Source: a virus (taxonomy: Duplodnaviria; Caudoviricetes). From it: a DNA stretch of 64,000 bases. The notes beneath the pieces were generated by a model. That model was not told where the DNA came from. It did no database searches and was given only the letters and a program-made list of their open reading frames with translations. Position numbers and translations under genes: made by a program. Location: the IMG/VR virus record IMGVR_UViG_3300023119_000004. One strand, given 5' to 3'. This document shows, piece after piece, positions 1 to 64,000 of the stretch; the first letter of the stretch is position 1, and every line of letters starts with the position of its first letter.

Positions 1-1008
1 TACACTACCACCTAATGTTGGATCACTAAAGTTAAACAACACTTCATTATTAGTTGTATCTGTAATTAATAATAAGTCGTTAGTCGGAATACGTGTTTGC
101 ATTCTAACTTGAGAAATTTTTGCTCTATCAAGTGCAGGAACATTATCAAGACCGTTTTCGATAACGTCTGTAATAATAAACGTCAAGTCATTTATTCTAT
201 TTTCAGTTCCAGTTTCGTATGTATTAGCCGCATTGTAATATTGTGTTGTAACAACAGGACTTTGTAAAGTTGGATATGCTGACTGGGGTAATAGATAATT
301 GTTAATAAGTCGTGCCATAAATTCTTTAGCACTAATTTCAACAGTTCTATCTCCGTCAATCTGCGGAGTACTATTAATCCAATACTTACTGGCCATGTAA
401 CGTGTTTGTGAATTACCACCATACCGCAAGTCATAAAGCATACCACCTTCGCCGTCAGTACCTTGAAGATTGTATCTTGCATCACGTTCACATTTTTCTT
501 TTGAATCGTTTGTGTAACCTACAAAGTTATCAATAACACCATTTGCTAATGCACTTACAAACGTGTGTTCGCTAGTATTGGAACTAATACCAACATTCAT
601 TGTAATTGTAGTTGTTGTTATTGCTGTAATTTTTGCAGGTGTTGAAAAATAAGGATCAGTACCTTCTGTATTAGGAACACCTGATGATCTTGGGTAAGAG
701 TGAGGTGTTGCATGGTTATCATACCCACAAGTAAATGTTAGAGCATTTTCTAAAAATCTTACATAGTCGCCTACTTCAAATAAGTGGCTACCAATGGTTA
801 ATGTCATTACCCCTGTACCTGGATTATATACAGCACCTGTTGGTGTATATGATTGTGCGTTTGCAATCTTAGAATCAATCCAAGCATTTATTTCATCAGT
901 AATAAATTCAACATTGTTTTTAATTAGATCGTATGATGATGGAAAACGATTTCCTGTAATTGGAATACCGTTTTGAAATATATACTGTTCTACCTTTTGT
1001 TTAGCCAT
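1..1008 (-). CDS. Virion structural / tail-fibre-associated protein, 3'-truncated by window edge (not in supplied ORF track)
   Basis: Manual translation from ATG at 1008: MAKQKVEQYIFQNGIP..., open for 336 codons to position 1 with no stop. Contains a KCERD...DLRYGGNSQTR...LQSPVVTTQ...ENGLDNVP module that also occurs in the 13322..19426 protein. Confidence 0.85.
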   Translation of the reverse strand, partial: MAKQKVEQYIFQNGIPITGNRFPSSYDLIKNNVEFITDEINAWIDSKIANAQSYTPTGAVYNPGTGVMTLTIGSHLFEVGDYVRFLENALTFTCGYDNHATPHSYPRSSGVPNTEGTDPYFSTPAKITAITTTTITMNVGISSNTSEHTFVSALANGVIDNFVGYTNDSKEKCERDARYNLQGTDGEGGMLYDLRYGGNSQTRYMASKYWINSTPQIDGDRTVEISAKEFMARLINNYLLPQSAYPTLQSPVVTTQYYNAANTYETGTENRINDLTFIITDVIENGLDNVPALDRAKISQVRMQTRIPTNDLLLITDTTNNEVLFNFSDPTLGGSV

Positions 1009-1014
1009 CTAATA

Positions 1015-2046
1015 TTAAACTCCAAATGCTACAGCCATCGCAACTGCTCTATTATCAACATACTTCTTGTTTGTAATGTTATACGTACTTGCTGGAGAAG
1101 CAACAACAGTACCAGTACTGAATGTTGCATCTGCTGGTTTAGTATTTCCAATTACTGTGTTATTTATTGTTCCGCCACTAGATCGTAAGTCGTCTGTGGA
1201 AACAATTCCCGGTGTAATTGTACCTATATCAACGTTGTCTATTAAGCCAGTTGTGCCTGGATTAATTACAACTATACCACCACTTCCTGATGGTGCTAAA
1301 GTTACTGCCGCGTTTGCTGGACTTAGTGTTACAGCATCTGCCGCAGTCAAAATATTTGCTTCTACATCTAAATTACTTAATGTACCGCCGTTGTCTGGTT
1401 GGATATTTACTGTACCTGAACTACCAGTTGGACTTAGTGTTACAATAGCATTTTCACCTACCGCTGTAACATTACCAACTGACGTAATTCTACTAAAAGT
1501 ACCAATACCAGTAACAGTAGGATCACTAGCATTCATTAATGATAGTGGGGTTTGATCACTATTACCAAACGCTAGTGCGGCCGGAGCATTGTCTGGCACT
1601 TCAAAAGTTACTTTGCCTTCAAACTGTCCTTGTGCTTCACTACCTTCTTTAACAGTTAACCCGTCTAGAGTGGTGTGCTTAACTCCTTGATTATATAAAG
1701 TCCAAATACCGTCGGAAAATGTAAAAATATTAAAACTAAAATTACCTAATGTTTGTCCTGCTTCGTTAACCTCACGTAGTTGTAAGTTAAAAACATACGT
1801 ACTACCACGTGTTAGTTCAATTGTAGGATTAGGCTGTAATTCTGTATCAGAACCTTCTTGAAAATATCCGTCAATAGTAAAAGCGTTTCCTGCCTGTCTT
1901 ACTAAAAAGTCACCAGCAAGATCGACTTCTTCTTCTGTAACAGTATAAGTTACACTTCGTAGGGTTACGTTACCTTCGTCATCAACGCTAAACCCCGGTG
2001 ATTTAAATCCATACTGTGCTTCAAATGCTGATTTTACTACGGTCAT
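1015..2046 (-). CDS. Virion structural protein (tail-fibre-like, Thr/Gly-rich; degenerate cupredoxin-like module IELTRGSTYVFNL...VTFEVPDNAP)
   Basis: 343-aa ORF, AAGGAG RBS, late-promoter box upstream (2063-2069), composition typical of fibres. Confidence 0.7.
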   Translation of the reverse strand: MTVVKSAFEAQYGFKSPGFSVDDEGNVTLRSVTYTVTEEEVDLAGDFLVRQAGNAFTIDGYFQEGSDTELQPNPTIELTRGSTYVFNLQLREVNEAGQTLGNFSFNIFTFSDGIWTLYNQGVKHTTLDGLTVKEGSEAQGQFEGKVTFEVPDNAPAALAFGNSDQTPLSLMNASDPTVTGIGTFSRITSVGNVTAVGENAIVTLSPTGSSGTVNIQPDNGGTLSNLDVEANILTAADAVTLSPANAAVTLAPSGSGGIVVINPGTTGLIDNVDIGTITPGIVSTDDLRSSGGTINNTVIGNTKPADATFSTGTVVASPASTYNITNKKYVDNRAVAMAVAFGV

Positions 2047-2075
2047 TTTGGTTCTCCTTTAGTATTTATCTGCAT

Positions 2076-3770
2076 TTAATTCACCACAATTAGTCCGTGC
2101 ATTACGCTATGGAATTGACAGTTATAATGATACTGTCCTGCAACAGCAGGAGTCCACTCAACTGTACCATTTTGTGCACCTTGGTTTGATGCTGTAGGGG
2201 TTGTAACTTGATTACTAGTACCTGTGCTGTTAACAGTTTTAATATAGAACGGATGCCCTGGTGATGCAACATTAAATGTTAATGTATCGCCCACTGAACA
2301 CGTAACTGTCGGATTAGAACCTGTTACTTGCCCGTTTTCATCTGTACCAACTATTGTATATGCACTTGAGTATGTGTTTGATACTGATAATGTATATCCA
2401 GCACCTGGTGTTGTACTTGTATCATTAATCGGAATACTTAAACTTGCTTCGCCGTTGTCTAGTGCAATAGTCATTGTTTCCGATCCTTCAGTTGTATCGT
2501 CTGCTGTAATTGCTACGTTTAATGTTTCATCTGAACCAACAACAAATGCTCCTGTTAAACTTGCTCCGCCAATGTCAGCACTTTCAATTCCTGTAATAGT
2601 CCAAGGTAGAACACTACCAATCGTAACATTAGAAGTTACAAGTGTAAGTGTAATAGTATCGCCTTCATTGGCTGGACTTGCACTAGTTGATATTGAATAA
2701 CTTGGAACAATTGGTGAAAGACTTGTGTCACCAATAGTAACTGTAGCAGTTACTTGCGGATATTGTGATAAACTAATTTGGAATTGTTCTGTTCCTTCAG
2801 TAGTAACATCTTCTGATACAATAAAGGTTCTAACTTCATCTTGACCAACAGTAAATACTCCTGTAAGTGCTACACCATTGATATCTTCTGAAGTAACTCC
2901 TGTAATTTCGTAATCAATTTCTGTACCAGCGTCAATATTTCCTGTTGTTAATGTAATTGTAAATGTGCCACCTTCGTTAACACTTGTTTTATCAGTTGTA
3001 AGTGTAAGGTTAATTGCAGGTGTTGTTGAACTGTCTGCAATTTGAATTGATGTACTTGCTTCATTATTATCCAATGTTAACACAAGAGTTTCTACACCTT
3101 CTGTTGTGTTATCTGCTGTAATTGGGAATGTTATCTCATCGTCATCACCGACAACAAAGTTACCTGTCAAGTTTGCACCGCCAATGTCAGCACTTTGTAC
3201 TCCAGTAATAGTATAAGGAACAATAGATCCTGCAAGTACGTTTGTTGTAATAAGTCTAATCGAAACTTCTTCGCCAACTTCTCCAATTGATGTTGTGCTC
3301 GGAGAAAGTGTATAAGTTGGTGCGTAAACACTTGCCGCTGTACCAAGCAATGTCGGTGTTGGTTCGTTTAGTGTTGCATAGTAGTTTGCACTATAAATGA
3401 TTTTTGCACCTTGAATAGCAGTCGAATCATCTTGTACCCTCGGATATGCAACTAGTTTAAAATATGCATCAGTGACTTCAACTTCTAACTGCATTAGATC
3501 GTCACCTAAGTTTGAACGACCATACACTACAATGTTTGCTTTACTAGTTGTAGCAGTACACAAACACTTAATAATTTCTTTTCTTTCACTGTTTACATCA
3601 CACGCAATGGTATATTCAACACCAAAATATGAACCCACATACCAGCGATCTAGTTCTGTACCTGCTTCTACAAGTGTAAAAGTAGGGCCAGCATAACTTA
3701 GATTTGTGCCGTTTCTAAATTCAATAGTCTGGTTTTGACCGCGTCTAAAATACTTGGTGATATCAAACAT
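2076..3770 (-). CDS. Virion protein with three Ig/Calx-beta-like repeats and a C-terminal cupredoxin (plastocyanin/amicyanin-like) domain
   Basis: Repeats of the type S(V/A)NEG.T.T.TL.T...G....Y/WTITG..SADI.G..LTG.F.VG.D....ITAD.TTEG.E; C-terminus GHPFYI...YHYNCQFHSVMHG. Confidence 0.75.
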   Translation of the reverse strand: MFDITKYFRRGQNQTIEFRNGTNLSYAGPTFTLVEAGTELDRWYVGSYFGVEYTIACDVNSERKEIIKCLCTATTSKANIVVYGRSNLGDDLMQLEVEVTDAYFKLVAYPRVQDDSTAIQGAKIIYSANYYATLNEPTPTLLGTAASVYAPTYTLSPSTTSIGEVGEEVSIRLITTNVLAGSIVPYTITGVQSADIGGANLTGNFVVGDDDEITFPITADNTTEGVETLVLTLDNNEASTSIQIADSSTTPAINLTLTTDKTSVNEGGTFTITLTTGNIDAGTEIDYEITGVTSEDINGVALTGVFTVGQDEVRTFIVSEDVTTEGTEQFQISLSQYPQVTATVTIGDTSLSPIVPSYSISTSASPANEGDTITLTLVTSNVTIGSVLPWTITGIESADIGGASLTGAFVVGSDETLNVAITADDTTEGSETMTIALDNGEASLSIPINDTSTTPGAGYTLSVSNTYSSAYTIVGTDENGQVTGSNPTVTCSVGDTLTFNVASPGHPFYIKTVNSTGTSNQVTTPTASNQGAQNGTVEWTPAVAGQYHYNCQFHSVMHGLIVVN

Positions 3771-3817
3771 TATTATCCTCTTTAGTATATTTATCGATAG
3801 TTAACGGCTTTAGGATC

Positions 3818-4450
3818 TTAGTCAATTTGACGCTTTGAGATCGCTAAGTACCACATATCTAAGGGATATTGTTTGCTTTTAAAGTGTGTAATAATTTCTA
3901 AGCCGTTATCATCTATCATATCTTGGAATGTTTTAGGACTAGAACCCCATACATTTTCAGCCAATATGATTAATCCGTCATCAGTTAGATAGTTGTTAAC
4001 ATTATCAAAAAAATCTCTATGTATTGCCCAATCAGTATCCTTGTATTTCCTTGGTTCGTTGTAGTGTTCTACATACGGATCGTGATTAAAATGAGGAGGA
4101 TTTGCAACAATTAGGTCAAATTTCTGCTCTGGAATTTTTTGAAAATTATGACTGTAAATAAACTTTGCTTTTGCTTCAAAACTATTTTCTCTAATAGTTT
4201 TATTGATGCAATAACTGTTGTTTAATTCTACATCACTAAGTGTTAGTTTTTCAGTTTGTAAAGATGCAAGTAATCCAAACCCCCAATAGCCTGGACCACT
4301 ACACCATTCTAGTGTATTTTTAAACTGTCTATTATTGCTAATATGATTAGTCGCGTCAAGAAAGTCATCGACCATTGTGTTTCCACAACCGTCTAATTCG
4401 TCAGTCCAAAAGATAGTTGTGTCGAAATATTTGACTTCCTTATAATCCAT
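3818..4450 (-). CDS. Class I SAM-dependent methyltransferase (MTS/HemK-like, NPPx motif)
   Basis: Motif I LEWCSGPGYWG and motif IV FDLIVANPPHF. Confidence 0.85.
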   Translation of the reverse strand: MDYKEVKYFDTTIFWTDELDGCGNTMVDDFLDATNHISNNRQFKNTLEWCSGPGYWGFGLLASLQTEKLTLSDVELNNSYCINKTIRENSFEAKAKFIYSHNFQKIPEQKFDLIVANPPHFNHDPYVEHYNEPRKYKDTDWAIHRDFFDNVNNYLTDDGLIILAENVWGSSPKTFQDMIDDNGLEIITHFKSKQYPLDMWYLAISKRQID

Positions 4451-4454
4451 TCCA

Positions 4455-6257
4455 TTAGTTCTTTAGTGTAATTAATTTACCGTATTCTGGTAGATACAAG
4501 TATTCGATATCACTGTGTGCTAATGTACGAATTGCATCATCTAATGTTTCTACTAATGGTTCACCGCCTAGATTAAATGAAGTATTAAACACCATAGGAA
4601 TACCGGTTTCTTTTTTCCATTCTTTAATGAATCTATAGTAAAGTGGATTTTGTTTTTCATTTACGGTTTGAATTCTACAAGTTCCGTCTACATGAATAAT
4701 AGCAGGAATTTTCTTTTCAATGCCTGGCTGGCAATTTACAGCATACATCATTGTAGGCGAACTTTTCATACCACGTAAGTCAAACCACTCATGTACATCT
4801 TCTTCTAAGATACTACCTGCAAACGGGCGGAAATATTCTCGACGCTTAACAGTATTAACGTGATCCTTTCCGTTTGGATCGCTTGGATCGTACATAATAG
4901 TTCTATTACCTAATGCTCTTGGACCATTCTCTGAACGTCCTTGATGCATTACAACAATATTTCTATCTTTTAATAGTGCAACAGCATCTTTATCACTTGC
5001 ATCTGTTACAGTTGCATTATATTTTTCGGCAGTATTTTCAATTTCTTCTTGTGAATAAAAATATTCCGGTCCTTCGTATAATGTATCAACTTGTGGATTA
5101 ACTTTATTGCTTTTAGTTAATTTTCTATGCCAGTACATTGCGGCACCCATTGCTGTGCCTGCATCATTTGATACTGGTTCAACATAAATTTCAATGTCTT
5201 GATCTTTTAGTGCATCAAGGTAATGATAGTTAGCAACACAGTTTAATCCGTATCCTCCGGAAATAACAACTTTGTTTTTTCCTGACATTTCAACTGCTTT
5301 TTTAATTAAGCGTACAACTTGTTCTTGTGTTTGTGTTTGAATAGCATACGCCATGTCTCTTCTATTTTTTAATTTAGTAACATCGTCATCTGAGTGATCA
5401 GTTAAAAACGGAAACATATTGTAATTAACGTGAGCACCGTTAGGATATGTTGGTACAATTAATTCTCTATCGGAAATAGGATGTAGTGTGTCCTCTCTAA
5501 AAATTTTAGGACACTCTACATTGGGCCCACCATATGGGAATAACCCCATAGTTTTTCCTGCTTCAATAAAACTAAAACCACAGTACTCAGTTACTGCTTC
5601 GTATGCTTTAACAATACCTGCATTTTCAGTTAGGAAAAGTTCGTGTGTATTTTCTTTAGGTTCGTCATACATTTCGCTAGTAAATTCTGGCATCCAAGAA
5701 CCTGTTAAAGGTCCATTTGTTCCTAGGTGTTTGTATAATGTTTTAAAGTTATCTGGATAGTTACAATCAAAAATACTTTCAGTTTCCCAAACAGTTGTTT
5801 GTTGATTGCCAATGTTTAAATCAATAAATGTTCCTGCACCGTCAACAATAACACCAACTGCTTCGTCAAACCCTGAGCGATAAAAAGCACAAGCCGCGTG
5901 TAACTTGTGATGAATATGACTTAGGTCGATAACTTGTGGGTGCGGATTTCCATTAAACGGCTGTCTTTTAATTAAACCTAGTTTACGTGCAAGACCAGTA
6001 TAAACATCGTCTCCGCTAAAATCAATTTTACCCGCTGTATATTGTAAATTTTGTGTATGTGCTACAATAAGAAAATCTAATTCATCTGTGTACTCAAGAA
6101 TTTTCAACATTGTGGCAAATGGGCCGCCATCGTATTTGTGTCTTGTTAGACGCTCTTCTTCAAGTGCAAATACTACTTCACCGTCCTTTAGTAGACAAAC
6201 ACCTCCGTTATGTCCTCTAGCAATACCTGCAATCCAAACCGGTTTTTTATCCGCCAT
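4455..6257 (-). CDS. O-carbamoyltransferase, NodU/CmcH/TobZ family
   Basis: 600 aa; HNGGVC, EEERLTRHK, HHKLHA, VDGAG, GRSENGPRALGNR, KRREYFRPFA, HVDGTCRIQTV and FNTSFN motifs. Confidence 0.93.
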   Translation of the reverse strand: MADKKPVWIAGIARGHNGGVCLLKDGEVVFALEEERLTRHKYDGGPFATMLKILEYTDELDFLIVAHTQNLQYTAGKIDFSGDDVYTGLARKLGLIKRQPFNGNPHPQVIDLSHIHHKLHAACAFYRSGFDEAVGVIVDGAGTFIDLNIGNQQTTVWETESIFDCNYPDNFKTLYKHLGTNGPLTGSWMPEFTSEMYDEPKENTHELFLTENAGIVKAYEAVTEYCGFSFIEAGKTMGLFPYGGPNVECPKIFREDTLHPISDRELIVPTYPNGAHVNYNMFPFLTDHSDDDVTKLKNRRDMAYAIQTQTQEQVVRLIKKAVEMSGKNKVVISGGYGLNCVANYHYLDALKDQDIEIYVEPVSNDAGTAMGAAMYWHRKLTKSNKVNPQVDTLYEGPEYFYSQEEIENTAEKYNATVTDASDKDAVALLKDRNIVVMHQGRSENGPRALGNRTIMYDPSDPNGKDHVNTVKRREYFRPFAGSILEEDVHEWFDLRGMKSSPTMMYAVNCQPGIEKKIPAIIHVDGTCRIQTVNEKQNPLYYRFIKEWKKETGIPMVFNTSFNLGGEPLVETLDDAIRTLAHSDIEYLYLPEYGKLITLKN

Positions 6258-6259
6258 AT

Positions 6260-7087
6260 TTAATATCCTCGATAATTTCGATCCCAGCCTTCAAGTTGAA
6301 GATTGGTAATGTTTTTAATTGTTTCTTTGTAGTCATCAGTTTTAACATTGTTAATACTATCTATCATATATTCTTGATGTTGATTTAAGTTGTGGCTTAA
6401 ATTGTCCATTACCCAATTTAAATGTTGTATTGGACTAGGGTGTAGTTCTATCCATTTTTCATTATTCTTATTAGTAAACCACCAACTATAATCTTTTCTA
6501 TACCACGCATATAATCCAATTGGTTCTAACCAATAATCTTCGTCAAAGATATATTTGTAATCTTGTAGTTCGTATTCGTCCCAGGCATTTGCAAGTTCTG
6601 GTGTATTACGTAAATTTTCACCATGACCTGCTTGATGTGGTATATCTGTGCCTAGTGTTTCTAACTTATTAATACTTGTAAACAGAAAATTGCATCCAGT
6701 TGATTTTAATAATCCTGCTGTTAGTAAAATACTGTTAAGTGTACTTAGGAAATATGCCTTTTCATCAAAGAATTTATCATGCCAGTCTTTGTTAAAAGTT
6801 TCAGTGTTTTGATAACTGAACAAACTTCCTTTAGTTTGCCAAGTTTCTTCTTTGTCAAAACGCATATAGTCATGTCTTAGATAACTTGACCATTGTACTA
6901 TTACTGTATCGTCTTTGGTAAAGTTATTTTTTAAATTACATTCAGCAACACGTTCTGCAATAGCACGATTGCCTAACCCTGCATGACCCCAGTTTTCATA
7001 ATAGTTAAAATTATGTGCGTAGAAGTCTGCCCAAGTAGGCCAATTCCATGATGTATATGAACAGCCAAAGGCAAATAGTCTAGACAT
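6260..7087 (-). CDS. Hypothetical protein, SGNH/GDSL-like fold (possible acyl-transferase/esterase)
   Basis: N-terminal FAFGCSYT, G.GN motif and C-terminal HPS..QH, typical of phage SGNH-like proteins. Confidence 0.55.
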   Translation of the reverse strand: MSRLFAFGCSYTSWNWPTWADFYAHNFNYYENWGHAGLGNRAIAERVAECNLKNNFTKDDTVIVQWSSYLRHDYMRFDKEETWQTKGSLFSYQNTETFNKDWHDKFFDEKAYFLSTLNSILLTAGLLKSTGCNFLFTSINKLETLGTDIPHQAGHGENLRNTPELANAWDEYELQDYKYIFDEDYWLEPIGLYAWYRKDYSWWFTNKNNEKWIELHPSPIQHLNWVMDNLSHNLNQHQEYMIDSINNVKTDDYKETIKNITNLQLEGWDRNYRGY

Positions 7088-8067
7088 TATTCTTCTGTAA
7101 AGCGGTTTCCTACTTTAGCCTTACCCTTAATACCATTCATTACTGATTCAACAACAATATCTTCAATCTTATCATTCATTGCCATGATACCGTCATTAAT
7201 TCTGTCTGACCATTCATCTGTAGTAACTCTAATTGGTGAATAAACTCTTGCACCTTGACCCATATCAAGAATATCCATGTTTTTATCTTCAGGATATGAA
7301 ACATTAATAGGGAATGTAGAGCCAATAACAACTGTGCCTTTTAATCCTAATGCGTGTACAATGTGCTGTCCAACACTATCACAACCTAAGAAATAATCTG
7401 CCGCTTGAATAATACCTGCCCATTGTCTTAGGTTTGCACCCATTGGACTTGCTACAGGATTTTTAATACCGTGTTTTGAAAAGTCAATACCAAACTCTGC
7501 CATATGTATAACGCCAACTTTATGAGATAATTTTTTAACAATGTTGACAGAATTTTCTGCTTCAAAACTTCTTCCACTCCAATCAGAGATCATTCCGTTT
7601 TCATGCATAACTGCTCTACCGAATGGTTGGAAAACAACAATTTTATCTTTGCCTGTTTTTTCTTTTACTTCGTCGATTAACTTTTTACCGAACATTAATT
7701 CTTCTCTTGAAAGTTTAAGTTCTGGTTTTTTAATTTTTCTTAGTCCTTTACCGTTAATTGCAATGTCGTAGGCTTCAGCAATGCTACACTTTTGATTGTA
7801 GTATTCCCAAACCCTATACGGTTCTGGAGTAACTAAATTCATGTTAACTAGTTTTTCTTGGAATAAGTTCTTATGCCAATGATCATATGCTTTTGCATGA
7901 AGTAAAGGATGTCCTTTATAAAAGTCTGTGCCACCTTCACATACAATTATAAAATTATCATCGGGATTTTCTTCTGCAAAGGTTAATAGAGCCGGAATAC
8001 TAGCAAGTACTCGTCCTGCACCACCATTAATAAAGATGGCAGTATCTCGTTTGGTTTGTTCTGTCAT
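7087..8067 (-). CDS. Glycosyltransferase, GT9 (heptosyltransferase)-like GT-B fold
   Basis: GGAGRV near the N-terminus, VVFQPFG, and ADYFLGCDSVGQHIVHALG matching the GT9 D..IG.DSG..H.A.ALG signature. Confidence 0.75.
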   Translation of the reverse strand: MTEQTKRDTAIFINGGAGRVLASIPALLTFAEENPDDNFIIVCEGGTDFYKGHPLLHAKAYDHWHKNLFQEKLVNMNLVTPEPYRVWEYYNQKCSIAEAYDIAINGKGLRKIKKPELKLSREELMFGKKLIDEVKEKTGKDKIVVFQPFGRAVMHENGMISDWSGRSFEAENSVNIVKKLSHKVGVIHMAEFGIDFSKHGIKNPVASPMGANLRQWAGIIQAADYFLGCDSVGQHIVHALGLKGTVVIGSTFPINVSYPEDKNMDILDMGQGARVYSPIRVTTDEWSDRINDGIMAMNDKIEDIVVESVMNGIKGKAKVGNRFTEE

Positions 8068-8120
8068 TAAATTATCCTTTTACAAAGTTGCGTTTGTAAA
8101 GATATTTAATGTAAAACTAA

Positions 8121-9518
8121 TTAGGAAGATTGTTTTCTGGCTGTAATACGTCCAGCAACTCTAGTGTTACCGTGTACATCTGTTGGCGCCGCTGGCAACC
8201 CGTCAACAATACCATCATCAAAAGGTGTTCCGTCTGTACTTAAACCTAATCTAGCAAGGTCTTCAGCAAAGTAGTTACCGCCTTTTTCTGGTGGAATAAA
8301 GTGGAAAGTTGCTGGGTGATATGTATGTTCCATTAACCAACCATCTGATGGATCTGCCCATTGTGCCGCGTCAGTTCCTGAACCATCTGCTAATGATCCA
8401 ACTGCCGCTCCATATCGTCCAAATGGTCCTGGGAATTGATCTGCTTCACCCCAAATACCTGGGTATTTTGCTTTTGGTGATTGTGGAAATCTTACTTTCC
8501 ATGGATCAATACGTACTACTTTTGAAAGTGTGAATGTTGCCGCACTACCGTCACCTGTATATTCAACAGTAGGACTTACAACAGTTTTTGCTTCTTTAAT
8601 GTGTCTAGCATTAAAAGCATTTCTTGTTCTTACACCAGTAATAGCACCGTCTGTATCAACTGATGTAACAATAATGTTTACGTTTAAATTGTCAATTTCA
8701 TCAACAACAGAAGTTAATGCACTTGGATCTGCTTCAAAATCAAATCCTGGTCTTGTTCCCATTGGTGCTGATAAATCATCTAATGCACCAACATCACTAG
8801 CACTAAATCCTAGTTCTTCTGCTGGAACAACTAATACATCATCTACAGCATATCCAGTGCCACCGTCAGTGATTTCTACTGTCCAAGCCGCGCCGTATGT
8901 TGCTGGTAAATCTCTTAATTTTTGTCTAAAATCAATCCATTCTTGTTTAACAGCATCTGGCATATCTGGTGACACGTGACCGTCTGCCGCTGATAGTTGA
9001 GACCAACGTACTTTTTTAATTGCTTCCCAATCAGTGTGTGGTTTAATAAACGGAAAAGGTGTATTCCATTCCTGTGCAACTGGATCGTAAGTAATTTCAT
9101 CTCTGTCGTATGTATGGTCTGGAGTAGGAACTTCAGGCTCATAGTGAACAAACGGATTACCTTGGTAATCATTCATTGGAAGTGTTTCTGATTTAATTGC
9201 ACGACCTTCTAAGAAAACTGTATCTTGGTCTGTTTCCATTAATTCACAAAGTAGAGGATTGTCTTCGCAATTAACTTTTACCATATACTCGTGTGCCGCA
9301 GGAACAAAATCATCTTCAACTTCGTACCAGTACTTAACTTCTCCAGTACGTTTGTTATCAGATTTACGTAGGAATACCCACATTTCTCTTGGACCTTCGT
9401 ATGTCCATGTTCCTACTTTACCTTCGTTTGTAGTTTGGTAAAGATATGCATCAGGCATATCATAAGAGAACTGAACGTTAATTTCATCTCTTTTGTTATT
9501 TGCGTTTGGATCTCTCAT
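8121..9518 (-). CDS. Tail fibre assembly chaperone-like protein (long form with inserted fibre module)
   Basis: WEAIKKVR...WIDFRQKLRDLP chaperone signature; paralogous to 11138..11830. Confidence 0.75.
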   Translation of the reverse strand: MRDPNANNKRDEINVQFSYDMPDAYLYQTTNEGKVGTWTYEGPREMWVFLRKSDNKRTGEVKYWYEVEDDFVPAAHEYMVKVNCEDNPLLCELMETDQDTVFLEGRAIKSETLPMNDYQGNPFVHYEPEVPTPDHTYDRDEITYDPVAQEWNTPFPFIKPHTDWEAIKKVRWSQLSAADGHVSPDMPDAVKQEWIDFRQKLRDLPATYGAAWTVEITDGGTGYAVDDVLVVPAEELGFSASDVGALDDLSAPMGTRPGFDFEADPSALTSVVDEIDNLNVNIIVTSVDTDGAITGVRTRNAFNARHIKEAKTVVSPTVEYTGDGSAATFTLSKVVRIDPWKVRFPQSPKAKYPGIWGEADQFPGPFGRYGAAVGSLADGSGTDAAQWADPSDGWLMEHTYHPATFHFIPPEKGGNYFAEDLARLGLSTDGTPFDDGIVDGLPAAPTDVHGNTRVAGRITARKQSS

Positions 9519-9538
9519 CTTATGTTCCTATACCCCTA

Positions 9539-10345
9539 TTAATAATACACTACGTATACTGCGCCGCCTGCTCCAGGGGATCCACAACAACAGCCACCGC
9601 CATAAACTTGTCCATTTTCGCCACCGCCGCCTGGCCATGCGCCAAAGCCTTGACATTCACCACCTCTTGCACAACAACCGTTTGGACCAATTAATGGACC
9701 TGATTGTGCCATAGGTGCTACTGGTCTAAATGATAAACCTCTATCACCACAATGCTGTGATCTTTGTGCTGATCCTGTAAAGCCAGCAATACCAAAGTCA
9801 ACGTTGTTTGGTTGGTGTTGACAGTTATAACAACTCATACAACATCCATAACAACTAAAGTAACCATGACAGTGAGTACAGTTAGAACAACCGCCTCCAC
9901 AAGCAACAGCACAGAAACATGAACCACCTGTTGGTGTTCCAAATACGAAACTGTTGTGTCCGTTCATGTTATTTCCTGCGTATAAACAACAACCCGAACG
10001 TCCTGCACAGATTGTAAACTGATCTCCACCTGATACGTTAGTTGACTTAATAGCGTAACCGCCACCATCGCCTGGCATACCTTGCATACAGCAACATCCG
10101 CCTACGCCCGAAGCACCGCCGCCCCACATTTCAAATACTGCAAAAGTAGTACCTTGTGGAACTGTCCAACGGCAACACTTACCACCGTTGTTGTTACAAT
10201 AATATCTTGATTCTGGTGGAACACCGTGTGATTGTCTTGGCCACGCTTCATTGTGGTCCCAATTCCATTCATAACTTACTGTAAATGCTTGAGGTGATTT
10301 TACGCCTACGCTGTATCCTGGTAAAAAATCTCTTAAATTAGACAT
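9539..10345 (-). CDS. Cys/Gly-rich adhesin-like tail-fibre tip protein (paralog C)
   Basis: 268 aa, 27 Cys by hand count; FEMWGGGASG..GCCC and PGAGGAVYVVY glycine-rich-domain motifs. Confidence 0.7.
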   Translation of the reverse strand: MSNLRDFLPGYSVGVKSPQAFTVSYEWNWDHNEAWPRQSHGVPPESRYYCNNNGGKCCRWTVPQGTTFAVFEMWGGGASGVGGCCCMQGMPGDGGGYAIKSTNVSGGDQFTICAGRSGCCLYAGNNMNGHNSFVFGTPTGGSCFCAVACGGGCSNCTHCHGYFSCYGCCMSCYNCQHQPNNVDFGIAGFTGSAQRSQHCGDRGLSFRPVAPMAQSGPLIGPNGCCARGGECQGFGAWPGGGGENGQVYGGGCCCGSPGAGGAVYVVYY

Positions 10346-10354
10346 ACTATCTCC

Positions 10355-11125
10355 TTACCCTATATCCGATTGATAATACACAATTACTAGTCCACCTGCG
10401 CCAGGGCCACCACAGTAACAAGTTCCGTTGTGTGTATGGAGTGTTCCTCCGCCACCGCCTGGAAATTCTGCTGGTCCGTCTGCTTCTCTACCATGTGTTT
10501 TATAACAGTTATCACGTGTCATTCTAGCACCTGCTGATAACATTGGTCCTGCTGTCATGTTTTCCCATGATGAACTTGAACACATCGCTGTACCAGCACC
10601 ACCACCGTTTGTACCACAAACACTAAAGTCAGCACCTTTTACACATCCACACATTCTGTTTGGACATCCACAGTGACCGCCCCAAGCAGTACCAAAGCCA
10701 CAAGTTGCACAACCGTAGCCACCGCCTGATGCACATAAGCAAAAATATGCTCCTGAACAACAACCGTTACCAGAACAAGCATAACTACCACATCCTGGAC
10801 AACCCATAACAGGTCTACAACAACCTGCCGCGCCAGCACATAAAGTAAATGTTGCTCCGTTATTAACTTCTAAAATTTTTCTACCGTAAGAGCCTGATCC
10901 ACCTGGAAAGCCTGCCATACAACAACAGCCACCGCCGCCGTCTCCGCCTGCACCCCAAACTTCAAAAGCCGCCCATGTAACATCATCTGATGGATTCCAA
11001 GCACAACAACAACCACCGTTATTGTTACGAGTGGAATCAAAACTAGAGTGATATACGTAAATCGAACGTAATGCTAACGCTCCTGTTTCAGCCCCTAACT
11101 GTAATAATGATCTAAGTGCAGACAT
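10355..11125 (-). CDS. Cys/Gly-rich adhesin-like tail-fibre tip protein (paralog B)
   Basis: 256 aa, 27 Cys by hand count; NNGGCCC.W, FEVWGAGG...CCCM and PGAGGLVIVYY. Confidence 0.7.
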   Translation of the reverse strand: MSALRSLLQLGAETGALALRSIYVYHSSFDSTRNNNGGCCCAWNPSDDVTWAAFEVWGAGGDGGGGCCCMAGFPGGSGSYGRKILEVNNGATFTLCAGAAGCCRPVMGCPGCGSYACSGNGCCSGAYFCLCASGGGYGCATCGFGTAWGGHCGCPNRMCGCVKGADFSVCGTNGGGAGTAMCSSSSWENMTAGPMLSAGARMTRDNCYKTHGREADGPAEFPGGGGGTLHTHNGTCYCGGPGAGGLVIVYYQSDIG

Positions 11126-11137
11126 TCAATTTTCTCC

Positions 11138-11830
11138 TTAACCTATTCCCACGCCATCATCTGCTGGTGCATCTGCGTATCCACCTGCATCTGGTTCTTC
11201 TGGAAATTTAACTTGGTGTGCTGGATATTCTGAATCAGTTCCATGACCCCAAGTAGTTGGTAAATCTCTTAATTTTTGTCTAAAATCAATCCAAGGTTGT
11301 TTCACTGATGCTGGCATATCTTCTGCCACTCTGTGATCAGTTGAATCAAGTCTGTCGTTTCTTAGTTGGATCAAAGTTTCCCATGTTTGCCATGGTTGCT
11401 TCCAAGTAAGTGTCCAATCGCCTGTTCCTTCATCATGTGAACATAGGTTATATTCATATGCGTGATCTGGGTATGGTGGCCACGGAAACTCGTAATTACC
11501 ATATCCTTCTGGAAGTGCTACAACTTGATTAGTTTGTGTTAAAGTTACTGTGTGTGGCAAATAAATTGCACACATTAAAGTATCTTCACCTGCACAATCT
11601 AATTCTACTAAACGTTCGCCTTCTGCAACCGTGTCTGTACTTGGATTGTAAATAAAATCTTCATCCGGTGGAGTTTGATCTAGTGTGTTTCTACCAGTTT
11701 CTGCGTCAACAAACACATACAGTCTTTCTGGACCTGTATAAGTTGCTGTCGCTGTGTCCCCGTTACTATTTGTTTGAGCAAGATACGTGTCGGGGATATC
11801 GTACGTAAATTCTTTAGTTATTTCTGCCAT
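11138..11830 (-). CDS. Tail fibre assembly chaperone-like protein (short form)
   Basis: WETLIQLRNDRL..TD....DMP...WIDFRQKLRDLP signature. Confidence 0.8.
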   Translation of the reverse strand: MAEITKEFTYDIPDTYLAQTNSNGDTATATYTGPERLYVFVDAETGRNTLDQTPPDEDFIYNPSTDTVAEGERLVELDCAGEDTLMCAIYLPHTVTLTQTNQVVALPEGYGNYEFPWPPYPDHAYEYNLCSHDEGTGDWTLTWKQPWQTWETLIQLRNDRLDSTDHRVAEDMPASVKQPWIDFRQKLRDLPTTWGHGTDSEYPAHQVKFPEEPDAGGYADAPADDGVGIG

Positions 11831-11859
11831 TTTTGCATCCTTCTTTTGTATTTATCATG

Positions 11860-12600
11860 TTAACTATAAGTTACCTTAACCATGCCTCCTGATCCCCAAT
11901 GACCCCAACAACAGCCACCACCGCATGATGTTCCATTGTATCCGCCATGTGCTGGATAAGGTTGAGCACATCCCCATCCGCAACCTGAACACGTCATAGG
12001 CTTACCGCAATAATCTTTACCCTTACGTGTCTGTCCAGATTTTGGAGCGCCACCTACCATATCCCACATTTGATTGTGACAATAGTGAGTATGGAATGTT
12101 GATTGTCTGCCGTGTCCAATACGGAAATCACCTTGTGTTCCGCTTGTTAAAATAACACAGCCATAACAACAGTTGTATGCGTAGTGAGCATGACAGTTAG
12201 TTCTACCTGTACATCCTCCTCTGGCACAAGTTGTTGAAATACCACTGCCTGATACAAATGAAGTTGATCCATCATATCCTAAACAATCTCTTTCACAACA
12301 GTTACCATTACCTGCCGCACAAATTGTATATTGACAGCCTTCTGTAGTGTTTACTGTTCTAATTGAATAAGAACCACCGCCAGCGTTTTGAGAACTCCAC
12401 ATACAGCAACAAGCGCCAGCACCAGCGGCCCCTGCACCCCATAATTCAAATGTAACGTTAACTACGCCTTCAGGTACAGTCCACAAACAACAGCATCCGC
12501 CGTTGTTGATACCTCTATTGTTATTGTATACATAGAAGAACTTTGAAGGAACCGAAACTCCTTCTACCGTATCTCCTAGTAACGTTCTCAAGTCTGCCAT
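11860..12600 (-). CDS. Cys/Gly-rich adhesin-like tail-fibre tip protein (paralog A)
   Basis: 246 aa, 25 Cys by hand count; NNGGCCCLWTVP, FELWGAG...CCCM and GSGGMVKVTY. Confidence 0.7.
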   Translation of the reverse strand: MADLRTLLGDTVEGVSVPSKFFYVYNNNRGINNGGCCCLWTVPEGVVNVTFELWGAGAAGAGACCCMWSSQNAGGGSYSIRTVNTTEGCQYTICAAGNGNCCERDCLGYDGSTSFVSGSGISTTCARGGCTGRTNCHAHYAYNCCYGCVILTSGTQGDFRIGHGRQSTFHTHYCHNQMWDMVGGAPKSGQTRKGKDYCGKPMTCSGCGWGCAQPYPAHGGYNGTSCGGGCCWGHWGSGGMVKVTYS

Positions 12601-12615
12601 AATTAAATTCCTCTC

Positions 12616-12948
12616 TTACGTACCAGACATTACCCAACCAAAAGTTGGTCCAGTGTAAATCAGTGTTAAAGCGACGTTGTTAATATCTAAGACCAAATCT
12701 TCGTTTAGGTTCTGAATCTTTGAACCATTTCTGCTAACAGTTACGTTGTTTGTGTTAAACGAACCTGTAACATCAATGATTGAGATAACGTCATTTACAA
12801 TTAAACTAGCGTTTGCTGGTAAAGTAATAGTAAATGCACCTCCGGATGAATCGGCTAAGATTCTATCATTAACTGTCGCGGTAAATGTGCCATTAACATT
12901 ACGAATAACGCTACTAGCAGTACCAGTTGTTGATATATATCTTCCCAT
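12616..12948 (-). CDS. Small tail-fibre module protein resembling the T4 gp34 N-terminal repeat
   Basis: ADSSGGAFTITLP...D.ISIID..GSF.TNNVTV.RNGSKI...EDLVLD pattern. Confidence 0.6.
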   Translation of the reverse strand: MGRYISTTGTASSVIRNVNGTFTATVNDRILADSSGGAFTITLPANASLIVNDVISIIDVTGSFNTNNVTVSRNGSKIQNLNEDLVLDINNVALTLIYTGPTFGWVMSGT

Positions 12949-12983
12949 TTTATGTTTCCTTTATTACTATATTTATCGTTTCG

Positions 12984-13304
12984 TTACGCTGTTGATGTTT
13001 CAATACCCATTGCAACCGCACTAACGTTTGCGGCACTACTATATACTACAAGTATTTGCCCTGCCGCCATTGCAATACCTGATCTTTCTAGCACACCTTT
13101 TGGTAGTACCTCTACATCGTATTCGATGTATTCACTAAGTGCGGGTGTACCAGCAGAGGCTAACGCAACTCTTACGGAAATAGCACTATTTCCTCTATTA
13201 CATATCGATAACGTAACAATTCCAAATGTGTTAGCAGGTACCGTATATAAAGAAGTATTCGTGCCAGCCGATAAATCTGCGTGTCCTAATCTTCCTGTGG
13301 CCAT
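12984..13304 (-). CDS. Small virion structural protein (paralog of 25182..25511 and 29172..29504)
   Basis: Shared (Y/L)TVP...(C/A)N...E..(I/V)....G..(I/V)VV pattern; good RBS. Confidence 0.65.
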   Translation of the reverse strand: MATGRLGHADLSAGTNTSLYTVPANTFGIVTLSICNRGNSAISVRVALASAGTPALSEYIEYDVEVLPKGVLERSGIAMAAGQILVVYSSAANVSAVAMGIETSTA

Positions 13305-13321
13305 TTATTCTTCTCCTTTGT

Positions 13322-16300
13322 TTAACTCAATATAAACTGTTGCATTGCTACAGGAGAGCCACTAACTCCACCTGTAAAGTGCATTTGTGCAGTTGTATTT
13401 ATTAATACGCCTGTAGTTGTGGTAATTGTATTACCTTGGATATTAATAACACCTGCTGTCACAGTATTTACGTTCAATTCTGATGCGCCGCCACCAATTT
13501 GGGACGTAATATATGTCTTAATTGCTTTCTGCGTTGGCACAATCGAATCACTGTTTGCAGTAAATGTTCCGTCTGTACTAAATTCGTTAATTGTAGCACC
13601 CGCACCACCTAAAGCAACACTTCCTAATTGTAGTTCTTGTAGTCCAGAAATACTAAATGCATCAGCATTTAGGGTAGCAATACCTGTAGCCTGTTCAACT
13701 GTGAACAACTCACCAACTCTAAAGTTACCATCTTGGTCAGTTGATGTATAGAATACTCTACCACCACCGCCTTCGACTTGTTCATCATCTGGATCTGCTG
13801 GAACACTTGGAGTACCTGGATAGTTTGTTGTTGCAAAACCACCAGTACCTACATCTAGGAAATCGTGACCAGTCAATCTACATTGTGAATATCTAATACG
13901 CATTGATACAATATCACCGTGCTCTGGAGCCTCGTCTTTGGTCATTTCTGGTGAAATTTGTAGTAATGCTGAGTATGGTGATTGACCAGTTAAGTTAGTT
14001 ACACTAACAAGTTTAAACCATTTGTTTGGAATACTGTCAAACTCGACGTTTGCACCTGCTTGTGGAATAGAGTCCATACCCTCAACTTGGATATATTGCC
14101 CGTCTTGTTTTGCTTCTCTGTAACCTGCACCATATGTAATAGTACCAAATGCTAAGTAAGTTGAACCATTAGTTAAAACTGCTGGGAATAATAACTTACT
14201 ATCTTTGTAAAGTGCTAGTGTATTTGCGTCAACAACTTCTACATAGTAATCGTTACCATTAAGTTGTGTTGTACCTGTTACAGTTGCAATTGAAACTTTA
14301 GTTCTATCTAACAGTCCATGAGTTGCAACAGTAATTTTAACTGCACTTGTACCGCCGTTATTTGGAATAGTGTCAAGTCCATTTGTAATACACTCGTTAA
14401 CAATATCAATTAAGTCGCCTGCTTTAGTTACAGCCGCCGCTTCGCCATTGTTAGCATTTGTTGTTTGTGTTGTAACACTTGGACTTTGTAAACTTGTGTA
14501 AGAAGTGTTTGTTAAGATATAATTTATAACAATATCTCTCATCTGCTCATATGCCGCAAGTGCTTGTGATTGTCTTCCTGGTAATTGTGAGTTATTACCA
14601 ACCCAATAAGTTCTTGCGTGTAATCTGGTTTCTTTTGTACCACCAAATTTAATGTCATGTGCTAGTGCATCAACATAGTCGTCAACATTATCTTCCCACT
14701 TAGTTTTATCATAGTTGAAAGCCGCCCATAAACTTGGATTAGTTTGATTGGTAACTTCATTGTCAACCCATGCAATAACTTCGTCTTTAATAAACTCTTT
14801 GTTATCAATTAATAATGTATAAGCATTTGGATTTTCAGTAAATGAAACTCCTGTAATGTCTTGCTCATATCCTGAGTCAGCAATTGAAACTTGAACTGTT
14901 GTAAATCCTTCACCGCGTGATGCAAATGCTGGTTGACCTAATACACCATCGCCAATGTAAACTTCTAATGGAGCATCTGCTGTGTTGTTAGGATCAGTAA
15001 ATGTAATTGTTGGAGCCGCTACATATCCTGCACCTGGATGAATAATTCTTACTTCAGAAATTTGTCCATCTGTTACTTTTGCTCTACATAGTGCAGTTTG
15101 TGTTGTTGTAGATCCGTCACCTGCCGGAGCACTTACATTAACTCTTGGTTCAACACTATAAACTGTTGTGTTGTCTAGACTTGCTTCAATTGCTCTGCCT
15201 GAAATAATTTGATCCCAACCTGCTGTATCATCTGAATATTTTTTAATTGTAGCAACTTTAGTACCAGCGTTATATGTATCAATGTAACCATACTGTCCTG
15301 CACCTGTACCACCTGTTAAGAAAACAGCCATTCCAACGTATGCTGGACTTAGTGCTGTATCTGTGTTTGAAAGTGTAATCTGTGTAGTGTTACCTTCCTG
15401 CGGTGTGTTTGTAGCAGATCTATAATCTGCTCCACCGAATGTATTTTCGTCACCTGTTAATCTAACTTGGTAAACACCACCAGTATTAATTGTTGGTGTT
15501 AACCCAGTAATACCAAATCCGTCACCACTAAATGCGATTGTTGTGTTTGCTACTACATAGTCTCTACCTGCGTTTGCATATTCGATTGCAATAATTTCTT
15601 GGTTATCTGTAATACTATTTGTTACAACAGCATCAAATGCCCTGTTGTCAACAAATGCTTCAATTGCATTTTCAGTTAAGTCAACACCTTCAGCAACCGT
15701 ACCAAAGTCACCATATGATGAGTTACCGTTTGTAGCACGAATCTTACCGCCGTTTTCTGCTAGGTATCCCATGTGTGCATAGTATGAGAACACGGAAACA
15801 AGTTCTGCTCTACCTAAGTTAGTAACCCATGCACCAATACCTTCGGAAATTACTTGAGTAAAGTCGTTAGCAACGATAGAGTCATTACCGCCGTTGTGTA
15901 AATCACCGTCTACTTTAAGACCTACTGCACTTGTACCAAATGTTGTTACGTTTTGTACGTATGGTGAACGTGTAGTAATCCAAGCAGTTTCATCATCTGG
16001 TCCCCAACTTGGGTTAAGTGAAGTGTAAGCACCTGCTGTTGGACGTTTTGTTCCATAACTGTTTGCAGAACCTAGTGTACCTGATAGTCCTTTTAGTGTA
16101 CAGTTTCTTAATCCTGTACCGTTTTCTAAATAGAACATATCTTCTGTTGTCGAACCGTTAACAGCATTTGAGAACCAACGGCCATTTAGTACTGATCTGT
16201 AGTTACCGTATTCTTCCATATCCCAAAGGACAGCAAGAATATACTGTTTCATGTCTCTTTTACATTTTGCATCATCAGTAAGATCGTAATCGCCTGTATT

Positions 16301-19300
16301 ATTTGCTTTAATGTATTCTACTGCTTCGTCAACAATAAAGTCTAAGTTAAGTAAAAGTCTACCACGTGCATCTGTGTGGCCGTCATCTTGTCTGCGACCA
16401 ACTTGTCCGCTTACAACTACATCGCTACCATTACCATTGACTTCAAAATCAATCTTGTCAATAATATTTTGAATTAGATTTTGTGCTGTAGTTACCGCCG
16501 CGGCATCACCTGCTGGCTCGTATGTATTTTGTGTATTTGTATTACCTGGTGCAATAGACGCAACATCCATTGTAAAGTTAGGGGCACCGCCGCCACCTAG
16601 ATCTGAATCTTGAATTGTAATAATATCATTTACAAGATGTCCTGAACCACCAGTAACAACATCAACATTAGTTACAGATCCATTTCCGTCAACTGTAATG
16701 TTAAATGTACCAACTGTACCAGTACCACTTGTTGATCCGCTTACACCGTTGTACGTACCTGCAGATCTCAAAGCGTCTGCCGCTCCAAAACTGTCAACAG
16801 TTAAGTGTGCACCTGCTGGTGTTTTAGTAACACTATTGTTATTAATGATGTCTGAAATAATTGCTTTAATTCTTCCTAGTGCAGTAATTGTTAATTCTGC
16901 ATCAGTTACACTTGTGTATCCTGAACCCGCCGCAGTAATTTCTGTTGAACGTAGTTCGTCACCAACAATAGCAACATCTGCTGGAACCGGAATAGGTAGC
17001 ATTTCGTTGTATTGACCAGTTTTAACAAACAATGTAACATTTGGTTTGTTTGCTGTTGGTAGGTTAGTTAGGTTACCGTCAGTGATTGTAACTGTAACAA
17101 TACTTGCTAGTGATGTAATATTAGCATGAACATCTGCTTCTGCTTCTAGTGATACATCTTTAAACTGTGTAACCGGTGATGCTACACTATTAAGTGTTGC
17201 ATAGTTTGTAACTGGATCCAATGAAGCAAGAATGTTTTCCATAATTGCAACACCATGATCAATTGCCGCTTTGGTTTCGTCTTCTTGGTTAGCAACATAG
17301 TTTACTGCACCATTAATATACTTGCTTGCCGCTTCTCTTGATCTAATGTTTCCGCCGTGTTTTAAATCCCAAACAATAGCGTCAACTAAAAGACCCATGT
17401 CTCTACGACATTTTGCTTTGTTGTATGTAAATGAACTTGTAAACGGATCTACGTTATTTGTAATATTGTAGTCAACAAATTCAACAATTTGTTCTTGAAT
17501 AAATGCTCTGTTTCTTAAAAGTAGTGAAGCCGCATTTGGGTTACGTGGACCTTGTCTAATTTGATCACACGCCCATCTTACAGAGCCCCACGGCTTGTCA
17601 ACTGTAACACCGTTTGCTGGTGCTTCGTTATCTGTTCCACCTGGACCAACATAATAAATTTGATCTAATTGACCAAAGTATGCCCATTCCGGAGCATTAC
17701 CTGCCGCGTTTACTTTTAATACTTGACCTGCTTTACCAATTGGAAGTCTAGTAGGACCTGAACCACCGTAGTAAACTAAATCACCAATAGTAGTTAAGTT
17801 ACCTGACTCAACACCACCACTTAGTAAATTCCAATAGTCACCGTTTGTATCTTGATCTGGTCTGTTTTGTACAGCAACTTCGTCTGATGTATGTGCTTGT
17901 ACACAAATATAAGTATTATTGTTATTGATTCCTCTAACAGCATCGCCTAAATCATAATAAGTTGCATCTGTCCAAGATTCTTTCCATTCAATACCTTGAT
18001 TTAATCTATCCCAGTAACTTACATCAGGTGGTCTGTTGCCTGTAGAGTTTGCTATACATAGATAAGTGTAACCACCAACTCTAACAACATCACCAACTTT
18101 ATATGCTGTTGCATTGTTATAGTCACCTTGTAAACTAAATCCTGTTGTAAATAAATCCCATGTCCCTGGATTACCAAATGGAACAACGTTAGTGTTATTA
18201 TTGTTTGCAACATATGAATAACCACCGTATGTTACAAAGTCACCAATTTGATATTGTGTTGAAGAATTCCACGAATCTTCAAATTCTAATCCTGGTAAAA
18301 ATTCTTGCCATTGTGTTACGTTACCAATTGTAGCAACATCAAATGTAAGTGCTAAACCAGTTCCGCCAATTTCACTTGCTTGTACTGTAATTGTATCATC
18401 AACTGCATGACCTGAACCACCTTTAACAACAGTTACAGTTGCCGCACCTTGGTCGTCAATTGAAATATTAAATCTTTGTCCTGTACCACTACCTGCTGAA
18501 GTACCTGCAATATCTCTATATGTTCCAGCAGTTCTATCTGTATCTGCCGCACTAATCTCATCAATACTTTCGATAGCCTGTGTTAATGTGATATCGTCAT
18601 TTAAATTAGTAGCACCTGATGTATGTTCGTTTGTACAAATCCAAAGTCCGCCGCCATACTTAACAACGTCATTAACTTTATAACGTGTTGCTGTTGCATG
18701 AACTGAAAGGTATTCAATACCTTTGTGTACATAATCCCATTTAGATTGATCTGCTTCAAGACCTAATGCATCTGTTGTTGCTGAATTGTGTCCTTCATTA
18801 CAAATATAAAGTTGACCACCATACTTAACAACATCGCCTACTTTGTATCGTGTGTCTGCTGACCAGTCTGTTTTCCAGTCCATGCCTCTTGAGAAAATAT
18901 CCCACTTGGATTGGTCTGCTTCTAATCCATCGCTGTCAGTATTGTTTGTTAATGAAGAAGTATGTGCCGCATTACAAATATATAAATTGCCGCCGTACTT
19001 AACAATGTCGTTAACTTTGTAAACTGTTGAAATTGTCCAGTTGTTTTTCCATGCAAATCCTTCAGAAAATAAATCCCATTTTGCTTGATCTGTTTCTAGT
19101 ATACCTGCAATACCTGCACCTTGTGCATCGTCTGCTTCTGAAGTGTGTGCTGTGTTACAAACATATAAGTATCCGCCGTACTTAACTAGGTCATTTTGTT
19201 TGTAATAGTTTCCGGAAGTCCAAGCACCTTGCCACTGAATACCATCAGTAAACAAGTTCCATTTTGTTGATTCGTCTGTAGCAAAGTCTGCAGATGACGT

Positions 19301-19426
19301 ATGTCCATTAGCACAGAAGTAAACTCTACCGCCGTGTCTTACAATGTCGTCTTTAAAGTATACGATGTTAGATGCCCACGCACCTTTCCATACAAATCTA
19401 ATTCTACCTAGTTTAAACTCTGCCAT
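13322..19426 (-). CDS. Giant tail fibre/tailspike-like protein: 8 N-terminal CBM5/12-like repeats, beta-helix-like core
   Basis: 2034 aa; W..W....Y...D.V.YGG..Y.C...HTS repeats; VAIVGDELRST / GLRNCTLKGL / SPYVQNVTT core; C-terminus paralogous to 19463..24784. Confidence 0.8.
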   Translation of the reverse strand: MAEFKLGRIRFVWKGAWASNIVYFKDDIVRHGGRVYFCANGHTSSADFATDESTKWNLFTDGIQWQGAWTSGNYYKQNDLVKYGGYLYVCNTAHTSEADDAQGAGIAGILETDQAKWDLFSEGFAWKNNWTISTVYKVNDIVKYGGNLYICNAAHTSSLTNNTDSDGLEADQSKWDIFSRGMDWKTDWSADTRYKVGDVVKYGGQLYICNEGHNSATTDALGLEADQSKWDYVHKGIEYLSVHATATRYKVNDVVKYGGGLWICTNEHTSGATNLNDDITLTQAIESIDEISAADTDRTAGTYRDIAGTSAGSGTGQRFNISIDDQGAATVTVVKGGSGHAVDDTITVQASEIGGTGLALTFDVATIGNVTQWQEFLPGLEFEDSWNSSTQYQIGDFVTYGGYSYVANNNNTNVVPFGNPGTWDLFTTGFSLQGDYNNATAYKVGDVVRVGGYTYLCIANSTGNRPPDVSYWDRLNQGIEWKESWTDATYYDLGDAVRGINNNNTYICVQAHTSDEVAVQNRPDQDTNGDYWNLLSGGVESGNLTTIGDLVYYGGSGPTRLPIGKAGQVLKVNAAGNAPEWAYFGQLDQIYYVGPGGTDNEAPANGVTVDKPWGSVRWACDQIRQGPRNPNAASLLLRNRAFIQEQIVEFVDYNITNNVDPFTSSFTYNKAKCRRDMGLLVDAIVWDLKHGGNIRSREAASKYINGAVNYVANQEDETKAAIDHGVAIMENILASLDPVTNYATLNSVASPVTQFKDVSLEAEADVHANITSLASIVTVTITDGNLTNLPTANKPNVTLFVKTGQYNEMLPIPVPADVAIVGDELRSTEITAAGSGYTSVTDAELTITALGRIKAIISDIINNNSVTKTPAGAHLTVDSFGAADALRSAGTYNGVSGSTSGTGTVGTFNITVDGNGSVTNVDVVTGGSGHLVNDIITIQDSDLGGGGAPNFTMDVASIAPGNTNTQNTYEPAGDAAAVTTAQNLIQNIIDKIDFEVNGNGSDVVVSGQVGRRQDDGHTDARGRLLLNLDFIVDEAVEYIKANNTGDYDLTDDAKCKRDMKQYILAVLWDMEEYGNYRSVLNGRWFSNAVNGSTTEDMFYLENGTGLRNCTLKGLSGTLGSANSYGTKRPTAGAYTSLNPSWGPDDETAWITTRSPYVQNVTTFGTSAVGLKVDGDLHNGGNDSIVANDFTQVISEGIGAWVTNLGRAELVSVFSYYAHMGYLAENGGKIRATNGNSSYGDFGTVAEGVDLTENAIEAFVDNRAFDAVVTNSITDNQEIIAIEYANAGRDYVVANTTIAFSGDGFGITGLTPTINTGGVYQVRLTGDENTFGGADYRSATNTPQEGNTTQITLSNTDTALSPAYVGMAVFLTGGTGAGQYGYIDTYNAGTKVATIKKYSDDTAGWDQIISGRAIEASLDNTTVYSVEPRVNVSAPAGDGSTTTQTALCRAKVTDGQISEVRIIHPGAGYVAAPTITFTDPNNTADAPLEVYIGDGVLGQPAFASRGEGFTTVQVSIADSGYEQDITGVSFTENPNAYTLLIDNKEFIKDEVIAWVDNEVTNQTNPSLWAAFNYDKTKWEDNVDDYVDALAHDIKFGGTKETRLHARTYWVGNNSQLPGRQSQALAAYEQMRDIVINYILTNTSYTSLQSPSVTTQTTNANNGEAAAVTKAGDLIDIVNECITNGLDTIPNNGGTSAVKITVATHGLLDRTKVSIATVTGTTQLNGNDYYVEVVDANTLALYKDSKLLFPAVLTNGSTYLAFGTITYGAGYREAKQDGQYIQVEGMDSIPQAGANVEFDSIPNKWFKLVSVTNLTGQSPYSALLQISPEMTKDEAPEHGDIVSMRIRYSQCRLTGHDFLDVGTGGFATTNYPGTPSVPADPDDEQVEGGGGRVFYTSTDQDGNFRVGELFTVEQATGIATLNADAFSISGLQELQLGSVALGGAGATINEFSTDGTFTANSDSIVPTQKAIKTYITSQIGGGASELNVNTVTAGVINIQGNTITTTTGVLINTTAQMHFTGGVSGSPVAMQQFILS

Positions 19427-19462
19427 TTTTTCTTCCTAAATGCTTTATTTTAGTATTTATCA

Positions 19463-22400
19463 TTACACTCCAGTTCCTGGATCCCAGCCATTTTCACCAA
19501 CGTCATAGTATGATCCGTCGCCTTCAATAGCGTCTGTTTCCATAAGTCCCATTGTACTTGCATTAACGTTAAAATAGGACATTGCCATCATCATTCCTGA
19601 TGGAATCTTAGTCATATGCATTGGAACTGGAATATTAATTGCTAAATCACCTGTGTTTGATATTTGATTTAAGTTACTTAACTTAACAGTACCAGCAGTA
19701 ACAGCGTTTGCCGCTACGTTTGCACCACCACCACTAATTCTTGATTGAATATATGTAGCGATTGCTTTCTGTGTTGGTACAATAGCATTACTGTTTGCAG
19801 TAAATGTACCATCTTTAGAAAATTCTCTAATAACAGCGTTTGTACCACCAAGTATAAATGCACCCAATCTTAATTCATCTAGACCTTGTAAGTCAAACTG
19901 TGATGCGTTAATTGTAACAATACCTGTTGACTGTTCAACTTTAAACAATTCACCAACCCTAAAGTTACCGTCTTGGTCTGTACTTGAGTAGAATACTCTA
20001 CCACCGTTATATTCTTGTGTTTCCCACATCTGTTCTGGTGGGTTAATTGAACTATAACCATCAGTATAAAGTAATGGATAGTTAGTATCGTCAAATCCGC
20101 CTGTACCAATGTCTAGGAAATCGTGGAATGTTAAACGTACCTGACTGTAGTTCTGTCTAATTGTAACTGCTTCACCGTGTTGTGGTGATTCTTGAACACC
20201 CATATTTGGTGCTAGTGAAATCTTAACAGTTGCATTAGGAACAGATCCTTCAAGTACTGTTGCTGTACCAACTTTATAAATTACGTCAGTAATACTTGAG
20301 AAACGCAAGTTATCGCCTGGGCTCGGAACTAGTGTTAGATCACTAACAACAATATCCCCACCTAGTTGGAACTTGTCTGCATAACCGTCACCTGTAATAG
20401 TTACAGCATTAAATTTAGTATATAACGATCCTCTGTTTTTAAACGTAGGCTGTCCTAATACTCTATTGTTTAGTCTAACTTGATACGTAACGTCTTGTGT
20501 TTTTTGTGTATCATGTATATGTACCGACGGAGGTGTTTGTGTTCTATAACCACTTCCTGGTTCAGTTATTGTAAATGATTCAATTCTACCAGTGTTAACC
20601 GGATATGCTCTCATTAATGCTTTTGCACCGTAGTCGATTGCTGTTACATTTTGTTGTGATGTTGTATTAAACATAAAGAAGCGTGGACCAAATGTTGTAG
20701 TTGTTCCACAAACTTTTGGTACGTATGCTGTTCCGCCTGAAGGAATTGTTAAAGGACCTTTTGATTTCCAAACATCGCCGCCGTCGCTGTATAAAAGATT
20801 ACCTGCTGTATCAATTGACATAAACAACCCGTCGGAGTAATCTAATCCCCATTCGTTAGTGTTAATATTAGCAGAACCATCTACTTCTCTCCAAGTAGCA
20901 TTTCCTGGACCTTCTGCAAAATCTGTGAAACTTATAAAGTAAGTTGAACTTAAACCAAATACTGCTGTAGTTGATGAACTGTTATCACTTAACATTGTTG
21001 TTGATGGATCAAATGGGAATGTTGCTGTACCATTTGGTTGGCAAGCCGCTACAAATCTTCCGTTACCAAAACGGAAACCTGTTACGTTATATGTATTAGG
21101 ACAAACTGCTGTTGTACCAGTCCATGATTGTCCATCATCTGTACTTTCCCATGCCGCACCCGAACCGCTAACAATAATCCATTTACCGTTACCATATGCA
21201 ATGTGTTTAAATCCTGAACCAGGGCCGCCAACGTTTACATATGACCAAGTTGTTCCGTTAGTGTTTGAAATTGCAATTTCGTCTGAATCATCTGCAATAG
21301 CAATAACTGTGTGAGATGCCGCACCAAACGGACCTTCTTTAATATCAACATAGTTGTGTTGGTTAATTGGATATGGATCAGAACCCCAAGCAGTTAACGC
21401 TGTTGAAAGGTTGGCTCTGTTACCGTTACCAACTGTAATGAAATATTTTAAAAATCCTTTACATTGAACACCACAATTTGGTCTTACAAATCCTGAATCA
21501 ACTGTTGCAGGAGTCCATTGATCGCCTGCCGCATTTGAATACAATGCTACGTCTGTTCCTGCTGAAGGAAATATAGCATTTGTTTCACCAGATGTTAATC
21601 CAAGTGTTTGATAACTTTGTGAATTGCCAGTGTTATAACTATATTCTTCGTAGTAAGGTTCGTCAAGTTCAATACGTGATTCAATTCTGTATGTTGTTGA
21701 ACCGTCTAATTGTGTTGAAATATCCCAACCCGGAACAATATGATCCCAACCACGTTTACCATCACTTTCTCTTAGAACATTAATTTTCTTTGTTGTAACA
21801 AAGTATTCATCAATAATTCCATATTGACCAACACCTTCACCTTCTTCAATAATAATTCTCATACCTGGTGAAATTTCAGAAACTGTAAACGAAACATCAG
21901 CGCCACCGTGGTCGCCTAAATCAGCATCTGAAATTGTAATTTGATCACCAACCCTATGACTGTGTCCGCCATTAATTGGTACTATTGCTGTAATGTTTCC
22001 AGTTTCGTCAACTGTAATATTAAACGTACCTACACTAGCAAAAATATTATTAGATGTACCTGATACATTAGTATACGTTTGTGGGAACAATTCTGGATCA
22101 TCTACTCTATTTGGATCTGCTCCCGAAATGTTGCTAACTGCTAGTACTGCTCTACCAACATAGTAATCAGGACCATTGTTATCTGATTGTGCAATAGTAA
22201 TTGAAATATTGTCTCCGCCTTGTGCCGAGTTTCTGATACCTGTAATATGTCCTCTACCACCTGTTGGTGATGAATCACCTGGATCAAGTAATCTAATTTC
22301 ACTTATCGATCCGTTTCTTAATTCAGCAAAGTTATTATCTACACTAACTCCGCTACCTGAACCTGTAATATTAAATGTAACATCTGTATAATGGCCGCCG

Positions 22401-24784
22401 GCGTGTGTATAACCAATTGCAAAAATTTTATTTGCGTTACTGTATACTGTTGGTGCTTCGGCATCATAGTATCTGTTGTTTACTGTAGCAGTAATAGGAC
22501 TTTCACTTGCTAGTTCACCTTCAGCAAAAGAACCAAACTTACCATAAGAGTTATTACCAACTGTAGCACGAATTTTACCACCTGCTGTACAATAGTAACC
22601 AATATGGCAGTAATAAGTGAACACGGAAACAAGTTCCATTCTGCCGTCTTTGTTTGCCCAGGCTCCAATGCCTTCTGAAATTACTTGTGTAAAGTCGTTT
22701 GCAACAATAGATTTATTACCACCGTCATGTAATTCTCCATCAACTTTAAGACCTACACATCCATGACCGATTGTTGTTACGTTTTGTACGTATGTTGATT
22801 TATTTGTAACCCAAACACTTGTATCGTCTGGGCCTGTTCCCGGATCAAGTGCTACGAATGCACCTGCTGTTGGAACTTGAGCACCATACACATTAGGCTC
22901 ACCTAATGATCCACGTAATCCTTGTAGGGTCATATTTCTAATACCACAACCGTTACGCACTTGAAACATATCTCTTTCTTCGTTGTTTAATGCTGGTTTA
23001 ATTGTAGTACTTCTTAGTTCATCGCCAACAATAGCAACATTTGCCGGAACTTTAATTGGAAGAATTTCTTCATAAATTCCTGTTGCAACAAAAATTGTTG
23101 CTGGCGCTCTTGCGGCTTCGTCTGCTAAGATATATTGTGTTGCATACTTAACTGATCTAAATGGTGATGTTGAACTTAATCCAAATCCACTAGCATCTCT
23201 ACCTGATGTAGCAACATAATAAACCTTTGGTGTTTGTCCAAATGGTTCCCAAGTTGCTTGATCGTTAACTTGTTTTAATGCATCTCCTGGATCACCAATA
23301 GTAATTCTAGCATGGTCGGTTCCATCGTGACCTCTTAGGTCACCTCTGTGTTGCATTACGTTACCAGGCGAACCTTGAAGCATTTTCTCCCAATAACTTC
23401 CGTTATCTAATGCTGGTTCAACTAGTGTTGAATCGTCACCTTCGTGTGCTTGTACACATTTCCAAGTTGTTCCCGCTTGAACAACAATGTCACCTAATAC
23501 ATAATCTTGATCTGAATACCATTCGCCTCTGTAGTAAGGACCAGTTAATACTAACTGCCAGTACATTGAAACAGACCCTTCTGCAGATCTTGTTGAACCC
23601 GGATCGTAATATCCTCTCCATTCAGGATCTAGTGCATCTGGTTGAACACCTTGGCTATCTTGTACAGCAATATAAACAAAACCTTTATTTCTTACAACAC
23701 TACCAGTTTTATATTCAATGCCGGCTTCCCATTCGCCTGTCATTTTATAACCGGTAATTAATAATTCCCAATCGTATTGACCTTGTAAACTTTCGCCTTC
23801 GTAGAATACACCTGTTACACTTGGCGCACTACCAACGTTATTAGTCATTGATGTATATGTATATCCACCGTAGTTAACTACGTCACCTGGTTGATAATAT
23901 GTTGTAGCCGACCATTCGTTTTCAAAACCCATGCCAGGCATCCAAATATCAAAGAAATCTTCTTGGAAGTTACCTGTTGATGTATGATGTTCTGTACAAC
24001 GCCAAATAGTAGGACCCCACTTGACAAGGTCGCCTACTCTGTAATGTACACCTACTGAGTCGCCAGCATCTTGCCAACCGCCTAAATAACGTACACCAGA
24101 AATTACAATTTCCCAATGTGCTAAGTCTTGTTCAAGCCCGTTTAGTGGGTTTGAATCTGAAGTGTGTCCTGCGATACATCTGTAAATGATAGCACCATAA
24201 CGTACTACATCATTATATCTGTATCTAGTTGAAGGGCGCCATTCAATTCTAAAATTGTCGCCTCTGAAAATAATTTGCCATTTATCTGCGTCTACTTCAA
24301 GACCAGAAACTACTGATGATGATGTGTGTTCCTGAATACAGTTGTAAGCATAACCACCATATAAGATAACATCATTTTTTCTATATCTTGTTAACGGAGT
24401 CCAGTCTCTTCTCCAATTAGTAGTAGCGGCGAATCCAATAAGTTTATCTTCATCTTCGGTAATACCAATTGCGGCGTCTTCGTTTGATCTATGTTCTTGT
24501 GTTACTCTATATACAATACCATCATATTTAAATAGATCGTTTTCTTTATAAAGTGTGTCAACAACCCAGTTACCTTTCCATTGGTAACCATCTGCCATTT
24601 TTAACCATTTAGGTGGATCAGCACTTAGATCAAGATCAAAACTTGTTTGACTTGATGTGTGACCAACCATACAAACATAAGTGTTACCACCATGTCTAAT
24701 AATATCATCTTTAATATATGTCGCACCTTGCAACCATATATTTTTCCATGTATATCTAATTCTTGCTAGGTTAAATTCAGCCAT
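19463..24784 (-). CDS. Giant tail fibre/tailspike-like protein (paralog): 8 CBM5/12-like repeats, beta-helix-like core, BNR/Asp-box region
   Basis: 1773 aa; N-terminus MAEFNLARIRYTWK versus MAEFKLGRIRFVWK in the paralog; Asp-box-like motifs STDDGQSW, SNTNGTTW, SDGGDVW. Confidence 0.8.
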   Translation of the reverse strand: MAEFNLARIRYTWKNIWLQGATYIKDDIIRHGGNTYVCMVGHTSSQTSFDLDLSADPPKWLKMADGYQWKGNWVVDTLYKENDLFKYDGIVYRVTQEHRSNEDAAIGITEDEDKLIGFAATTNWRRDWTPLTRYRKNDVILYGGYAYNCIQEHTSSSVVSGLEVDADKWQIIFRGDNFRIEWRPSTRYRYNDVVRYGAIIYRCIAGHTSDSNPLNGLEQDLAHWEIVISGVRYLGGWQDAGDSVGVHYRVGDLVKWGPTIWRCTEHHTSTGNFQEDFFDIWMPGMGFENEWSATTYYQPGDVVNYGGYTYTSMTNNVGSAPSVTGVFYEGESLQGQYDWELLITGYKMTGEWEAGIEYKTGSVVRNKGFVYIAVQDSQGVQPDALDPEWRGYYDPGSTRSAEGSVSMYWQLVLTGPYYRGEWYSDQDYVLGDIVVQAGTTWKCVQAHEGDDSTLVEPALDNGSYWEKMLQGSPGNVMQHRGDLRGHDGTDHARITIGDPGDALKQVNDQATWEPFGQTPKVYYVATSGRDASGFGLSSTSPFRSVKYATQYILADEAARAPATIFVATGIYEEILPIKVPANVAIVGDELRSTTIKPALNNEERDMFQVRNGCGIRNMTLQGLRGSLGEPNVYGAQVPTAGAFVALDPGTGPDDTSVWVTNKSTYVQNVTTIGHGCVGLKVDGELHDGGNKSIVANDFTQVISEGIGAWANKDGRMELVSVFTYYCHIGYYCTAGGKIRATVGNNSYGKFGSFAEGELASESPITATVNNRYYDAEAPTVYSNANKIFAIGYTHAGGHYTDVTFNITGSGSGVSVDNNFAELRNGSISEIRLLDPGDSSPTGGRGHITGIRNSAQGGDNISITIAQSDNNGPDYYVGRAVLAVSNISGADPNRVDDPELFPQTYTNVSGTSNNIFASVGTFNITVDETGNITAIVPINGGHSHRVGDQITISDADLGDHGGADVSFTVSEISPGMRIIIEEGEGVGQYGIIDEYFVTTKKINVLRESDGKRGWDHIVPGWDISTQLDGSTTYRIESRIELDEPYYEEYSYNTGNSQSYQTLGLTSGETNAIFPSAGTDVALYSNAAGDQWTPATVDSGFVRPNCGVQCKGFLKYFITVGNGNRANLSTALTAWGSDPYPINQHNYVDIKEGPFGAASHTVIAIADDSDEIAISNTNGTTWSYVNVGGPGSGFKHIAYGNGKWIIVSGSGAAWESTDDGQSWTGTTAVCPNTYNVTGFRFGNGRFVAACQPNGTATFPFDPSTTMLSDNSSSTTAVFGLSSTYFISFTDFAEGPGNATWREVDGSANINTNEWGLDYSDGLFMSIDTAGNLLYSDGGDVWKSKGPLTIPSGGTAYVPKVCGTTTTFGPRFFMFNTTSQQNVTAIDYGAKALMRAYPVNTGRIESFTITEPGSGYRTQTPPSVHIHDTQKTQDVTYQVRLNNRVLGQPTFKNRGSLYTKFNAVTITGDGYADKFQLGGDIVVSDLTLVPSPGDNLRFSSITDVIYKVGTATVLEGSVPNATVKISLAPNMGVQESPQHGEAVTIRQNYSQVRLTFHDFLDIGTGGFDDTNYPLLYTDGYSSINPPEQMWETQEYNGGRVFYSSTDQDGNFRVGELFKVEQSTGIVTINASQFDLQGLDELRLGAFILGGTNAVIREFSKDGTFTANSNAIVPTQKAIATYIQSRISGGGANVAANAVTAGTVKLSNLNQISNTGDLAINIPVPMHMTKIPSGMMMAMSYFNVNASTMGLMETDAIEGDGSYYDVGENGWDPGTGV

Positions 24785-25182
24785 TATCCACTATATCCTG
24801 TTGCATTTGAACCAAATGGTAAGTGATCTGCTGAAATTGTATCATCATAATCATATTTAGTGTTAATACGTAACACCAATTCTCCAGAATCATTTACATA
24901 ATAATAAATGTTCTTTTCATCCCAACGCATTTGTTCATAGTTTAAGTTATCAAAAACTAGTTCGTGATTAGGGTTTCTTCCCTCAAAGAAGTCTTCACCA
25001 GTTTGCCATTCTGCAAAGTTACCATCTGGACCACCTGGTCTATTAACTTGCAACTCGTCTGTAGGAGAAGCAATATCAACCTTTGCAATAAAAAGTTGTC
25101 CGTCATCGTCCCTACGCAATGCATAAAAATATCTATCGCTAGTTTGTCCTTCTAACGGTGCTGATCCTACATATTGTACCAT
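24784..25182 (-). CDS. Hypothetical virion protein
   Basis: 132-aa ORF with overlapping stop/start junctions on both sides, within the structural operon. Confidence 0.7.
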   Translation of the reverse strand: MVQYVGSAPLEGQTSDRYFYALRRDDDGQLFIAKVDIASPTDELQVNRPGGPDGNFAEWQTGEDFFEGRNPNHELVFDNLNYEQMRWDEKNIYYYVNDSGELVLRINTKYDYDDTISADHLPFGSNATGYSG

Positions 25183-25511
25183 TATACAATCTCCACGTAA
25201 CTAAGAATTACGTCAACAGCATCATCTTGATCTGCTGTAACTACTACTTCATTATTTCCTGGTAAGACTAATTTCTCACCACCATTAATTGCCCTTAAGG
25301 CCGCATTAGGTGCAATCATAACATCTTTGATATAATATCCTAATACACTTGTATCGTCTTTAATTTGAATACTAACTCTAGTATTACCGTCTAGTAGATT
25401 AGCAACTGACATACCAATTGCTGTAACTTTCGATGCCGGTGGCACAGTTAGTATTGAAATTGGTTGTGTTCCTACGCTTTTTTCTACTTTGTTTCTAAAA
25501 AATGTTGCCAT
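25182..25511 (-). CDS. Small virion structural protein
   Basis: 109 aa; member of the xTVP paralog family. Confidence 0.7.
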   Translation of the reverse strand: MATFFRNKVEKSVGTQPISILTVPPASKVTAIGMSVANLLDGNTRVSIQIKDDTSVLGYYIKDVMIAPNAALRAINGGEKLVLPGNNEVVVTADQDDAVDVILSYVEIV

Positions 25512-25514
25512 ATC

Positions 25515-26990
25515 TTATCCTAAACTTAGTACTAACTCCAATGCAATGTTCTGTGCATCTGTTTGTGAAACAGCACCTGAACTACCTGCAACTGAATCCC
25601 ATTGTGTACCATCATAAATTTCTAATCTTCCGTCTGTTGTATTCCAACGCATCATACCAATAACTGGTGAAGGGTGTCTTTGAGCACCAGTACCTACCGG
25701 AACAACAAACCCTTCAGTACCGTCAAACTTAAAATAGCCTCCATTTGGGCTAGAAAACGTTAAAGCACCGCCGGCTACAGTATTATTTATAGTACTTCCA
25801 CTAATATTAACATCACCAATTTGTACACCGCCTGTACCGTTTGGTGATAAAATTAAGTCTGTATTAGCAGTTGTTGTACTGATAGTGTTACCGTCAAGTC
25901 TTATACTGTCAACTTGTAATCTAGCAACATTAAATTCTTGTTGTGTAACTGTAGCAATTAGTGAACCACCTGCATAAAATCTAATAGTATCATCATTTGC
26001 ACCTGGTGTTAATTCTGCTGTAATATATGTGTCAGCATCTAGGTCATATACTCCTGTTAGTACAATCCAGTTACCGTCATAACCTTCAAACTTATTTGTA
26101 TCTGTGTTATAACGAATCATACCAACTGCTGGAATTGCTGGTCTTTGTGCTGTTGTGCCTGACGGAATTCTAATAGATCCAGTAGCGTCAATATCCATTA
26201 CACCACTTGCAGGTGCAATAGTAATATCATTAGCAGAACTAATTCTGCTACCTTTAAAAATAAAATCGTCAATAATAACAGATCCATTACCTGCGTAACG
26301 TAATTCTAAATCTGCATTTGAAACTGTGTTTTGAATTACACCAGTATCGATTTGAATGTCATCAATGTAAGCACTTCCAGCATGAATACTATTCCATGTT
26401 TTTGCTGGTGTACCTAAGTTGTATGTTGCAGTTTGATCTGGTAATAAATCTGAAGTAATACCTGCATTAATGCTAATAGTATCTGTTGCTTCATCGCCTA
26501 TTACAACGTTACCTGCAACTGTTACATCACCACTAGCATTAATATTTCCTGTAACATCTAAATTACCTGTAATATTAGTATGACCTGTAATGTTAACTTC
26601 TCCAGTTCCGTCTGGAAAAATATCAATATCAGCATTTGATACTGTTGTAGAAATTACGTTTGTTTGAAATCTTAAATCGTCTACTTCAAAAGTTTTTAAT
26701 GAAGTAACTTTGTCTGATCCTACTGTTTGTAGTTGTAATGTGTTTCCAGTTGTTTCAACAGTATTACCACTTATACGTACATCGCCGACATAAGCAGTAC
26801 CTGAAGTTACTGAATCAATTGATCTTAGTGTTCCGTTAATATCTAAATCGTATTGTGGACTAGCGGTATTGACGCCGATCTTGCGGTTATTAACATCTAA
26901 GTAAAGTAAATCCGTTTCAAATGCTAAATCAACTCCATTACGAAGAAGATTTTGCTTTAAAAGCGGACCCGAAATACGACCTACAGCCAC
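25515..26990 (-). CDS. Tail-fibre-like virion protein (beta-repeat; IRYN...FEGY modules); likely GTG start at 26990
   Basis: The track starts at TTG 27005, but GAGGAG (26998-27003) lies 7 nt before GTG 26990. N-terminus GRISGPLL matches the paralog 27159..28631. Confidence 0.75.
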   Translation of the reverse strand: MAVGRISGPLLKQNLLRNGVDLAFETDLLYLDVNNRKIGVNTASPQYDLDINGTLRSIDSVTSGTAYVGDVRISGNTVETTGNTLQLQTVGSDKVTSLKTFEVDDLRFQTNVISTTVSNADIDIFPDGTGEVNITGHTNITGNLDVTGNINASGDVTVAGNVVIGDEATDTISINAGITSDLLPDQTATYNLGTPAKTWNSIHAGSAYIDDIQIDTGVIQNTVSNADLELRYAGNGSVIIDDFIFKGSRISSANDITIAPASGVMDIDATGSIRIPSGTTAQRPAIPAVGMIRYNTDTNKFEGYDGNWIVLTGVYDLDADTYITAELTPGANDDTIRFYAGGSLIATVTQQEFNVARLQVDSIRLDGNTISTTTANTDLILSPNGTGGVQIGDVNISGSTINNTVAGGALTFSSPNGGYFKFDGTEGFVVPVGTGAQRHPSPVIGMMRWNTTDGRLEIYDGTQWDSVAGSSGAVSQTDAQNIALELVLSLG

Positions 26991-27158
26991 TTTATTGCTC
27001 CTCAATACGGGGATCCTGTCCCTCTAGCCTAATTTTCATCCTTACATTATTGCTCGGCTCTTTGCTGGCTAACCACAGTATGTCCCATACTACAACTAAG
27101 GGTCTCTCTCCCTTAATCGGTCTTGTAGTATGTTAATAGTATTTATCGAAAATGGATA

Positions 27159-28631
27159 TTAACCTAGTGCTAAGGTATAGATAAAGCCTAATTCTTCCAT
27201 GTAGTCTTCATTAACTGTATCACCTGCACCCGAAACGTTATTCCAATTACCATCAGCATAAGTTTCAAGATATCCTAGGGTAACGTTAAAACGTGTAGTA
27301 CCTTCTTGTAGTGTTGCACCACCCGGTCTTGCCGCTAATGACCCCGAAGGAATTACAAATCCGCCAGTATCTGCAAATTCAACACGACCGTATTGCGTAG
27401 GTACATTATTTGTTCTAGTAAACACAAAATCATTCGTTAGACTTGTGTTAGTAATAGTAGCACCATTAAAATCTAAATCATACATTCTAACTGTACCTGA
27501 ACTTGGTACTAGATTAATATCTGAATTAGTTACTTGGCTACTAATAGTTCCGTTATCAAATGTTAGATTATCCTGAGAAACTAATCTAGTTGACACAATT
27601 CCTAAATCTGTCAATGTATGATTTGTAACACCATTTGTTGTAAAATCGAAATAGTTTCCAGCATTTGCTAGTACATAAGTCTGTCTATCTTCACTCCAAA
27701 TACCCCTTAACGGAGTATATGCACTTGAAAATAATTCAAAGAAATTTGTAGTTGTATTATAACGAACATCTCTAAACAAGTTAGGACGTTCTGCTTCAGT
27801 ACCGTGCGGAACATTTAGTGCTCCAACTCCGCTAATCCCGATGTTAGCACCCGGATCTAAATTAAATGTTGTTGAGTTTGTTGTAGTTAATGTACTACCG
27901 CTAATTCTCATATCATCAATGACAATAGCACCCGTACCACTTGCTCTTAAAATTAAGTTATTACCCGAACTTGTTGTAGTTATGTAATCATTATCAATTT
28001 CAATGTCGCCAAATTTTGCTTTTGCGGCTGTAACGTTATTCCAAACTTTTGTAGGGCTACCTAAATTAAGATTATCCTCAGTTCTATTAGGAACTATGTC
28101 TTGTGAAAAATCTACTAAACTAAAATTAATTGTATCTGTTTCTTCATCACCAAATACAAAGTTACCGCCAACAGATAAGTTACCTGGAATAGTAACATTA
28201 CCAGTAACATCAATATCTCCAATATGGTTTACATTTTTTCTAAAGTGTGTAATACCTGTTCCATGAGGTTGAAAGTTTATGTCACTGTTTGATAAACTTG
28301 TAATATCGTTATTATTAAAAACTAAATTGTCAGTATGTAACTGTTCTGCTCTAACTAAATTAGCAGAATTTAAATTAATATCTCCAACTGTTGCTCTTAC
28401 GCCAGTTGTACTAACTTCAATATTTCCCGAAGTCTTTCTAGTAAAATAACCATCGCCGTACCAAGACTGTCCTAGTACTTGTACAAGGTCTGTTGGAGAA
28501 TTTGTAAGGACACCTATTCGTGTATTACTCGATCCAATATGAAGTAGATCAGTTTCAAACGCTAGGTCAGACTGTGTTCGAACTAAGTTCGATGCTAATA
28601 ATGGACCTGATATTCTTGCTATTTGTGACAT
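27159..28631 (-). CDS. Tail-fibre-like virion protein, paralog of 25515..26990
   Basis: ARISGPLL.SNL.R...DLAFETDLL N-terminus; P.G..A.RP / RYN modules. Confidence 0.75.
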   Translation of the reverse strand: MSQIARISGPLLASNLVRTQSDLAFETDLLHIGSSNTRIGVLTNSPTDLVQVLGQSWYGDGYFTRKTSGNIEVSTTGVRATVGDINLNSANLVRAEQLHTDNLVFNNNDITSLSNSDINFQPHGTGITHFRKNVNHIGDIDVTGNVTIPGNLSVGGNFVFGDEETDTINFSLVDFSQDIVPNRTEDNLNLGSPTKVWNNVTAAKAKFGDIEIDNDYITTTSSGNNLILRASGTGAIVIDDMRISGSTLTTTNSTTFNLDPGANIGISGVGALNVPHGTEAERPNLFRDVRYNTTTNFFELFSSAYTPLRGIWSEDRQTYVLANAGNYFDFTTNGVTNHTLTDLGIVSTRLVSQDNLTFDNGTISSQVTNSDINLVPSSGTVRMYDLDFNGATITNTSLTNDFVFTRTNNVPTQYGRVEFADTGGFVIPSGSLAARPGGATLQEGTTRFNVTLGYLETYADGNWNNVSGAGDTVNEDYMEELGFIYTLALG

Positions 28632-28665
28632 ACTGTTATGTTCCCTCTAACAGTATTTATTGGAA

Positions 28666-29169
28666 TTACTTGTCGAAATTATGTAGGACTGTTACTGGTT
28701 TACCTGTTGGAACAGGAGTACCAAATACTACATACCAACCTGCGGCATAACCGCTTGGGTTTTGTTCAAGTACATAGTTTGTAGTTGCTAGTTGAAAAAC
28801 GTTTTCAATAGTAACAATAATATTTGCCGCTGATGCTGGAGCAGGGTTATAAGTATCGCCGTTGTTTAACGGACCAAATTTAGTTTCAACATCATTGCCG
28901 TTACCTAAATTTTGTTGTACAATAGTTGCTGGTTCAAAACGTCTAATAGGCGCCCAACTACCATTTTCATAATCTTCAAATACATTTTCATCTGAGTTAT
29001 ATCTAATCATTCCGTTTTCAGGACTTGAAGGACGTTGTGCAGTTGTTCCTATTGGAACCACAACAGAATTATCACTGTCTAAGACAATCTTGCCGTTAAT
29101 GTCTCTACGGATATCTTTATTACCATAGATTCCTCTTGCATTTGTTGATTGTGCTCTTAGAAAACGCAT
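28666..29169 (-). CDS. Virion structural protein (fibre-module-containing)
   Basis: VPIGTTAQRP...GMIRYN...FE.Y module. Confidence 0.7.
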   Translation of the reverse strand: MRFLRAQSTNARGIYGNKDIRRDINGKIVLDSDNSVVVPIGTTAQRPSSPENGMIRYNSDENVFEDYENGSWAPIRRFEPATIVQQNLGNGNDVETKFGPLNNGDTYNPAPASAANIIVTIENVFQLATTNYVLEQNPSGYAAGWYVVFGTPVPTGKPVTVLHNFDK

Positions 29170-29171
29170 AA

Positions 29172-29504
29172 TTAAACTTCCAAATAACTTACTGTAACAC
29201 TTAGATTCAATGGTGCTTGTGATAGTAATACTACACTATCGCCTGATTCTAAAATAATTTTTTCAGAATCAAAAGTAAATGTCTCTCCACCTGGAACAGG
29301 CATTTCTTTAACAACCATGTTTGTATTTGATTTTGGTTCTGTATTCTTTACAAAATGCAAATCAAATGACGAATCGTTTGTTCCTGCCGCATCATAACCT
29401 GCATGATTACACACCATAACTGTTGTAATAGCATACTGAGTTTGAGGCGGTACAGTTAGTACCGTTGTATCTGTGTTTCCAATTGCCGCTTGTGCTATTG
29501 CCAT
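29172..29504 (-). CDS. Small virion structural protein
   Basis: 110 aa; xTVP paralog family. Confidence 0.7.
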   Translation of the reverse strand: MAIAQAAIGNTDTTVLTVPPQTQYAITTVMVCNHAGYDAAGTNDSSFDLHFVKNTEPKSNTNMVVKEMPVPGGETFTFDSEKIILESGDSVVLLSQAPLNLSVTVSYLEV

Positions 29505-29513
29505 TTTACATCC

Positions 29514-30482
29514 TTAAAATATCATACTTAAAAGTAATGATCTGTTTTTGCTTATTAACTCATCTCTTGTACTATTACTATTTACATAATAGATACCAGT
29601 TTTTCCAATGTCTTGAGTTTTAGTATAAATTTTAACACCATCTGTTGGAGCCGCCGGATCAAGAGTATTATCATCAACACTAGGTGTTGCTAAAATATGT
29701 AGTTGGTCATCAATTACAACAGAACCTGTGCCAGGCGCACTTAAAGTTAAATCTGCTCCACTATTAGTAGTTTCAATAGTAGAATTTACAAATCTAAAAT
29801 CATGCATTTCTGTTCTATCATTATAGAAGTTTGCTGTAGTAATACTGTCAACAGTAACAGCAAAGTTACTTGGGTGTCCAGTTGTTTCACTGTCAAACAC
29901 TTCAACTTCTGTTAAACTTGCAGTACCTGTTCTTAGTCTTGTAAAGTTTGCCGCGGCAACCTGTTGTGCAATAACGTTGTCAACATATTTTTTATTAGGA
30001 ATATCGTCGTCGTCTGTAATTTGATCTTCGTAGTTGTTAGTTCCACTAACACTAATAACACCAGTACCACTATTAATTAAAAATAAATCACCACCACCGG
30101 TTGTAATACTTCTTACTTGTAATCCAATGTTACCACCGTTTTCGTCAATTAATGTAAATGCACCTGTTCTAATAGTTTGTGAAACAGGATCATTCCAGTT
30201 AATTGTTTCGTCAAACAAAATCTGTGTATCAGGCAAACTACCTCTGTCAATTCTAATACCTGCTTGTCCAAGTGTTACACCAACACCAGTTTCGCCATTG
30301 TTAATAACAATAATATTATCGTTAACTTCCAAGTTTGCTGATGAAACAGTTGTAGTATTACCATTGACAACAAGATCACCTGTTAGGTATAATTGTCCAA
30401 TCAAGTTTCCAGTATCAATAGTTACTGTACCGCCTTCTTGTACTTTTATTGTATAATCGCCTGTTGTTACAAATTGTTTCAT
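29514..30482 (-). CDS. Virion structural protein
   Basis: 322 aa; L.V.G.TTTV.S..L.V.DNII..N..E.G.G...AGI.IDRG pattern common in T4-like fibre proteins. Confidence 0.65.
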   Translation of the reverse strand: MKQFVTTGDYTIKVQEGGTVTIDTGNLIGQLYLTGDLVVNGNTTTVSSANLEVNDNIIVINNGETGVGVTLGQAGIRIDRGSLPDTQILFDETINWNDPVSQTIRTGAFTLIDENGGNIGLQVRSITTGGGDLFLINSGTGVISVSGTNNYEDQITDDDDIPNKKYVDNVIAQQVAAANFTRLRTGTASLTEVEVFDSETTGHPSNFAVTVDSITTANFYNDRTEMHDFRFVNSTIETTNSGADLTLSAPGTGSVVIDDQLHILATPSVDDNTLDPAAPTDGVKIYTKTQDIGKTGIYYVNSNSTRDELISKNRSLLLSMIF

Positions 30483-30501
30483 TAACTAAATCCTAAAGTT
30501 A

Positions 30502-30521
30502 GTGGGGGATTTCTCCCCCAC
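30502..30521 (-). terminator. GC-rich hairpin GUGGGGGA-GAAA-UCCCCCAC (weak U-tract; terminator or processing/stability hairpin)
   Basis: Perfect 8-bp stem with a GAAA tetraloop just downstream of the 30536 stop. Confidence 0.55.
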
Positions 30522-30535
30522 CATAGTACTATCTA

Positions 30536-30976
30536 TTAGCCATCACCTTCAGTATCGTCAGCACCTGTTAGTACGTCATCTGATGTACCAAGAGTTGCGT
30601 CAACACCTGCGCCAATGCCTGTACCTGCTTCTTCAACTGCTACTGTATCACCAGTACCTGTGAAGTCCCAGTTAATTCTTGAACCGTTGTCCATAGTAAG
30701 AACACGACCAGAAATTTTAGTTACTTGACGAGCAGTACCACCGTCATCAACTGTAATAGTCATTTCACCTGCCGCGATAGCCGCTGATGCTTTGTCTACT
30801 AGGTAGCAAGTACCAGTGTCTGTTCCGCCTGCATTTGAAACTTTAAAACGCTTTGAACCAGTTTGTTTTACAATGTAACCCGGTGTTGAACCGTTACCTG
30901 TGTTAAACTGGACCTTAATTTCTGAACCACCTGCTGTAGGTGCTCCGAAATATCTTTTATTAATAGGTCTTCCCAT
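30536..30976 (-). CDS. Virion structural protein (true start likely ATG 30976, MGRPINKRYFG)
   Basis: AAGGAGA RBS at 30983-30989; the track's upstream extension overlaps a structured leader. Confidence 0.7.
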   Translation of the reverse strand: MGRPINKRYFGAPTAGGSEIKVQFNTGNGSTPGYIVKQTGSKRFKVSNAGGTDTGTCYLVDKASAAIAAGEMTITVDDGGTARQVTKISGRVLTMDNGSRINWDFTGTGDTVAVEEAGTGIGAGVDATLGTSDDVLTGADDTEGDG

Positions 30977-30982
30977 TTGTTT

Positions 30983-31074
30983 TCTCCTTATTAGAAGTCC
31001 GATGCACGTTCTAGGTGCTACGGGGTTGGATCCCCATAAGTCCGCCACTCTTGCGGCACACTATCTGACACAAG
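30983..31074 (-). promoter_or_regulatory. Candidate structured 5' leader (three hairpins plus possible pseudoknot next to the RBS)
   Basis: Stems at 31043-31058, 31019-31038 and 31004-31018; loop UAGAA is complementary to UUCUA (30992-30996). Confidence 0.5.
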
Positions 31075-31077
31075 TAT

Positions 31078-31497
31078 TTATCTAATTGCTGTGATTGGTG
31101 AATTATTATTACGAACTGCAAGATTTATAAAGGATCTTATAAAGTCAAAGCGTGTTGCAAGTATTTCAAATAAATCTGTATTAAAGCCTTCTTGCACAAG
31201 CGTATATGAACTTTTTCCTATATCTGAATAGTACCGCACACTTATTCCATACTCAGGAAAAACGCCTGTAACAAACAAACAACTATCTCCTAATTCTTTT
31301 GCTGTGTAGTTGTATGGACGTTTGAGTTTTAAAAACTCTTGTGCAAAGGTTTGTTTTGGAAGAAAATTTGGTTTGTCTATTTTGTCTGCAAGAAGCATTA
31401 CTACATAGGCTTCAATTTCGGTCGGAAGATCAAACCCAGTAGTTGACTGTGCCTCGCGGACAATGTCGTAAAAGGCCGATGTGTATTCGTCCCTCAT
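31078..31497 (-). CDS. Conserved hypothetical protein (GDxCLFxxGxFP motif)
   Basis: 139-aa ORF with a CTAAATA box 5 nt upstream of the ATG. Confidence 0.75.
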   Translation of the reverse strand: MRDEYTSAFYDIVREAQSTTGFDLPTEIEAYVVMLLADKIDKPNFLPKQTFAQEFLKLKRPYNYTAKELGDSCLFVTGVFPEYGISVRYYSDIGKSSYTLVQEGFNTDLFEILATRFDFIRSFINLAVRNNNSPITAIR

Positions 31498-31510
31498 ACT
31501 AATATTTAGT

Positions 31511-31546
31511 CAAAAAAATAGGCCCAATGCGAACAGAGGGCCTATA
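31511..31546 (-). terminator. Rho-independent terminator of the cold-shock gene
   Basis: AUAGGCCC...GGGCCUAU stem followed by a U-tract. Confidence 0.8.
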
Positions 31547-31558
31547 GTTGTAGTTCTA

Positions 31559-31759
31559 CTACTTGACTGTTAAGTTTACAGCAGAAGGGCCTTTTGGACC
31601 ATCCTGAATTTCAAACTGTACAGTATCGCCTTCGTTCAACGAGTGTAAGCCTGCGGCTTCTACTGCTGAAATGTGTACGAAAATATCTTTATTTTCACTT
31701 GCGATAAATCCAAAACCTTTAGCGGAGTTGAACCATTTTACTTGTCCTTGATTACTCAT
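31559..31759 (-). CDS. cspA: Cold-shock protein (CSD)
   Basis: GQVKWFN, RNP-1 KGFGFI, RNP-2 [17 protein letters not shown]. Confidence 0.95.
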
Positions 31760-31879
31760 GTTTTTCCTTGTTCGTGTTTATATTTGAGGAAGTTTGTATC
31801 TAATATTAGGGCGGGAGGTTTGTTAATTCTACTGCGTCTTGTTCTTATTACTGTCTTGTCTCATTTGTATTTAGTCAAT

Positions 31880-31912
31880 AAAAAAGGTTTATCCAGTCTC
31901 CCGAATAAACCT
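31880..31912 (-). terminator. Rho-independent terminator
   Basis: AGGUUUAUUCGG-GAGA-CUGGAUAAACCU 12-bp stem with GNRA loop, followed by UUUUU. Confidence 0.85.
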
Positions 31913-32139
31913 CTTTTAGGCATAAGCAAAATAGGTAGGACTTGGTTACACCTACAACCCTTCGACGCAGATACCTATCTGAATCCCAGGAACCGACTTC
32001 CGCTCGGTAGAGCAATGTGACACAACGCATTTCTGCAACCATGCCTGGGTACCACCCCTAAGCCGTCAAGTTCGACCCTCTGGTAAAGGCCTCTTCCTTG
32101 CACTATATACATCGGACCGCTAAATCCTTTGCAACTTAT
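31880..32139 (-). ncRNA. Candidate ~260-nt structured ncRNA of unknown family
   Basis: GC-richer intergenic block with multiple stems, bounded by a sigma70-type promoter and an intrinsic terminator; no credible ORF. Confidence 0.6.
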
Positions 32140-32145
32140 AATACT

Positions 32146-32174
32146 AATATAACAAATGTTTGTGAAAAAAGCAA
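32146..32174 (-). promoter_or_regulatory. Sigma70-type promoter TTGCTT-N17-TATATT with TGn extended -10
   Basis: -35 at 32174-32169, -10 at 32151-32146, located downstream of the gp23 terminator. Confidence 0.6.
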
Positions 32175-32210
32175 GTAGTAAGTTTACCAAAATATAGAAA
32201 TTGGAGTCAT

Positions 32211-32241
32211 AAAAAAAGGGCGAACCTAAGTCCGCCCTTTT
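32211..32241 (-). terminator. Rho-independent terminator of the capsid operon
   Basis: AAAAGGGCG...CGCCCUUUUUUU. Confidence 0.85.
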
Positions 32242-32266
32242 AATCAGTTTAGTAACTGTCTCTGGC

Positions 32267-33433
32267 TTACGAGAAAGTAACGTTGCTAATAGCAACTGTA
32301 CCTAAGTAGTCTGCCGCATTACCTAGAGATGATGCTGTGTTTGATAACTCAACATAACCGTATCTAGTCATGAACGAAACTACTGGCTCGAATGAAGCCG
32401 GATCTAGCACAACACCGCTTGACATTAAAGGAATGTATGGGCAGTAGAATGCTGGAGCATCTGACTCAGATGAACCTTTGTAGCCAACTAGTACTGAAGT
32501 ACTGTCGTTTGCATATGAATCAACGTAAATCTTCATAGCACCATTCAAAGTACCAACCATTTTAGTGTTTGTTGGTGCTTCAAAAGTACCTTCAGTTGTT
32601 CTTGCGAACGCTGAAGTTGTTGCTGATTGAAGAACAGTTAAAGCGTGTGGTGAAACTACTGCGTAGTTACCAGCGCCTCTACGTGTACGCTGAGCGATAG
32701 TGTTAGCAACACGGTTGATCATCACAGCCAAAGCCGCGTGTTCGTCACCTACGAATGTTGCAGTACCTGATACCGCTGTTTGGTCATATGACTGTTGGTT
32801 TTGCGTACCAGCCAATGCACGTAATGAAGCAAGAACTTCTTGGTCGATTTCAGCAGTAATTTCTTGTGCTAAAGCCGCCATAATTTCAGCCTCAATATCG
32901 ATACCTTGCTGTGCTTGAGCATCTTGAGCCGCTTCAAACGTCCAACGAGCACTCAACTTACGAGTTTTCGCTTCGACAGTTTGTTTCAAGATTTGAATCG
33001 ACATACGCTTACCAGCCGCACCTTCAAGTGCCGCAGTAGCGGAACCTGCTGGAGTAGCATCTGTAGCGTTACCTGAATAGGCCGCCGCGATCTTGAACGG
33101 TGATAATGCTTCTTCACCAACTTCGTTACCATCAGATGAATCTGCGTAACGTACTCTTAATGTGTGGATCTGACCAACTGGACCAGTCATTGGTTGTACA
33201 CCAACCAATTCGTTTGCGATCACAGTAGGCATAACCCTTCTGATTACTGGTAGGATAACTCTGTTTAGAGTTGCGACATTACCGGCACTTGTAGCACCTG
33301 CTGTTGCAGTCTCATTCAACCACTTGCGTGTGTTTTCTAGAGTACTTGCCATTACAGCCTTTTTGTTACCATTTAGGCCTTCTAAAAGTGCAGTTTTGGT
33401 ATCCTGCCAGCGACTTTCTAGTAGTTCTGACAT
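32267..33433 (-). CDS. gp23: Major capsid protein, T4 gp23-like
   Basis: VGVQPMTGPVGQIHTLR, VEAKTRKL.ARWT.E.AQD, AEIMAALAQEITAEIDQE, YCPYIPL, MTRYG. Confidence 0.96.
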   Translation of the reverse strand: MSELLESRWQDTKTALLEGLNGNKKAVMASTLENTRKWLNETATAGATSAGNVATLNRVILPVIRRVMPTVIANELVGVQPMTGPVGQIHTLRVRYADSSDGNEVGEEALSPFKIAAAYSGNATDATPAGSATAALEGAAGKRMSIQILKQTVEAKTRKLSARWTFEAAQDAQAQQGIDIEAEIMAALAQEITAEIDQEVLASLRALAGTQNQQSYDQTAVSGTATFVGDEHAALAVMINRVANTIAQRTRRGAGNYAVVSPHALTVLQSATTSAFARTTEGTFEAPTNTKMVGTLNGAMKIYVDSYANDSTSVLVGYKGSSESDAPAFYCPYIPLMSSGVVLDPASFEPVVSFMTRYGYVELSNTASSLGNAADYLGTVAISNVTFS

Positions 33434-33443
33434 TGTTTTCTCC

Positions 33444-34547
33444 TTATTTCAATCCTGCAAGTCTTCGAATGTCAACAATATTATTTGCTACATCTGAACT
33501 TACACTACTAACGTTAGTATTTTCTTTATTGCCTGTAATTTCTTTTGCCTCTGACTCTGTTAATGTCGCCTTCTTCGCTGGCGTTTTACCGTCAATAACT
33601 GCCGGTAAGTACTTATCAAACGCACTTTGCAGTTTGTCTGTTTGTACTGATTCCAGTAAATCTGACATAATTTCACGCTGGTCCTTGCTCAAAGGTCCAG
33701 TTAGTTCGTGCATTACTTCTTTGCGTTTAGCCGCATCAGCAATTTTAGCAATTTCTGCTTCTTTGCTTTCAACGATCTTCTTAACTTCCGCAGATTCTGC
33801 TTTTGCTTCTTCAATTGCCTTGTCTTTCAACTCAACAACTTTCATAAGTTTTGCAGTTTCTGATTTCTCATTCAAGTAACTGTTAGTATACTCCTGAGCA
33901 AATGTTTCGAAAATCTTGCGACCAAAATCGTTTTTACGTGCTGAGTCAATATCTTCTTTCAATTGACCAATCTCTTTCTTAAGTGATTTGCCAACAGTTT
34001 CTGATACCATCTTAGCACTACGCTCAACAAAAGTCTTACGTACTTTTGCTAAGTGTTCCTTAGCCTCACGTACTAAACGTACTTTAGTTTCGGCTAAGTC
34101 TTTTTTATCTTCGTGGAACTCTGCAATTTCTTTTGCTAGAGCCTCTACAACGAAATCTTCAAGTTTGCCAAACTTAGTTGACATTACTTTCTGATCTTCG
34201 TGTAACTCACCCACTTCCTTTTTAAGTTGCTCAAATACAAAACCTTTTAGTTGTTGTGCGTTTTCACGCATAGCAACAGCATATTTTGCTCTTGCTTCTG
34301 CTAATTGTTTTCTATCTTCTGCAAACTCGGAAATTTCTTCGCTTAATTTGTCTGATACAAGTTTATCAACTGCTTCTACCATTTGAGCCTTATCGTGCTC
34401 ATACTTTGAAGCAAACTCTTCGCGAAGTTCAGCAGTTACAGCAAGTTTGTTTTCTTGTACTTGCTTGTCCCATGCTTCTTGGATGGAGGCTTTCACGTCT
34501 TCTGAAATTACATCATTTTCAAAAAGTGATTTTAGTGCTTCCAACAT
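33444..34547 (-). CDS. gp22: Prohead core scaffold protein, gp22-like
   Basis: Coiled-coil, charged 367-aa protein located between protease and capsid genes. Confidence 0.8.
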   Translation of the reverse strand: MLEALKSLFENDVISEDVKASIQEAWDKQVQENKLAVTAELREEFASKYEHDKAQMVEAVDKLVSDKLSEEISEFAEDRKQLAEARAKYAVAMRENAQQLKGFVFEQLKKEVGELHEDQKVMSTKFGKLEDFVVEALAKEIAEFHEDKKDLAETKVRLVREAKEHLAKVRKTFVERSAKMVSETVGKSLKKEIGQLKEDIDSARKNDFGRKIFETFAQEYTNSYLNEKSETAKLMKVVELKDKAIEEAKAESAEVKKIVESKEAEIAKIADAAKRKEVMHELTGPLSKDQREIMSDLLESVQTDKLQSAFDKYLPAVIDGKTPAKKATLTESEAKEITGNKENTNVSSVSSDVANNIVDIRRLAGLK

Positions 34548-34560
34548 TTGGTTTCTCCTA

Positions 34561-35196
34561 TTACCTGAGTCCTTTGATTATGTTAACCAATGACTCTTTT
34601 AAATACTTTTGCGCCTTGCTATCGCCTTGAACTTCACGTGCTATTTGTAGTGCCTTGTACCCCCCACGGGCATTCATTAATTGCTCATAGATTGGTGTTG
34701 GGTACGCACCTGGAGCACTTGGTTGAGCAACGATATCAACAGTGATAATTTCGTAATCGCTCACTTCGCCGGATCCGTCCTCTCGGACGTTACCAGATCC
34801 CCTTGATGAAACACCTAGTTTAACTCCGCTTTCAAGCATTGTTTGAACTAGTTGTCCCATCGGGGTTGGTAAAATTTTCATTTTTCCGTATCCATTAGGT
34901 CCATCCATCCACATATCAGTAATCATATGGGATACACGGTCTAAGTTAATGTTAAGTCCTTCGGGGTGATCAACTTCTCCAAGAACCGAATATCCGCCGC
35001 TAATCTGATCATTAAGGGTTTGGACAGCCTTCCCAATCTCGGTAACAGGGTAAACACGCTGGTTTGCATTACGCACACCACCTTGAATGCAAATTCCTTT
35101 TAAGAAAAGGTCTTTGCCCCCTTTATCGTTTTCGGAAGTCTCAACGACCATCTTTGCTTGGTCGAATGTTAGGTTCTCTTTAAGTGTAAACACCAT
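34561..35196 (-). CDS. gp21: Prohead protease, gp21-like
   Basis: GGVRNANQRVYP, GEVDHP, LGVSSRGSG, DIVAQPSAPGA. Confidence 0.93.
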   Translation of the reverse strand: MVFTLKENLTFDQAKMVVETSENDKGGKDLFLKGICIQGGVRNANQRVYPVTEIGKAVQTLNDQISGGYSVLGEVDHPEGLNINLDRVSHMITDMWMDGPNGYGKMKILPTPMGQLVQTMLESGVKLGVSSRGSGNVREDGSGEVSDYEIITVDIVAQPSAPGAYPTPIYEQLMNARGGYKALQIAREVQGDSKAQKYLKESLVNIIKGLR

Positions 35197-35209
35197 CTAT
35201 TTCCTTAAC

Positions 35210-36208
35210 TTACTTGCCTAGTAATGACTTTTTGTCAGTACCAGTTTCGCCTGCGCCTTTTTTCTCAGCGCCATGGCCTTTTGAGTCAGACTTTAATGAC
35301 TTAGAAGCCTTACCGCCTGGAACGTTTACGTTACCTGCGTTATCTTCTTTAGGTGATTTATCAGCAAGACCTGCATCAGATCCACCGCCTTCACCGCCTT
35401 TAGCAATGTTAGCCGCTGTGCCACCCATGTCATTTTTAGACGCAACAGTTGATTTAGTATTAACATTAGATTCTGAATTTGATGGATCAGAAACTTTTTG
35501 TACATACTCTCTCATTAGTTCTGTTTGGTCTTTTGGCATTTCCTTCTTTTCAAAAGCAGGAACTGCTTCTGGCTCAAGAGCGAAGCCTTCATCGGCTTCT
35601 TCGTCACCTTCGTCATCGCCAGCGTCCATATCCATTTCTGGACCTTCTTCGCCGTCGTCATCACCTTTATCTTCATCTGACATCATTGCGTCAAATTCTG
35701 CTTTAAGGTCGTCGAAAGTGTCTTCTAAATCGGCAACTCTGTCTTCTAAATCTTCTGAATCTTCGTCACCGTTATCTTCTTCGTCGTCACCACCTTCGAT
35801 GTCAGCCATCATGTCGTCTGCTGGGTCACCGCCCATATCGTCGTCACCTTCTGGCACTACATCAGTGATGTCTTCTTCAACAGCATCTTCGTCGTCTTTT
35901 GCTTCTGCTTCGTCTGTTTTTTCTTCATCTTCGTCAGTTGCTTCGTCGACTTTGTCTTCGTCATCATCTTTAGATGCTTCGTCAACTTTATCTTCGTCTG
36001 CTGTTTCTTCTTTTTCTTCTACTTTATCGTCAGCGTCTTCTTTTGCAGTTTCTTCAACTTCAACTTCTTCAACGTCTGATTCTAGTAATCCTTCGTAGAT
36101 GTCTCTTGACTTTTCTACTACGATCTCGTGGAACAGGTCTTCTGCACCAGCACGATCGTCAGCGATTAACTTTTCAAGCATCGCTTCAAATTTATTTTGG
36201 TTTGACAT
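35210..36208 (-). CDS. Highly acidic prohead core protein (gp67-like N-terminus)
   Basis: Asp/Glu-rich low-complexity sequence; N-terminal helix resembles T4 gp67; head-operon position. Confidence 0.6.
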   Translation of the reverse strand: MSNQNKFEAMLEKLIADDRAGAEDLFHEIVVEKSRDIYEGLLESDVEEVEVEETAKEDADDKVEEKEETADEDKVDEASKDDDEDKVDEATDEDEEKTDEAEAKDDEDAVEEDITDVVPEGDDDMGGDPADDMMADIEGGDDEEDNGDEDSEDLEDRVADLEDTFDDLKAEFDAMMSDEDKGDDDGEEGPEMDMDAGDDEGDEEADEGFALEPEAVPAFEKKEMPKDQTELMREYVQKVSDPSNSESNVNTKSTVASKNDMGGTAANIAKGGEGGGSDAGLADKSPKEDNAGNVNVPGGKASKSLKSDSKGHGAEKKGAGETGTDKKSLLGK

Positions 36209-36252
36209 ATTATATCCTCCTGTTGGTTTAGATGTGGTTAGGCTGTCAATAA

Positions 36253-36260
36253 TATTTATA
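36253..36260 (-). promoter_or_regulatory. Perfect T4-type late promoter TATAAATA driving the head operon
   Basis: Exact gp55 consensus. Related NTAAATA boxes recur in intergenic gaps at 2063, 3788, 8103, 11849, 12970, 19454, 27140, 28654, 31075, 31503, 31868, 37164, 41630 and 46207 (minus) and at 41605, 46237, 51343, 56465 and 56936 (plus). Confidence 0.85.
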
Positions 36261-36269
36261 GTTTATAGG

Positions 36270-36291
36270 AAAAACACCCTGAAAAGGGTGC
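36270..36291 (-). terminator. Rho-independent terminator after the portal operon
   Basis: GCACCCU-UUUC-AGGGUGU followed by UUUU. Confidence 0.65.
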
Positions 36292-36310
36292 AAAAACGGG
36301 CCGTTTTACA

Positions 36311-36910
36311 TTAGGATTTACGAAAACCATGTAAATCCATAAATTCTTCAACGGTTATATGGCTCAAATTGCCCAATTTCTTTAGCGGGTCTGGACAATA
36401 ATCATTTTTATACTCAGTAACACGAATGTACTTTTTTTGCGGATTCTTCTGGATAATTATGCCAGTTTGTCTAGCCCAATTACCATGATACGTTTCAGCA
36501 TCTACGCTTTTTTTATAGTTTTCCGTGTCTGCGTACAAATTATTTATCTTTCCAGCAATACCTCTAAAGTCAAATCCTAAAATATAAATTGTTTCGTTAT
36601 TGTGTCCTTCTCCGTAAGTTGCAAGCCATAATGCTGTAGGTCCACTACTCCATCCTAGTGGTTCTTTAAAGTAATTAAACTTGTGAAATTTATCGTATAG
36701 TTTGTTTGGATTAGTCCAAACCTCGTGTGTAAGTTGATACCCTGAGTTATTAATTTCTTTAACCATCTTGCTATCTACTGCTACTAGATAGTCAGGTTCA
36801 AACGACCTGTAAACAGCGTTACAAGCGTATATCTTACCAAGGTCTTTAAGTTGATTTAGGTCTATTGACTTTCTGCTAGTACCATTACCTAGCACAAATG
36901 CTGTCGACAT
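36311..36910 (-). CDS. CstII/GT42- or Maf/DUF115-like nucleotide-sugar transferase-like protein
   Basis: AFVLGNGTSRKSIDL...IYACN...TIYILGFDF resembles the CstII pattern IAGNGPS...CN...IYLSGIDF. Confidence 0.55.
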   Translation of the reverse strand: MSTAFVLGNGTSRKSIDLNQLKDLGKIYACNAVYRSFEPDYLVAVDSKMVKEINNSGYQLTHEVWTNPNKLYDKFHKFNYFKEPLGWSSGPTALWLATYGEGHNNETIYILGFDFRGIAGKINNLYADTENYKKSVDAETYHGNWARQTGIIIQKNPQKKYIRVTEYKNDYCPDPLKKLGNLSHITVEEFMDLHGFRKS

Positions 36911-36912
36911 TA

Positions 36913-37158
36913 CTAAACACCTGCTTCTGCATTAGCGGCGATTCCGTACATTTGGCGTACGAAATGCAATTCCTTTTCTTGCTCCTCTTTATGCATATCA
37001 GATGCTCGTCTCATTTTATTAATTTGACGTAGCGTTAGTCGTGTTTTACGTGTGTCGTCTTTGGTCACAATAGAATCGTCATATGCTGGATCATATGCAT
37101 CATTCTCTGCAGGTTGCAAAGTTTCTTTGTCGAAATAAAAGATCTCACGTAGTATCAT
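36913..37158 (-). CDS. Small conserved head-region protein
   Basis: 81 aa; late box 5 nt before the ATG. Confidence 0.7.
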   Translation of the reverse strand: MILREIFYFDKETLQPAENDAYDPAYDDSIVTKDDTRKTRLTLRQINKMRRASDMHKEEQEKELHFVRQMYGIAANAEAGV

Positions 37159-37173
37159 ACTATTATTTATTCC

Positions 37174-38919
37174 TTATTGTGCTGGAGGAGGAGTTCCGCC
37201 GCCTGTTGCTGTATCTGGTGGAGGTGCATTACCTCCGTCAACTGGTGCCGCGCCACCTTCGCCCTCTGGTGCTGTATCTTCTAGGCCGCCTTCACCGCCT
37301 AGGTCTGCTCCAATACCTGCTCCGCTAATTCCTGCGCCTCTAAGTTCGCCACTTGCGTCTGTTGGTATTGGTTGAATTGTTTCGTCGTTTTCTTCACGCC
37401 ATAATCTTTCGTTTTCTGCAACTTCTTCTGCACTTAGTCCTAAGAATCTACTTAGTGCAAATCTATTTGCAACATAAGGTATACCCGCCATCTGTGTAAA
37501 TGTTCCAACTCTAGCATTATCAAGTTCTGACTGTCTGTAACTTGCAAAGTTTTGTGGTGGATTCATTTTAAGATCAAACATTGCTGTATCAATGTTTACA
37601 CCTTTTTCTAATAGATAGCGTTTAAACTCTTGATTAAACTCTTCTGAAACAAGACCTTGTAGTCTTTCACAGTATGTATTAAAACGTAATTCTTGAATAT
37701 AAGCAGTACCTACTCTACCATCTTGGAACTGTGATGCTCCGTCATCTGGTCCTGTTGGTAAGTATGAACTTGGAATACGTAAACCTCTAACAAGTTTATT
37801 AGTAAAGTATTTTAGATCGTCAATTTCGCCTAGGTTAGTACCGCCTGGTAGTGTTTCAACTTTTGATCCTCTACCTTCTGCTGTTTGTGGAAAGAAGTAA
37901 TCTTCATTAATTGATAAAGGATTGTATGCACTATCAATAACATTTTGTCCACCACCTGTTTGAGATGGAATACGTCTTTGGTGTATGTCTGTTTTAACAC
38001 GCTCAACAAATTGCATTGCCAAGTGTGATGGCATATTACCTACGTCTACATAAAACACTCTACGTTCAGGTGCTCTTTGTACCCTGTAAATAATGATAGC
38101 GTCTTCTAATAATTCTTTTTGTTTGTAAACTTTAAAAATACTTTCAAGTAATGAATTACCAAATGGGAAGTTATTGTCTAATCCTTCTGACAATGACAAG
38201 TGTACAACGTGTTCAGCATCAATAGCAACTTCCTTCATGTCTTTTTGGAATCTGCCACCTGCTTGTGTTTGACTCGGTGCGCCTACCATTCCACGAGCAC
38301 CGCCTGTCATATATCCGTCTCCGCCACCTGTAACATTTCCGTTTGTTTGATGTGGAGTAGTAGCAATACCATTAACAAAGTTTAAGTTAATGTTTCTAAC
38401 AATGTACTGCTCGGGCTCTTTGCCTTGGCTTTCGTTTACAATAATTTTAGTTACGTTTGCTGGGTCAACATAAAACCATTTTTTAGTTTCTGGGTCTCTA
38501 ATAAAAAATGCATCGCCGTATTTGAAAACATTACGTAAAATACGAAACATTTTTGTTTCAAAGTTTTGTAGTTTTGACCACTGTTTTAAATATAATTTAA
38601 GCGTCTGTACTTCTGTACTAGTTGCAGTATTATTAAACTGTAAACTAAAGTTAGTTTCGTTTGTTTTATTTGTTTGTGTACAAAATTCTGCTAAAATATC
38701 AAGTGCGGCATTAACTTCACTATCCATATCCATAGTGTTGTATTGTCCGTAACGCTCTACACGATTTGGAGAACCTACGTAAACGTCTGGAAGATATGAT
38801 GAATAGTTTGCCTGTGCAGGTCCAAGACCTTGGCTATTATTCATTCCCCCTAAAGGACTAAAATTTCCATTTTGTGCTTTATCACCTTCAACTGGTGTAA
38901 AGTATCTTTTCCAACTCAT
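37174..38919 (-). CDS. gp20: Portal vertex protein, gp20-like
   Basis: EDAIIIYRVQRAPERRVFYVDVGNMP, EDYFFP...GRGSKVETLPGG.NLGEIDD..YF..KL..GL.IP. Confidence 0.96.
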   Translation of the reverse strand: MSWKRYFTPVEGDKAQNGNFSPLGGMNNSQGLGPAQANYSSYLPDVYVGSPNRVERYGQYNTMDMDSEVNAALDILAEFCTQTNKTNETNFSLQFNNTATSTEVQTLKLYLKQWSKLQNFETKMFRILRNVFKYGDAFFIRDPETKKWFYVDPANVTKIIVNESQGKEPEQYIVRNINLNFVNGIATTPHQTNGNVTGGGDGYMTGGARGMVGAPSQTQAGGRFQKDMKEVAIDAEHVVHLSLSEGLDNNFPFGNSLLESIFKVYKQKELLEDAIIIYRVQRAPERRVFYVDVGNMPSHLAMQFVERVKTDIHQRRIPSQTGGGQNVIDSAYNPLSINEDYFFPQTAEGRGSKVETLPGGTNLGEIDDLKYFTNKLVRGLRIPSSYLPTGPDDGASQFQDGRVGTAYIQELRFNTYCERLQGLVSEEFNQEFKRYLLEKGVNIDTAMFDLKMNPPQNFASYRQSELDNARVGTFTQMAGIPYVANRFALSRFLGLSAEEVAENERLWREENDETIQPIPTDASGELRGAGISGAGIGADLGGEGGLEDTAPEGEGGAAPVDGGNAPPPDTATGGGTPPPAQ

Positions 38920-38927
38920 TTGTTCTC

Positions 38928-41576
38928 CTACATACCAAAGCCATTCTCACGAATGCCTTTAGTTTGTTTTTTAAGTTCTTCTAACATCATAGCGTTTAAA
39001 CTATTTAAGCGATCTAATTTCGCTTCTGCGCCGTTCTGGCCTTCAGTTGACACATTAATCATTTTTTCAATACTTGCTTTAGTATCTGCATCCATTTTAG
39101 AATAAGCCGCTTGGTAATTTCCAATTTCTTTTGTTAATTCTTTTAAACTGTCAGCAACTTCATCTAAATCGGCTTTGTCCATTGCTTCCATAAACTTAGC
39201 AATACCTTGTAATCCATTACCAATTTTTTCTAATCCAGCGGCATCAATATCAGCAAAACTCTTTAATCCTTCTGCTAGGTCATCAAAGTTGCCGTCATTT
39301 CCAAATAGACTTCCTAAGAACTTACCAAAACTATCCATTACACCGTCACCAGTGAATGCACTAATACCTTTGTGTAAACTTGCAAGTGCTGGACCAATCA
39401 ATTGCATTTGTTGTGGATTTAAATCTTCAAACGATTTTAATCCTGCGGATAGTTTTTCAAATGCGCCTTCACCGATGAAACTAGCAACAATACCGCCTTT
39501 GGCTAACTGCATCATGTTATCAGTTAAAGGTCCTAATGCTTTACCAACATCGCCTAACTTTTTAGAATCCATGTTTTCAAACTTGATAACACCGTCTGCG
39601 AGTTTTCCAACACCTGTAGTAATTGCTTCGATTAACGCGGCAATACCAAATCCTGCAACACCTATTCCTGTAAACGCGGCCGCAACTAATAATAGTCCTG
39701 GACTTGCTAATGAACCTGCGGCACCTACTGCAATAACTGCCGCCGAAACTACTCCAAGTCCGATTGCCATTTCTTTAAATCCAATGTCTGGTATTAGAGA
39801 TCCTAGTAAGCCTCCGCTGTCTCCTTCTTTGTCTGCTTCTGCTAGTAACTTTTCTTTTTCAGCAATTAATTTTTTACCTTCATCAGTACCGGCGCCACCA
39901 GCCGCCGCAATTTTTTTATCATATTCTGTGTTGACTGCGGCTTTTTTATCTACGGCTTTTTCACCAAACACCATTGCTTTTAAAGGTTTGATAAGATATT
40001 TGTCAATTAGTTCACTAAACTTCATAGTTTTAAAGTCTGCAATAAATCCTTCTAAGAAATTACTAACACCGTCAAACATCTCTTTCATTTTCTTGGTGCC
40101 TTCGGGACTTGAAAGCCAAATAGTAAGTTTATTAAACTCTTTCATAACGCCTTCAAATACGCCTGAATCTAATATCTTACCAACAATGATGTTACGTAGT
40201 TTAGTAATTGCACTTTCGAAGTTTAGTATACCTTTTCTACCGTTTTCTTGTGCTTTTGCTTGTGCGTCAACAGCGTCTGCAACATTACCGGAAACAAATC
40301 CTAAACTCATTAATTCTGAGTTAGCATCGTAAGCGGTTGAGCCTAATGCACTTAATGTTGCAATCATTCCGCCTTCTGCTTTTGCTCTTGCCGCGGCTTT
40401 TTGTTGTGCTTCTTTTAATGCTTCAACAAATTGATCTTGTGTTACAGTACCGTTTTTAAGACCTCTAGCCATTTCAAGAATTTCTGGATTTGTTCTGCCT
40501 AAGGACTTGGCAAAGTCACTGATAGGTACGCCGCCTGTTGCAACTAATTCTGTAATTGCTTCTTTCATTTGCGGTGAAGCGTTACCTACAACTGCTAACA
40601 CACCTTGAACTTGTTTCTTAGTGCCTTCTTCCATTGAAGCAAATAAGTTTTTAAGTCTTTTGTCTGTCGATTGTTGTTTTAATTCTTCTGCCGCTTGTTT
40701 TCTACTCATACCAGTAATTTTAGATAACTGGTCAAGTTGCATAATATATTCGTTTGTTCCCTTGGCAAGTTGACGATCACTCATCTGCGTAACTCTACCT
40801 TGGATCTTTTGCATTTCAATGTAATCAGCAGTAAACTCTGTTACGTCTTGCATTGTCATACCAAGTGCTGAAAATGTTCCTTGGTTCTTTTGAATTTCTC
40901 TTGTGATATTTGTAAATCTTGTTGCACCTGCACTTGCACCGCCAAATGCTGTAGCCAACATTGATGAATTTTCTGCTAGTGTGCCTGCAAGTGTTTCCAT
41001 GCTTATACCTGCTTCTGCCGCTTTACGTCTTATTTCAAATAGGTCGCCACCAAAATCAATACCTGCATTTGATAATTCTCTAAAAGTATCAACTTGTCCT
41101 TCAATAATGTTAACAAAGGTCTGTGCCGCTCCGCCTAATAATCCTCCAACAAGTGGAATCTTACTTGCAAGTCCCGTAACGTGTTTACTAAAGTCTGATA
41201 GTCTATCGCCACCTGCTAATACTTCAATAGCCAAATCACCTGTGGCTTTTACTGCATTTCCAAGTCCACTAACAAGTCCAAAAGTGTACTTGTCAACGGC
41301 TTTTGTCATATCTTTGAGTTTATCTGTGGCTTTTTTGACTGCTCCGGTATTCTCTTGACGTGTTTTTGTGCCTTCTTTTATAGCATCTGTTGATTTTTGC
41401 TGGCCTAAAATACCTGCTTGTTGTGCTTTATTGAACTGTTCTTGTATTTTTCCACCAGTTCCTCCGCCTTTTCCGCCAGATTCTAGTGCTTTTAATACAC
41501 GTAATAAGGTGGCTTCTGATGCGGCATTACTAGTAACACCATCCATTCCTCCACCACGATAATTGACTTCAACCAT
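38928..41576 (-). CDS. Tape-measure-like protein
   Basis: 882 aa, Ala/Gly/Leu-rich alpha-helical composition, with TMP-like GIDFGG.L..IR..A..AG.S.E segments. Confidence 0.6.
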   Translation of the reverse strand: MVEVNYRGGGMDGVTSNAASEATLLRVLKALESGGKGGGTGGKIQEQFNKAQQAGILGQQKSTDAIKEGTKTRQENTGAVKKATDKLKDMTKAVDKYTFGLVSGLGNAVKATGDLAIEVLAGGDRLSDFSKHVTGLASKIPLVGGLLGGAAQTFVNIIEGQVDTFRELSNAGIDFGGDLFEIRRKAAEAGISMETLAGTLAENSSMLATAFGGASAGATRFTNITREIQKNQGTFSALGMTMQDVTEFTADYIEMQKIQGRVTQMSDRQLAKGTNEYIMQLDQLSKITGMSRKQAAEELKQQSTDKRLKNLFASMEEGTKKQVQGVLAVVGNASPQMKEAITELVATGGVPISDFAKSLGRTNPEILEMARGLKNGTVTQDQFVEALKEAQQKAAARAKAEGGMIATLSALGSTAYDANSELMSLGFVSGNVADAVDAQAKAQENGRKGILNFESAITKLRNIIVGKILDSGVFEGVMKEFNKLTIWLSSPEGTKKMKEMFDGVSNFLEGFIADFKTMKFSELIDKYLIKPLKAMVFGEKAVDKKAAVNTEYDKKIAAAGGAGTDEGKKLIAEKEKLLAEADKEGDSGGLLGSLIPDIGFKEMAIGLGVVSAAVIAVGAAGSLASPGLLLVAAAFTGIGVAGFGIAALIEAITTGVGKLADGVIKFENMDSKKLGDVGKALGPLTDNMMQLAKGGIVASFIGEGAFEKLSAGLKSFEDLNPQQMQLIGPALASLHKGISAFTGDGVMDSFGKFLGSLFGNDGNFDDLAEGLKSFADIDAAGLEKIGNGLQGIAKFMEAMDKADLDEVADSLKELTKEIGNYQAAYSKMDADTKASIEKMINVSTEGQNGAEAKLDRLNSLNAMMLEELKKQTKGIRENGFGM

Positions 41577-41649
41577 TTATTATATACCCAGTTAACTCAG
41601 ATTCATAAATATGTTATATGAACATATATTATTTATCCGGAGAAAAACC

Positions 41650-42513
41650 ATGCCAGAAATAAAAGCCGCAGGGCCTAATCCGCTACAGAAATACTTTAGA
41701 CAACCAAAGATCTATGTAACTTTACCAAGTAAAGGTGCATGGTATCCAGAGGGTACTATTGATATGACTGAAAGCGGTGAGTTACCTGTATATGCAATGA
41801 CGGCTAAAGATGAACTGATGTTTAAAACACCAGACGCTTTATTAAATGGTCAATCCACGGTCGACGTTGTACAAAGTTGTATTCCAGCAATTAGAGATGC
41901 ATGGCATTGTCCTGCAATCGATATGGATGCAATTTTAGTTGCTATTAGAATTGCAACGTACGGCGAAAAACTCGAAGTTAAAGGAACTGTTCCAGGTACA
42001 ACTATTGAACGTGCTTTCGACTTAGATCTAAGACGTGTGTTAGACAAATTTGGAAGCGTAATTTTTGAAACGTCAATTAACGTAGGTGATATGCTTATTA
42101 CTATACGTCCTCAAACTTATAGAGAGTTTACAAATACTGCTATCAAAACTTTTGAAGAGCAAAGAATTGCTTCTGTTGTCAATGATGAAGAAATGTCAGA
42201 TGAAGAGAAGTTGCAGAGATTTAATAACTCGTTTACAAAACTAACAGCACTTACAGTTGATCTAGTTGTTAATTCAATTGTGTCAATTGAAGTTGATGGT
42301 GATGTTGTAACCGATAGAAATCATCTTGCACAATTTATTGCTAACGCTGATAAAGAATTCTTTACTGCTATTACTGATCGTATTGAGAACGAAAAGAAAA
42401 AATTCGAACTCGAGCCAATCAAAGTACAAGCATCTGAAGAAGAACTTGAAGCAGGTGCACCTAAAGAATATACTATTCCAGTTACATTCGACCAAGCAAG
42501 TTTTTTCGCCTAA
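41650..42513 (+). CDS. Baseplate hub subunit / tail-assembly protein, gp26-like (start likely ATG 41650)
   Basis: RQPKIYVTLPSKG, VYAMTAKDE, D.DAIL.AIRIATYGE; GGAG RBS before 41650. Confidence 0.75.
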   Translation: MPEIKAAGPNPLQKYFRQPKIYVTLPSKGAWYPEGTIDMTESGELPVYAMTAKDELMFKTPDALLNGQSTVDVVQSCIPAIRDAWHCPAIDMDAILVAIRIATYGEKLEVKGTVPGTTIERAFDLDLRRVLDKFGSVIFETSINVGDMLITIRPQTYREFTNTAIKTFEEQRIASVVNDEEMSDEEKLQRFNNSFTKLTALTVDLVVNSIVSIEVDGDVVTDRNHLAQFIANADKEFFTAITDRIENEKKKFELEPIKVQASEEELEAGAPKEYTIPVTFDQASFFA

Positions 42514-42524
42514 GGATCTCCACA

Positions 42525-42737
42525 ATGTCTCTTGAAGAGATCCTAGGAGAAGTGGACAAAATGGAAAAAGAGACGAAGCAGTACAAACTCGAACTGATGA
42601 GATTACTCTGGTATATGAGAGGTAGTATCACATTGGATGAAATTTATAATGCTTCTTCTGAAGATAGAGAAATTATGTCTACGCTTATTAAGGAAAATCT
42701 AGAAACTGCTAAGAAAACAGGACAGCCGTTCTTTTAA
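42525..42737 (+). CDS. Baseplate hub assembly protein, gp51-like
   Basis: 70 aa immediately after the gp26-like gene, as in T4-like synteny. Confidence 0.5.
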   Translation: MSLEEILGEVDKMEKETKQYKLELMRLLWYMRGSITLDEIYNASSEDREIMSTLIKENLETAKKTGQPFF

Positions 42738-45529
42738 GCCGGCTGTTTCTGTGTTAGCATATCTCTTACTTGTTTTTGTAAACCCGCTTTACCGATTTCG
42801 TCAGCCAATGTCGGTATATCAATTTCCATATTACCTAATTGACCTGCACTAGCAGATTGTCCTGCTGGTTGAGCAAGTGATTGTTTAACAGCATCAGCAA
42901 CGCCTGCTTTTTTAATTTCCTGTGCTAATGCTTTAACATCTACTGTACCACCTTGTGCTTGTGTGCCACCTTGTGCTTGTGTGCCACCTTGTGCTTGTGT
43001 GCCACCTTGTGCTTGTGTGCCACCTTGTGCTTGTGCTGGAGTATCTCCGCCTTGTGCTGAAGTACTTGCTTTTGCTGTACCCGAACCTTTATTAAGTTCA
43101 GCCGCTACTGCCTTTGTAGCAACTCTACCTGTCTTATCACTTGTCCATTGTTGTCCTTGGAAAGTATAAGTGTCGCCATCTGAACCTGTTGCTTTTGCAC
43201 CTTTTTCTGGTTTGCCACCTTGTGCTGGTGTTCCTGCATCTGTTGTTCCGCCTTCAGGTGCTCCTGCATCTGTTGCACCTGCATCTGTTGCACCTGCATC
43301 TGCATCTGCGTCTGCTTTAGGTGTTGGTTTTAAATCTGTTTTAGTATTTGTAGCAACAAGACCAATTGCTTCATCGCTCATACCCGCGTCTGAAAGAATA
43401 TTTGCAATAGAACCTGTGTCTAACGGTTCTCCCATCTTCTTCCAAATAGCATTTAGTTTCTTAACTGTGATCTTATTACCTAATTCTTTACCTGCTGACT
43501 TTGCCGCACCTGCTACAGCACCAACTGCTCTACCAATGCCGCCGCCAACTGCCGCACCTGCTTTATCCATTCCAGCGCCGACACCTTTAGCCGCCGCTTT
43601 ACCGATATTTGCCGCTCCTGCCGCCGCTTTCTTAGCAATGTCTTTAATGCCAATTTCTGCTAGGTATTCGTCAGTATACTTGCTTTCTACTTCTAGATAG
43701 ATTTTATATTCTTCTTCTAGTTCTTTTGCTATTCTTAAATCTCTAGATTCTTTTGTTTCTGCTGGCTTAACTTCTGATGCCGCTAGTGCTCCACCTAGTG
43801 CAACTGCCGCCGCACCTTGCATAACTTTTTCTGCAACGTCTTGAGCAAAAGTATCTTTAAGTGTTTCCATACTTGCTTCTTTGTTTGCTAGAATAACATT
43901 ATCCATAAATGCTTTTACCAAAGGATTGTCTGGATCTTGTTCTGCAAGTTTATCAATAGCCGCAAACATTTTATCATTAAAAACTTCTGGTCCTACTGTT
44001 AATTCTTTAATTGCGTATACTGTATTACCGTCTGCATCTACACCTTCAATTTGTGTTGTAACGTTAGCACTCCAAGGTTTATCTGAACCAGGTAGTTTTG
44101 TTTCAATTTTATTTGTAAAGGTTTCTCCTGCTTCGTATTCGCCTTCTATGCCGCCAATTACTTTTGGTTCATCACCCATGAATGTTTTTAATTCGCTACT
44201 TGAACTCATTGAAATACCTTCACGGAAGTTTGCTTGGTCAACTGCTCTTTCTAATTGTGTAGCCGCTTGTAAATCTTCAAACTCTGTTTCGGTCATTCCT
44301 GCTTTTAATAGTGCATCTTTGTTTTCATCTAGCCAACCGTTACGTGGAAATTCACTTGAGTCAATATTAAATTTGTCATTAAGTTCTTCTGCTGAATATT
44401 CTGCTTTAACTGTTCCTACTTCGTCACCTGATAGTTTGTCTGCATCAGGTGCACCATCGTCTGCTGGTTCTCCATAGTCGCCATCATCGCCCGGAAGAGG
44501 CTCAGCGTCTGTGCCAGTGTCAACATCATTACCTTTAACTACTACATCAACGCCTCTACCTTCAATACCAAATTCACTTTGTATTGCATCAATTGAACCT
44601 TTAAGGTTTTCGCCGCCACCTAGTTGTACAATTTTGTCATTAAGTTGATCTAACTGTTGCTGTAGTACTTCACCTTCTTCACCACTTAGTCTTGGAAGCA
44701 TTTCTTCCATTGCTGAACGTGCTTGAATTAGTTCTTTGGCCGCATCAGCATCTATGTCCGTTAGAGATGTTGCGTCCATGGCATCTATTTGACTAATATC
44801 AATAGCACCATCTTGGTTTACAAAAATATTTGTAACTTCTGCTGGGAATAAATCTTCTGCCGCACTTGAAATAGCAGAGCCTAATGCACCTGCAACAGCA
44901 CCAAGTGCCGCGCCTTTAACACCTTTAGCCATCGCAACTGACAGTTTATCACCCTTAATAGTATTGTTTGCTAGTTTTAAGAAGAAACCAATTGCGGCAC
45001 CTGACAAAATACCGCCACTTGCAAATGCAAGTACGGAAGTCATTGCACCAATAATAAATGCACTCTTGGCTGGATTTTCTTTAGCAAAACCGCCCCACTT
45101 CTCAACACCTTGAAGAATTTTTTGTCCTGCTGGGTTGCCTTGTAGTTTAGTTTTTAGTTGTGCTTTTAATTTTTCAAACTGTTGATCAAAGTTTTTAACA
45201 GGACCGCTTTCAGCCGCTTGTTTAATTAACTTATCAAGTTCTGCTTTCATCTTGCCTGAGACTTCAGCAGTTACTTTGCCTGCTTTACCCAAGGCTGTTA
45301 GGTTGTCACCACCTTCAATTGCAACTTTTTCTGCGTTAGTAAAAATATCTTGCACTTGGTTAGCAGTAAGTTCTGCTTCCATGAGTCTGTTAAACTCTTC
45401 GTATAACGGCCATACACGTTTTTCCCATTGGCCAATGTGTAATTGTTGTGCTTCAGTTAAAACGTTCCAACCTTCGTTAAGAATAGTTTGTGATTTTAAG
45501 TTATACGTGGTTACTTCGTGCAGTTTCAT
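42734..45529 (-). CDS. Large hypothetical protein with low-complexity/tandem-repeat segments (possible internal virion protein)
   Basis: 931-aa ORF with AQGGTQ and DAGAT repeats; stop codon overlaps that of the convergent gp51-like gene. Confidence 0.75.
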   Translation of the reverse strand: MKLHEVTTYNLKSQTILNEGWNVLTEAQQLHIGQWEKRVWPLYEEFNRLMEAELTANQVQDIFTNAEKVAIEGGDNLTALGKAGKVTAEVSGKMKAELDKLIKQAAESGPVKNFDQQFEKLKAQLKTKLQGNPAGQKILQGVEKWGGFAKENPAKSAFIIGAMTSVLAFASGGILSGAAIGFFLKLANNTIKGDKLSVAMAKGVKGAALGAVAGALGSAISSAAEDLFPAEVTNIFVNQDGAIDISQIDAMDATSLTDIDADAAKELIQARSAMEEMLPRLSGEEGEVLQQQLDQLNDKIVQLGGGENLKGSIDAIQSEFGIEGRGVDVVVKGNDVDTGTDAEPLPGDDGDYGEPADDGAPDADKLSGDEVGTVKAEYSAEELNDKFNIDSSEFPRNGWLDENKDALLKAGMTETEFEDLQAATQLERAVDQANFREGISMSSSSELKTFMGDEPKVIGGIEGEYEAGETFTNKIETKLPGSDKPWSANVTTQIEGVDADGNTVYAIKELTVGPEVFNDKMFAAIDKLAEQDPDNPLVKAFMDNVILANKEASMETLKDTFAQDVAEKVMQGAAAVALGGALAASEVKPAETKESRDLRIAKELEEEYKIYLEVESKYTDEYLAEIGIKDIAKKAAAGAANIGKAAAKGVGAGMDKAGAAVGGGIGRAVGAVAGAAKSAGKELGNKITVKKLNAIWKKMGEPLDTGSIANILSDAGMSDEAIGLVATNTKTDLKPTPKADADADAGATDAGATDAGAPEGGTTDAGTPAQGGKPEKGAKATGSDGDTYTFQGQQWTSDKTGRVATKAVAAELNKGSGTAKASTSAQGGDTPAQAQGGTQAQGGTQAQGGTQAQGGTQAQGGTVDVKALAQEIKKAGVADAVKQSLAQPAGQSASAGQLGNMEIDIPTLADEIGKAGLQKQVRDMLTQKQPA
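42948..43035. repeat. Perfect 18-bp tandem repeat (CCACCTTGTGCTTGTGTG) x4 plus a 16-nt partial copy, encoding AQGGTQ
   Basis: Direct inspection of the sequence. Confidence 0.95.
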
Positions 45530-45540
45530 TATTATCTACC

Positions 45541-46185
45541 TTATAGTAATGCCGCTAGTTCTTTTTTCTGTTGCGGAGTAAGTTTATCTAGTTGTGCCTG
45601 AATGTTTTTTGGAATGCCATTGGCTCCTGCTTGACCGCTACCGCTTTGTGCTGTCGCACCTCCTTGTGCTGTAGCACCGCTATCGCTACCGCTTTGTGCT
45701 GTCGCACCAGCGCCTTGTCCTGTACCGGCTCCGCCGGCGTCATTGCCTTCTGGCCCACCAAACTTACCGCCTAAACTTGGATCTGCTTCTGGTTCATTAC
45801 CAACAGCCGCTTGTCCTGCCGCTCCTTTAAATGTATCTTGTGCAACTTTAGTTAAAATGTCATCTACTTGTTTGGGAGTTAACTTTCCTGACATTCCTTT
45901 AAGTCTAGCAGTTGATAGTTTTTCTTTTGCTAAGAAGTCTGCTAGTGCAGAAGCATCCGGTGCTTTAGTTCCTGCACCTGTTTGATTAGCAAATTGTGTC
46001 CATTTAACACCAATTTCTTTTGCACGATCGTTTGATTGTGCTTTTCCACTTAATCCTGCCGAGGTATTTTTCATACCTACTGCACCTGCCGCTTTTGCAC
46101 CTACTTTACGTGCAATATTACCTAATGCACTACCACCAGGGGCTTCATTTACAGCAGATTCACTTATAATTTGATGAATTTTCAT
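45541..46185 (-). CDS. Hypothetical Ala/Gly-rich protein (possible internal virion protein)
   Basis: 214 aa, GGAG RBS, late boxes upstream. Confidence 0.75.
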   Translation of the reverse strand: MKIHQIISESAVNEAPGGSALGNIARKVGAKAAGAVGMKNTSAGLSGKAQSNDRAKEIGVKWTQFANQTGAGTKAPDASALADFLAKEKLSTARLKGMSGKLTPKQVDDILTKVAQDTFKGAAGQAAVGNEPEADPSLGGKFGGPEGNDAGGAGTGQGAGATAQSGSDSGATAQGGATAQSGSGQAGANGIPKNIQAQLDKLTPQQKKELAALL

Positions 46186-46250
46186 TATTTTACTCCCGTT
46201 GTATTATATTTATGTATAATTATTGATATTTACCTAGTAAATATTCAATC

Positions 46251-46439
46251 ATGAGATATACATATGACGTAGTTGATGCTCGTGGGGAAGTTATCGAACA
46301 GAATCTTTCCTCAGAAGAAGAAGCACATACATATATTGCAATGTTACAAGATCAAGGACACGATACAGCATCGTGGACCATCGTAAAGAATGAACATTAT
46401 ACAGTTAAAGGATTAGGACGTGATCCAGATTTACATTGA
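46251..46439 (+). CDS. Small hypothetical protein
   Basis: 62 aa; GTAAATA box 7 nt upstream; a hairpin downstream could terminate it. Confidence 0.55.
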   Translation: MRYTYDVVDARGEVIEQNLSSEEEAHTYIAMLQDQGHDTASWTIVKNEHYTVKGLGRDPDLH

Positions 46440-46481
46440 TGACCCTTGTGATGATGTTTCACATTGGATTGGATTCATTTG

Positions 46482-46508
46482 ATTTGTTACTTCGTAACAA
46501 ATTGTTTT
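46482..46508 (+). terminator. Palindrome ATTTGTTAC-TTC-GTAACAAAT followed by TGTTTT (terminator or DNA hairpin)
   Basis: Perfect 9-bp inverted repeat at 46482-46502. Confidence 0.5.
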
Positions 46509-46559
46509 CGCTTTGCTCAAACACTTTATTTTTTATATGATTAAGTAATAAACGCGATA

Positions 46560-46948
46560 GCGTTTTAGCATCATGTAGATAGTTGAGCCACAATTCGCCC
46601 GTTGCCGGACGAATTGAGTGGTTTCACATCATGTGAGTTAGCATCACCACAACTGTTTAAGAAGATTTATGCGGTTTAGCGTATAAAATAGATTTATACG
46701 TTCTAACGCATATCGGAGGCGGCAGACCTATAACCCCCTACTTCAGCATTCGCAAAATCCGCGGAAGGCAGTTAATCCCAAACAGTTCGAAATCACTTGC
46801 CTGTGTGTTGTATCTTTTTCACAGAGCACACATCTTTTATGCCTAAGTTAGCATTGTCCTTGCAACACGCCAGTATCTGAATATGGTATCGCACATATCC
46901 TCAAGGCGAGTCGAGCATCCCCGACCAAACATCATTGCTATGTAGTTG
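46560..46948 (-). ncRNA. Candidate ~390-nt multi-domain structured RNA immediately 3' of the GIY-YIG gene
   Basis: At least seven stems, including an 11-bp GCAA-tetraloop hairpin (46591-46616); G-U pairs and the GNRA loop favour the minus strand; no ORF. Confidence 0.6.
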
Positions 46949-56476: not shown

Positions 56477-56914
56477 ATGGCAGATTTATACAAAAATATT
56501 AAGGTTAAAAGTCCAAAGGCTAACAACAATCCCCCGACGACAACTAATCGTGCTTATAAAGGATTGAGTACTGTAAACCCTGAAAATAACAGTACTGTAT
56601 TGTACGATATTGGATTAATTAAACAAGATTTGCTAAACCATTTTCACATAAGACAAGGTGAAAAATTAGAAAACCCGGAATTTGGAACAATTATTTGGGA
56701 CGCAATTCATGAACCTATGACAGAAAGCATGAAAGAAGCAATTACAAAGAATGTTCAAGATATTGTTGACGCTGATCCTAGGATTGTCGTTAATCAAGTT
56801 ACTATAGACACATACGAAAGTGGTATCTTAATTGATTGTGATTTAACTTATCTACCATACAATATTAGTGAAAAAATGCGTATGACATTTGACGACAGTA
56901 TGGGACTGATTTAA
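56477..56914 (+). CDS. gp25: Baseplate wedge subunit, gp25-like
   Basis: IKQDLLNHF..R.GEK..NPEFG..IW...EP, DPRI. Confidence 0.88.
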   Translation: MADLYKNIKVKSPKANNNPPTTTNRAYKGLSTVNPENNSTVLYDIGLIKQDLLNHFHIRQGEKLENPEFGTIIWDAIHEPMTESMKEAITKNVQDIVDADPRIVVNQVTIDTYESGILIDCDLTYLPYNISEKMRMTFDDSMGLI

Positions 56915-56962
56915 GTACGTAGTTAACTCAATCAAATAAATACTGTATAATAAGGAAAGCAA

Positions 56963-59900
56963 ATGTCATCGACAAATAGACAAAACAGATTATTAGTTGC
57001 AGAAGATTGGGCCAAAGTATACCAATCTTTCCGTAACGCAGAATTTAAGTCATATGATTTCGACAATCTACGTCGAACAATGATCTCTTATCTTAGAGAA
57101 AATTATCCAGAAGATTTTAACGATTACATCGAGTCAAGTGAGTATCTTGCATTAATCGACCTTATTGCTTTCCTAGGTCAAAACATTGCTTTCCGTATTG
57201 ATCTTAATGCAAGAGAAAACTTTTTAGAACTTGCTTCACGTAGAGAAAGTATTCTGCGTTTAGCACGTTTGTTGTCTTACAATCCTAAACGTAATATTGC
57301 CGCTAACGGCTTGTTAAAAATGGAAAGTATTACAACTAGTGAAGATGTAATTGACAGTAACGGTACTAACTTATCTGGACAAACTATTATTTGGAATGAT
57401 CCTTCAAATTCAAATTGGAGAGAGCAGTTTGATAGAACACTAAATGCGGCACTTCCTAATAACAGTCCGTACGGTAAGCCAATTAAGAAAGACAATGTTG
57501 AAGGAATTCCTACAGACCAATACAGACTTAATGCTTCAAACACTGATGTACCTGTTTACACATTTACAAAAAATGTTGATGGACGTAATTTACAATTCCA
57601 GATTGTTTCTACAGATGTTACTGATGGTATTATTTCTGAAGAAGCACCGTTACCAGGAAACAGTTTAGCATTTTTATATAGAGACGACGGTAGAGGTCCT
57701 GGATCAACTAACTCGGGATTTTTTGCACACTTTAGACAAGGTACACTTGACCAAGGCGAGTTTACAATTAATCGACCTAGTACTAACCAAACAGTAAACA
57801 TTGAAGCAACAAATGTTAATAATACTGACCTTTGGTTATACAAATTAAATTCGGTTGGTGCTGAAGATCAGTTATGGACCAAAGTTGATGCACTTGAAGG
57901 TAACAACATTGTTTATAACAGTACAAGAAAAGACCAAAGAAACGTTTACGCTGTGCTAACAAGAACAGGTGATGCTGTAGATCTTATTTTCTCAGACGGT
58001 ACATTTGGTAACTTACCTAAAGGTACATTTAGAACCTACTATAGAACAAGTGCTAATGATGAGTTTAATATTGTACCTGCAGATATGCAAAGTATTTCAG
58101 TTACAATTCCTTATACTTCTAAAGCAGGAAACCAAGAAACTTTAAACATTACATTTAGTTTAAAGTACACAGTTGATAACAGTTCATTTAGTGAAACAAA
58201 TGCAAGTATTAGAGATAATGCTCCTGCAACTTATTATACACAAAACAGAATGGTTACAGGTGAAGACTATCAAGTTGCACCATTAGCAGTTAGCCAAGAA
58301 ATTATTAAAGTTAAAACAGTAAACAGAACAGCAAGTGGTATTTCAAGATACTTTGATTTATTAGATGCAACAGGAAAATATTCTAGTACAAATATATTTG
58401 GTACTGATGGTGCATTGTATAAAGAAGATACTGTTAATAAAACTTCGTTTACTTTTTCAACAAGAACTGATGTTGAAGGAACTATTGAAAACGTAATTAC
58501 ACCAATCCTTTCACAAACAGAGCAGATTAATTTTTACTTAGACAAGTTTCCTAAAGTATTAGTTGCAGACTTACAAGCAACTTGGAAACAAAATAGCAGT
58601 GGAACAAATTACAGCACAGGTAGTTTAATTGAAACAGCAGATCAAAGATACCAAGTTGGTGTATTTACTGGTAGCGGATTAAGATTTATCGAAGCAGGAA
58701 GTTTGTGTAAATTTACTGCACCAACAGGATATCATTTTAAAGATGAAAAACTAGTAGTTGGACAAGCAAATTACACAGGATCAAAAACATATATGTGGTC
58801 CAAGGTTGTTAGTGTTGCTGGTGACGGCACAGTTGATAACGAGGACGGAACAGGTCCTATTATTTTTAATGATGTAGTTCCTGAAGGTGCAATTCTAATT
58901 GAAATTAGACCTAAGTTTGCACGTTCGTTAGTTGCTGACGTTAAATCACAAATTATTGATCAAATTTTTGCATATAAAACATTTGGGTTAAGATACGATT
59001 ACAGCCAACGTCAATGGCGTGTTGTTACAGAAAATAACTTAGACATTATTGGATCGTTTTCAACTGGTAAAACAGGCGATCTTACAAACCAGCAATTAGA
59101 TGCAAGTTGGTTGCTGTTATTTGAAACAGACGGCGAAACTTATAATGTTGAATATAGAGGACTTCGTTATGTTTTTGAAAGTAACGAAGAAATTAGATTC
59201 TATTATGATAGCAAAAATAAAATTTATGATAATACAACAGGACAGATTATAAAAGACAAAATTAAAGTACTATCAATTAATACTATGCCTGATGATACTT
59301 CTCCGTTCAACCTTGACTATGATTGGCAAGTTGTTAAAGAGTATAGAGATCCAGAAGGATACATTGATAGTAAAAAAGTAGAAGTTGGATTTTTTGATAC
59401 AGATGACGATTCTGTAGTTGATGACCCTGAAACATTTATTCAAGTAGTTGCACCTACAGTTAACCCAACATCTAAATGGGTGTTTACTAAAAAGTATGTT
59501 ACTACTGATAACATTGATGATTACAAATATGTTGATAACGATAGCGAAAATATTACTGTTGTAGAAAACGAAGGACTTGTTGGCTCACTAAGCGGATTAG
59601 CAGACGGTAAAACATTTTATATTGTAGCAACAGATGTGTTTAAAAAATACAACAAAACTTCAGGACTACTTGAATTAACTACAGATTATAGAGCCTACGT
59701 TGGAAGAGATAAAATAAAATTCCAATACATTCATTCTGCAGACGACGATTCAAGGATTGATCCAAGCAGTACTAATATAAACGATACCTATTTATTAACT
59801 AAGCAATATGATACTGCTTTTAGACTGTATTTGTCGGGTGTAACTGCAACCAAACCGTTACCACCTAGCAGTGATGCATTATTCAACAACTATGGTAGTG

Positions 59901-60385
59901 AAATTAATAAAATTAAATCAATTAGTGATGATGTAATTTATCATCCAGTTAAGTATAAAGTGTTATTTGGAAGCAAAGCGGATACAGATGTGCAGGCAAT
60001 ATTTAAAATTGTTAAAAACCCAGACGAAGTTGTAAACGACAACGACATTAAAGCACAAGTTGTTGCCGCAATCAATGAATTCTTTGCATTAGAGAATTGG
60101 GACTTTGGTGATACATTCCACTTTGCAGAACTAAGCACTTACATAATGAATAGAGTTACTCCTGACATTGTTAACTTAGTAATTGTTCCTAGACAAGATT
60201 CATCAGCATTTGGTAGTTTATTTGAAATTAAATCAGAAAACGATGAAATTTTTATTAGCGGAGCAACAGTTGACGATGTTGAGATTATTGATGCAATTAC
60301 AGCAAGTAGGCTTAAAGCATCAGGTAGTGTTGTAACATCAGGTACAGCAACAACATCAGGAATTGTAAGTGGAACAAGTTACTAG
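56963..60385 (+). CDS. gp6: Baseplate wedge subunit, gp6-like
   Basis: DFD.L......YL..NYPEDFNDY.ESS, ENFL..A.RRES...LA..L.YNP, QNRMVT.EDY. Confidence 0.88.
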   Translation: MSSTNRQNRLLVAEDWAKVYQSFRNAEFKSYDFDNLRRTMISYLRENYPEDFNDYIESSEYLALIDLIAFLGQNIAFRIDLNARENFLELASRRESILRLARLLSYNPKRNIAANGLLKMESITTSEDVIDSNGTNLSGQTIIWNDPSNSNWREQFDRTLNAALPNNSPYGKPIKKDNVEGIPTDQYRLNASNTDVPVYTFTKNVDGRNLQFQIVSTDVTDGIISEEAPLPGNSLAFLYRDDGRGPGSTNSGFFAHFRQGTLDQGEFTINRPSTNQTVNIEATNVNNTDLWLYKLNSVGAEDQLWTKVDALEGNNIVYNSTRKDQRNVYAVLTRTGDAVDLIFSDGTFGNLPKGTFRTYYRTSANDEFNIVPADMQSISVTIPYTSKAGNQETLNITFSLKYTVDNSSFSETNASIRDNAPATYYTQNRMVTGEDYQVAPLAVSQEIIKVKTVNRTASGISRYFDLLDATGKYSSTNIFGTDGALYKEDTVNKTSFTFSTRTDVEGTIENVITPILSQTEQINFYLDKFPKVLVADLQATWKQNSSGTNYSTGSLIETADQRYQVGVFTGSGLRFIEAGSLCKFTAPTGYHFKDEKLVVGQANYTGSKTYMWSKVVSVAGDGTVDNEDGTGPIIFNDVVPEGAILIEIRPKFARSLVADVKSQIIDQIFAYKTFGLRYDYSQRQWRVVTENNLDIIGSFSTGKTGDLTNQQLDASWLLLFETDGETYNVEYRGLRYVFESNEEIRFYYDSKNKIYDNTTGQIIKDKIKVLSINTMPDDTSPFNLDYDWQVVKEYRDPEGYIDSKKVEVGFFDTDDDSVVDDPETFIQVVAPTVNPTSKWVFTKKYVTTDNIDDYKYVDNDSENITVVENEGLVGSLSGLADGKTFYIVATDVFKKYNKTSGLLELTTDYRAYVGRDKIKFQYIHSADDDSRIDPSSTNINDTYLLTKQYDTAFRLYLSGVTATKPLPPSSDALFNNYGSEINKIKSISDDVIYHPVKYKVLFGSKADTDVQAIFKIVKNPDEVVNDNDIKAQVVAAINEFFALENWDFGDTFHFAELSTYIMNRVTPDIVNLVIVPRQDSSAFGSLFEIKSENDEIFISGATVDDVEIIDAITASRLKASGSVVTSGTATTSGIVSGTSY

Positions 60386-60402
60386 TAGAGGAATGATTAC
60401 TA

Positions 60403-63400
60403 ATGGCATTTAATGATAATCAGAATGATTCACCATTACCAGTAGGCGCTAATCAAAGTCGCAGAACAAGCGTCGACCATCTTCCGAGATATTTTAGAAC
60501 AGACACTAACAAAAAGTTTCTATCTGCTACACTTGACCAACTTTTAAGTCCGGGCGTTGCAGAAAAGATCTCTGCATACTACGGCCGTAGAATTGCAAAA
60601 GCAAGACAAGCAGATGACAACTATGTTGAAGATGTTTCAACTGCACGTGAAAATTATCAATTTGAACCAGCAACAATAGTTAAAGACGAACTTGATAACG
60701 TAACGTTTTACAAAGATTATAACGACTATAAAAACCAACTAAAAGCATTTGGCGGAACTGTTTCAAATGATGATGTTTTAAATAGACAAGAATATTACTC
60801 TTGGTCGCCAAAGATTAATTGGGATAAGTTTACTAACTTTAGAGAATATTATTGGTTACCAAACGGTCCAATTGGTATCGGTATTGTCGGACAAGCAAAA
60901 GATGTTGAAAGCACGTTTACTGTAACAAGCAAAGATAATGTTGACAATAGATCTTATTTGTTTACTCCAGACGGATTAACATCTAATCCTACATTAAAAT
61001 TATACAGAGGACAAACATATACGTTTGATATTAATGCTCCTGGTATGCCATTGACGTTTAGAACTGCACGTAGTTTAGATGCAGATGTTCTTTATACAGA
61101 CGGTATCGATGACAGCACAGGACAAACAGATGTAGGTACAGTCACCTTTGAAGTTGACATTAATGCACCCGATACGTTATATTATGTTAACGCAAATGAT
61201 ATTAATGCAAGTGGACTAATTAAAATTTACGACATTGTTGATAACAGTTTTATCGATGTTGAAAATGATGTTATTGGCAAAAAGTCTTATAAAATGAATA
61301 ATGGTTATGAACTTTCAAATGGTATGAAAGTTTATTTCCGAGGACAAGTAACCCCTGAAAAATATGCTAAAGGTGAATGGTATGTTGAAGGTGTTGGTGA
61401 TGCTATACGTTTAGTATCAGAACAGCAGTTACAGATCCCCGGAGCATACTCTACAGAAAAACCTGTTTTGTTTGATACAGAGGCATTTGACAGATTACCT
61501 TTTAGTAATGCAAACAGTTATGCTGGAACAAAAGATTATATTCTTATTAACCGTGCAAGTAAAAACTTAAATAGTTGGTCAAGATATAATAGATGGTTCC
61601 ATAGAGATGTAATTGAAACCACAGCAGTAATTAACAATATTGTTCCAGAGATTGATCAAGAAAATCGTGCAAAGCGTCCTATTATTGAATTTGACGCAGA
61701 TCTTAAATTGTTTAACTATGGAACTGAAGCAAAAGCAGATGTTGACTTAATTGATACATTCACACAAGATGTATTTTCAACTATTGAAGGACAACTAGGT
61801 TATAACATTGACGGACAAGATGTAACTGATGGTATGCGTATTTTGTTTAACGCAGACCCAGATTCATTTGTTGCTGGTAGAATTTTTAAAGTTAACTTTA
61901 TTACACACAATAATGTTAGACAAATTAGTTTAATTGAAGAAACTGATGGCAAGCCATTATTAAATGAAACCGTACTTGTTAAGCGTGGCAACGAAAACAA
62001 AGGTTTAATTTACTATTATGATGGAACAACTTGGAAAAAGACACAAGAAAAAACATCAGTAAACCAATCACCGTTGTTTGATTTGTATGATGATAGCGGA
62101 TATGTGTTTAACGACAGTACTGTTTATCCTAGTTCAACATTTGCTGGTAATAAATTATTCAGTTACAAACAAGGTACAGGTACAGTTGATTCTGAATTAG
62201 GTTTTGCTCTATCATATCGAGCATTAGAAAACACTGGTGATATTGTATTTGATTTTAATATTTCAGGTGACGAATTTAATTACCAAGACGGTACAGATAT
62301 CTTAACTGTTAAAACTGATATCGGTTTACTTAGAAAGTATACTACTAGAGAAGAATTTGATTATGTTAATGGCTGGGAAAAGGGTTTTGCTCACAGCCAA
62401 CAACTAGTACAAAGACAATATATTGTTGATACACAAACAAATGATTTTGCTATTGACGTTTACAATCGTAGCGGCGATCTTAATGACTTGTGGTACAGAG
62501 TTTATGTTAATGATGTTAGGAAAACAGATTTAGTAGACTTTAGTATTGTAAGAGTAAATGGAATTGCGTATGTTAACTTTATGAAACCGTTAACAGCCGG
62601 CGATAATCTATTAATTAAAACAAGAAGTGCAACAACAAAAAATTCAAATGGCGTTTATGAATTTCCAATTAATTTAGAACGCAATCCTCAGAATGAAAAT
62701 ATTAAATCGTTTACACTAGGCGAAGTAAATGATCACGTACAGAGTATTACAGAAAATTCAGACAAGTGGTCGGGAACATTTCCAGGTGTAAGTAATTTAC
62801 GAGATCTAGGATCTGTATCAACTTATGGTGACAAATTTGTACAGCATTCGGGTTTAACAAATTTAAGTTTATATCATATTACTAATAAAGATTCAAACAT
62901 TGTTAAGTCAATGCGTTTTGCTAAAAATGAATATGCTAAATTTAAACGGTTATTCTTACGTTCAGCAGAAACACTAGGCTTTGACGGTAATCTTCAAATA
63001 CACTTTGAGAAAGTAATAGCAGACGTTAACAAAAACAAAACTAACGATATGCCGTTCTTCTTTAGTGATATGATTGGCCATGGAACATTTAAATTAACAG
63101 AACATACAGTTAGAGATTCTGATCAAGGCTACTACAGTTTAAGACAGGATTTTAATTTAAGAACACTTTCAGATAAAGCAGTAGGTGTATATGTAAATGA
63201 TGTACAACTGATCGAAGGAGCAGATTATATCTTTGAAGAAGGTTTTGAAAGTTTTGTTAATATTACAAAAGTTTTAACTCCGGGTGATATAATTAAAATT
63301 TACGAGTTTGAAAGCACTAACGGATCATTTATTCCTCCAACACCAACTAAGTTTGGATTGTATCCTAAGTTTATTCCGTCTAAGTATATTGACGATACTT

Positions 63401-64000
63401 ATAGAGAGCCTGTAGAAGTAATTCAAGGACACGACGGCAGTATTTTTAAATGCTATGGTGACTATAGAGATGATTTATTATTAGAATTAGAAACTAGAAT
63501 CTATAATAATATTAAAGTACAATACGATACAAATTTAATTGACATTCATGAATTCCTAGGCGGCGAATTTAGAGATACGGGTATTACAGCAGAGTCGATT
63601 GATAAAGTTATGATTACTGACTTTACTGAATGGCTAACTATTTTAGGAAACCTGGACTACACTGATAATAGTTTTTATGAAAGAACAGATTCATTTACTT
63701 TTAACTACTCAAGAACACTAACACCTAAATTAACTAAAAGTTTAGGCTTCTGGAGATCAATTTACAAGAAAGCATATGATACTGATCGTCCTCATACCCA
63801 TCCATGGGAAATCTTAGGGTTTAGTATTAAACCTACATGGTGGAATGATGTATACGGTCCAGCGCCGTACACTAGTGAAAATAAAATTTTATGGACAGAC
63901 ATTGAAGAAGGCATTATTAGAGAACCTGGCAAGCCATTAGAATATAAATCACAATATGCTCGTCCTGGTGTAACTAATTGGATTCCAGTAGACGATAGCG
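60403..64000 (+). CDS. Giant baseplate wedge / virion protein (gp7-like position), 3'-truncated by window edge (not in supplied track)
   Basis: Manual translation from ATG 60403: MAFNDNQNDSPLPVGANQSRRTSVDHLPRYFRTDTNKKFLSATLDQL... Only the first ~155 codons were translated; continuation to the edge is inferred from the absence of any stop-terminated long ORF here in the track. Confidence 0.8.
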   Translation, partial: MAFNDNQNDSPLPVGANQSRRTSVDHLPRYFRTDTNKKFLSATLDQLLSPGVAEKISAYYGRRIAKARQADDNYVEDVSTARENYQFEPATIVKDELDNVTFYKDYNDYKNQLKAFGGTVSNDDVLNRQEYYSWSPKINWDKFTNFREYYWLPNGPIGIGIVGQAKDVESTFTVTSKDNVDNRSYLFTPDGLTSNPTLKLYRGQTYTFDINAPGMPLTFRTARSLDADVLYTDGIDDSTGQTDVGTVTFEVDINAPDTLYYVNANDINASGLIKIYDIVDNSFIDVENDVIGKKSYKMNNGYELSNGMKVYFRGQVTPEKYAKGEWYVEGVGDAIRLVSEQQLQIPGAYSTEKPVLFDTEAFDRLPFSNANSYAGTKDYILINRASKNLNSWSRYNRWFHRDVIETTAVINNIVPEIDQENRAKRPIIEFDADLKLFNYGTEAKADVDLIDTFTQDVFSTIEGQLGYNIDGQDVTDGMRILFNADPDSFVAGRIFKVNFITHNNVRQISLIEETDGKPLLNETVLVKRGNENKGLIYYYDGTTWKKTQEKTSVNQSPLFDLYDDSGYVFNDSTVYPSSTFAGNKLFSYKQGTGTVDSELGFALSYRALENTGDIVFDFNISGDEFNYQDGTDILTVKTDIGLLRKYTTREEFDYVNGWEKGFAHSQQLVQRQYIVDTQTNDFAIDVYNRSGDLNDLWYRVYVNDVRKTDLVDFSIVRVNGIAYVNFMKPLTAGDNLLIKTRSATTKNSNGVYEFPINLERNPQNENIKSFTLGEVNDHVQSITENSDKWSGTFPGVSNLRDLGSVSTYGDKFVQHSGLTNLSLYHITNKDSNIVKSMRFAKNEYAKFKRLFLRSAETLGFDGNLQIHFEKVIADVNKNKTNDMPFFFSDMIGHGTFKLTEHTVRDSDQGYYSLRQDFNLRTLSDKAVGVYVNDVQLIEGADYIFEEGFESFVNITKVLTPGDIIKIYEFESTNGSFIPPTPTKFGLYPKFIPSKYIDDTYREPVEVIQGHDGSIFKCYGDYRDDLLLELETRIYNNIKVQYDTNLIDIHEFLGGEFRDTGITAESIDKVMITDFTEWLTILGNLDYTDNSFYERTDSFTFNYSRTLTPKLTKSLGFWRSIYKKAYDTDRPHTHPWEILGFSIKPTWWNDVYGPAPYTSENKILWTDIEEGIIREPGKPLEYKSQYARPGVTNWIPVDDS

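Follow-up and report, generated by a model that had tools for sequence, protein, structure and literature searches.

In an uncultured marine phage of the T4-like type, kin to the cyanophages, three neighbouring genes encode paralogous cysteine-rich proteins that probably (at a rough estimate of 60%) form heads of the distal fibre apparatus, each with a TNF-like and a glycine-rich domain, which would be trimeric, would turn receptor-binding loops toward the host and would be held together by a staple of cysteines. The genes (p1, p2 and p3) lie on one strand, tightly packed in a single block, within a stretch of 64,000 nucleotides that was analysed as a whole and is referred to as the window. 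The features of the window needed below are as follows.

13322..19426, minus strand: giant fibre protein, 2034 aa, with N-terminal CBM_5_12-like repeats (PF02839, 7 stretches, E 6.3e-40); heads the module
12984..13304, minus strand: connector 1, 106 aa, fibre-associated (phrog_11338 tail fiber protein, E 2.2e-11)
12616..12948, minus strand: putative free-standing adaptor, 110 aa, predicted fold of the T4 gp10 / CBA120 TSP4 N-terminal domain; directly upstream of p1
11860..12600, minus strand: candidate head protein p1, 246 aa, 25 Cys; predicted TNF-like and glycine-rich domain (AF2, fold search)
11138..11830, minus strand: fibre-assembly chaperone 1, 230 aa (PF16778 Phage_tail_APC, 30.5 bits; phrog_4912 tail fiber assembly)
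10355..11125, minus strand: candidate head protein p2, 256 aa, 27 Cys
9539..10345, minus strand: candidate head protein p3, 268 aa, 27 Cys
8121..9518, minus strand: fibre-assembly chaperone 2, 465 aa (PF16778, 27.5 bits)
7087..8067, minus strand: conserved neighbour, 326 aa (phrog_8954, E 1.2e-138)
4455..6257, minus strand: carbamoyltransferase, 600 aa (PF16861 and PF02543)

The candidate head genes and their module

Counted on the ORF translations, cysteine makes up 10.2% of p1, 10.5% of p2 and 10.1% of p3, and glycine 18.7, 22.3 and 20.5%, respectively; each protein has two CCC triplets. The pooled ORFs of at least 150 aa in the window contain 0.89% cysteine, and the next plausible gene reaches 1.4%, so a density about tenfold over this background is not due to chance. 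p2 and p3 are 33 and 37% identical to p1. A three-way alignment displays an N-terminal M-(A/S)-x-L-R, NNGG-(C/K)-CC-x-W, FE-x-WG, a second CCC-M, and a C-terminal G-x-GG-x-V-x-V-x-Y as motifs common to all three proteins, while the middle part is divergent and only 13 of the 43 Cys columns are common to the three paralogues. A preliminary description of this DNA had reported the same lengths, cysteine counts, shared motifs and divergent central cysteine loops; its numbers were exact on recount, and its motifs and loops are all visible in the alignment.

The same description had placed two fibre chaperones among the heads, and both indeed score above the PF16778 gathering cut-off of 26.6 bits; PHROG tail-fibre-assembly families match them as well. 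The N-terminal 210 aa of chaperone 2 are paralogous to chaperone 1 (34% identity, E 2e-30) and are followed by a C-terminal extension. Related loci were compared in IMG/VR (80 loci, the 76 bounded on both sides being used for copy number). The order of giant fibre gene, 106-aa gene, 110-aa adaptor gene and trio with PF16778 chaperone(s) recurs in the 80 IMG/VR loci as well as in S-SSM7 and P-SSM2. Nearly all related loci have a homologous giant ORF ahead of the trio and the phrog_8954 gene behind it; the latter is found there in S-SSM7 and P-SSM2 as well. The 106-aa gene is kept at the same position in 62 of 80 loci. The carbamoyltransferase gene adjoins the module in S-SSM7, P-SSM2 and L007-L009; it does so in the majority of the 80 IMG/VR loci too, at times on the other strand. 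No T4 late-promoter consensus (TATAAATA) was found near the module. S-SSM7 and P-SSM2 are cultured carriers of the head family, with three (SSSM7_114-116) and two copies (PSSM2_304 and PSSM2_306), respectively.

The AF2 model of the 110-aa adaptor (pLDDT 86.4) superposes on CBA120 TSP4 (7rfv_A, residues 50-177) with a Z of 16.1 and an rmsd of 2.2 over 108 residues, and Foldseek matches it to T4 gp10 (5iv5_AC, E 1.3e-5) and T4 gp9 (1qex, E 5.6e-4). On the basis of this model, the adaptor is proposed to be a docking platform for the heads.

Predicted fold and family of the candidate heads

According to its AF2 model (pLDDT 77.8, pTM 0.79), p1 contains a TNF-like beta-sandwich with a glycine-rich segment, as in solved members of PF21722. 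The least confident parts are the Cys-rich loops at residues 141-147 and 199-210 (pLDDT <50). In VIA-align, model residues 18-246 superpose on residues 77-275 of Pam3 gp24 (7ypx_A; Z 17.5, rmsd 2.8 over 190), followed by the Bxb1 tail tip (9d93_Q; Z 12.6, rmsd 3.3 over 167) and the glycine-rich domain of ALK (Z 8.4-9.8 over 142-147 residues); the next match, which is unrelated, drops to Z 4.8. A Foldseek search of the PDB agrees with these matches. In BFVD and AFDB, the C-termini of tail fibres, of minor tail proteins and of giant-virus collagen-like proteins bear the same fold. The model has about 18 residues upstream of the fold, among them a single short helix (residues 4-7), and it is without a long N-terminal alpha-helical domain of the Pam3 gp24 type. 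Glycines conserved at 90% or more (G55, G57, G58, G60, G62, G128, G129, G132, G233, G236 and G239) fall in runs that, as far as sequence can indicate, are compatible with a packed polyglycine-II lattice.

The preliminary description had read the trio as glycine-rich adhesins similar to gp38 of T-even phages. The adhesin part is favoured by the adjoining chaperones and by a predicted fold that is that of known fibre and tail-tip heads, rather than the unrelated fold that it had named as counter-evidence. The likeness to gp38 fared less well, as the nearest solved relative is the Pam3 gp24 head: none of the three proteins matches a gp38 Pfam family (hmmscan against Pfam-A, E<=1), and T-even gp38 is absent among the matches listed by Foldseek against the PDB and by VIA-align, an absence that leaves a gp38 fold possible.

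p1, p2 and p3 appear to form a divergent branch of PF21722 that is rich in Cys and confined to viruses. p2 matches this family (Gly_rich_2) with E 8.1e-5 and 23.2 bits, slightly below the cut-off of 24.3, and p1 and p3 have no PF21722 match at E<=1 (hmmscan, Pfam-A). Matches at E<=0.01 were obtained for 42 of 71 aligned homologues (best 3e-11), through which intermediates the trio is joined to the family, and many homologues carry precomputed PF21722 annotations. The PHROG matches are phrog_4205 (E 1.4e-31 for p1, 1.6e-16 for p2 and 5.4e-23 for p3) and phrog_35878, neither with an assigned function. The head family comprises 1614 cluster representatives at E<=1e-3, and its Atlas clusters are 100% viral; in IMG/VR, 428 stretches match it, and at E<=1e-30 it counts at least 84 clusters. 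Some relatives are longer, at about 350 aa, and have helical N-termini (P-SSM2 304 and 306, clusters P0143 and P0161). A relative of 5418 aa holds seven such domains yet only 0.2% Cys, and thus the fold does not require cysteine.

A profile search of the PDB gave nothing meaningful (the best match, at E 1.1, was an unrelated isomerase) and did not retrieve Pam3 gp24. Megablast of positions 8000-13400 against 50,697 phage records found no match, and tblastn gave only partial matches, in S-SSM7, S-SSM6a, Sf-FS3, P-SSM2, P-SSM5 and two single-cell marine viruses. The S-SSM7 and P-SSM2 copies are annotated merely as "hypothetical protein", and literature searches on PF21722, cysteine-rich cyanophage fibres and polyglycine-II found no account of the head family.

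Three fixed parts, their cysteines and their likely role

Exactly three copies are present in 76 of 76 bounded IMG/VR loci, a rule that spans lineages down to about 36% identity. In a tree of 57 proteins, the copies cluster by position within each arrangement type (support for the p3 orthologue group, 100/99), and the N-terminal signatures are position-specific. A smaller tree of 14 proteins had suggested lineage-specific duplications in S-SSM7, L009 and P-SSM2; recent independent expansions were rejected as the general picture in favour of this position-specific orthology. P-SSM2 has only two copies, of the long form with a helical N-terminus. A constant number of three combined with position-specific orthologues suggests three non-redundant parts, and these comparisons point to parts that are retained together rather than to interchangeable alternatives; the "alternative tips" of the preliminary description fit this pattern poorly. 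Its expectation of varying loops was borne out by recently duplicated trios of related phages, in which 26-27 of 32-34 Cys columns are kept while the loops and N-termini diverge.

The assembly state was approached by complex prediction. Three copies of p1 gave a homotrimer score of 0.59 against 0.00 for the best control, a mark attained by 20 of 30 proteins whose structures were solved as pairs and by 1 of 23 whose structures were solved with a single chain. The runs had at least 21% of contacts in common with a partner pLDDT of at least 66, and the confident interface of the predicted trimer holds no Cys. Since the trimer of Pam3 gp24 has already been solved, this pass may reflect likeness alone. 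The chains of C1q (A, B and C) assemble via their TNF-like domains, and by analogy p1, p2 and p3 might instead combine 1:1:1 into one heterotrimeric head with three different loop sets. Such a head would account for a gene number fixed at three in every bounded locus and across distant lineages, and it would suit the position-specific orthologue groups and N-terminal signatures, the co-oriented, tightly packed genes, the 18 loci in which one chaperone accompanies all three heads, and a TNF-like domain predicted to trimerise via motifs kept in all three paralogues. It is nevertheless considered unlikely: P-SSM2 has two copies only, p1 alone already scores well as a homotrimer, and the chaperone gene that separates p1 from p2 and p3 suggests two assembly units.

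Cysteine content varies between 6 and 12% family-wide, and Cys occupies at least 80% of the sequences in 12 alignment columns. Among orthologues that are 75-97% identical, Cys is conserved at 99.4%, compared with 93.8% for Gly and 93.7% for Trp. Cysteine is therefore the best-conserved residue among close orthologues in these alignments, and the lack of conservation that the preliminary description would have counted against itself does not apply. The most conserved cysteines lie in or beside beta-strands, flanking glycine runs. Cys counts are even in 49 proteins and odd in 45, a parity that is uninformative, and changes at Cys between close orthologues are mostly single Cys-to-Tyr; odd counts and such single changes indicate that not every cysteine is in an intrachain disulfide. 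Raw Cys-Cys covariation is highest for C64-C198 (phi 0.74) and C145-C226 (0.70), but on the tree it amounts to just 2-8 independent changes, which is underpowered for inferring disulfide pairs, as are the tree-based sign tests (p at least 0.5).

In the preferred reading of separate heads, each would trimerise via its TNF-like domain with the assistance of the PF16778 chaperones, and the position-specific N-terminal peptide of about 18 residues would dock it on the fibre end or on the 110-aa adaptor. The variable loops (about residues 140-215 of p1) would then form the receptor-binding face, turned towards the host surface. Some 12-14 conserved cysteines could staple the sandwich and lattice structurally, while a further 10-15 change position within the loops. 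The staple would most likely consist of disulfides formed after release of the particle from the reducing cytoplasm, with metal-thiolate sites as the less probable alternative.

A bacterial cytoplasm is reducing, and disulfides cannot guide folding there. Since the heads fold in this environment, their cysteines, with some histidines, could instead bind Zn, Fe or Cu in thiolate sites built in the cytoplasm, and the metal could shape the loops, as is conceivable from the T4 fibre proteins gp37 and gp12, which hold Fe and Zn. This is possible but less probable than disulfides. CC, CxC and CxxC spacings with neighbouring His occur in the variable loops, one alignment column alternates between Cys (74%), His (13%) and Tyr (10%), and Cys counts shift by single residues and are often odd. 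On the other hand, the family shows neither a conserved His column nor a conserved Zn-ribbon or Fe-S spacing of the classical kind, and the best-conserved cysteines occupy strands of the sandwich instead of loop knuckles. No sulfhydryl oxidase (Erv1/ALR), DsbA or thioredoxin was detected in the 185-kb record, as a metal site would lead one to expect, but the record is estimated to be about 51% complete and the Erv1 search was positive in no control genome, so a missing thiol oxidase says little. Furthermore, disulfides do form in Pam3 virions after release (PMC9942802).

A more elaborate version, in which the trio is a single asymmetric, C1q-like receptor-binding heterotrimer on the gp10-type adaptor and its network of about 75 cysteines is a redox- or metal-responsive lock, is more doubtful still. 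Were it true, the head would be reduced or metal-loaded during assembly in the cyanobacterium and cross-linked in oxic seawater, and redox or metal conditions around the particle would set its stability or infectivity. Least probable is that the proteins are intracellular assembly or modification factors, or substrates of neighbouring enzymes, rather than virion parts. The constant proximity of phrog_8954, an SGNH-like protein, the carbamoyltransferase and a methyltransferase could be read in this way; however, the enzyme block is on the opposite strand in some loci, the head genes directly follow the giant fibre and gp10-type adaptor genes and come with fibre chaperones, and known examples of the fold are confined to exposed heads of fibres or tail tips and to extracellular domains of receptors. 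Among phages with compiled virion proteomes (PMC3037559), the genomes of S-SM1, Syn9 and S-PM2 contain no member of the head family. The virion-detected "receptor-binding protein" ORF45 of S-SCSM2R (PMC12801897) is a 2214-aa fibre protein of a different family.

Taken as distal heads, the trio and its relatives are a concrete candidate, common in ocean viromes, for a part in cyanophage host recognition. How marine T4-like cyanophages recognise their hosts is poorly understood, and none of their receptor-binding proteins is known to have been solved. Undescribed so far for the fold shared by PF21722, Pam3 and ALK are a share of about 10% cysteine, on which purifying selection acts more strongly than on any other residue, an unvarying set of three genes with position-specific orthologues, and an adjoining free-standing gp10-type adaptor. 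A protein so rich in cysteine, made in the cytoplasm and used extracellularly, also raises the question of how particles mature chemically after lysis.

Comparison with known systems

The best structural match, Pam3 gp24 (PDB 7YPX and 7YFW), combines a TNF-like domain with a glycine-rich lattice as p1 is predicted to do; it is trimeric, host recognition has been proposed for it, and its virion uses disulfides (PMC9942802). Sequence identity to the heads of the window is only about 20%. Pam3 gp24 docks on the baseplate wedge through a helical N-terminus of about 75 residues, whereas the heads of the window have about 18 residues before the fold; one functional cysteine (Cys28) has been reported in gp24 (PMC9942802), compared with 25-27 Cys per head, and Pam3 has one fibre gene where the phage of the window has a fixed trio.

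The polyglycine-rich proteins of the Bxb1 tail tip (PDB 9D93, chains Q) are separate proteins about 230 aa long that share the fold predicted for the heads; in the tail tip they are attached to the central fibre (cited in PMC13252515). Bxb1 is a siphophage of a Gram-positive-type host, and its sequences are unrelated to the heads (16-19% identity); unlike the heads, they are not known as a trio, and no cysteine enrichment is reported for them. The TG domain of ALK and LTK (PDB 7NX3, 7LS0 and 7LRZ) has the same supradomain architecture, but it belongs to animal receptor kinases and binds a cytokine; the match indicates no more than a common fold.

For function, gp38 of T-even phages and S16 is the working analogy, as it is small, glycine-rich and encoded after the distal fibre gene. 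This adhesin, whose fold is a beta-helix with a three-layer polyglycine-II sandwich, docks via its N-terminus, varies in the loops between its glycine motifs, and caps the gp37 trimer as a monomer; it is not known to have a TNF-like domain or cysteine enrichment. The counterparts of the putative adaptor in T4 gp10 and in the N-terminal part of CBA120 TSP4 are branching points at which other fibres or spikes dock. They are domains within a long spike or wedge protein, whereas the 110-aa version in the window is free-standing.

Genes, chaperones and neighbours

The three cysteine- and glycine-rich paralogous head proteins (p1, p2 and p3) are present on the minus strand with the lengths and cysteine counts given in the preliminary description, and the motifs that it held to be common to them are seen in a three-way alignment. 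They are interleaved with two fibre-assembly genes.

Features of the head-gene locus
19463-24784, minus: giant fibre protein, 1773 aa, with 5 CBM_5_12-like repeats at its N-terminus
13322-19426, minus: giant fibre protein, 2034 aa, with 7 such repeats
12984-13304, minus: 106-aa protein
12616-12948, minus: free-standing 110-aa adaptor
11860-12600, minus: p1, 246 aa, 25 Cys (10.2%), Gly 18.7%
11138-11830, minus: chaperone 1, 230 aa
10355-11125, minus: p2, 256 aa, 27 Cys (10.5%), Gly 22.3%
9539-10345, minus: p3, 268 aa, 27 Cys (10.1%), Gly 20.5%
8121-9518, minus: chaperone 2, 465 aa
3818-8067, minus: phrog_8954 protein (326 aa, no Pfam match), 275-aa protein (no Pfam or PHROG match), carbamoyltransferase (600 aa) and small methyltransferase

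Each head protein carries two CCC triplets, against a mean cysteine content of 0.89% for all window ORFs of at least 150 aa and 1.4% for the next plausible gene. Mutual identity is 33-37%, and 13 of 43 cysteine columns are common to the three. The parent IMG/VR record (184,930 bp, from an uncultured T4-like phage, estimated to be about half complete) has these three copies only. Homologues annotated 'hypothetical protein' occur in Synechococcus phage S-SSM7 and Prochlorococcus phage P-SSM2, the nearest cultured relatives to carry any; we infer the host of the window phage solely from relatives.

Both chaperones score above the cut-off for PF16778 (phage tail assembly chaperone) and are paralogues, though just 34% identical overall; chaperone 2 has an extra C-terminal extension of ~250 aa, not found in chaperone 1 and without a family match. 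Their conserved W-I-D-F-R-Q-K-L-R-D-L-P motif is covered by a 77-nt repeat (8899-8975 in chaperone 2; 11253-11329 in chaperone 1) that is 83% identical and includes a long core without mismatches. It flanks p2 and p3 on both sides, and could permit recombination or cassette exchange.

Fold and family of the head proteins

A p1 model (AF2, 71 input homologues; pLDDT 77.8, pTM 0.79) was compared by all-against-representatives structural alignment, and Foldseek, as a second fold search, gave the same family ranking.

Structural matches of the p1 model
Cyanophage Pam3 fibre gp24 (7ypx_A): Z 17.5; 2.8 Å over 190; model 18-246 on chain 77-275
Bxb1 tail-tip chain Q (9d93): Z 12.6; 3.3 Å over 167
ALK glycine-rich domains: Z 8.4-9.8; best 3.6 Å over 147 (7nx3_A)
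Next match after ALK: Z 4.8; 4.2 Å over 89

In BFVD and AFDB the fold is mostly C-terminal in tail fibres, minor tail proteins and giant-virus collagen-like proteins. The likeness to T-even gp38 proposed earlier stands as an analogy of function but not of family: gp38 is absent among the matches listed by both fold searches for p1, and p1-p3 match no gp38 Pfam family. By sequence, the three are not members of the gp38 family.

The PHROG family matched by all three, phrog_4205, has no assigned function. PF21722 (Gly_rich_2) is approached by p2 alone (23.2 bits, cut-off 24.3) and matched by 42 of the 71 aligned homologues (best E 3e-11); through these intermediates, p1-p3 can thus be placed in the PF21722 fold family, on a divergent branch. 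A word-indexed search returned 112 homologues, every one with 6-12% cysteine. In an exhaustive profile search, the matching cluster representatives number 1614 at E<=1e-3, falling to 363 at E<=1e-10 and to 84 at E<=1e-30; nearly every one of the best 150 is cysteine-rich. One match (P0242), a giant protein of 5418 aa, uses the fold as a cysteine-poor repeat in seven head-domain stretches with 0.2% cysteine; therefore, the fold can do without cysteine. Atlas clusters of the family are 100% viral.

The N-terminal type varies by lineage, being short M-x-x-L-R in the window proteins, M-A-x-Y-x-S-Y-K-K in S-SSM7, and helical, in forms of ~350 aa, in P-SSM2. The P-SSM2 homologues (8740-9810 and 10539-11606 of locus L005; 356 and 355 aa, 36 Cys each, two copies only) begin with a helical, Ala/Glu-rich extension of ~100 aa followed by a glycine run, and are like Pam3 gp24 in this three-part architecture.

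A fixed trio and a neighbouring adaptor-like protein

Gene order across the best 80 loci, drawn from 428 confirmed stretches in an IMG/VR scan, is strikingly constant. In 62, a giant fibre with CBM_5_12 repeats, the 106-aa and the 110-aa protein precede head, chaperone, head, head, chaperone, followed by the phrog_8954 protein, usually an SGNH-like protein, and the carbamoyltransferase; the other layout (18 of 80) runs head, head, head, chaperone, phrog_8954 protein, carbamoyltransferase. The last two genes also adjoin the heads in S-SSM7 and P-SSM2, as in nearly all 80 loci, sometimes inverted.

Each of the 76 loci with both boundaries present has exactly three head genes; P-SSM2, with its two long-form copies, is the exception to the trio. 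In a 57-protein tree, heads cluster by position rather than by phage (support 100/99 for the p3 group of 11 rows, 91/87 for p1, 88/69 for p2), with 5 changes of position label against 27.4 when labels are shuffled; the pattern recurs within sub-lineages and in the second layout, and the N-terminal peptides are position-specific too. The triplication is therefore old, with all three copies kept, which argues that the heads are non-redundant parts and not interchangeable alternatives.

Prediction of a three-copy p1 complex gave a trimer score of 0.59 (best control 0.00). Among proteins solved as pairs, 20 of 30 attain this value, and among those solved as single chains, 1 of 23; at least 21% of contacts were common to runs, with partner pLDDT of at least 66. 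Since the Pam3 gp24 trimer is already solved (PMC9942802), this pass may reflect likeness to it only. The confident interface (residues 20-29, 82, 158-164, 181-196 and 213-218) contains zero cysteines, so that these are predicted to work within the chain.

The 110-aa adaptor, encoded just upstream of the heads, has a confidently predicted fold (pLDDT 86.4) that matches CBA120 tailspike 4 in its N-terminal domain (TSP4; Z 16.1, rmsd 2.2 over 108), as well as T4 gp10 and gp9. Domains of this type are branching points where other fibres dock, and the short N-terminal peptides of the heads would thus dock on the adaptor or on the fibre end. In loci of the second layout its counterpart has ~166-170 aa.

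Cysteines and comparison with known heads

Cysteine is conserved family-wide at 80% or more in 12 columns (p1 positions 37, 38, 64, 66, 94, 102, 106, 125, 136, 174, 198 and 230), most of which flank glycine runs; positions 37, 38, 64, 94, 125 and 136 fall within strands of the predicted beta-sandwich. Each orthologue group has 12-14 cysteine columns at 90% or more and 21-29 more variable ones, the total per protein holding steady at 19-30. Among orthologues of 75-97% identity, in non-independent pairs, cysteine is the most conserved residue (99.4%; Gly 93.8%, Trp 93.7%). Young trios (S-SSM7 and a related locus, L009) have 26-27 of 32-34 cysteine columns in common and diverge in the first ~40 residues and one loop region. 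From this conservation pattern, the cysteines clearly have a function, as a conserved framework under variable loops.

Their chemistry had been proposed to be either disulfide or metal-binding. Disulfides formed after release are favoured by analogy, as they do form in particles of the cyanophage Pam3 (PMC9942802); metal-thiolate sites are a serious rival. Cysteine counts per protein are odd as often as even, changes between close orthologues are mostly single Cys/Tyr events, and the covariation signal has too little power when the phylogeny is taken into account. No thiol oxidase was found in the 184,930-bp record, about half complete, and the cysteine-rich loops are the lowest-confidence parts of the p1 model.

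As far as the literature could be searched, no description was found of such heads with a cysteine content of ~10% kept by extreme purifying selection, of an invariant head-gene trio, or of a free-standing gp10-type adaptor. In their working, p1-p3 appear most similar to Pam3 gp24 and the polyglycine-rich tail-tip proteins of Bxb1, and by analogy to gp38; the Pam3-type whole fibre, however, has a defining docking domain, whereas p1-p3 are heads without one.

Follow-up and report, generated by a model that had tools for sequence, protein, structure and literature searches.

The structured element between the capsid gene gp23 and the cold-shock-domain gene csp of an uncultured T4-like phage is a divergent member of the manA RNA family (Rfam RF01745), and the stretch flagged for it is a separately transcribed structured RNA gene that the original prediction had delimited correctly. 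We give a probability of about 0.6 to the reading that this gene specifies a free-standing manA RNA, made early by the host polymerase, which oligomerises and is not a riboswitch. The near-consensus host promoter, the private terminators, the RNA-only operons with tmRNA and tRNA genes, the unrelated downstream genes and the presence in RNA libraries lead us to argue that manA is a stand-alone RNA gene, against the riboswitch or cis-regulatory label under which it is filed. The RNA family itself is already known; its gene organisation is the apparently unpublished point.

The window, i.e. the whole 64,000-nt stretch of DNA analysed, belongs to virus record IMGVR_UViG_3300023119_000004 (Duplodnaviria; Caudoviricetes), with the element at positions 31880–32174. 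The capsid protein is nearest (68–71% identity) to those of Sinorhizobium phage Phosso, Vibrio phage 2.275.O and Serratia phage BF (jumbo T4-like). The 185-kb record of the phage is rated 51% complete, which makes a genome of ~360 kb plausible; the phage is T4-like and probably a jumbo phage. No tmRNA was found in the 185-kb record, itself about half a genome.

The element is a divergent manA RNA

The original prediction saw, by eye, no likeness to tRNA, tmRNA, RNase P, SRP or glmS. Read as a claim that the element resembles no known family, this was wrong, since Rfam manA aligns with it end to end: model positions 1–192 match 31925–32122 on the minus strand with 44.7 bits (E = 3e-10 on 621 nt; E = 2.1e-11 per genome), and the match is unique within the 185-kb record. 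An already described family was among the outcomes that the prediction had set against itself, and manA is such a family. The match came from a permissive, below-threshold Rfam scan of the region, and its score lies under the manA gathering cut-off of 55.2 bits. When the whole window was scanned at gathering thresholds, no match fell on the element, and the only family reported was freshwater-2, elsewhere in the window. Besides manA, the permissive scan of the region returned only look-alikes of terminator hairpins. The element was unmatched by the models of tRNA, tmRNA, RNase P, SRP, 6S and other described RNA genes, and an ARAGORN scan of the window gave neither tRNA nor tmRNA.

Membership of the window RNA is established through intermediates. 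The homologue search downstream of gp23 that had been proposed was run on 80 loci encoding close relatives of the capsid protein, and nhmmer found clear homologues of the element in 13 of them. Among phage isolates, blastn matched only Pelagibacter phage Mosig EXVC030M (79.9% identity, in a region that is unannotated), which nhmmer matches too. Ten homologues found by nhmmer or by covariance model pass the cut-off with 55.5–75.4 bits (L007, 75.4; L136, 73.7; L177, 67.3; L137, 67; L086, 64.7; L167, 64.4; Mosig, 64; L025, 56.4; L056, 55.7; L038, 55.5). The window RNA shares with the family the nine-helix fold, the conserved junction and loop sequences and the occurrence in marine or aquatic T4-like phages. 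It differs in its score, in a P6 that is longer than the Rfam consensus, and in its bearer, an uncultured and probably jumbo T4-like phage as against a cyanophage; its P1 and P8 are also weaker than those of its relatives.

The Rfam threshold misses the window RNA along with a large set of copies in related phages, so that annotation under-counts the family. Among these is a large group before gp32-like genes (L168, L101, L122, L109 and ~25 similar loci), which falls below the gathering score; its consensus promoter is perfect, and TATAAATA follows immediately after the RNA. In the cultured phage Mosig the RNA (L001:2478–2685, corresponding to MT647606.1 ~108161–108348; 64 bits, unannotated) is followed after 22 nt by the start codon of a rubrerythrin gene, and the gp32 gene comes next.

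Promoter, terminator and layout of the locus

Every gene in this part of the window is on the minus strand (Table 1). The original prediction described TTGCTT-N17-TATATT with a TGn motif after the capsid terminator, then a GC-richer block and a 12-bp terminator with a GAGA loop, and each of these can be read in the sequence. The 17-nt promoter spacer ends in TGT, with the TG at 32154–32153 forming an extended -10 element; transcription is predicted to start near 32139. The terminator has a folding energy of -15.8 kcal/mol, and its hairpin is present in the minimum-energy fold. An RNA of about 259 nt would result, with its ends put at 32139 and ~31881. Block 31925–32131 contains 50.2% GC, compared with 37.6% across the window. 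The prediction had called this block ORF-free; taken literally that does not hold, as the ORF list has three that overlap it (55, 106 and 115 aa), but a coding-potential check found no frame that stays open across the homologues, so that the block is free of conserved ORFs.

Table 1. Coordinates of the features discussed, as positions of the window.
Feature	Position	Strand	Remarks
gp23, major capsid gene	32267–33433	-	Pfam Gp23, E = 4e-99
gp23 terminator	32211–32241	-	sequence read; GC-rich hairpin 32218–32237, U-run 32211–32217
Sigma70-type promoter	32146–32174	-	-35 TTGCTT 32174–32169; -10 TATATT 32151–32146
manA RNA core, helices P1–P9	31925–32131	-	Rfam match and model R1
P1 hairpin	32127–32114	-	
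P2, closing stem	32106–32103 with 31934–31931	-	AUAG with CUAU
L3	32079–32087	-	UUUACCAGA; conserved
L5	32050–32055	-	GUGGUA; complementary to L7
L6	32029–32034	-	GNRA tetraloop GAAA on long hairpin P6
L7	32004–32011	-	UCUACCGA; partner of L5
L8	31971–31978	-	AUAGGUAU; tip of P8
P9	31955–31951 with 31939–31935	-	GUAGG with CCUAC; 100% paired, covarying
L9	31940–31950	-	UGUAACCAAGU
manA intrinsic terminator	31880–31917	-	A-run, 12-bp stem (31912–31901 with 31896–31885), GAGA loop (31900–31897), U-run (31884–31880)
csp, 66-aa cold-shock-domain gene	31559–31759	-	Pfam CSD
139-aa ORF adjoining csp	31161–31508	-	no Pfam match

A simple consensus scan of the window reported neither the TTGCTT promoter nor the manA and gp23 terminators, and the terminators were therefore detected by folding. 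The scan did give an alternative promoter, TTCACA-17-TATTAT, which overlaps the TTGCTT one; it is the TTGCTT promoter, not this alternative, that lines up with the promoters of the homologues. A survey took in 75 distinct full-length copies whose flanks were long enough; of these, 67 carry a near-consensus sigma70 promoter whose -10 element ends 12–14 nt before the RNA model. These promoters read TTGAC(A/T) or TTGCTN, a spacer of 16–17 nt, TGn and TATA(A/T/G)T, many of them being a perfect TTGACA-17-TGn-TATAAT, and the window promoter is the orthologous version. Terminators lie 4–23 nt past the RNA in 32 of the 75 copies (26 distinct sequences), and contigs from RNA libraries overlie the element in the window (see below). 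The claim that a structured non-coding RNA here has its own transcription unit, complete with sigma70 promoter and terminator, is thus upheld by the fixed promoter distance and by the terminators of the homologues.

The TTGCTT box also allows the reading that the promoter is of the T4 middle type and the RNA a middle rather than an early one. In the window and five close relatives TTGCT(T/C) replaces TTGACA, and TGCTT in the -35 region is similar to the core of the MotA box. However, the distance of 17 nt to the -10 element is that of a sigma70 -35 element, and homologues carry TTGACA or TTGACT at the same position. We consider a middle promoter highly improbable.

Two further motifs were noted beside the unit. 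A conserved box, (T)ATTTTGGTAAA(C), at 32182–32195 on the minus strand, lies 1–25 nt upstream of the -35 element of the manA promoter and is common to the window and several relatives (L002, L005, L007, L022, L056); it may serve as an UP-like element or a binding site, or mark where the preceding unit ends. A candidate late promoter for csp, CTAAATAC after the manA terminator, with similar boxes after homologous terminators, was rejected as statistically unsupported: the window contains the octamer once, against 3.6 expected, and TAAATAC 15 times, against 20.9 expected.

Comparative support for the fold

The structure is supported by comparison. RNAalifold applied to ten homologues rebuilt the Rfam fold independently, with 53 pairs, 35 of which show compensatory changes. 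A covariance model built from these ten sequences (R1) gave the window 208 bits and found 100 copies in loci fetched by a conserved-core DNA pattern. Across 88 distinct homologues, 95% of the pair cells were paired, compared with 74% in shuffles and 32–50% with shifted partners; 42 of the 53 pairs have changes on both sides, and none of 500 shuffles reached the observed values. Taken alone, the window RNA folds only modestly better than shuffled sequence (z = -1.74), a result that was not used as evidence. The fold agrees with the manA consensus structure in its closing stem around a hairpin, its four-way junction with three hairpins and its two further hairpins, and the conserved unpaired nucleotides of the family are present (GUGCAAGGAAGA junction, UACC and GGUA loops, GNRA loop, CCAAGUCC). 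Conserved structure among homologues, one of the checks proposed with the original prediction, is thus found.

The individual helices drawn in that prediction fared unevenly when examined in the 75 full-length homologues. The GAAA hairpin and the hairpin at 31968–31981 are real, corresponding to P6 and the tip of P8. The long-range UUGACG/CGUCGA stem, the CCCAGG/CCUGGG stem and the GGUU/AACC hairpin are paired in 63%, 53% and 51% of cells, respectively, and none covaries. UACCUAU, suggested as an alternative partner of the AGGU loops, is instead the 3' strand of the conserved P9 and closing stem, and the conformational switch, built on unconserved stems, falls with them.

Loop complementarity matches published cage contacts

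Several manA RNAs have been solved by cryo-EM as pentamers, which assemble further into closed decamers or an icosahedral-like cage of 60 subunits (10.64898/2026.07.01.735769; preprint of July 2026, not peer reviewed), in vitro, at high RNA concentration and with other family members. The contacts are intermolecular kissing interactions, L5–L7' and L8–L9', and in another variant L3–L8' together with a GNRA contact in which L6 docks on a receptor in P6' (10.64898/2026.07.01.735769). With our helix numbering matched to this work (the GNRA loop being L6), we asked which loop pairs stay complementary among the 75 homologues. L5–L7 (z = 8.4) and L8–L9 (z = 8.1; 0/300 permutations for each) alone stand out among the loop pairs, while L3–L8 co-variation is weak (z = 2.7); the permutation ignores phylogeny, and the z values are not to be read as probabilities. 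The co-varying pairs, as judged from the homologue sequences, match the published cage interfaces specifically.

In the window RNA, UGGUA of L5 can pair with UACCG of L7, and UACC of L3 with GGUA of L8, while L8 and L9 can form three pairs only (GGU with ACC). Since the loops of each pair, L5/L7 and L8/L9, stay complementary, as they do in the cage-forming manA RNAs, the window RNA most likely forms homo-oligomeric particles.

Gene arrangement across the family

The settings of the 75 copies vary. Thirty, the window included, have both promoter and terminator. A promoter without a terminator is found in 37 copies: in 26 the RNA is followed at once by TATAAATA, the T4 late-promoter consensus, and a gp32-like gene, and the other 11 are without this arrangement. 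Eight copies have no promoter, and in six of these a different RNA gene comes immediately before manA. For L136, L137 and L086 it is a two-piece tmRNA of the alphaproteobacterial type, which manA follows after 10–12 nt; L110 was placed in the same group by flanks near-identical to those of L136 and L137, not by the tmRNA scan. In L177 and L111 a tRNA-Gly gene is immediately upstream of manA; the L177 order of promoter, tmRNA, tRNA, manA and terminator makes an RNA-only operon, and in L119 manA stands among tRNA genes. The genes downstream are unrelated (among them gp32-like, rubrerythrin, csp and cytidylyltransferase-like genes and one with a freshwater-2 leader), and several have apparent promoter-like boxes of their own. 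The suggested partnership with the adjacent cold-shock protein finds no backing here, since csp follows in 3 of the 75 copies and some relatives are without csp altogether.

These data bear on the strongest competing explanation, in which the RNA is a riboswitch or cis-acting leader that senses a metabolite or protein and sets read-through past the terminator into csp or, in relatives, translation of the next gene. Rfam classes manA as such a cis-acting RNA, and so did Weinberg et al. 2010, who proposed this reading when they described the motif (PMC2864571). Promoter, structured RNA, terminator and gene are the classic layout of a riboswitch, the junction and loop nucleotides are as highly conserved as in an aptamer, and contigs from RNA libraries extend past the terminator into csp. 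About half of the homologues lack a terminator, which physically makes their RNA a leader of the gene that comes next; 37 of the 75 copies have a promoter and no terminator, and in Mosig the start codon of the rubrerythrin gene follows the RNA by 22 nt. However, no expression platform with an alternative pairing that competes with the fold was found for the 26 distinct terminators; these start 4–23 nt past the conserved fold without overlapping it, and the complementarity of their arms to the RNA does not exceed that of shuffled arms (mean z = -0.21 for the 5' arm and -0.58 for the 3' arm), so that no antiterminator is evident. Nor do the genes that follow share a pathway, as would be expected of the targets of one riboswitch. 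Several copies behind tmRNA or tRNA genes belong to RNA-only operons that end in a terminator and leave no gene to regulate, and kissing contacts between RNAs account for the conserved loops. The searched literature, 16 years after the proposal, holds no ligand. As for a place in the 5' UTR of csp, a strong terminator and 120 nt separate the window RNA from that gene, although some RNA-library contigs cross the terminator. On balance we regard the riboswitch or leader explanation as unlikely, and prefer the free-standing RNA.

The glutamine riboswitch (RF01739), which has a terminator platform, makes the comparison concrete. It resembles the window unit in the order of promoter, structured RNA, terminator and gene, and in relatives it belongs with manA to the same intergenic RNA cluster behind gp23. 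The window manA differs from terminator riboswitches in that it has no alternative pairing between fold and terminator, no consistent regulated gene and no known ligand.

The locus in RNA libraries

Many salt-marsh metagenomes contain the locus, as do metatranscriptomic libraries of the same sample kind. Contigs from four salt-marsh RNA libraries cover 31928–32105, 31906–32044, 31745–32044 and 31611–32124, with 0–5 differing letters; as assembled contigs they attest the sequence, while the ends, strand and level of the RNA are beyond their reach. Among the contigs listed, the promoter gap at 32125–32260 is uncovered in three of four runs, and the remaining run has a contig at 32089–32359. The 139-aa gene is empty or nearly empty of contigs, which speaks against mere carry-over of DNA. 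Three contigs extend over the terminator into csp (31745–32044, 31611–32124 and 31538–31935). Together with the one that crosses the promoter, they point to read-through in both directions or to some DNA in the libraries.

The crossing contigs are what would be expected if the element were a passive, stable 5' or 3' module of longer messages (late read-through from gp23, or run-on into csp), processing or stabilising them without a separate role: one contig (32089–32359) bridges the end of gp23 into the element and three bridge the element into csp. Late transcripts of T4-like phages, moreover, frequently extend over early units. A passive module would, however, have no need of the dedicated near-consensus promoter found in 67 of the 75 copies, and compensatory change has maintained nine helices and specific loop–loop pairs. 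Its position relative to gp23 and csp is unconserved as well (gp23 upstream in 27 of 63 copies; csp downstream in the three noted above). We think a passive module quite improbable; this reading and the middle-promoter one are both weaker than the riboswitch or leader explanation.

Proposed mode of action and comparison with known RNAs

According to the preferred reading of a free-standing, oligomerising RNA, host RNA polymerase with sigma70 would start near 32139 at the extended -10 promoter, transcribe the nine-helix RNA and mostly stop at the intrinsic terminator, leaving a discrete RNA of ~259 nt. This would take place early in infection. The RNA would act free-standing and not as the sensor of a downstream gene, and the complementarity of L5 with L7 and of L8 with L9 would bring the molecules together in homo-oligomeric particles. 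For the role of such particles we can offer guesses: they may serve as scaffolds or containers, or divert a host factor as decoys.

A broader proposal, which we advance tentatively and with less than even confidence, is that all manA RNAs are not cis-regulators but strongly expressed free-standing early phage RNAs, sometimes made together with tmRNA and tRNAs, which assemble into pentamer-based cages in the infected cell and serve as an RNA-only compartment, scaffold or decoy. If this is true, the window unit and the cultured Pelagibacter phage Mosig provide a natural system for asking what an RNA cage does in vivo. Our literature search found no paper that treats transcription units, ligands or an in vivo function of manA, and the arrangement with an own promoter and terminator, or in tmRNA/tRNA operons, seen in the window and many homologues of a family filed as cis-regulatory, is undescribed in the papers found. 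The preprint labels manA putative cis-regulatory and is silent on transcription units (10.64898/2026.07.01.735769); its cages of 10 to 60 subunits, formed in vitro, come without a biological context, which the transcription-unit structure and the kissing-loop co-variation supply.

Two other sets of phage RNAs invite comparison. The T4 tRNA cluster contains the stable RNAs species 1 and 2 (rnaC and rnaD), of unknown function and co-transcribed with tRNAs. In arrangement they resemble the tmRNA–tRNA–manA operons of L177 and L111, whereas the window RNA stands by itself. GOLLD and ROOL are, like manA, phage-borne and ornate RNAs of unknown function that self-assemble into closed multimers, and they often lie beside tRNA genes. 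They are unrelated to manA in sequence and fold and several times longer, so that the likeness is one of working, not of membership; neither gave an Rfam match in the window or in the permissive scan of the region. All three are grouped as natural RNA-only assemblies in the preprint (10.64898/2026.07.01.735769).

Neighbouring RNA elements in the window and its relatives

In six relatives (L002, L022, L023, L031, L038, L056) a glutamine riboswitch (RF01739; e.g. L022:4237–4284) lies between gp23 and manA, giving a row of glutamine riboswitch, manA and freshwater-2 behind gp23; the window has no riboswitch at that place. Two-piece (permuted) tmRNAs of the alphaproteobacterial type occur in many related contigs (L086, L106, L136, L137, L168, L177; e.g. 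L136:2879–3169), a hint that these phages infect alphaproteobacteria and that they interfere with ribosome rescue.

A freshwater-2 RNA (RF02980, 71.6 bits) is found in the window at 30974–31058 on the minus strand, between a GATAAATAC box (31082–31074) and a ribosome-binding site with ATG. The gene behind it begins MGRPIN, with its start at 30976, and the listed ORF 30536–31048 overcalls this start. In relatives, freshwater-2 follows 60–100 nt after the manA terminator and precedes the same MGRPIN gene; it looks like the leader of a late gene. One contig joins 31086 to 31915 and represents a relative from the same samples in which manA and its terminator are directly followed by freshwater-2; csp and the 139-aa gene (31078–31759, minus strand) are accordingly an insertion in the window phage, compared with related phages that have manA and freshwater-2 side by side.
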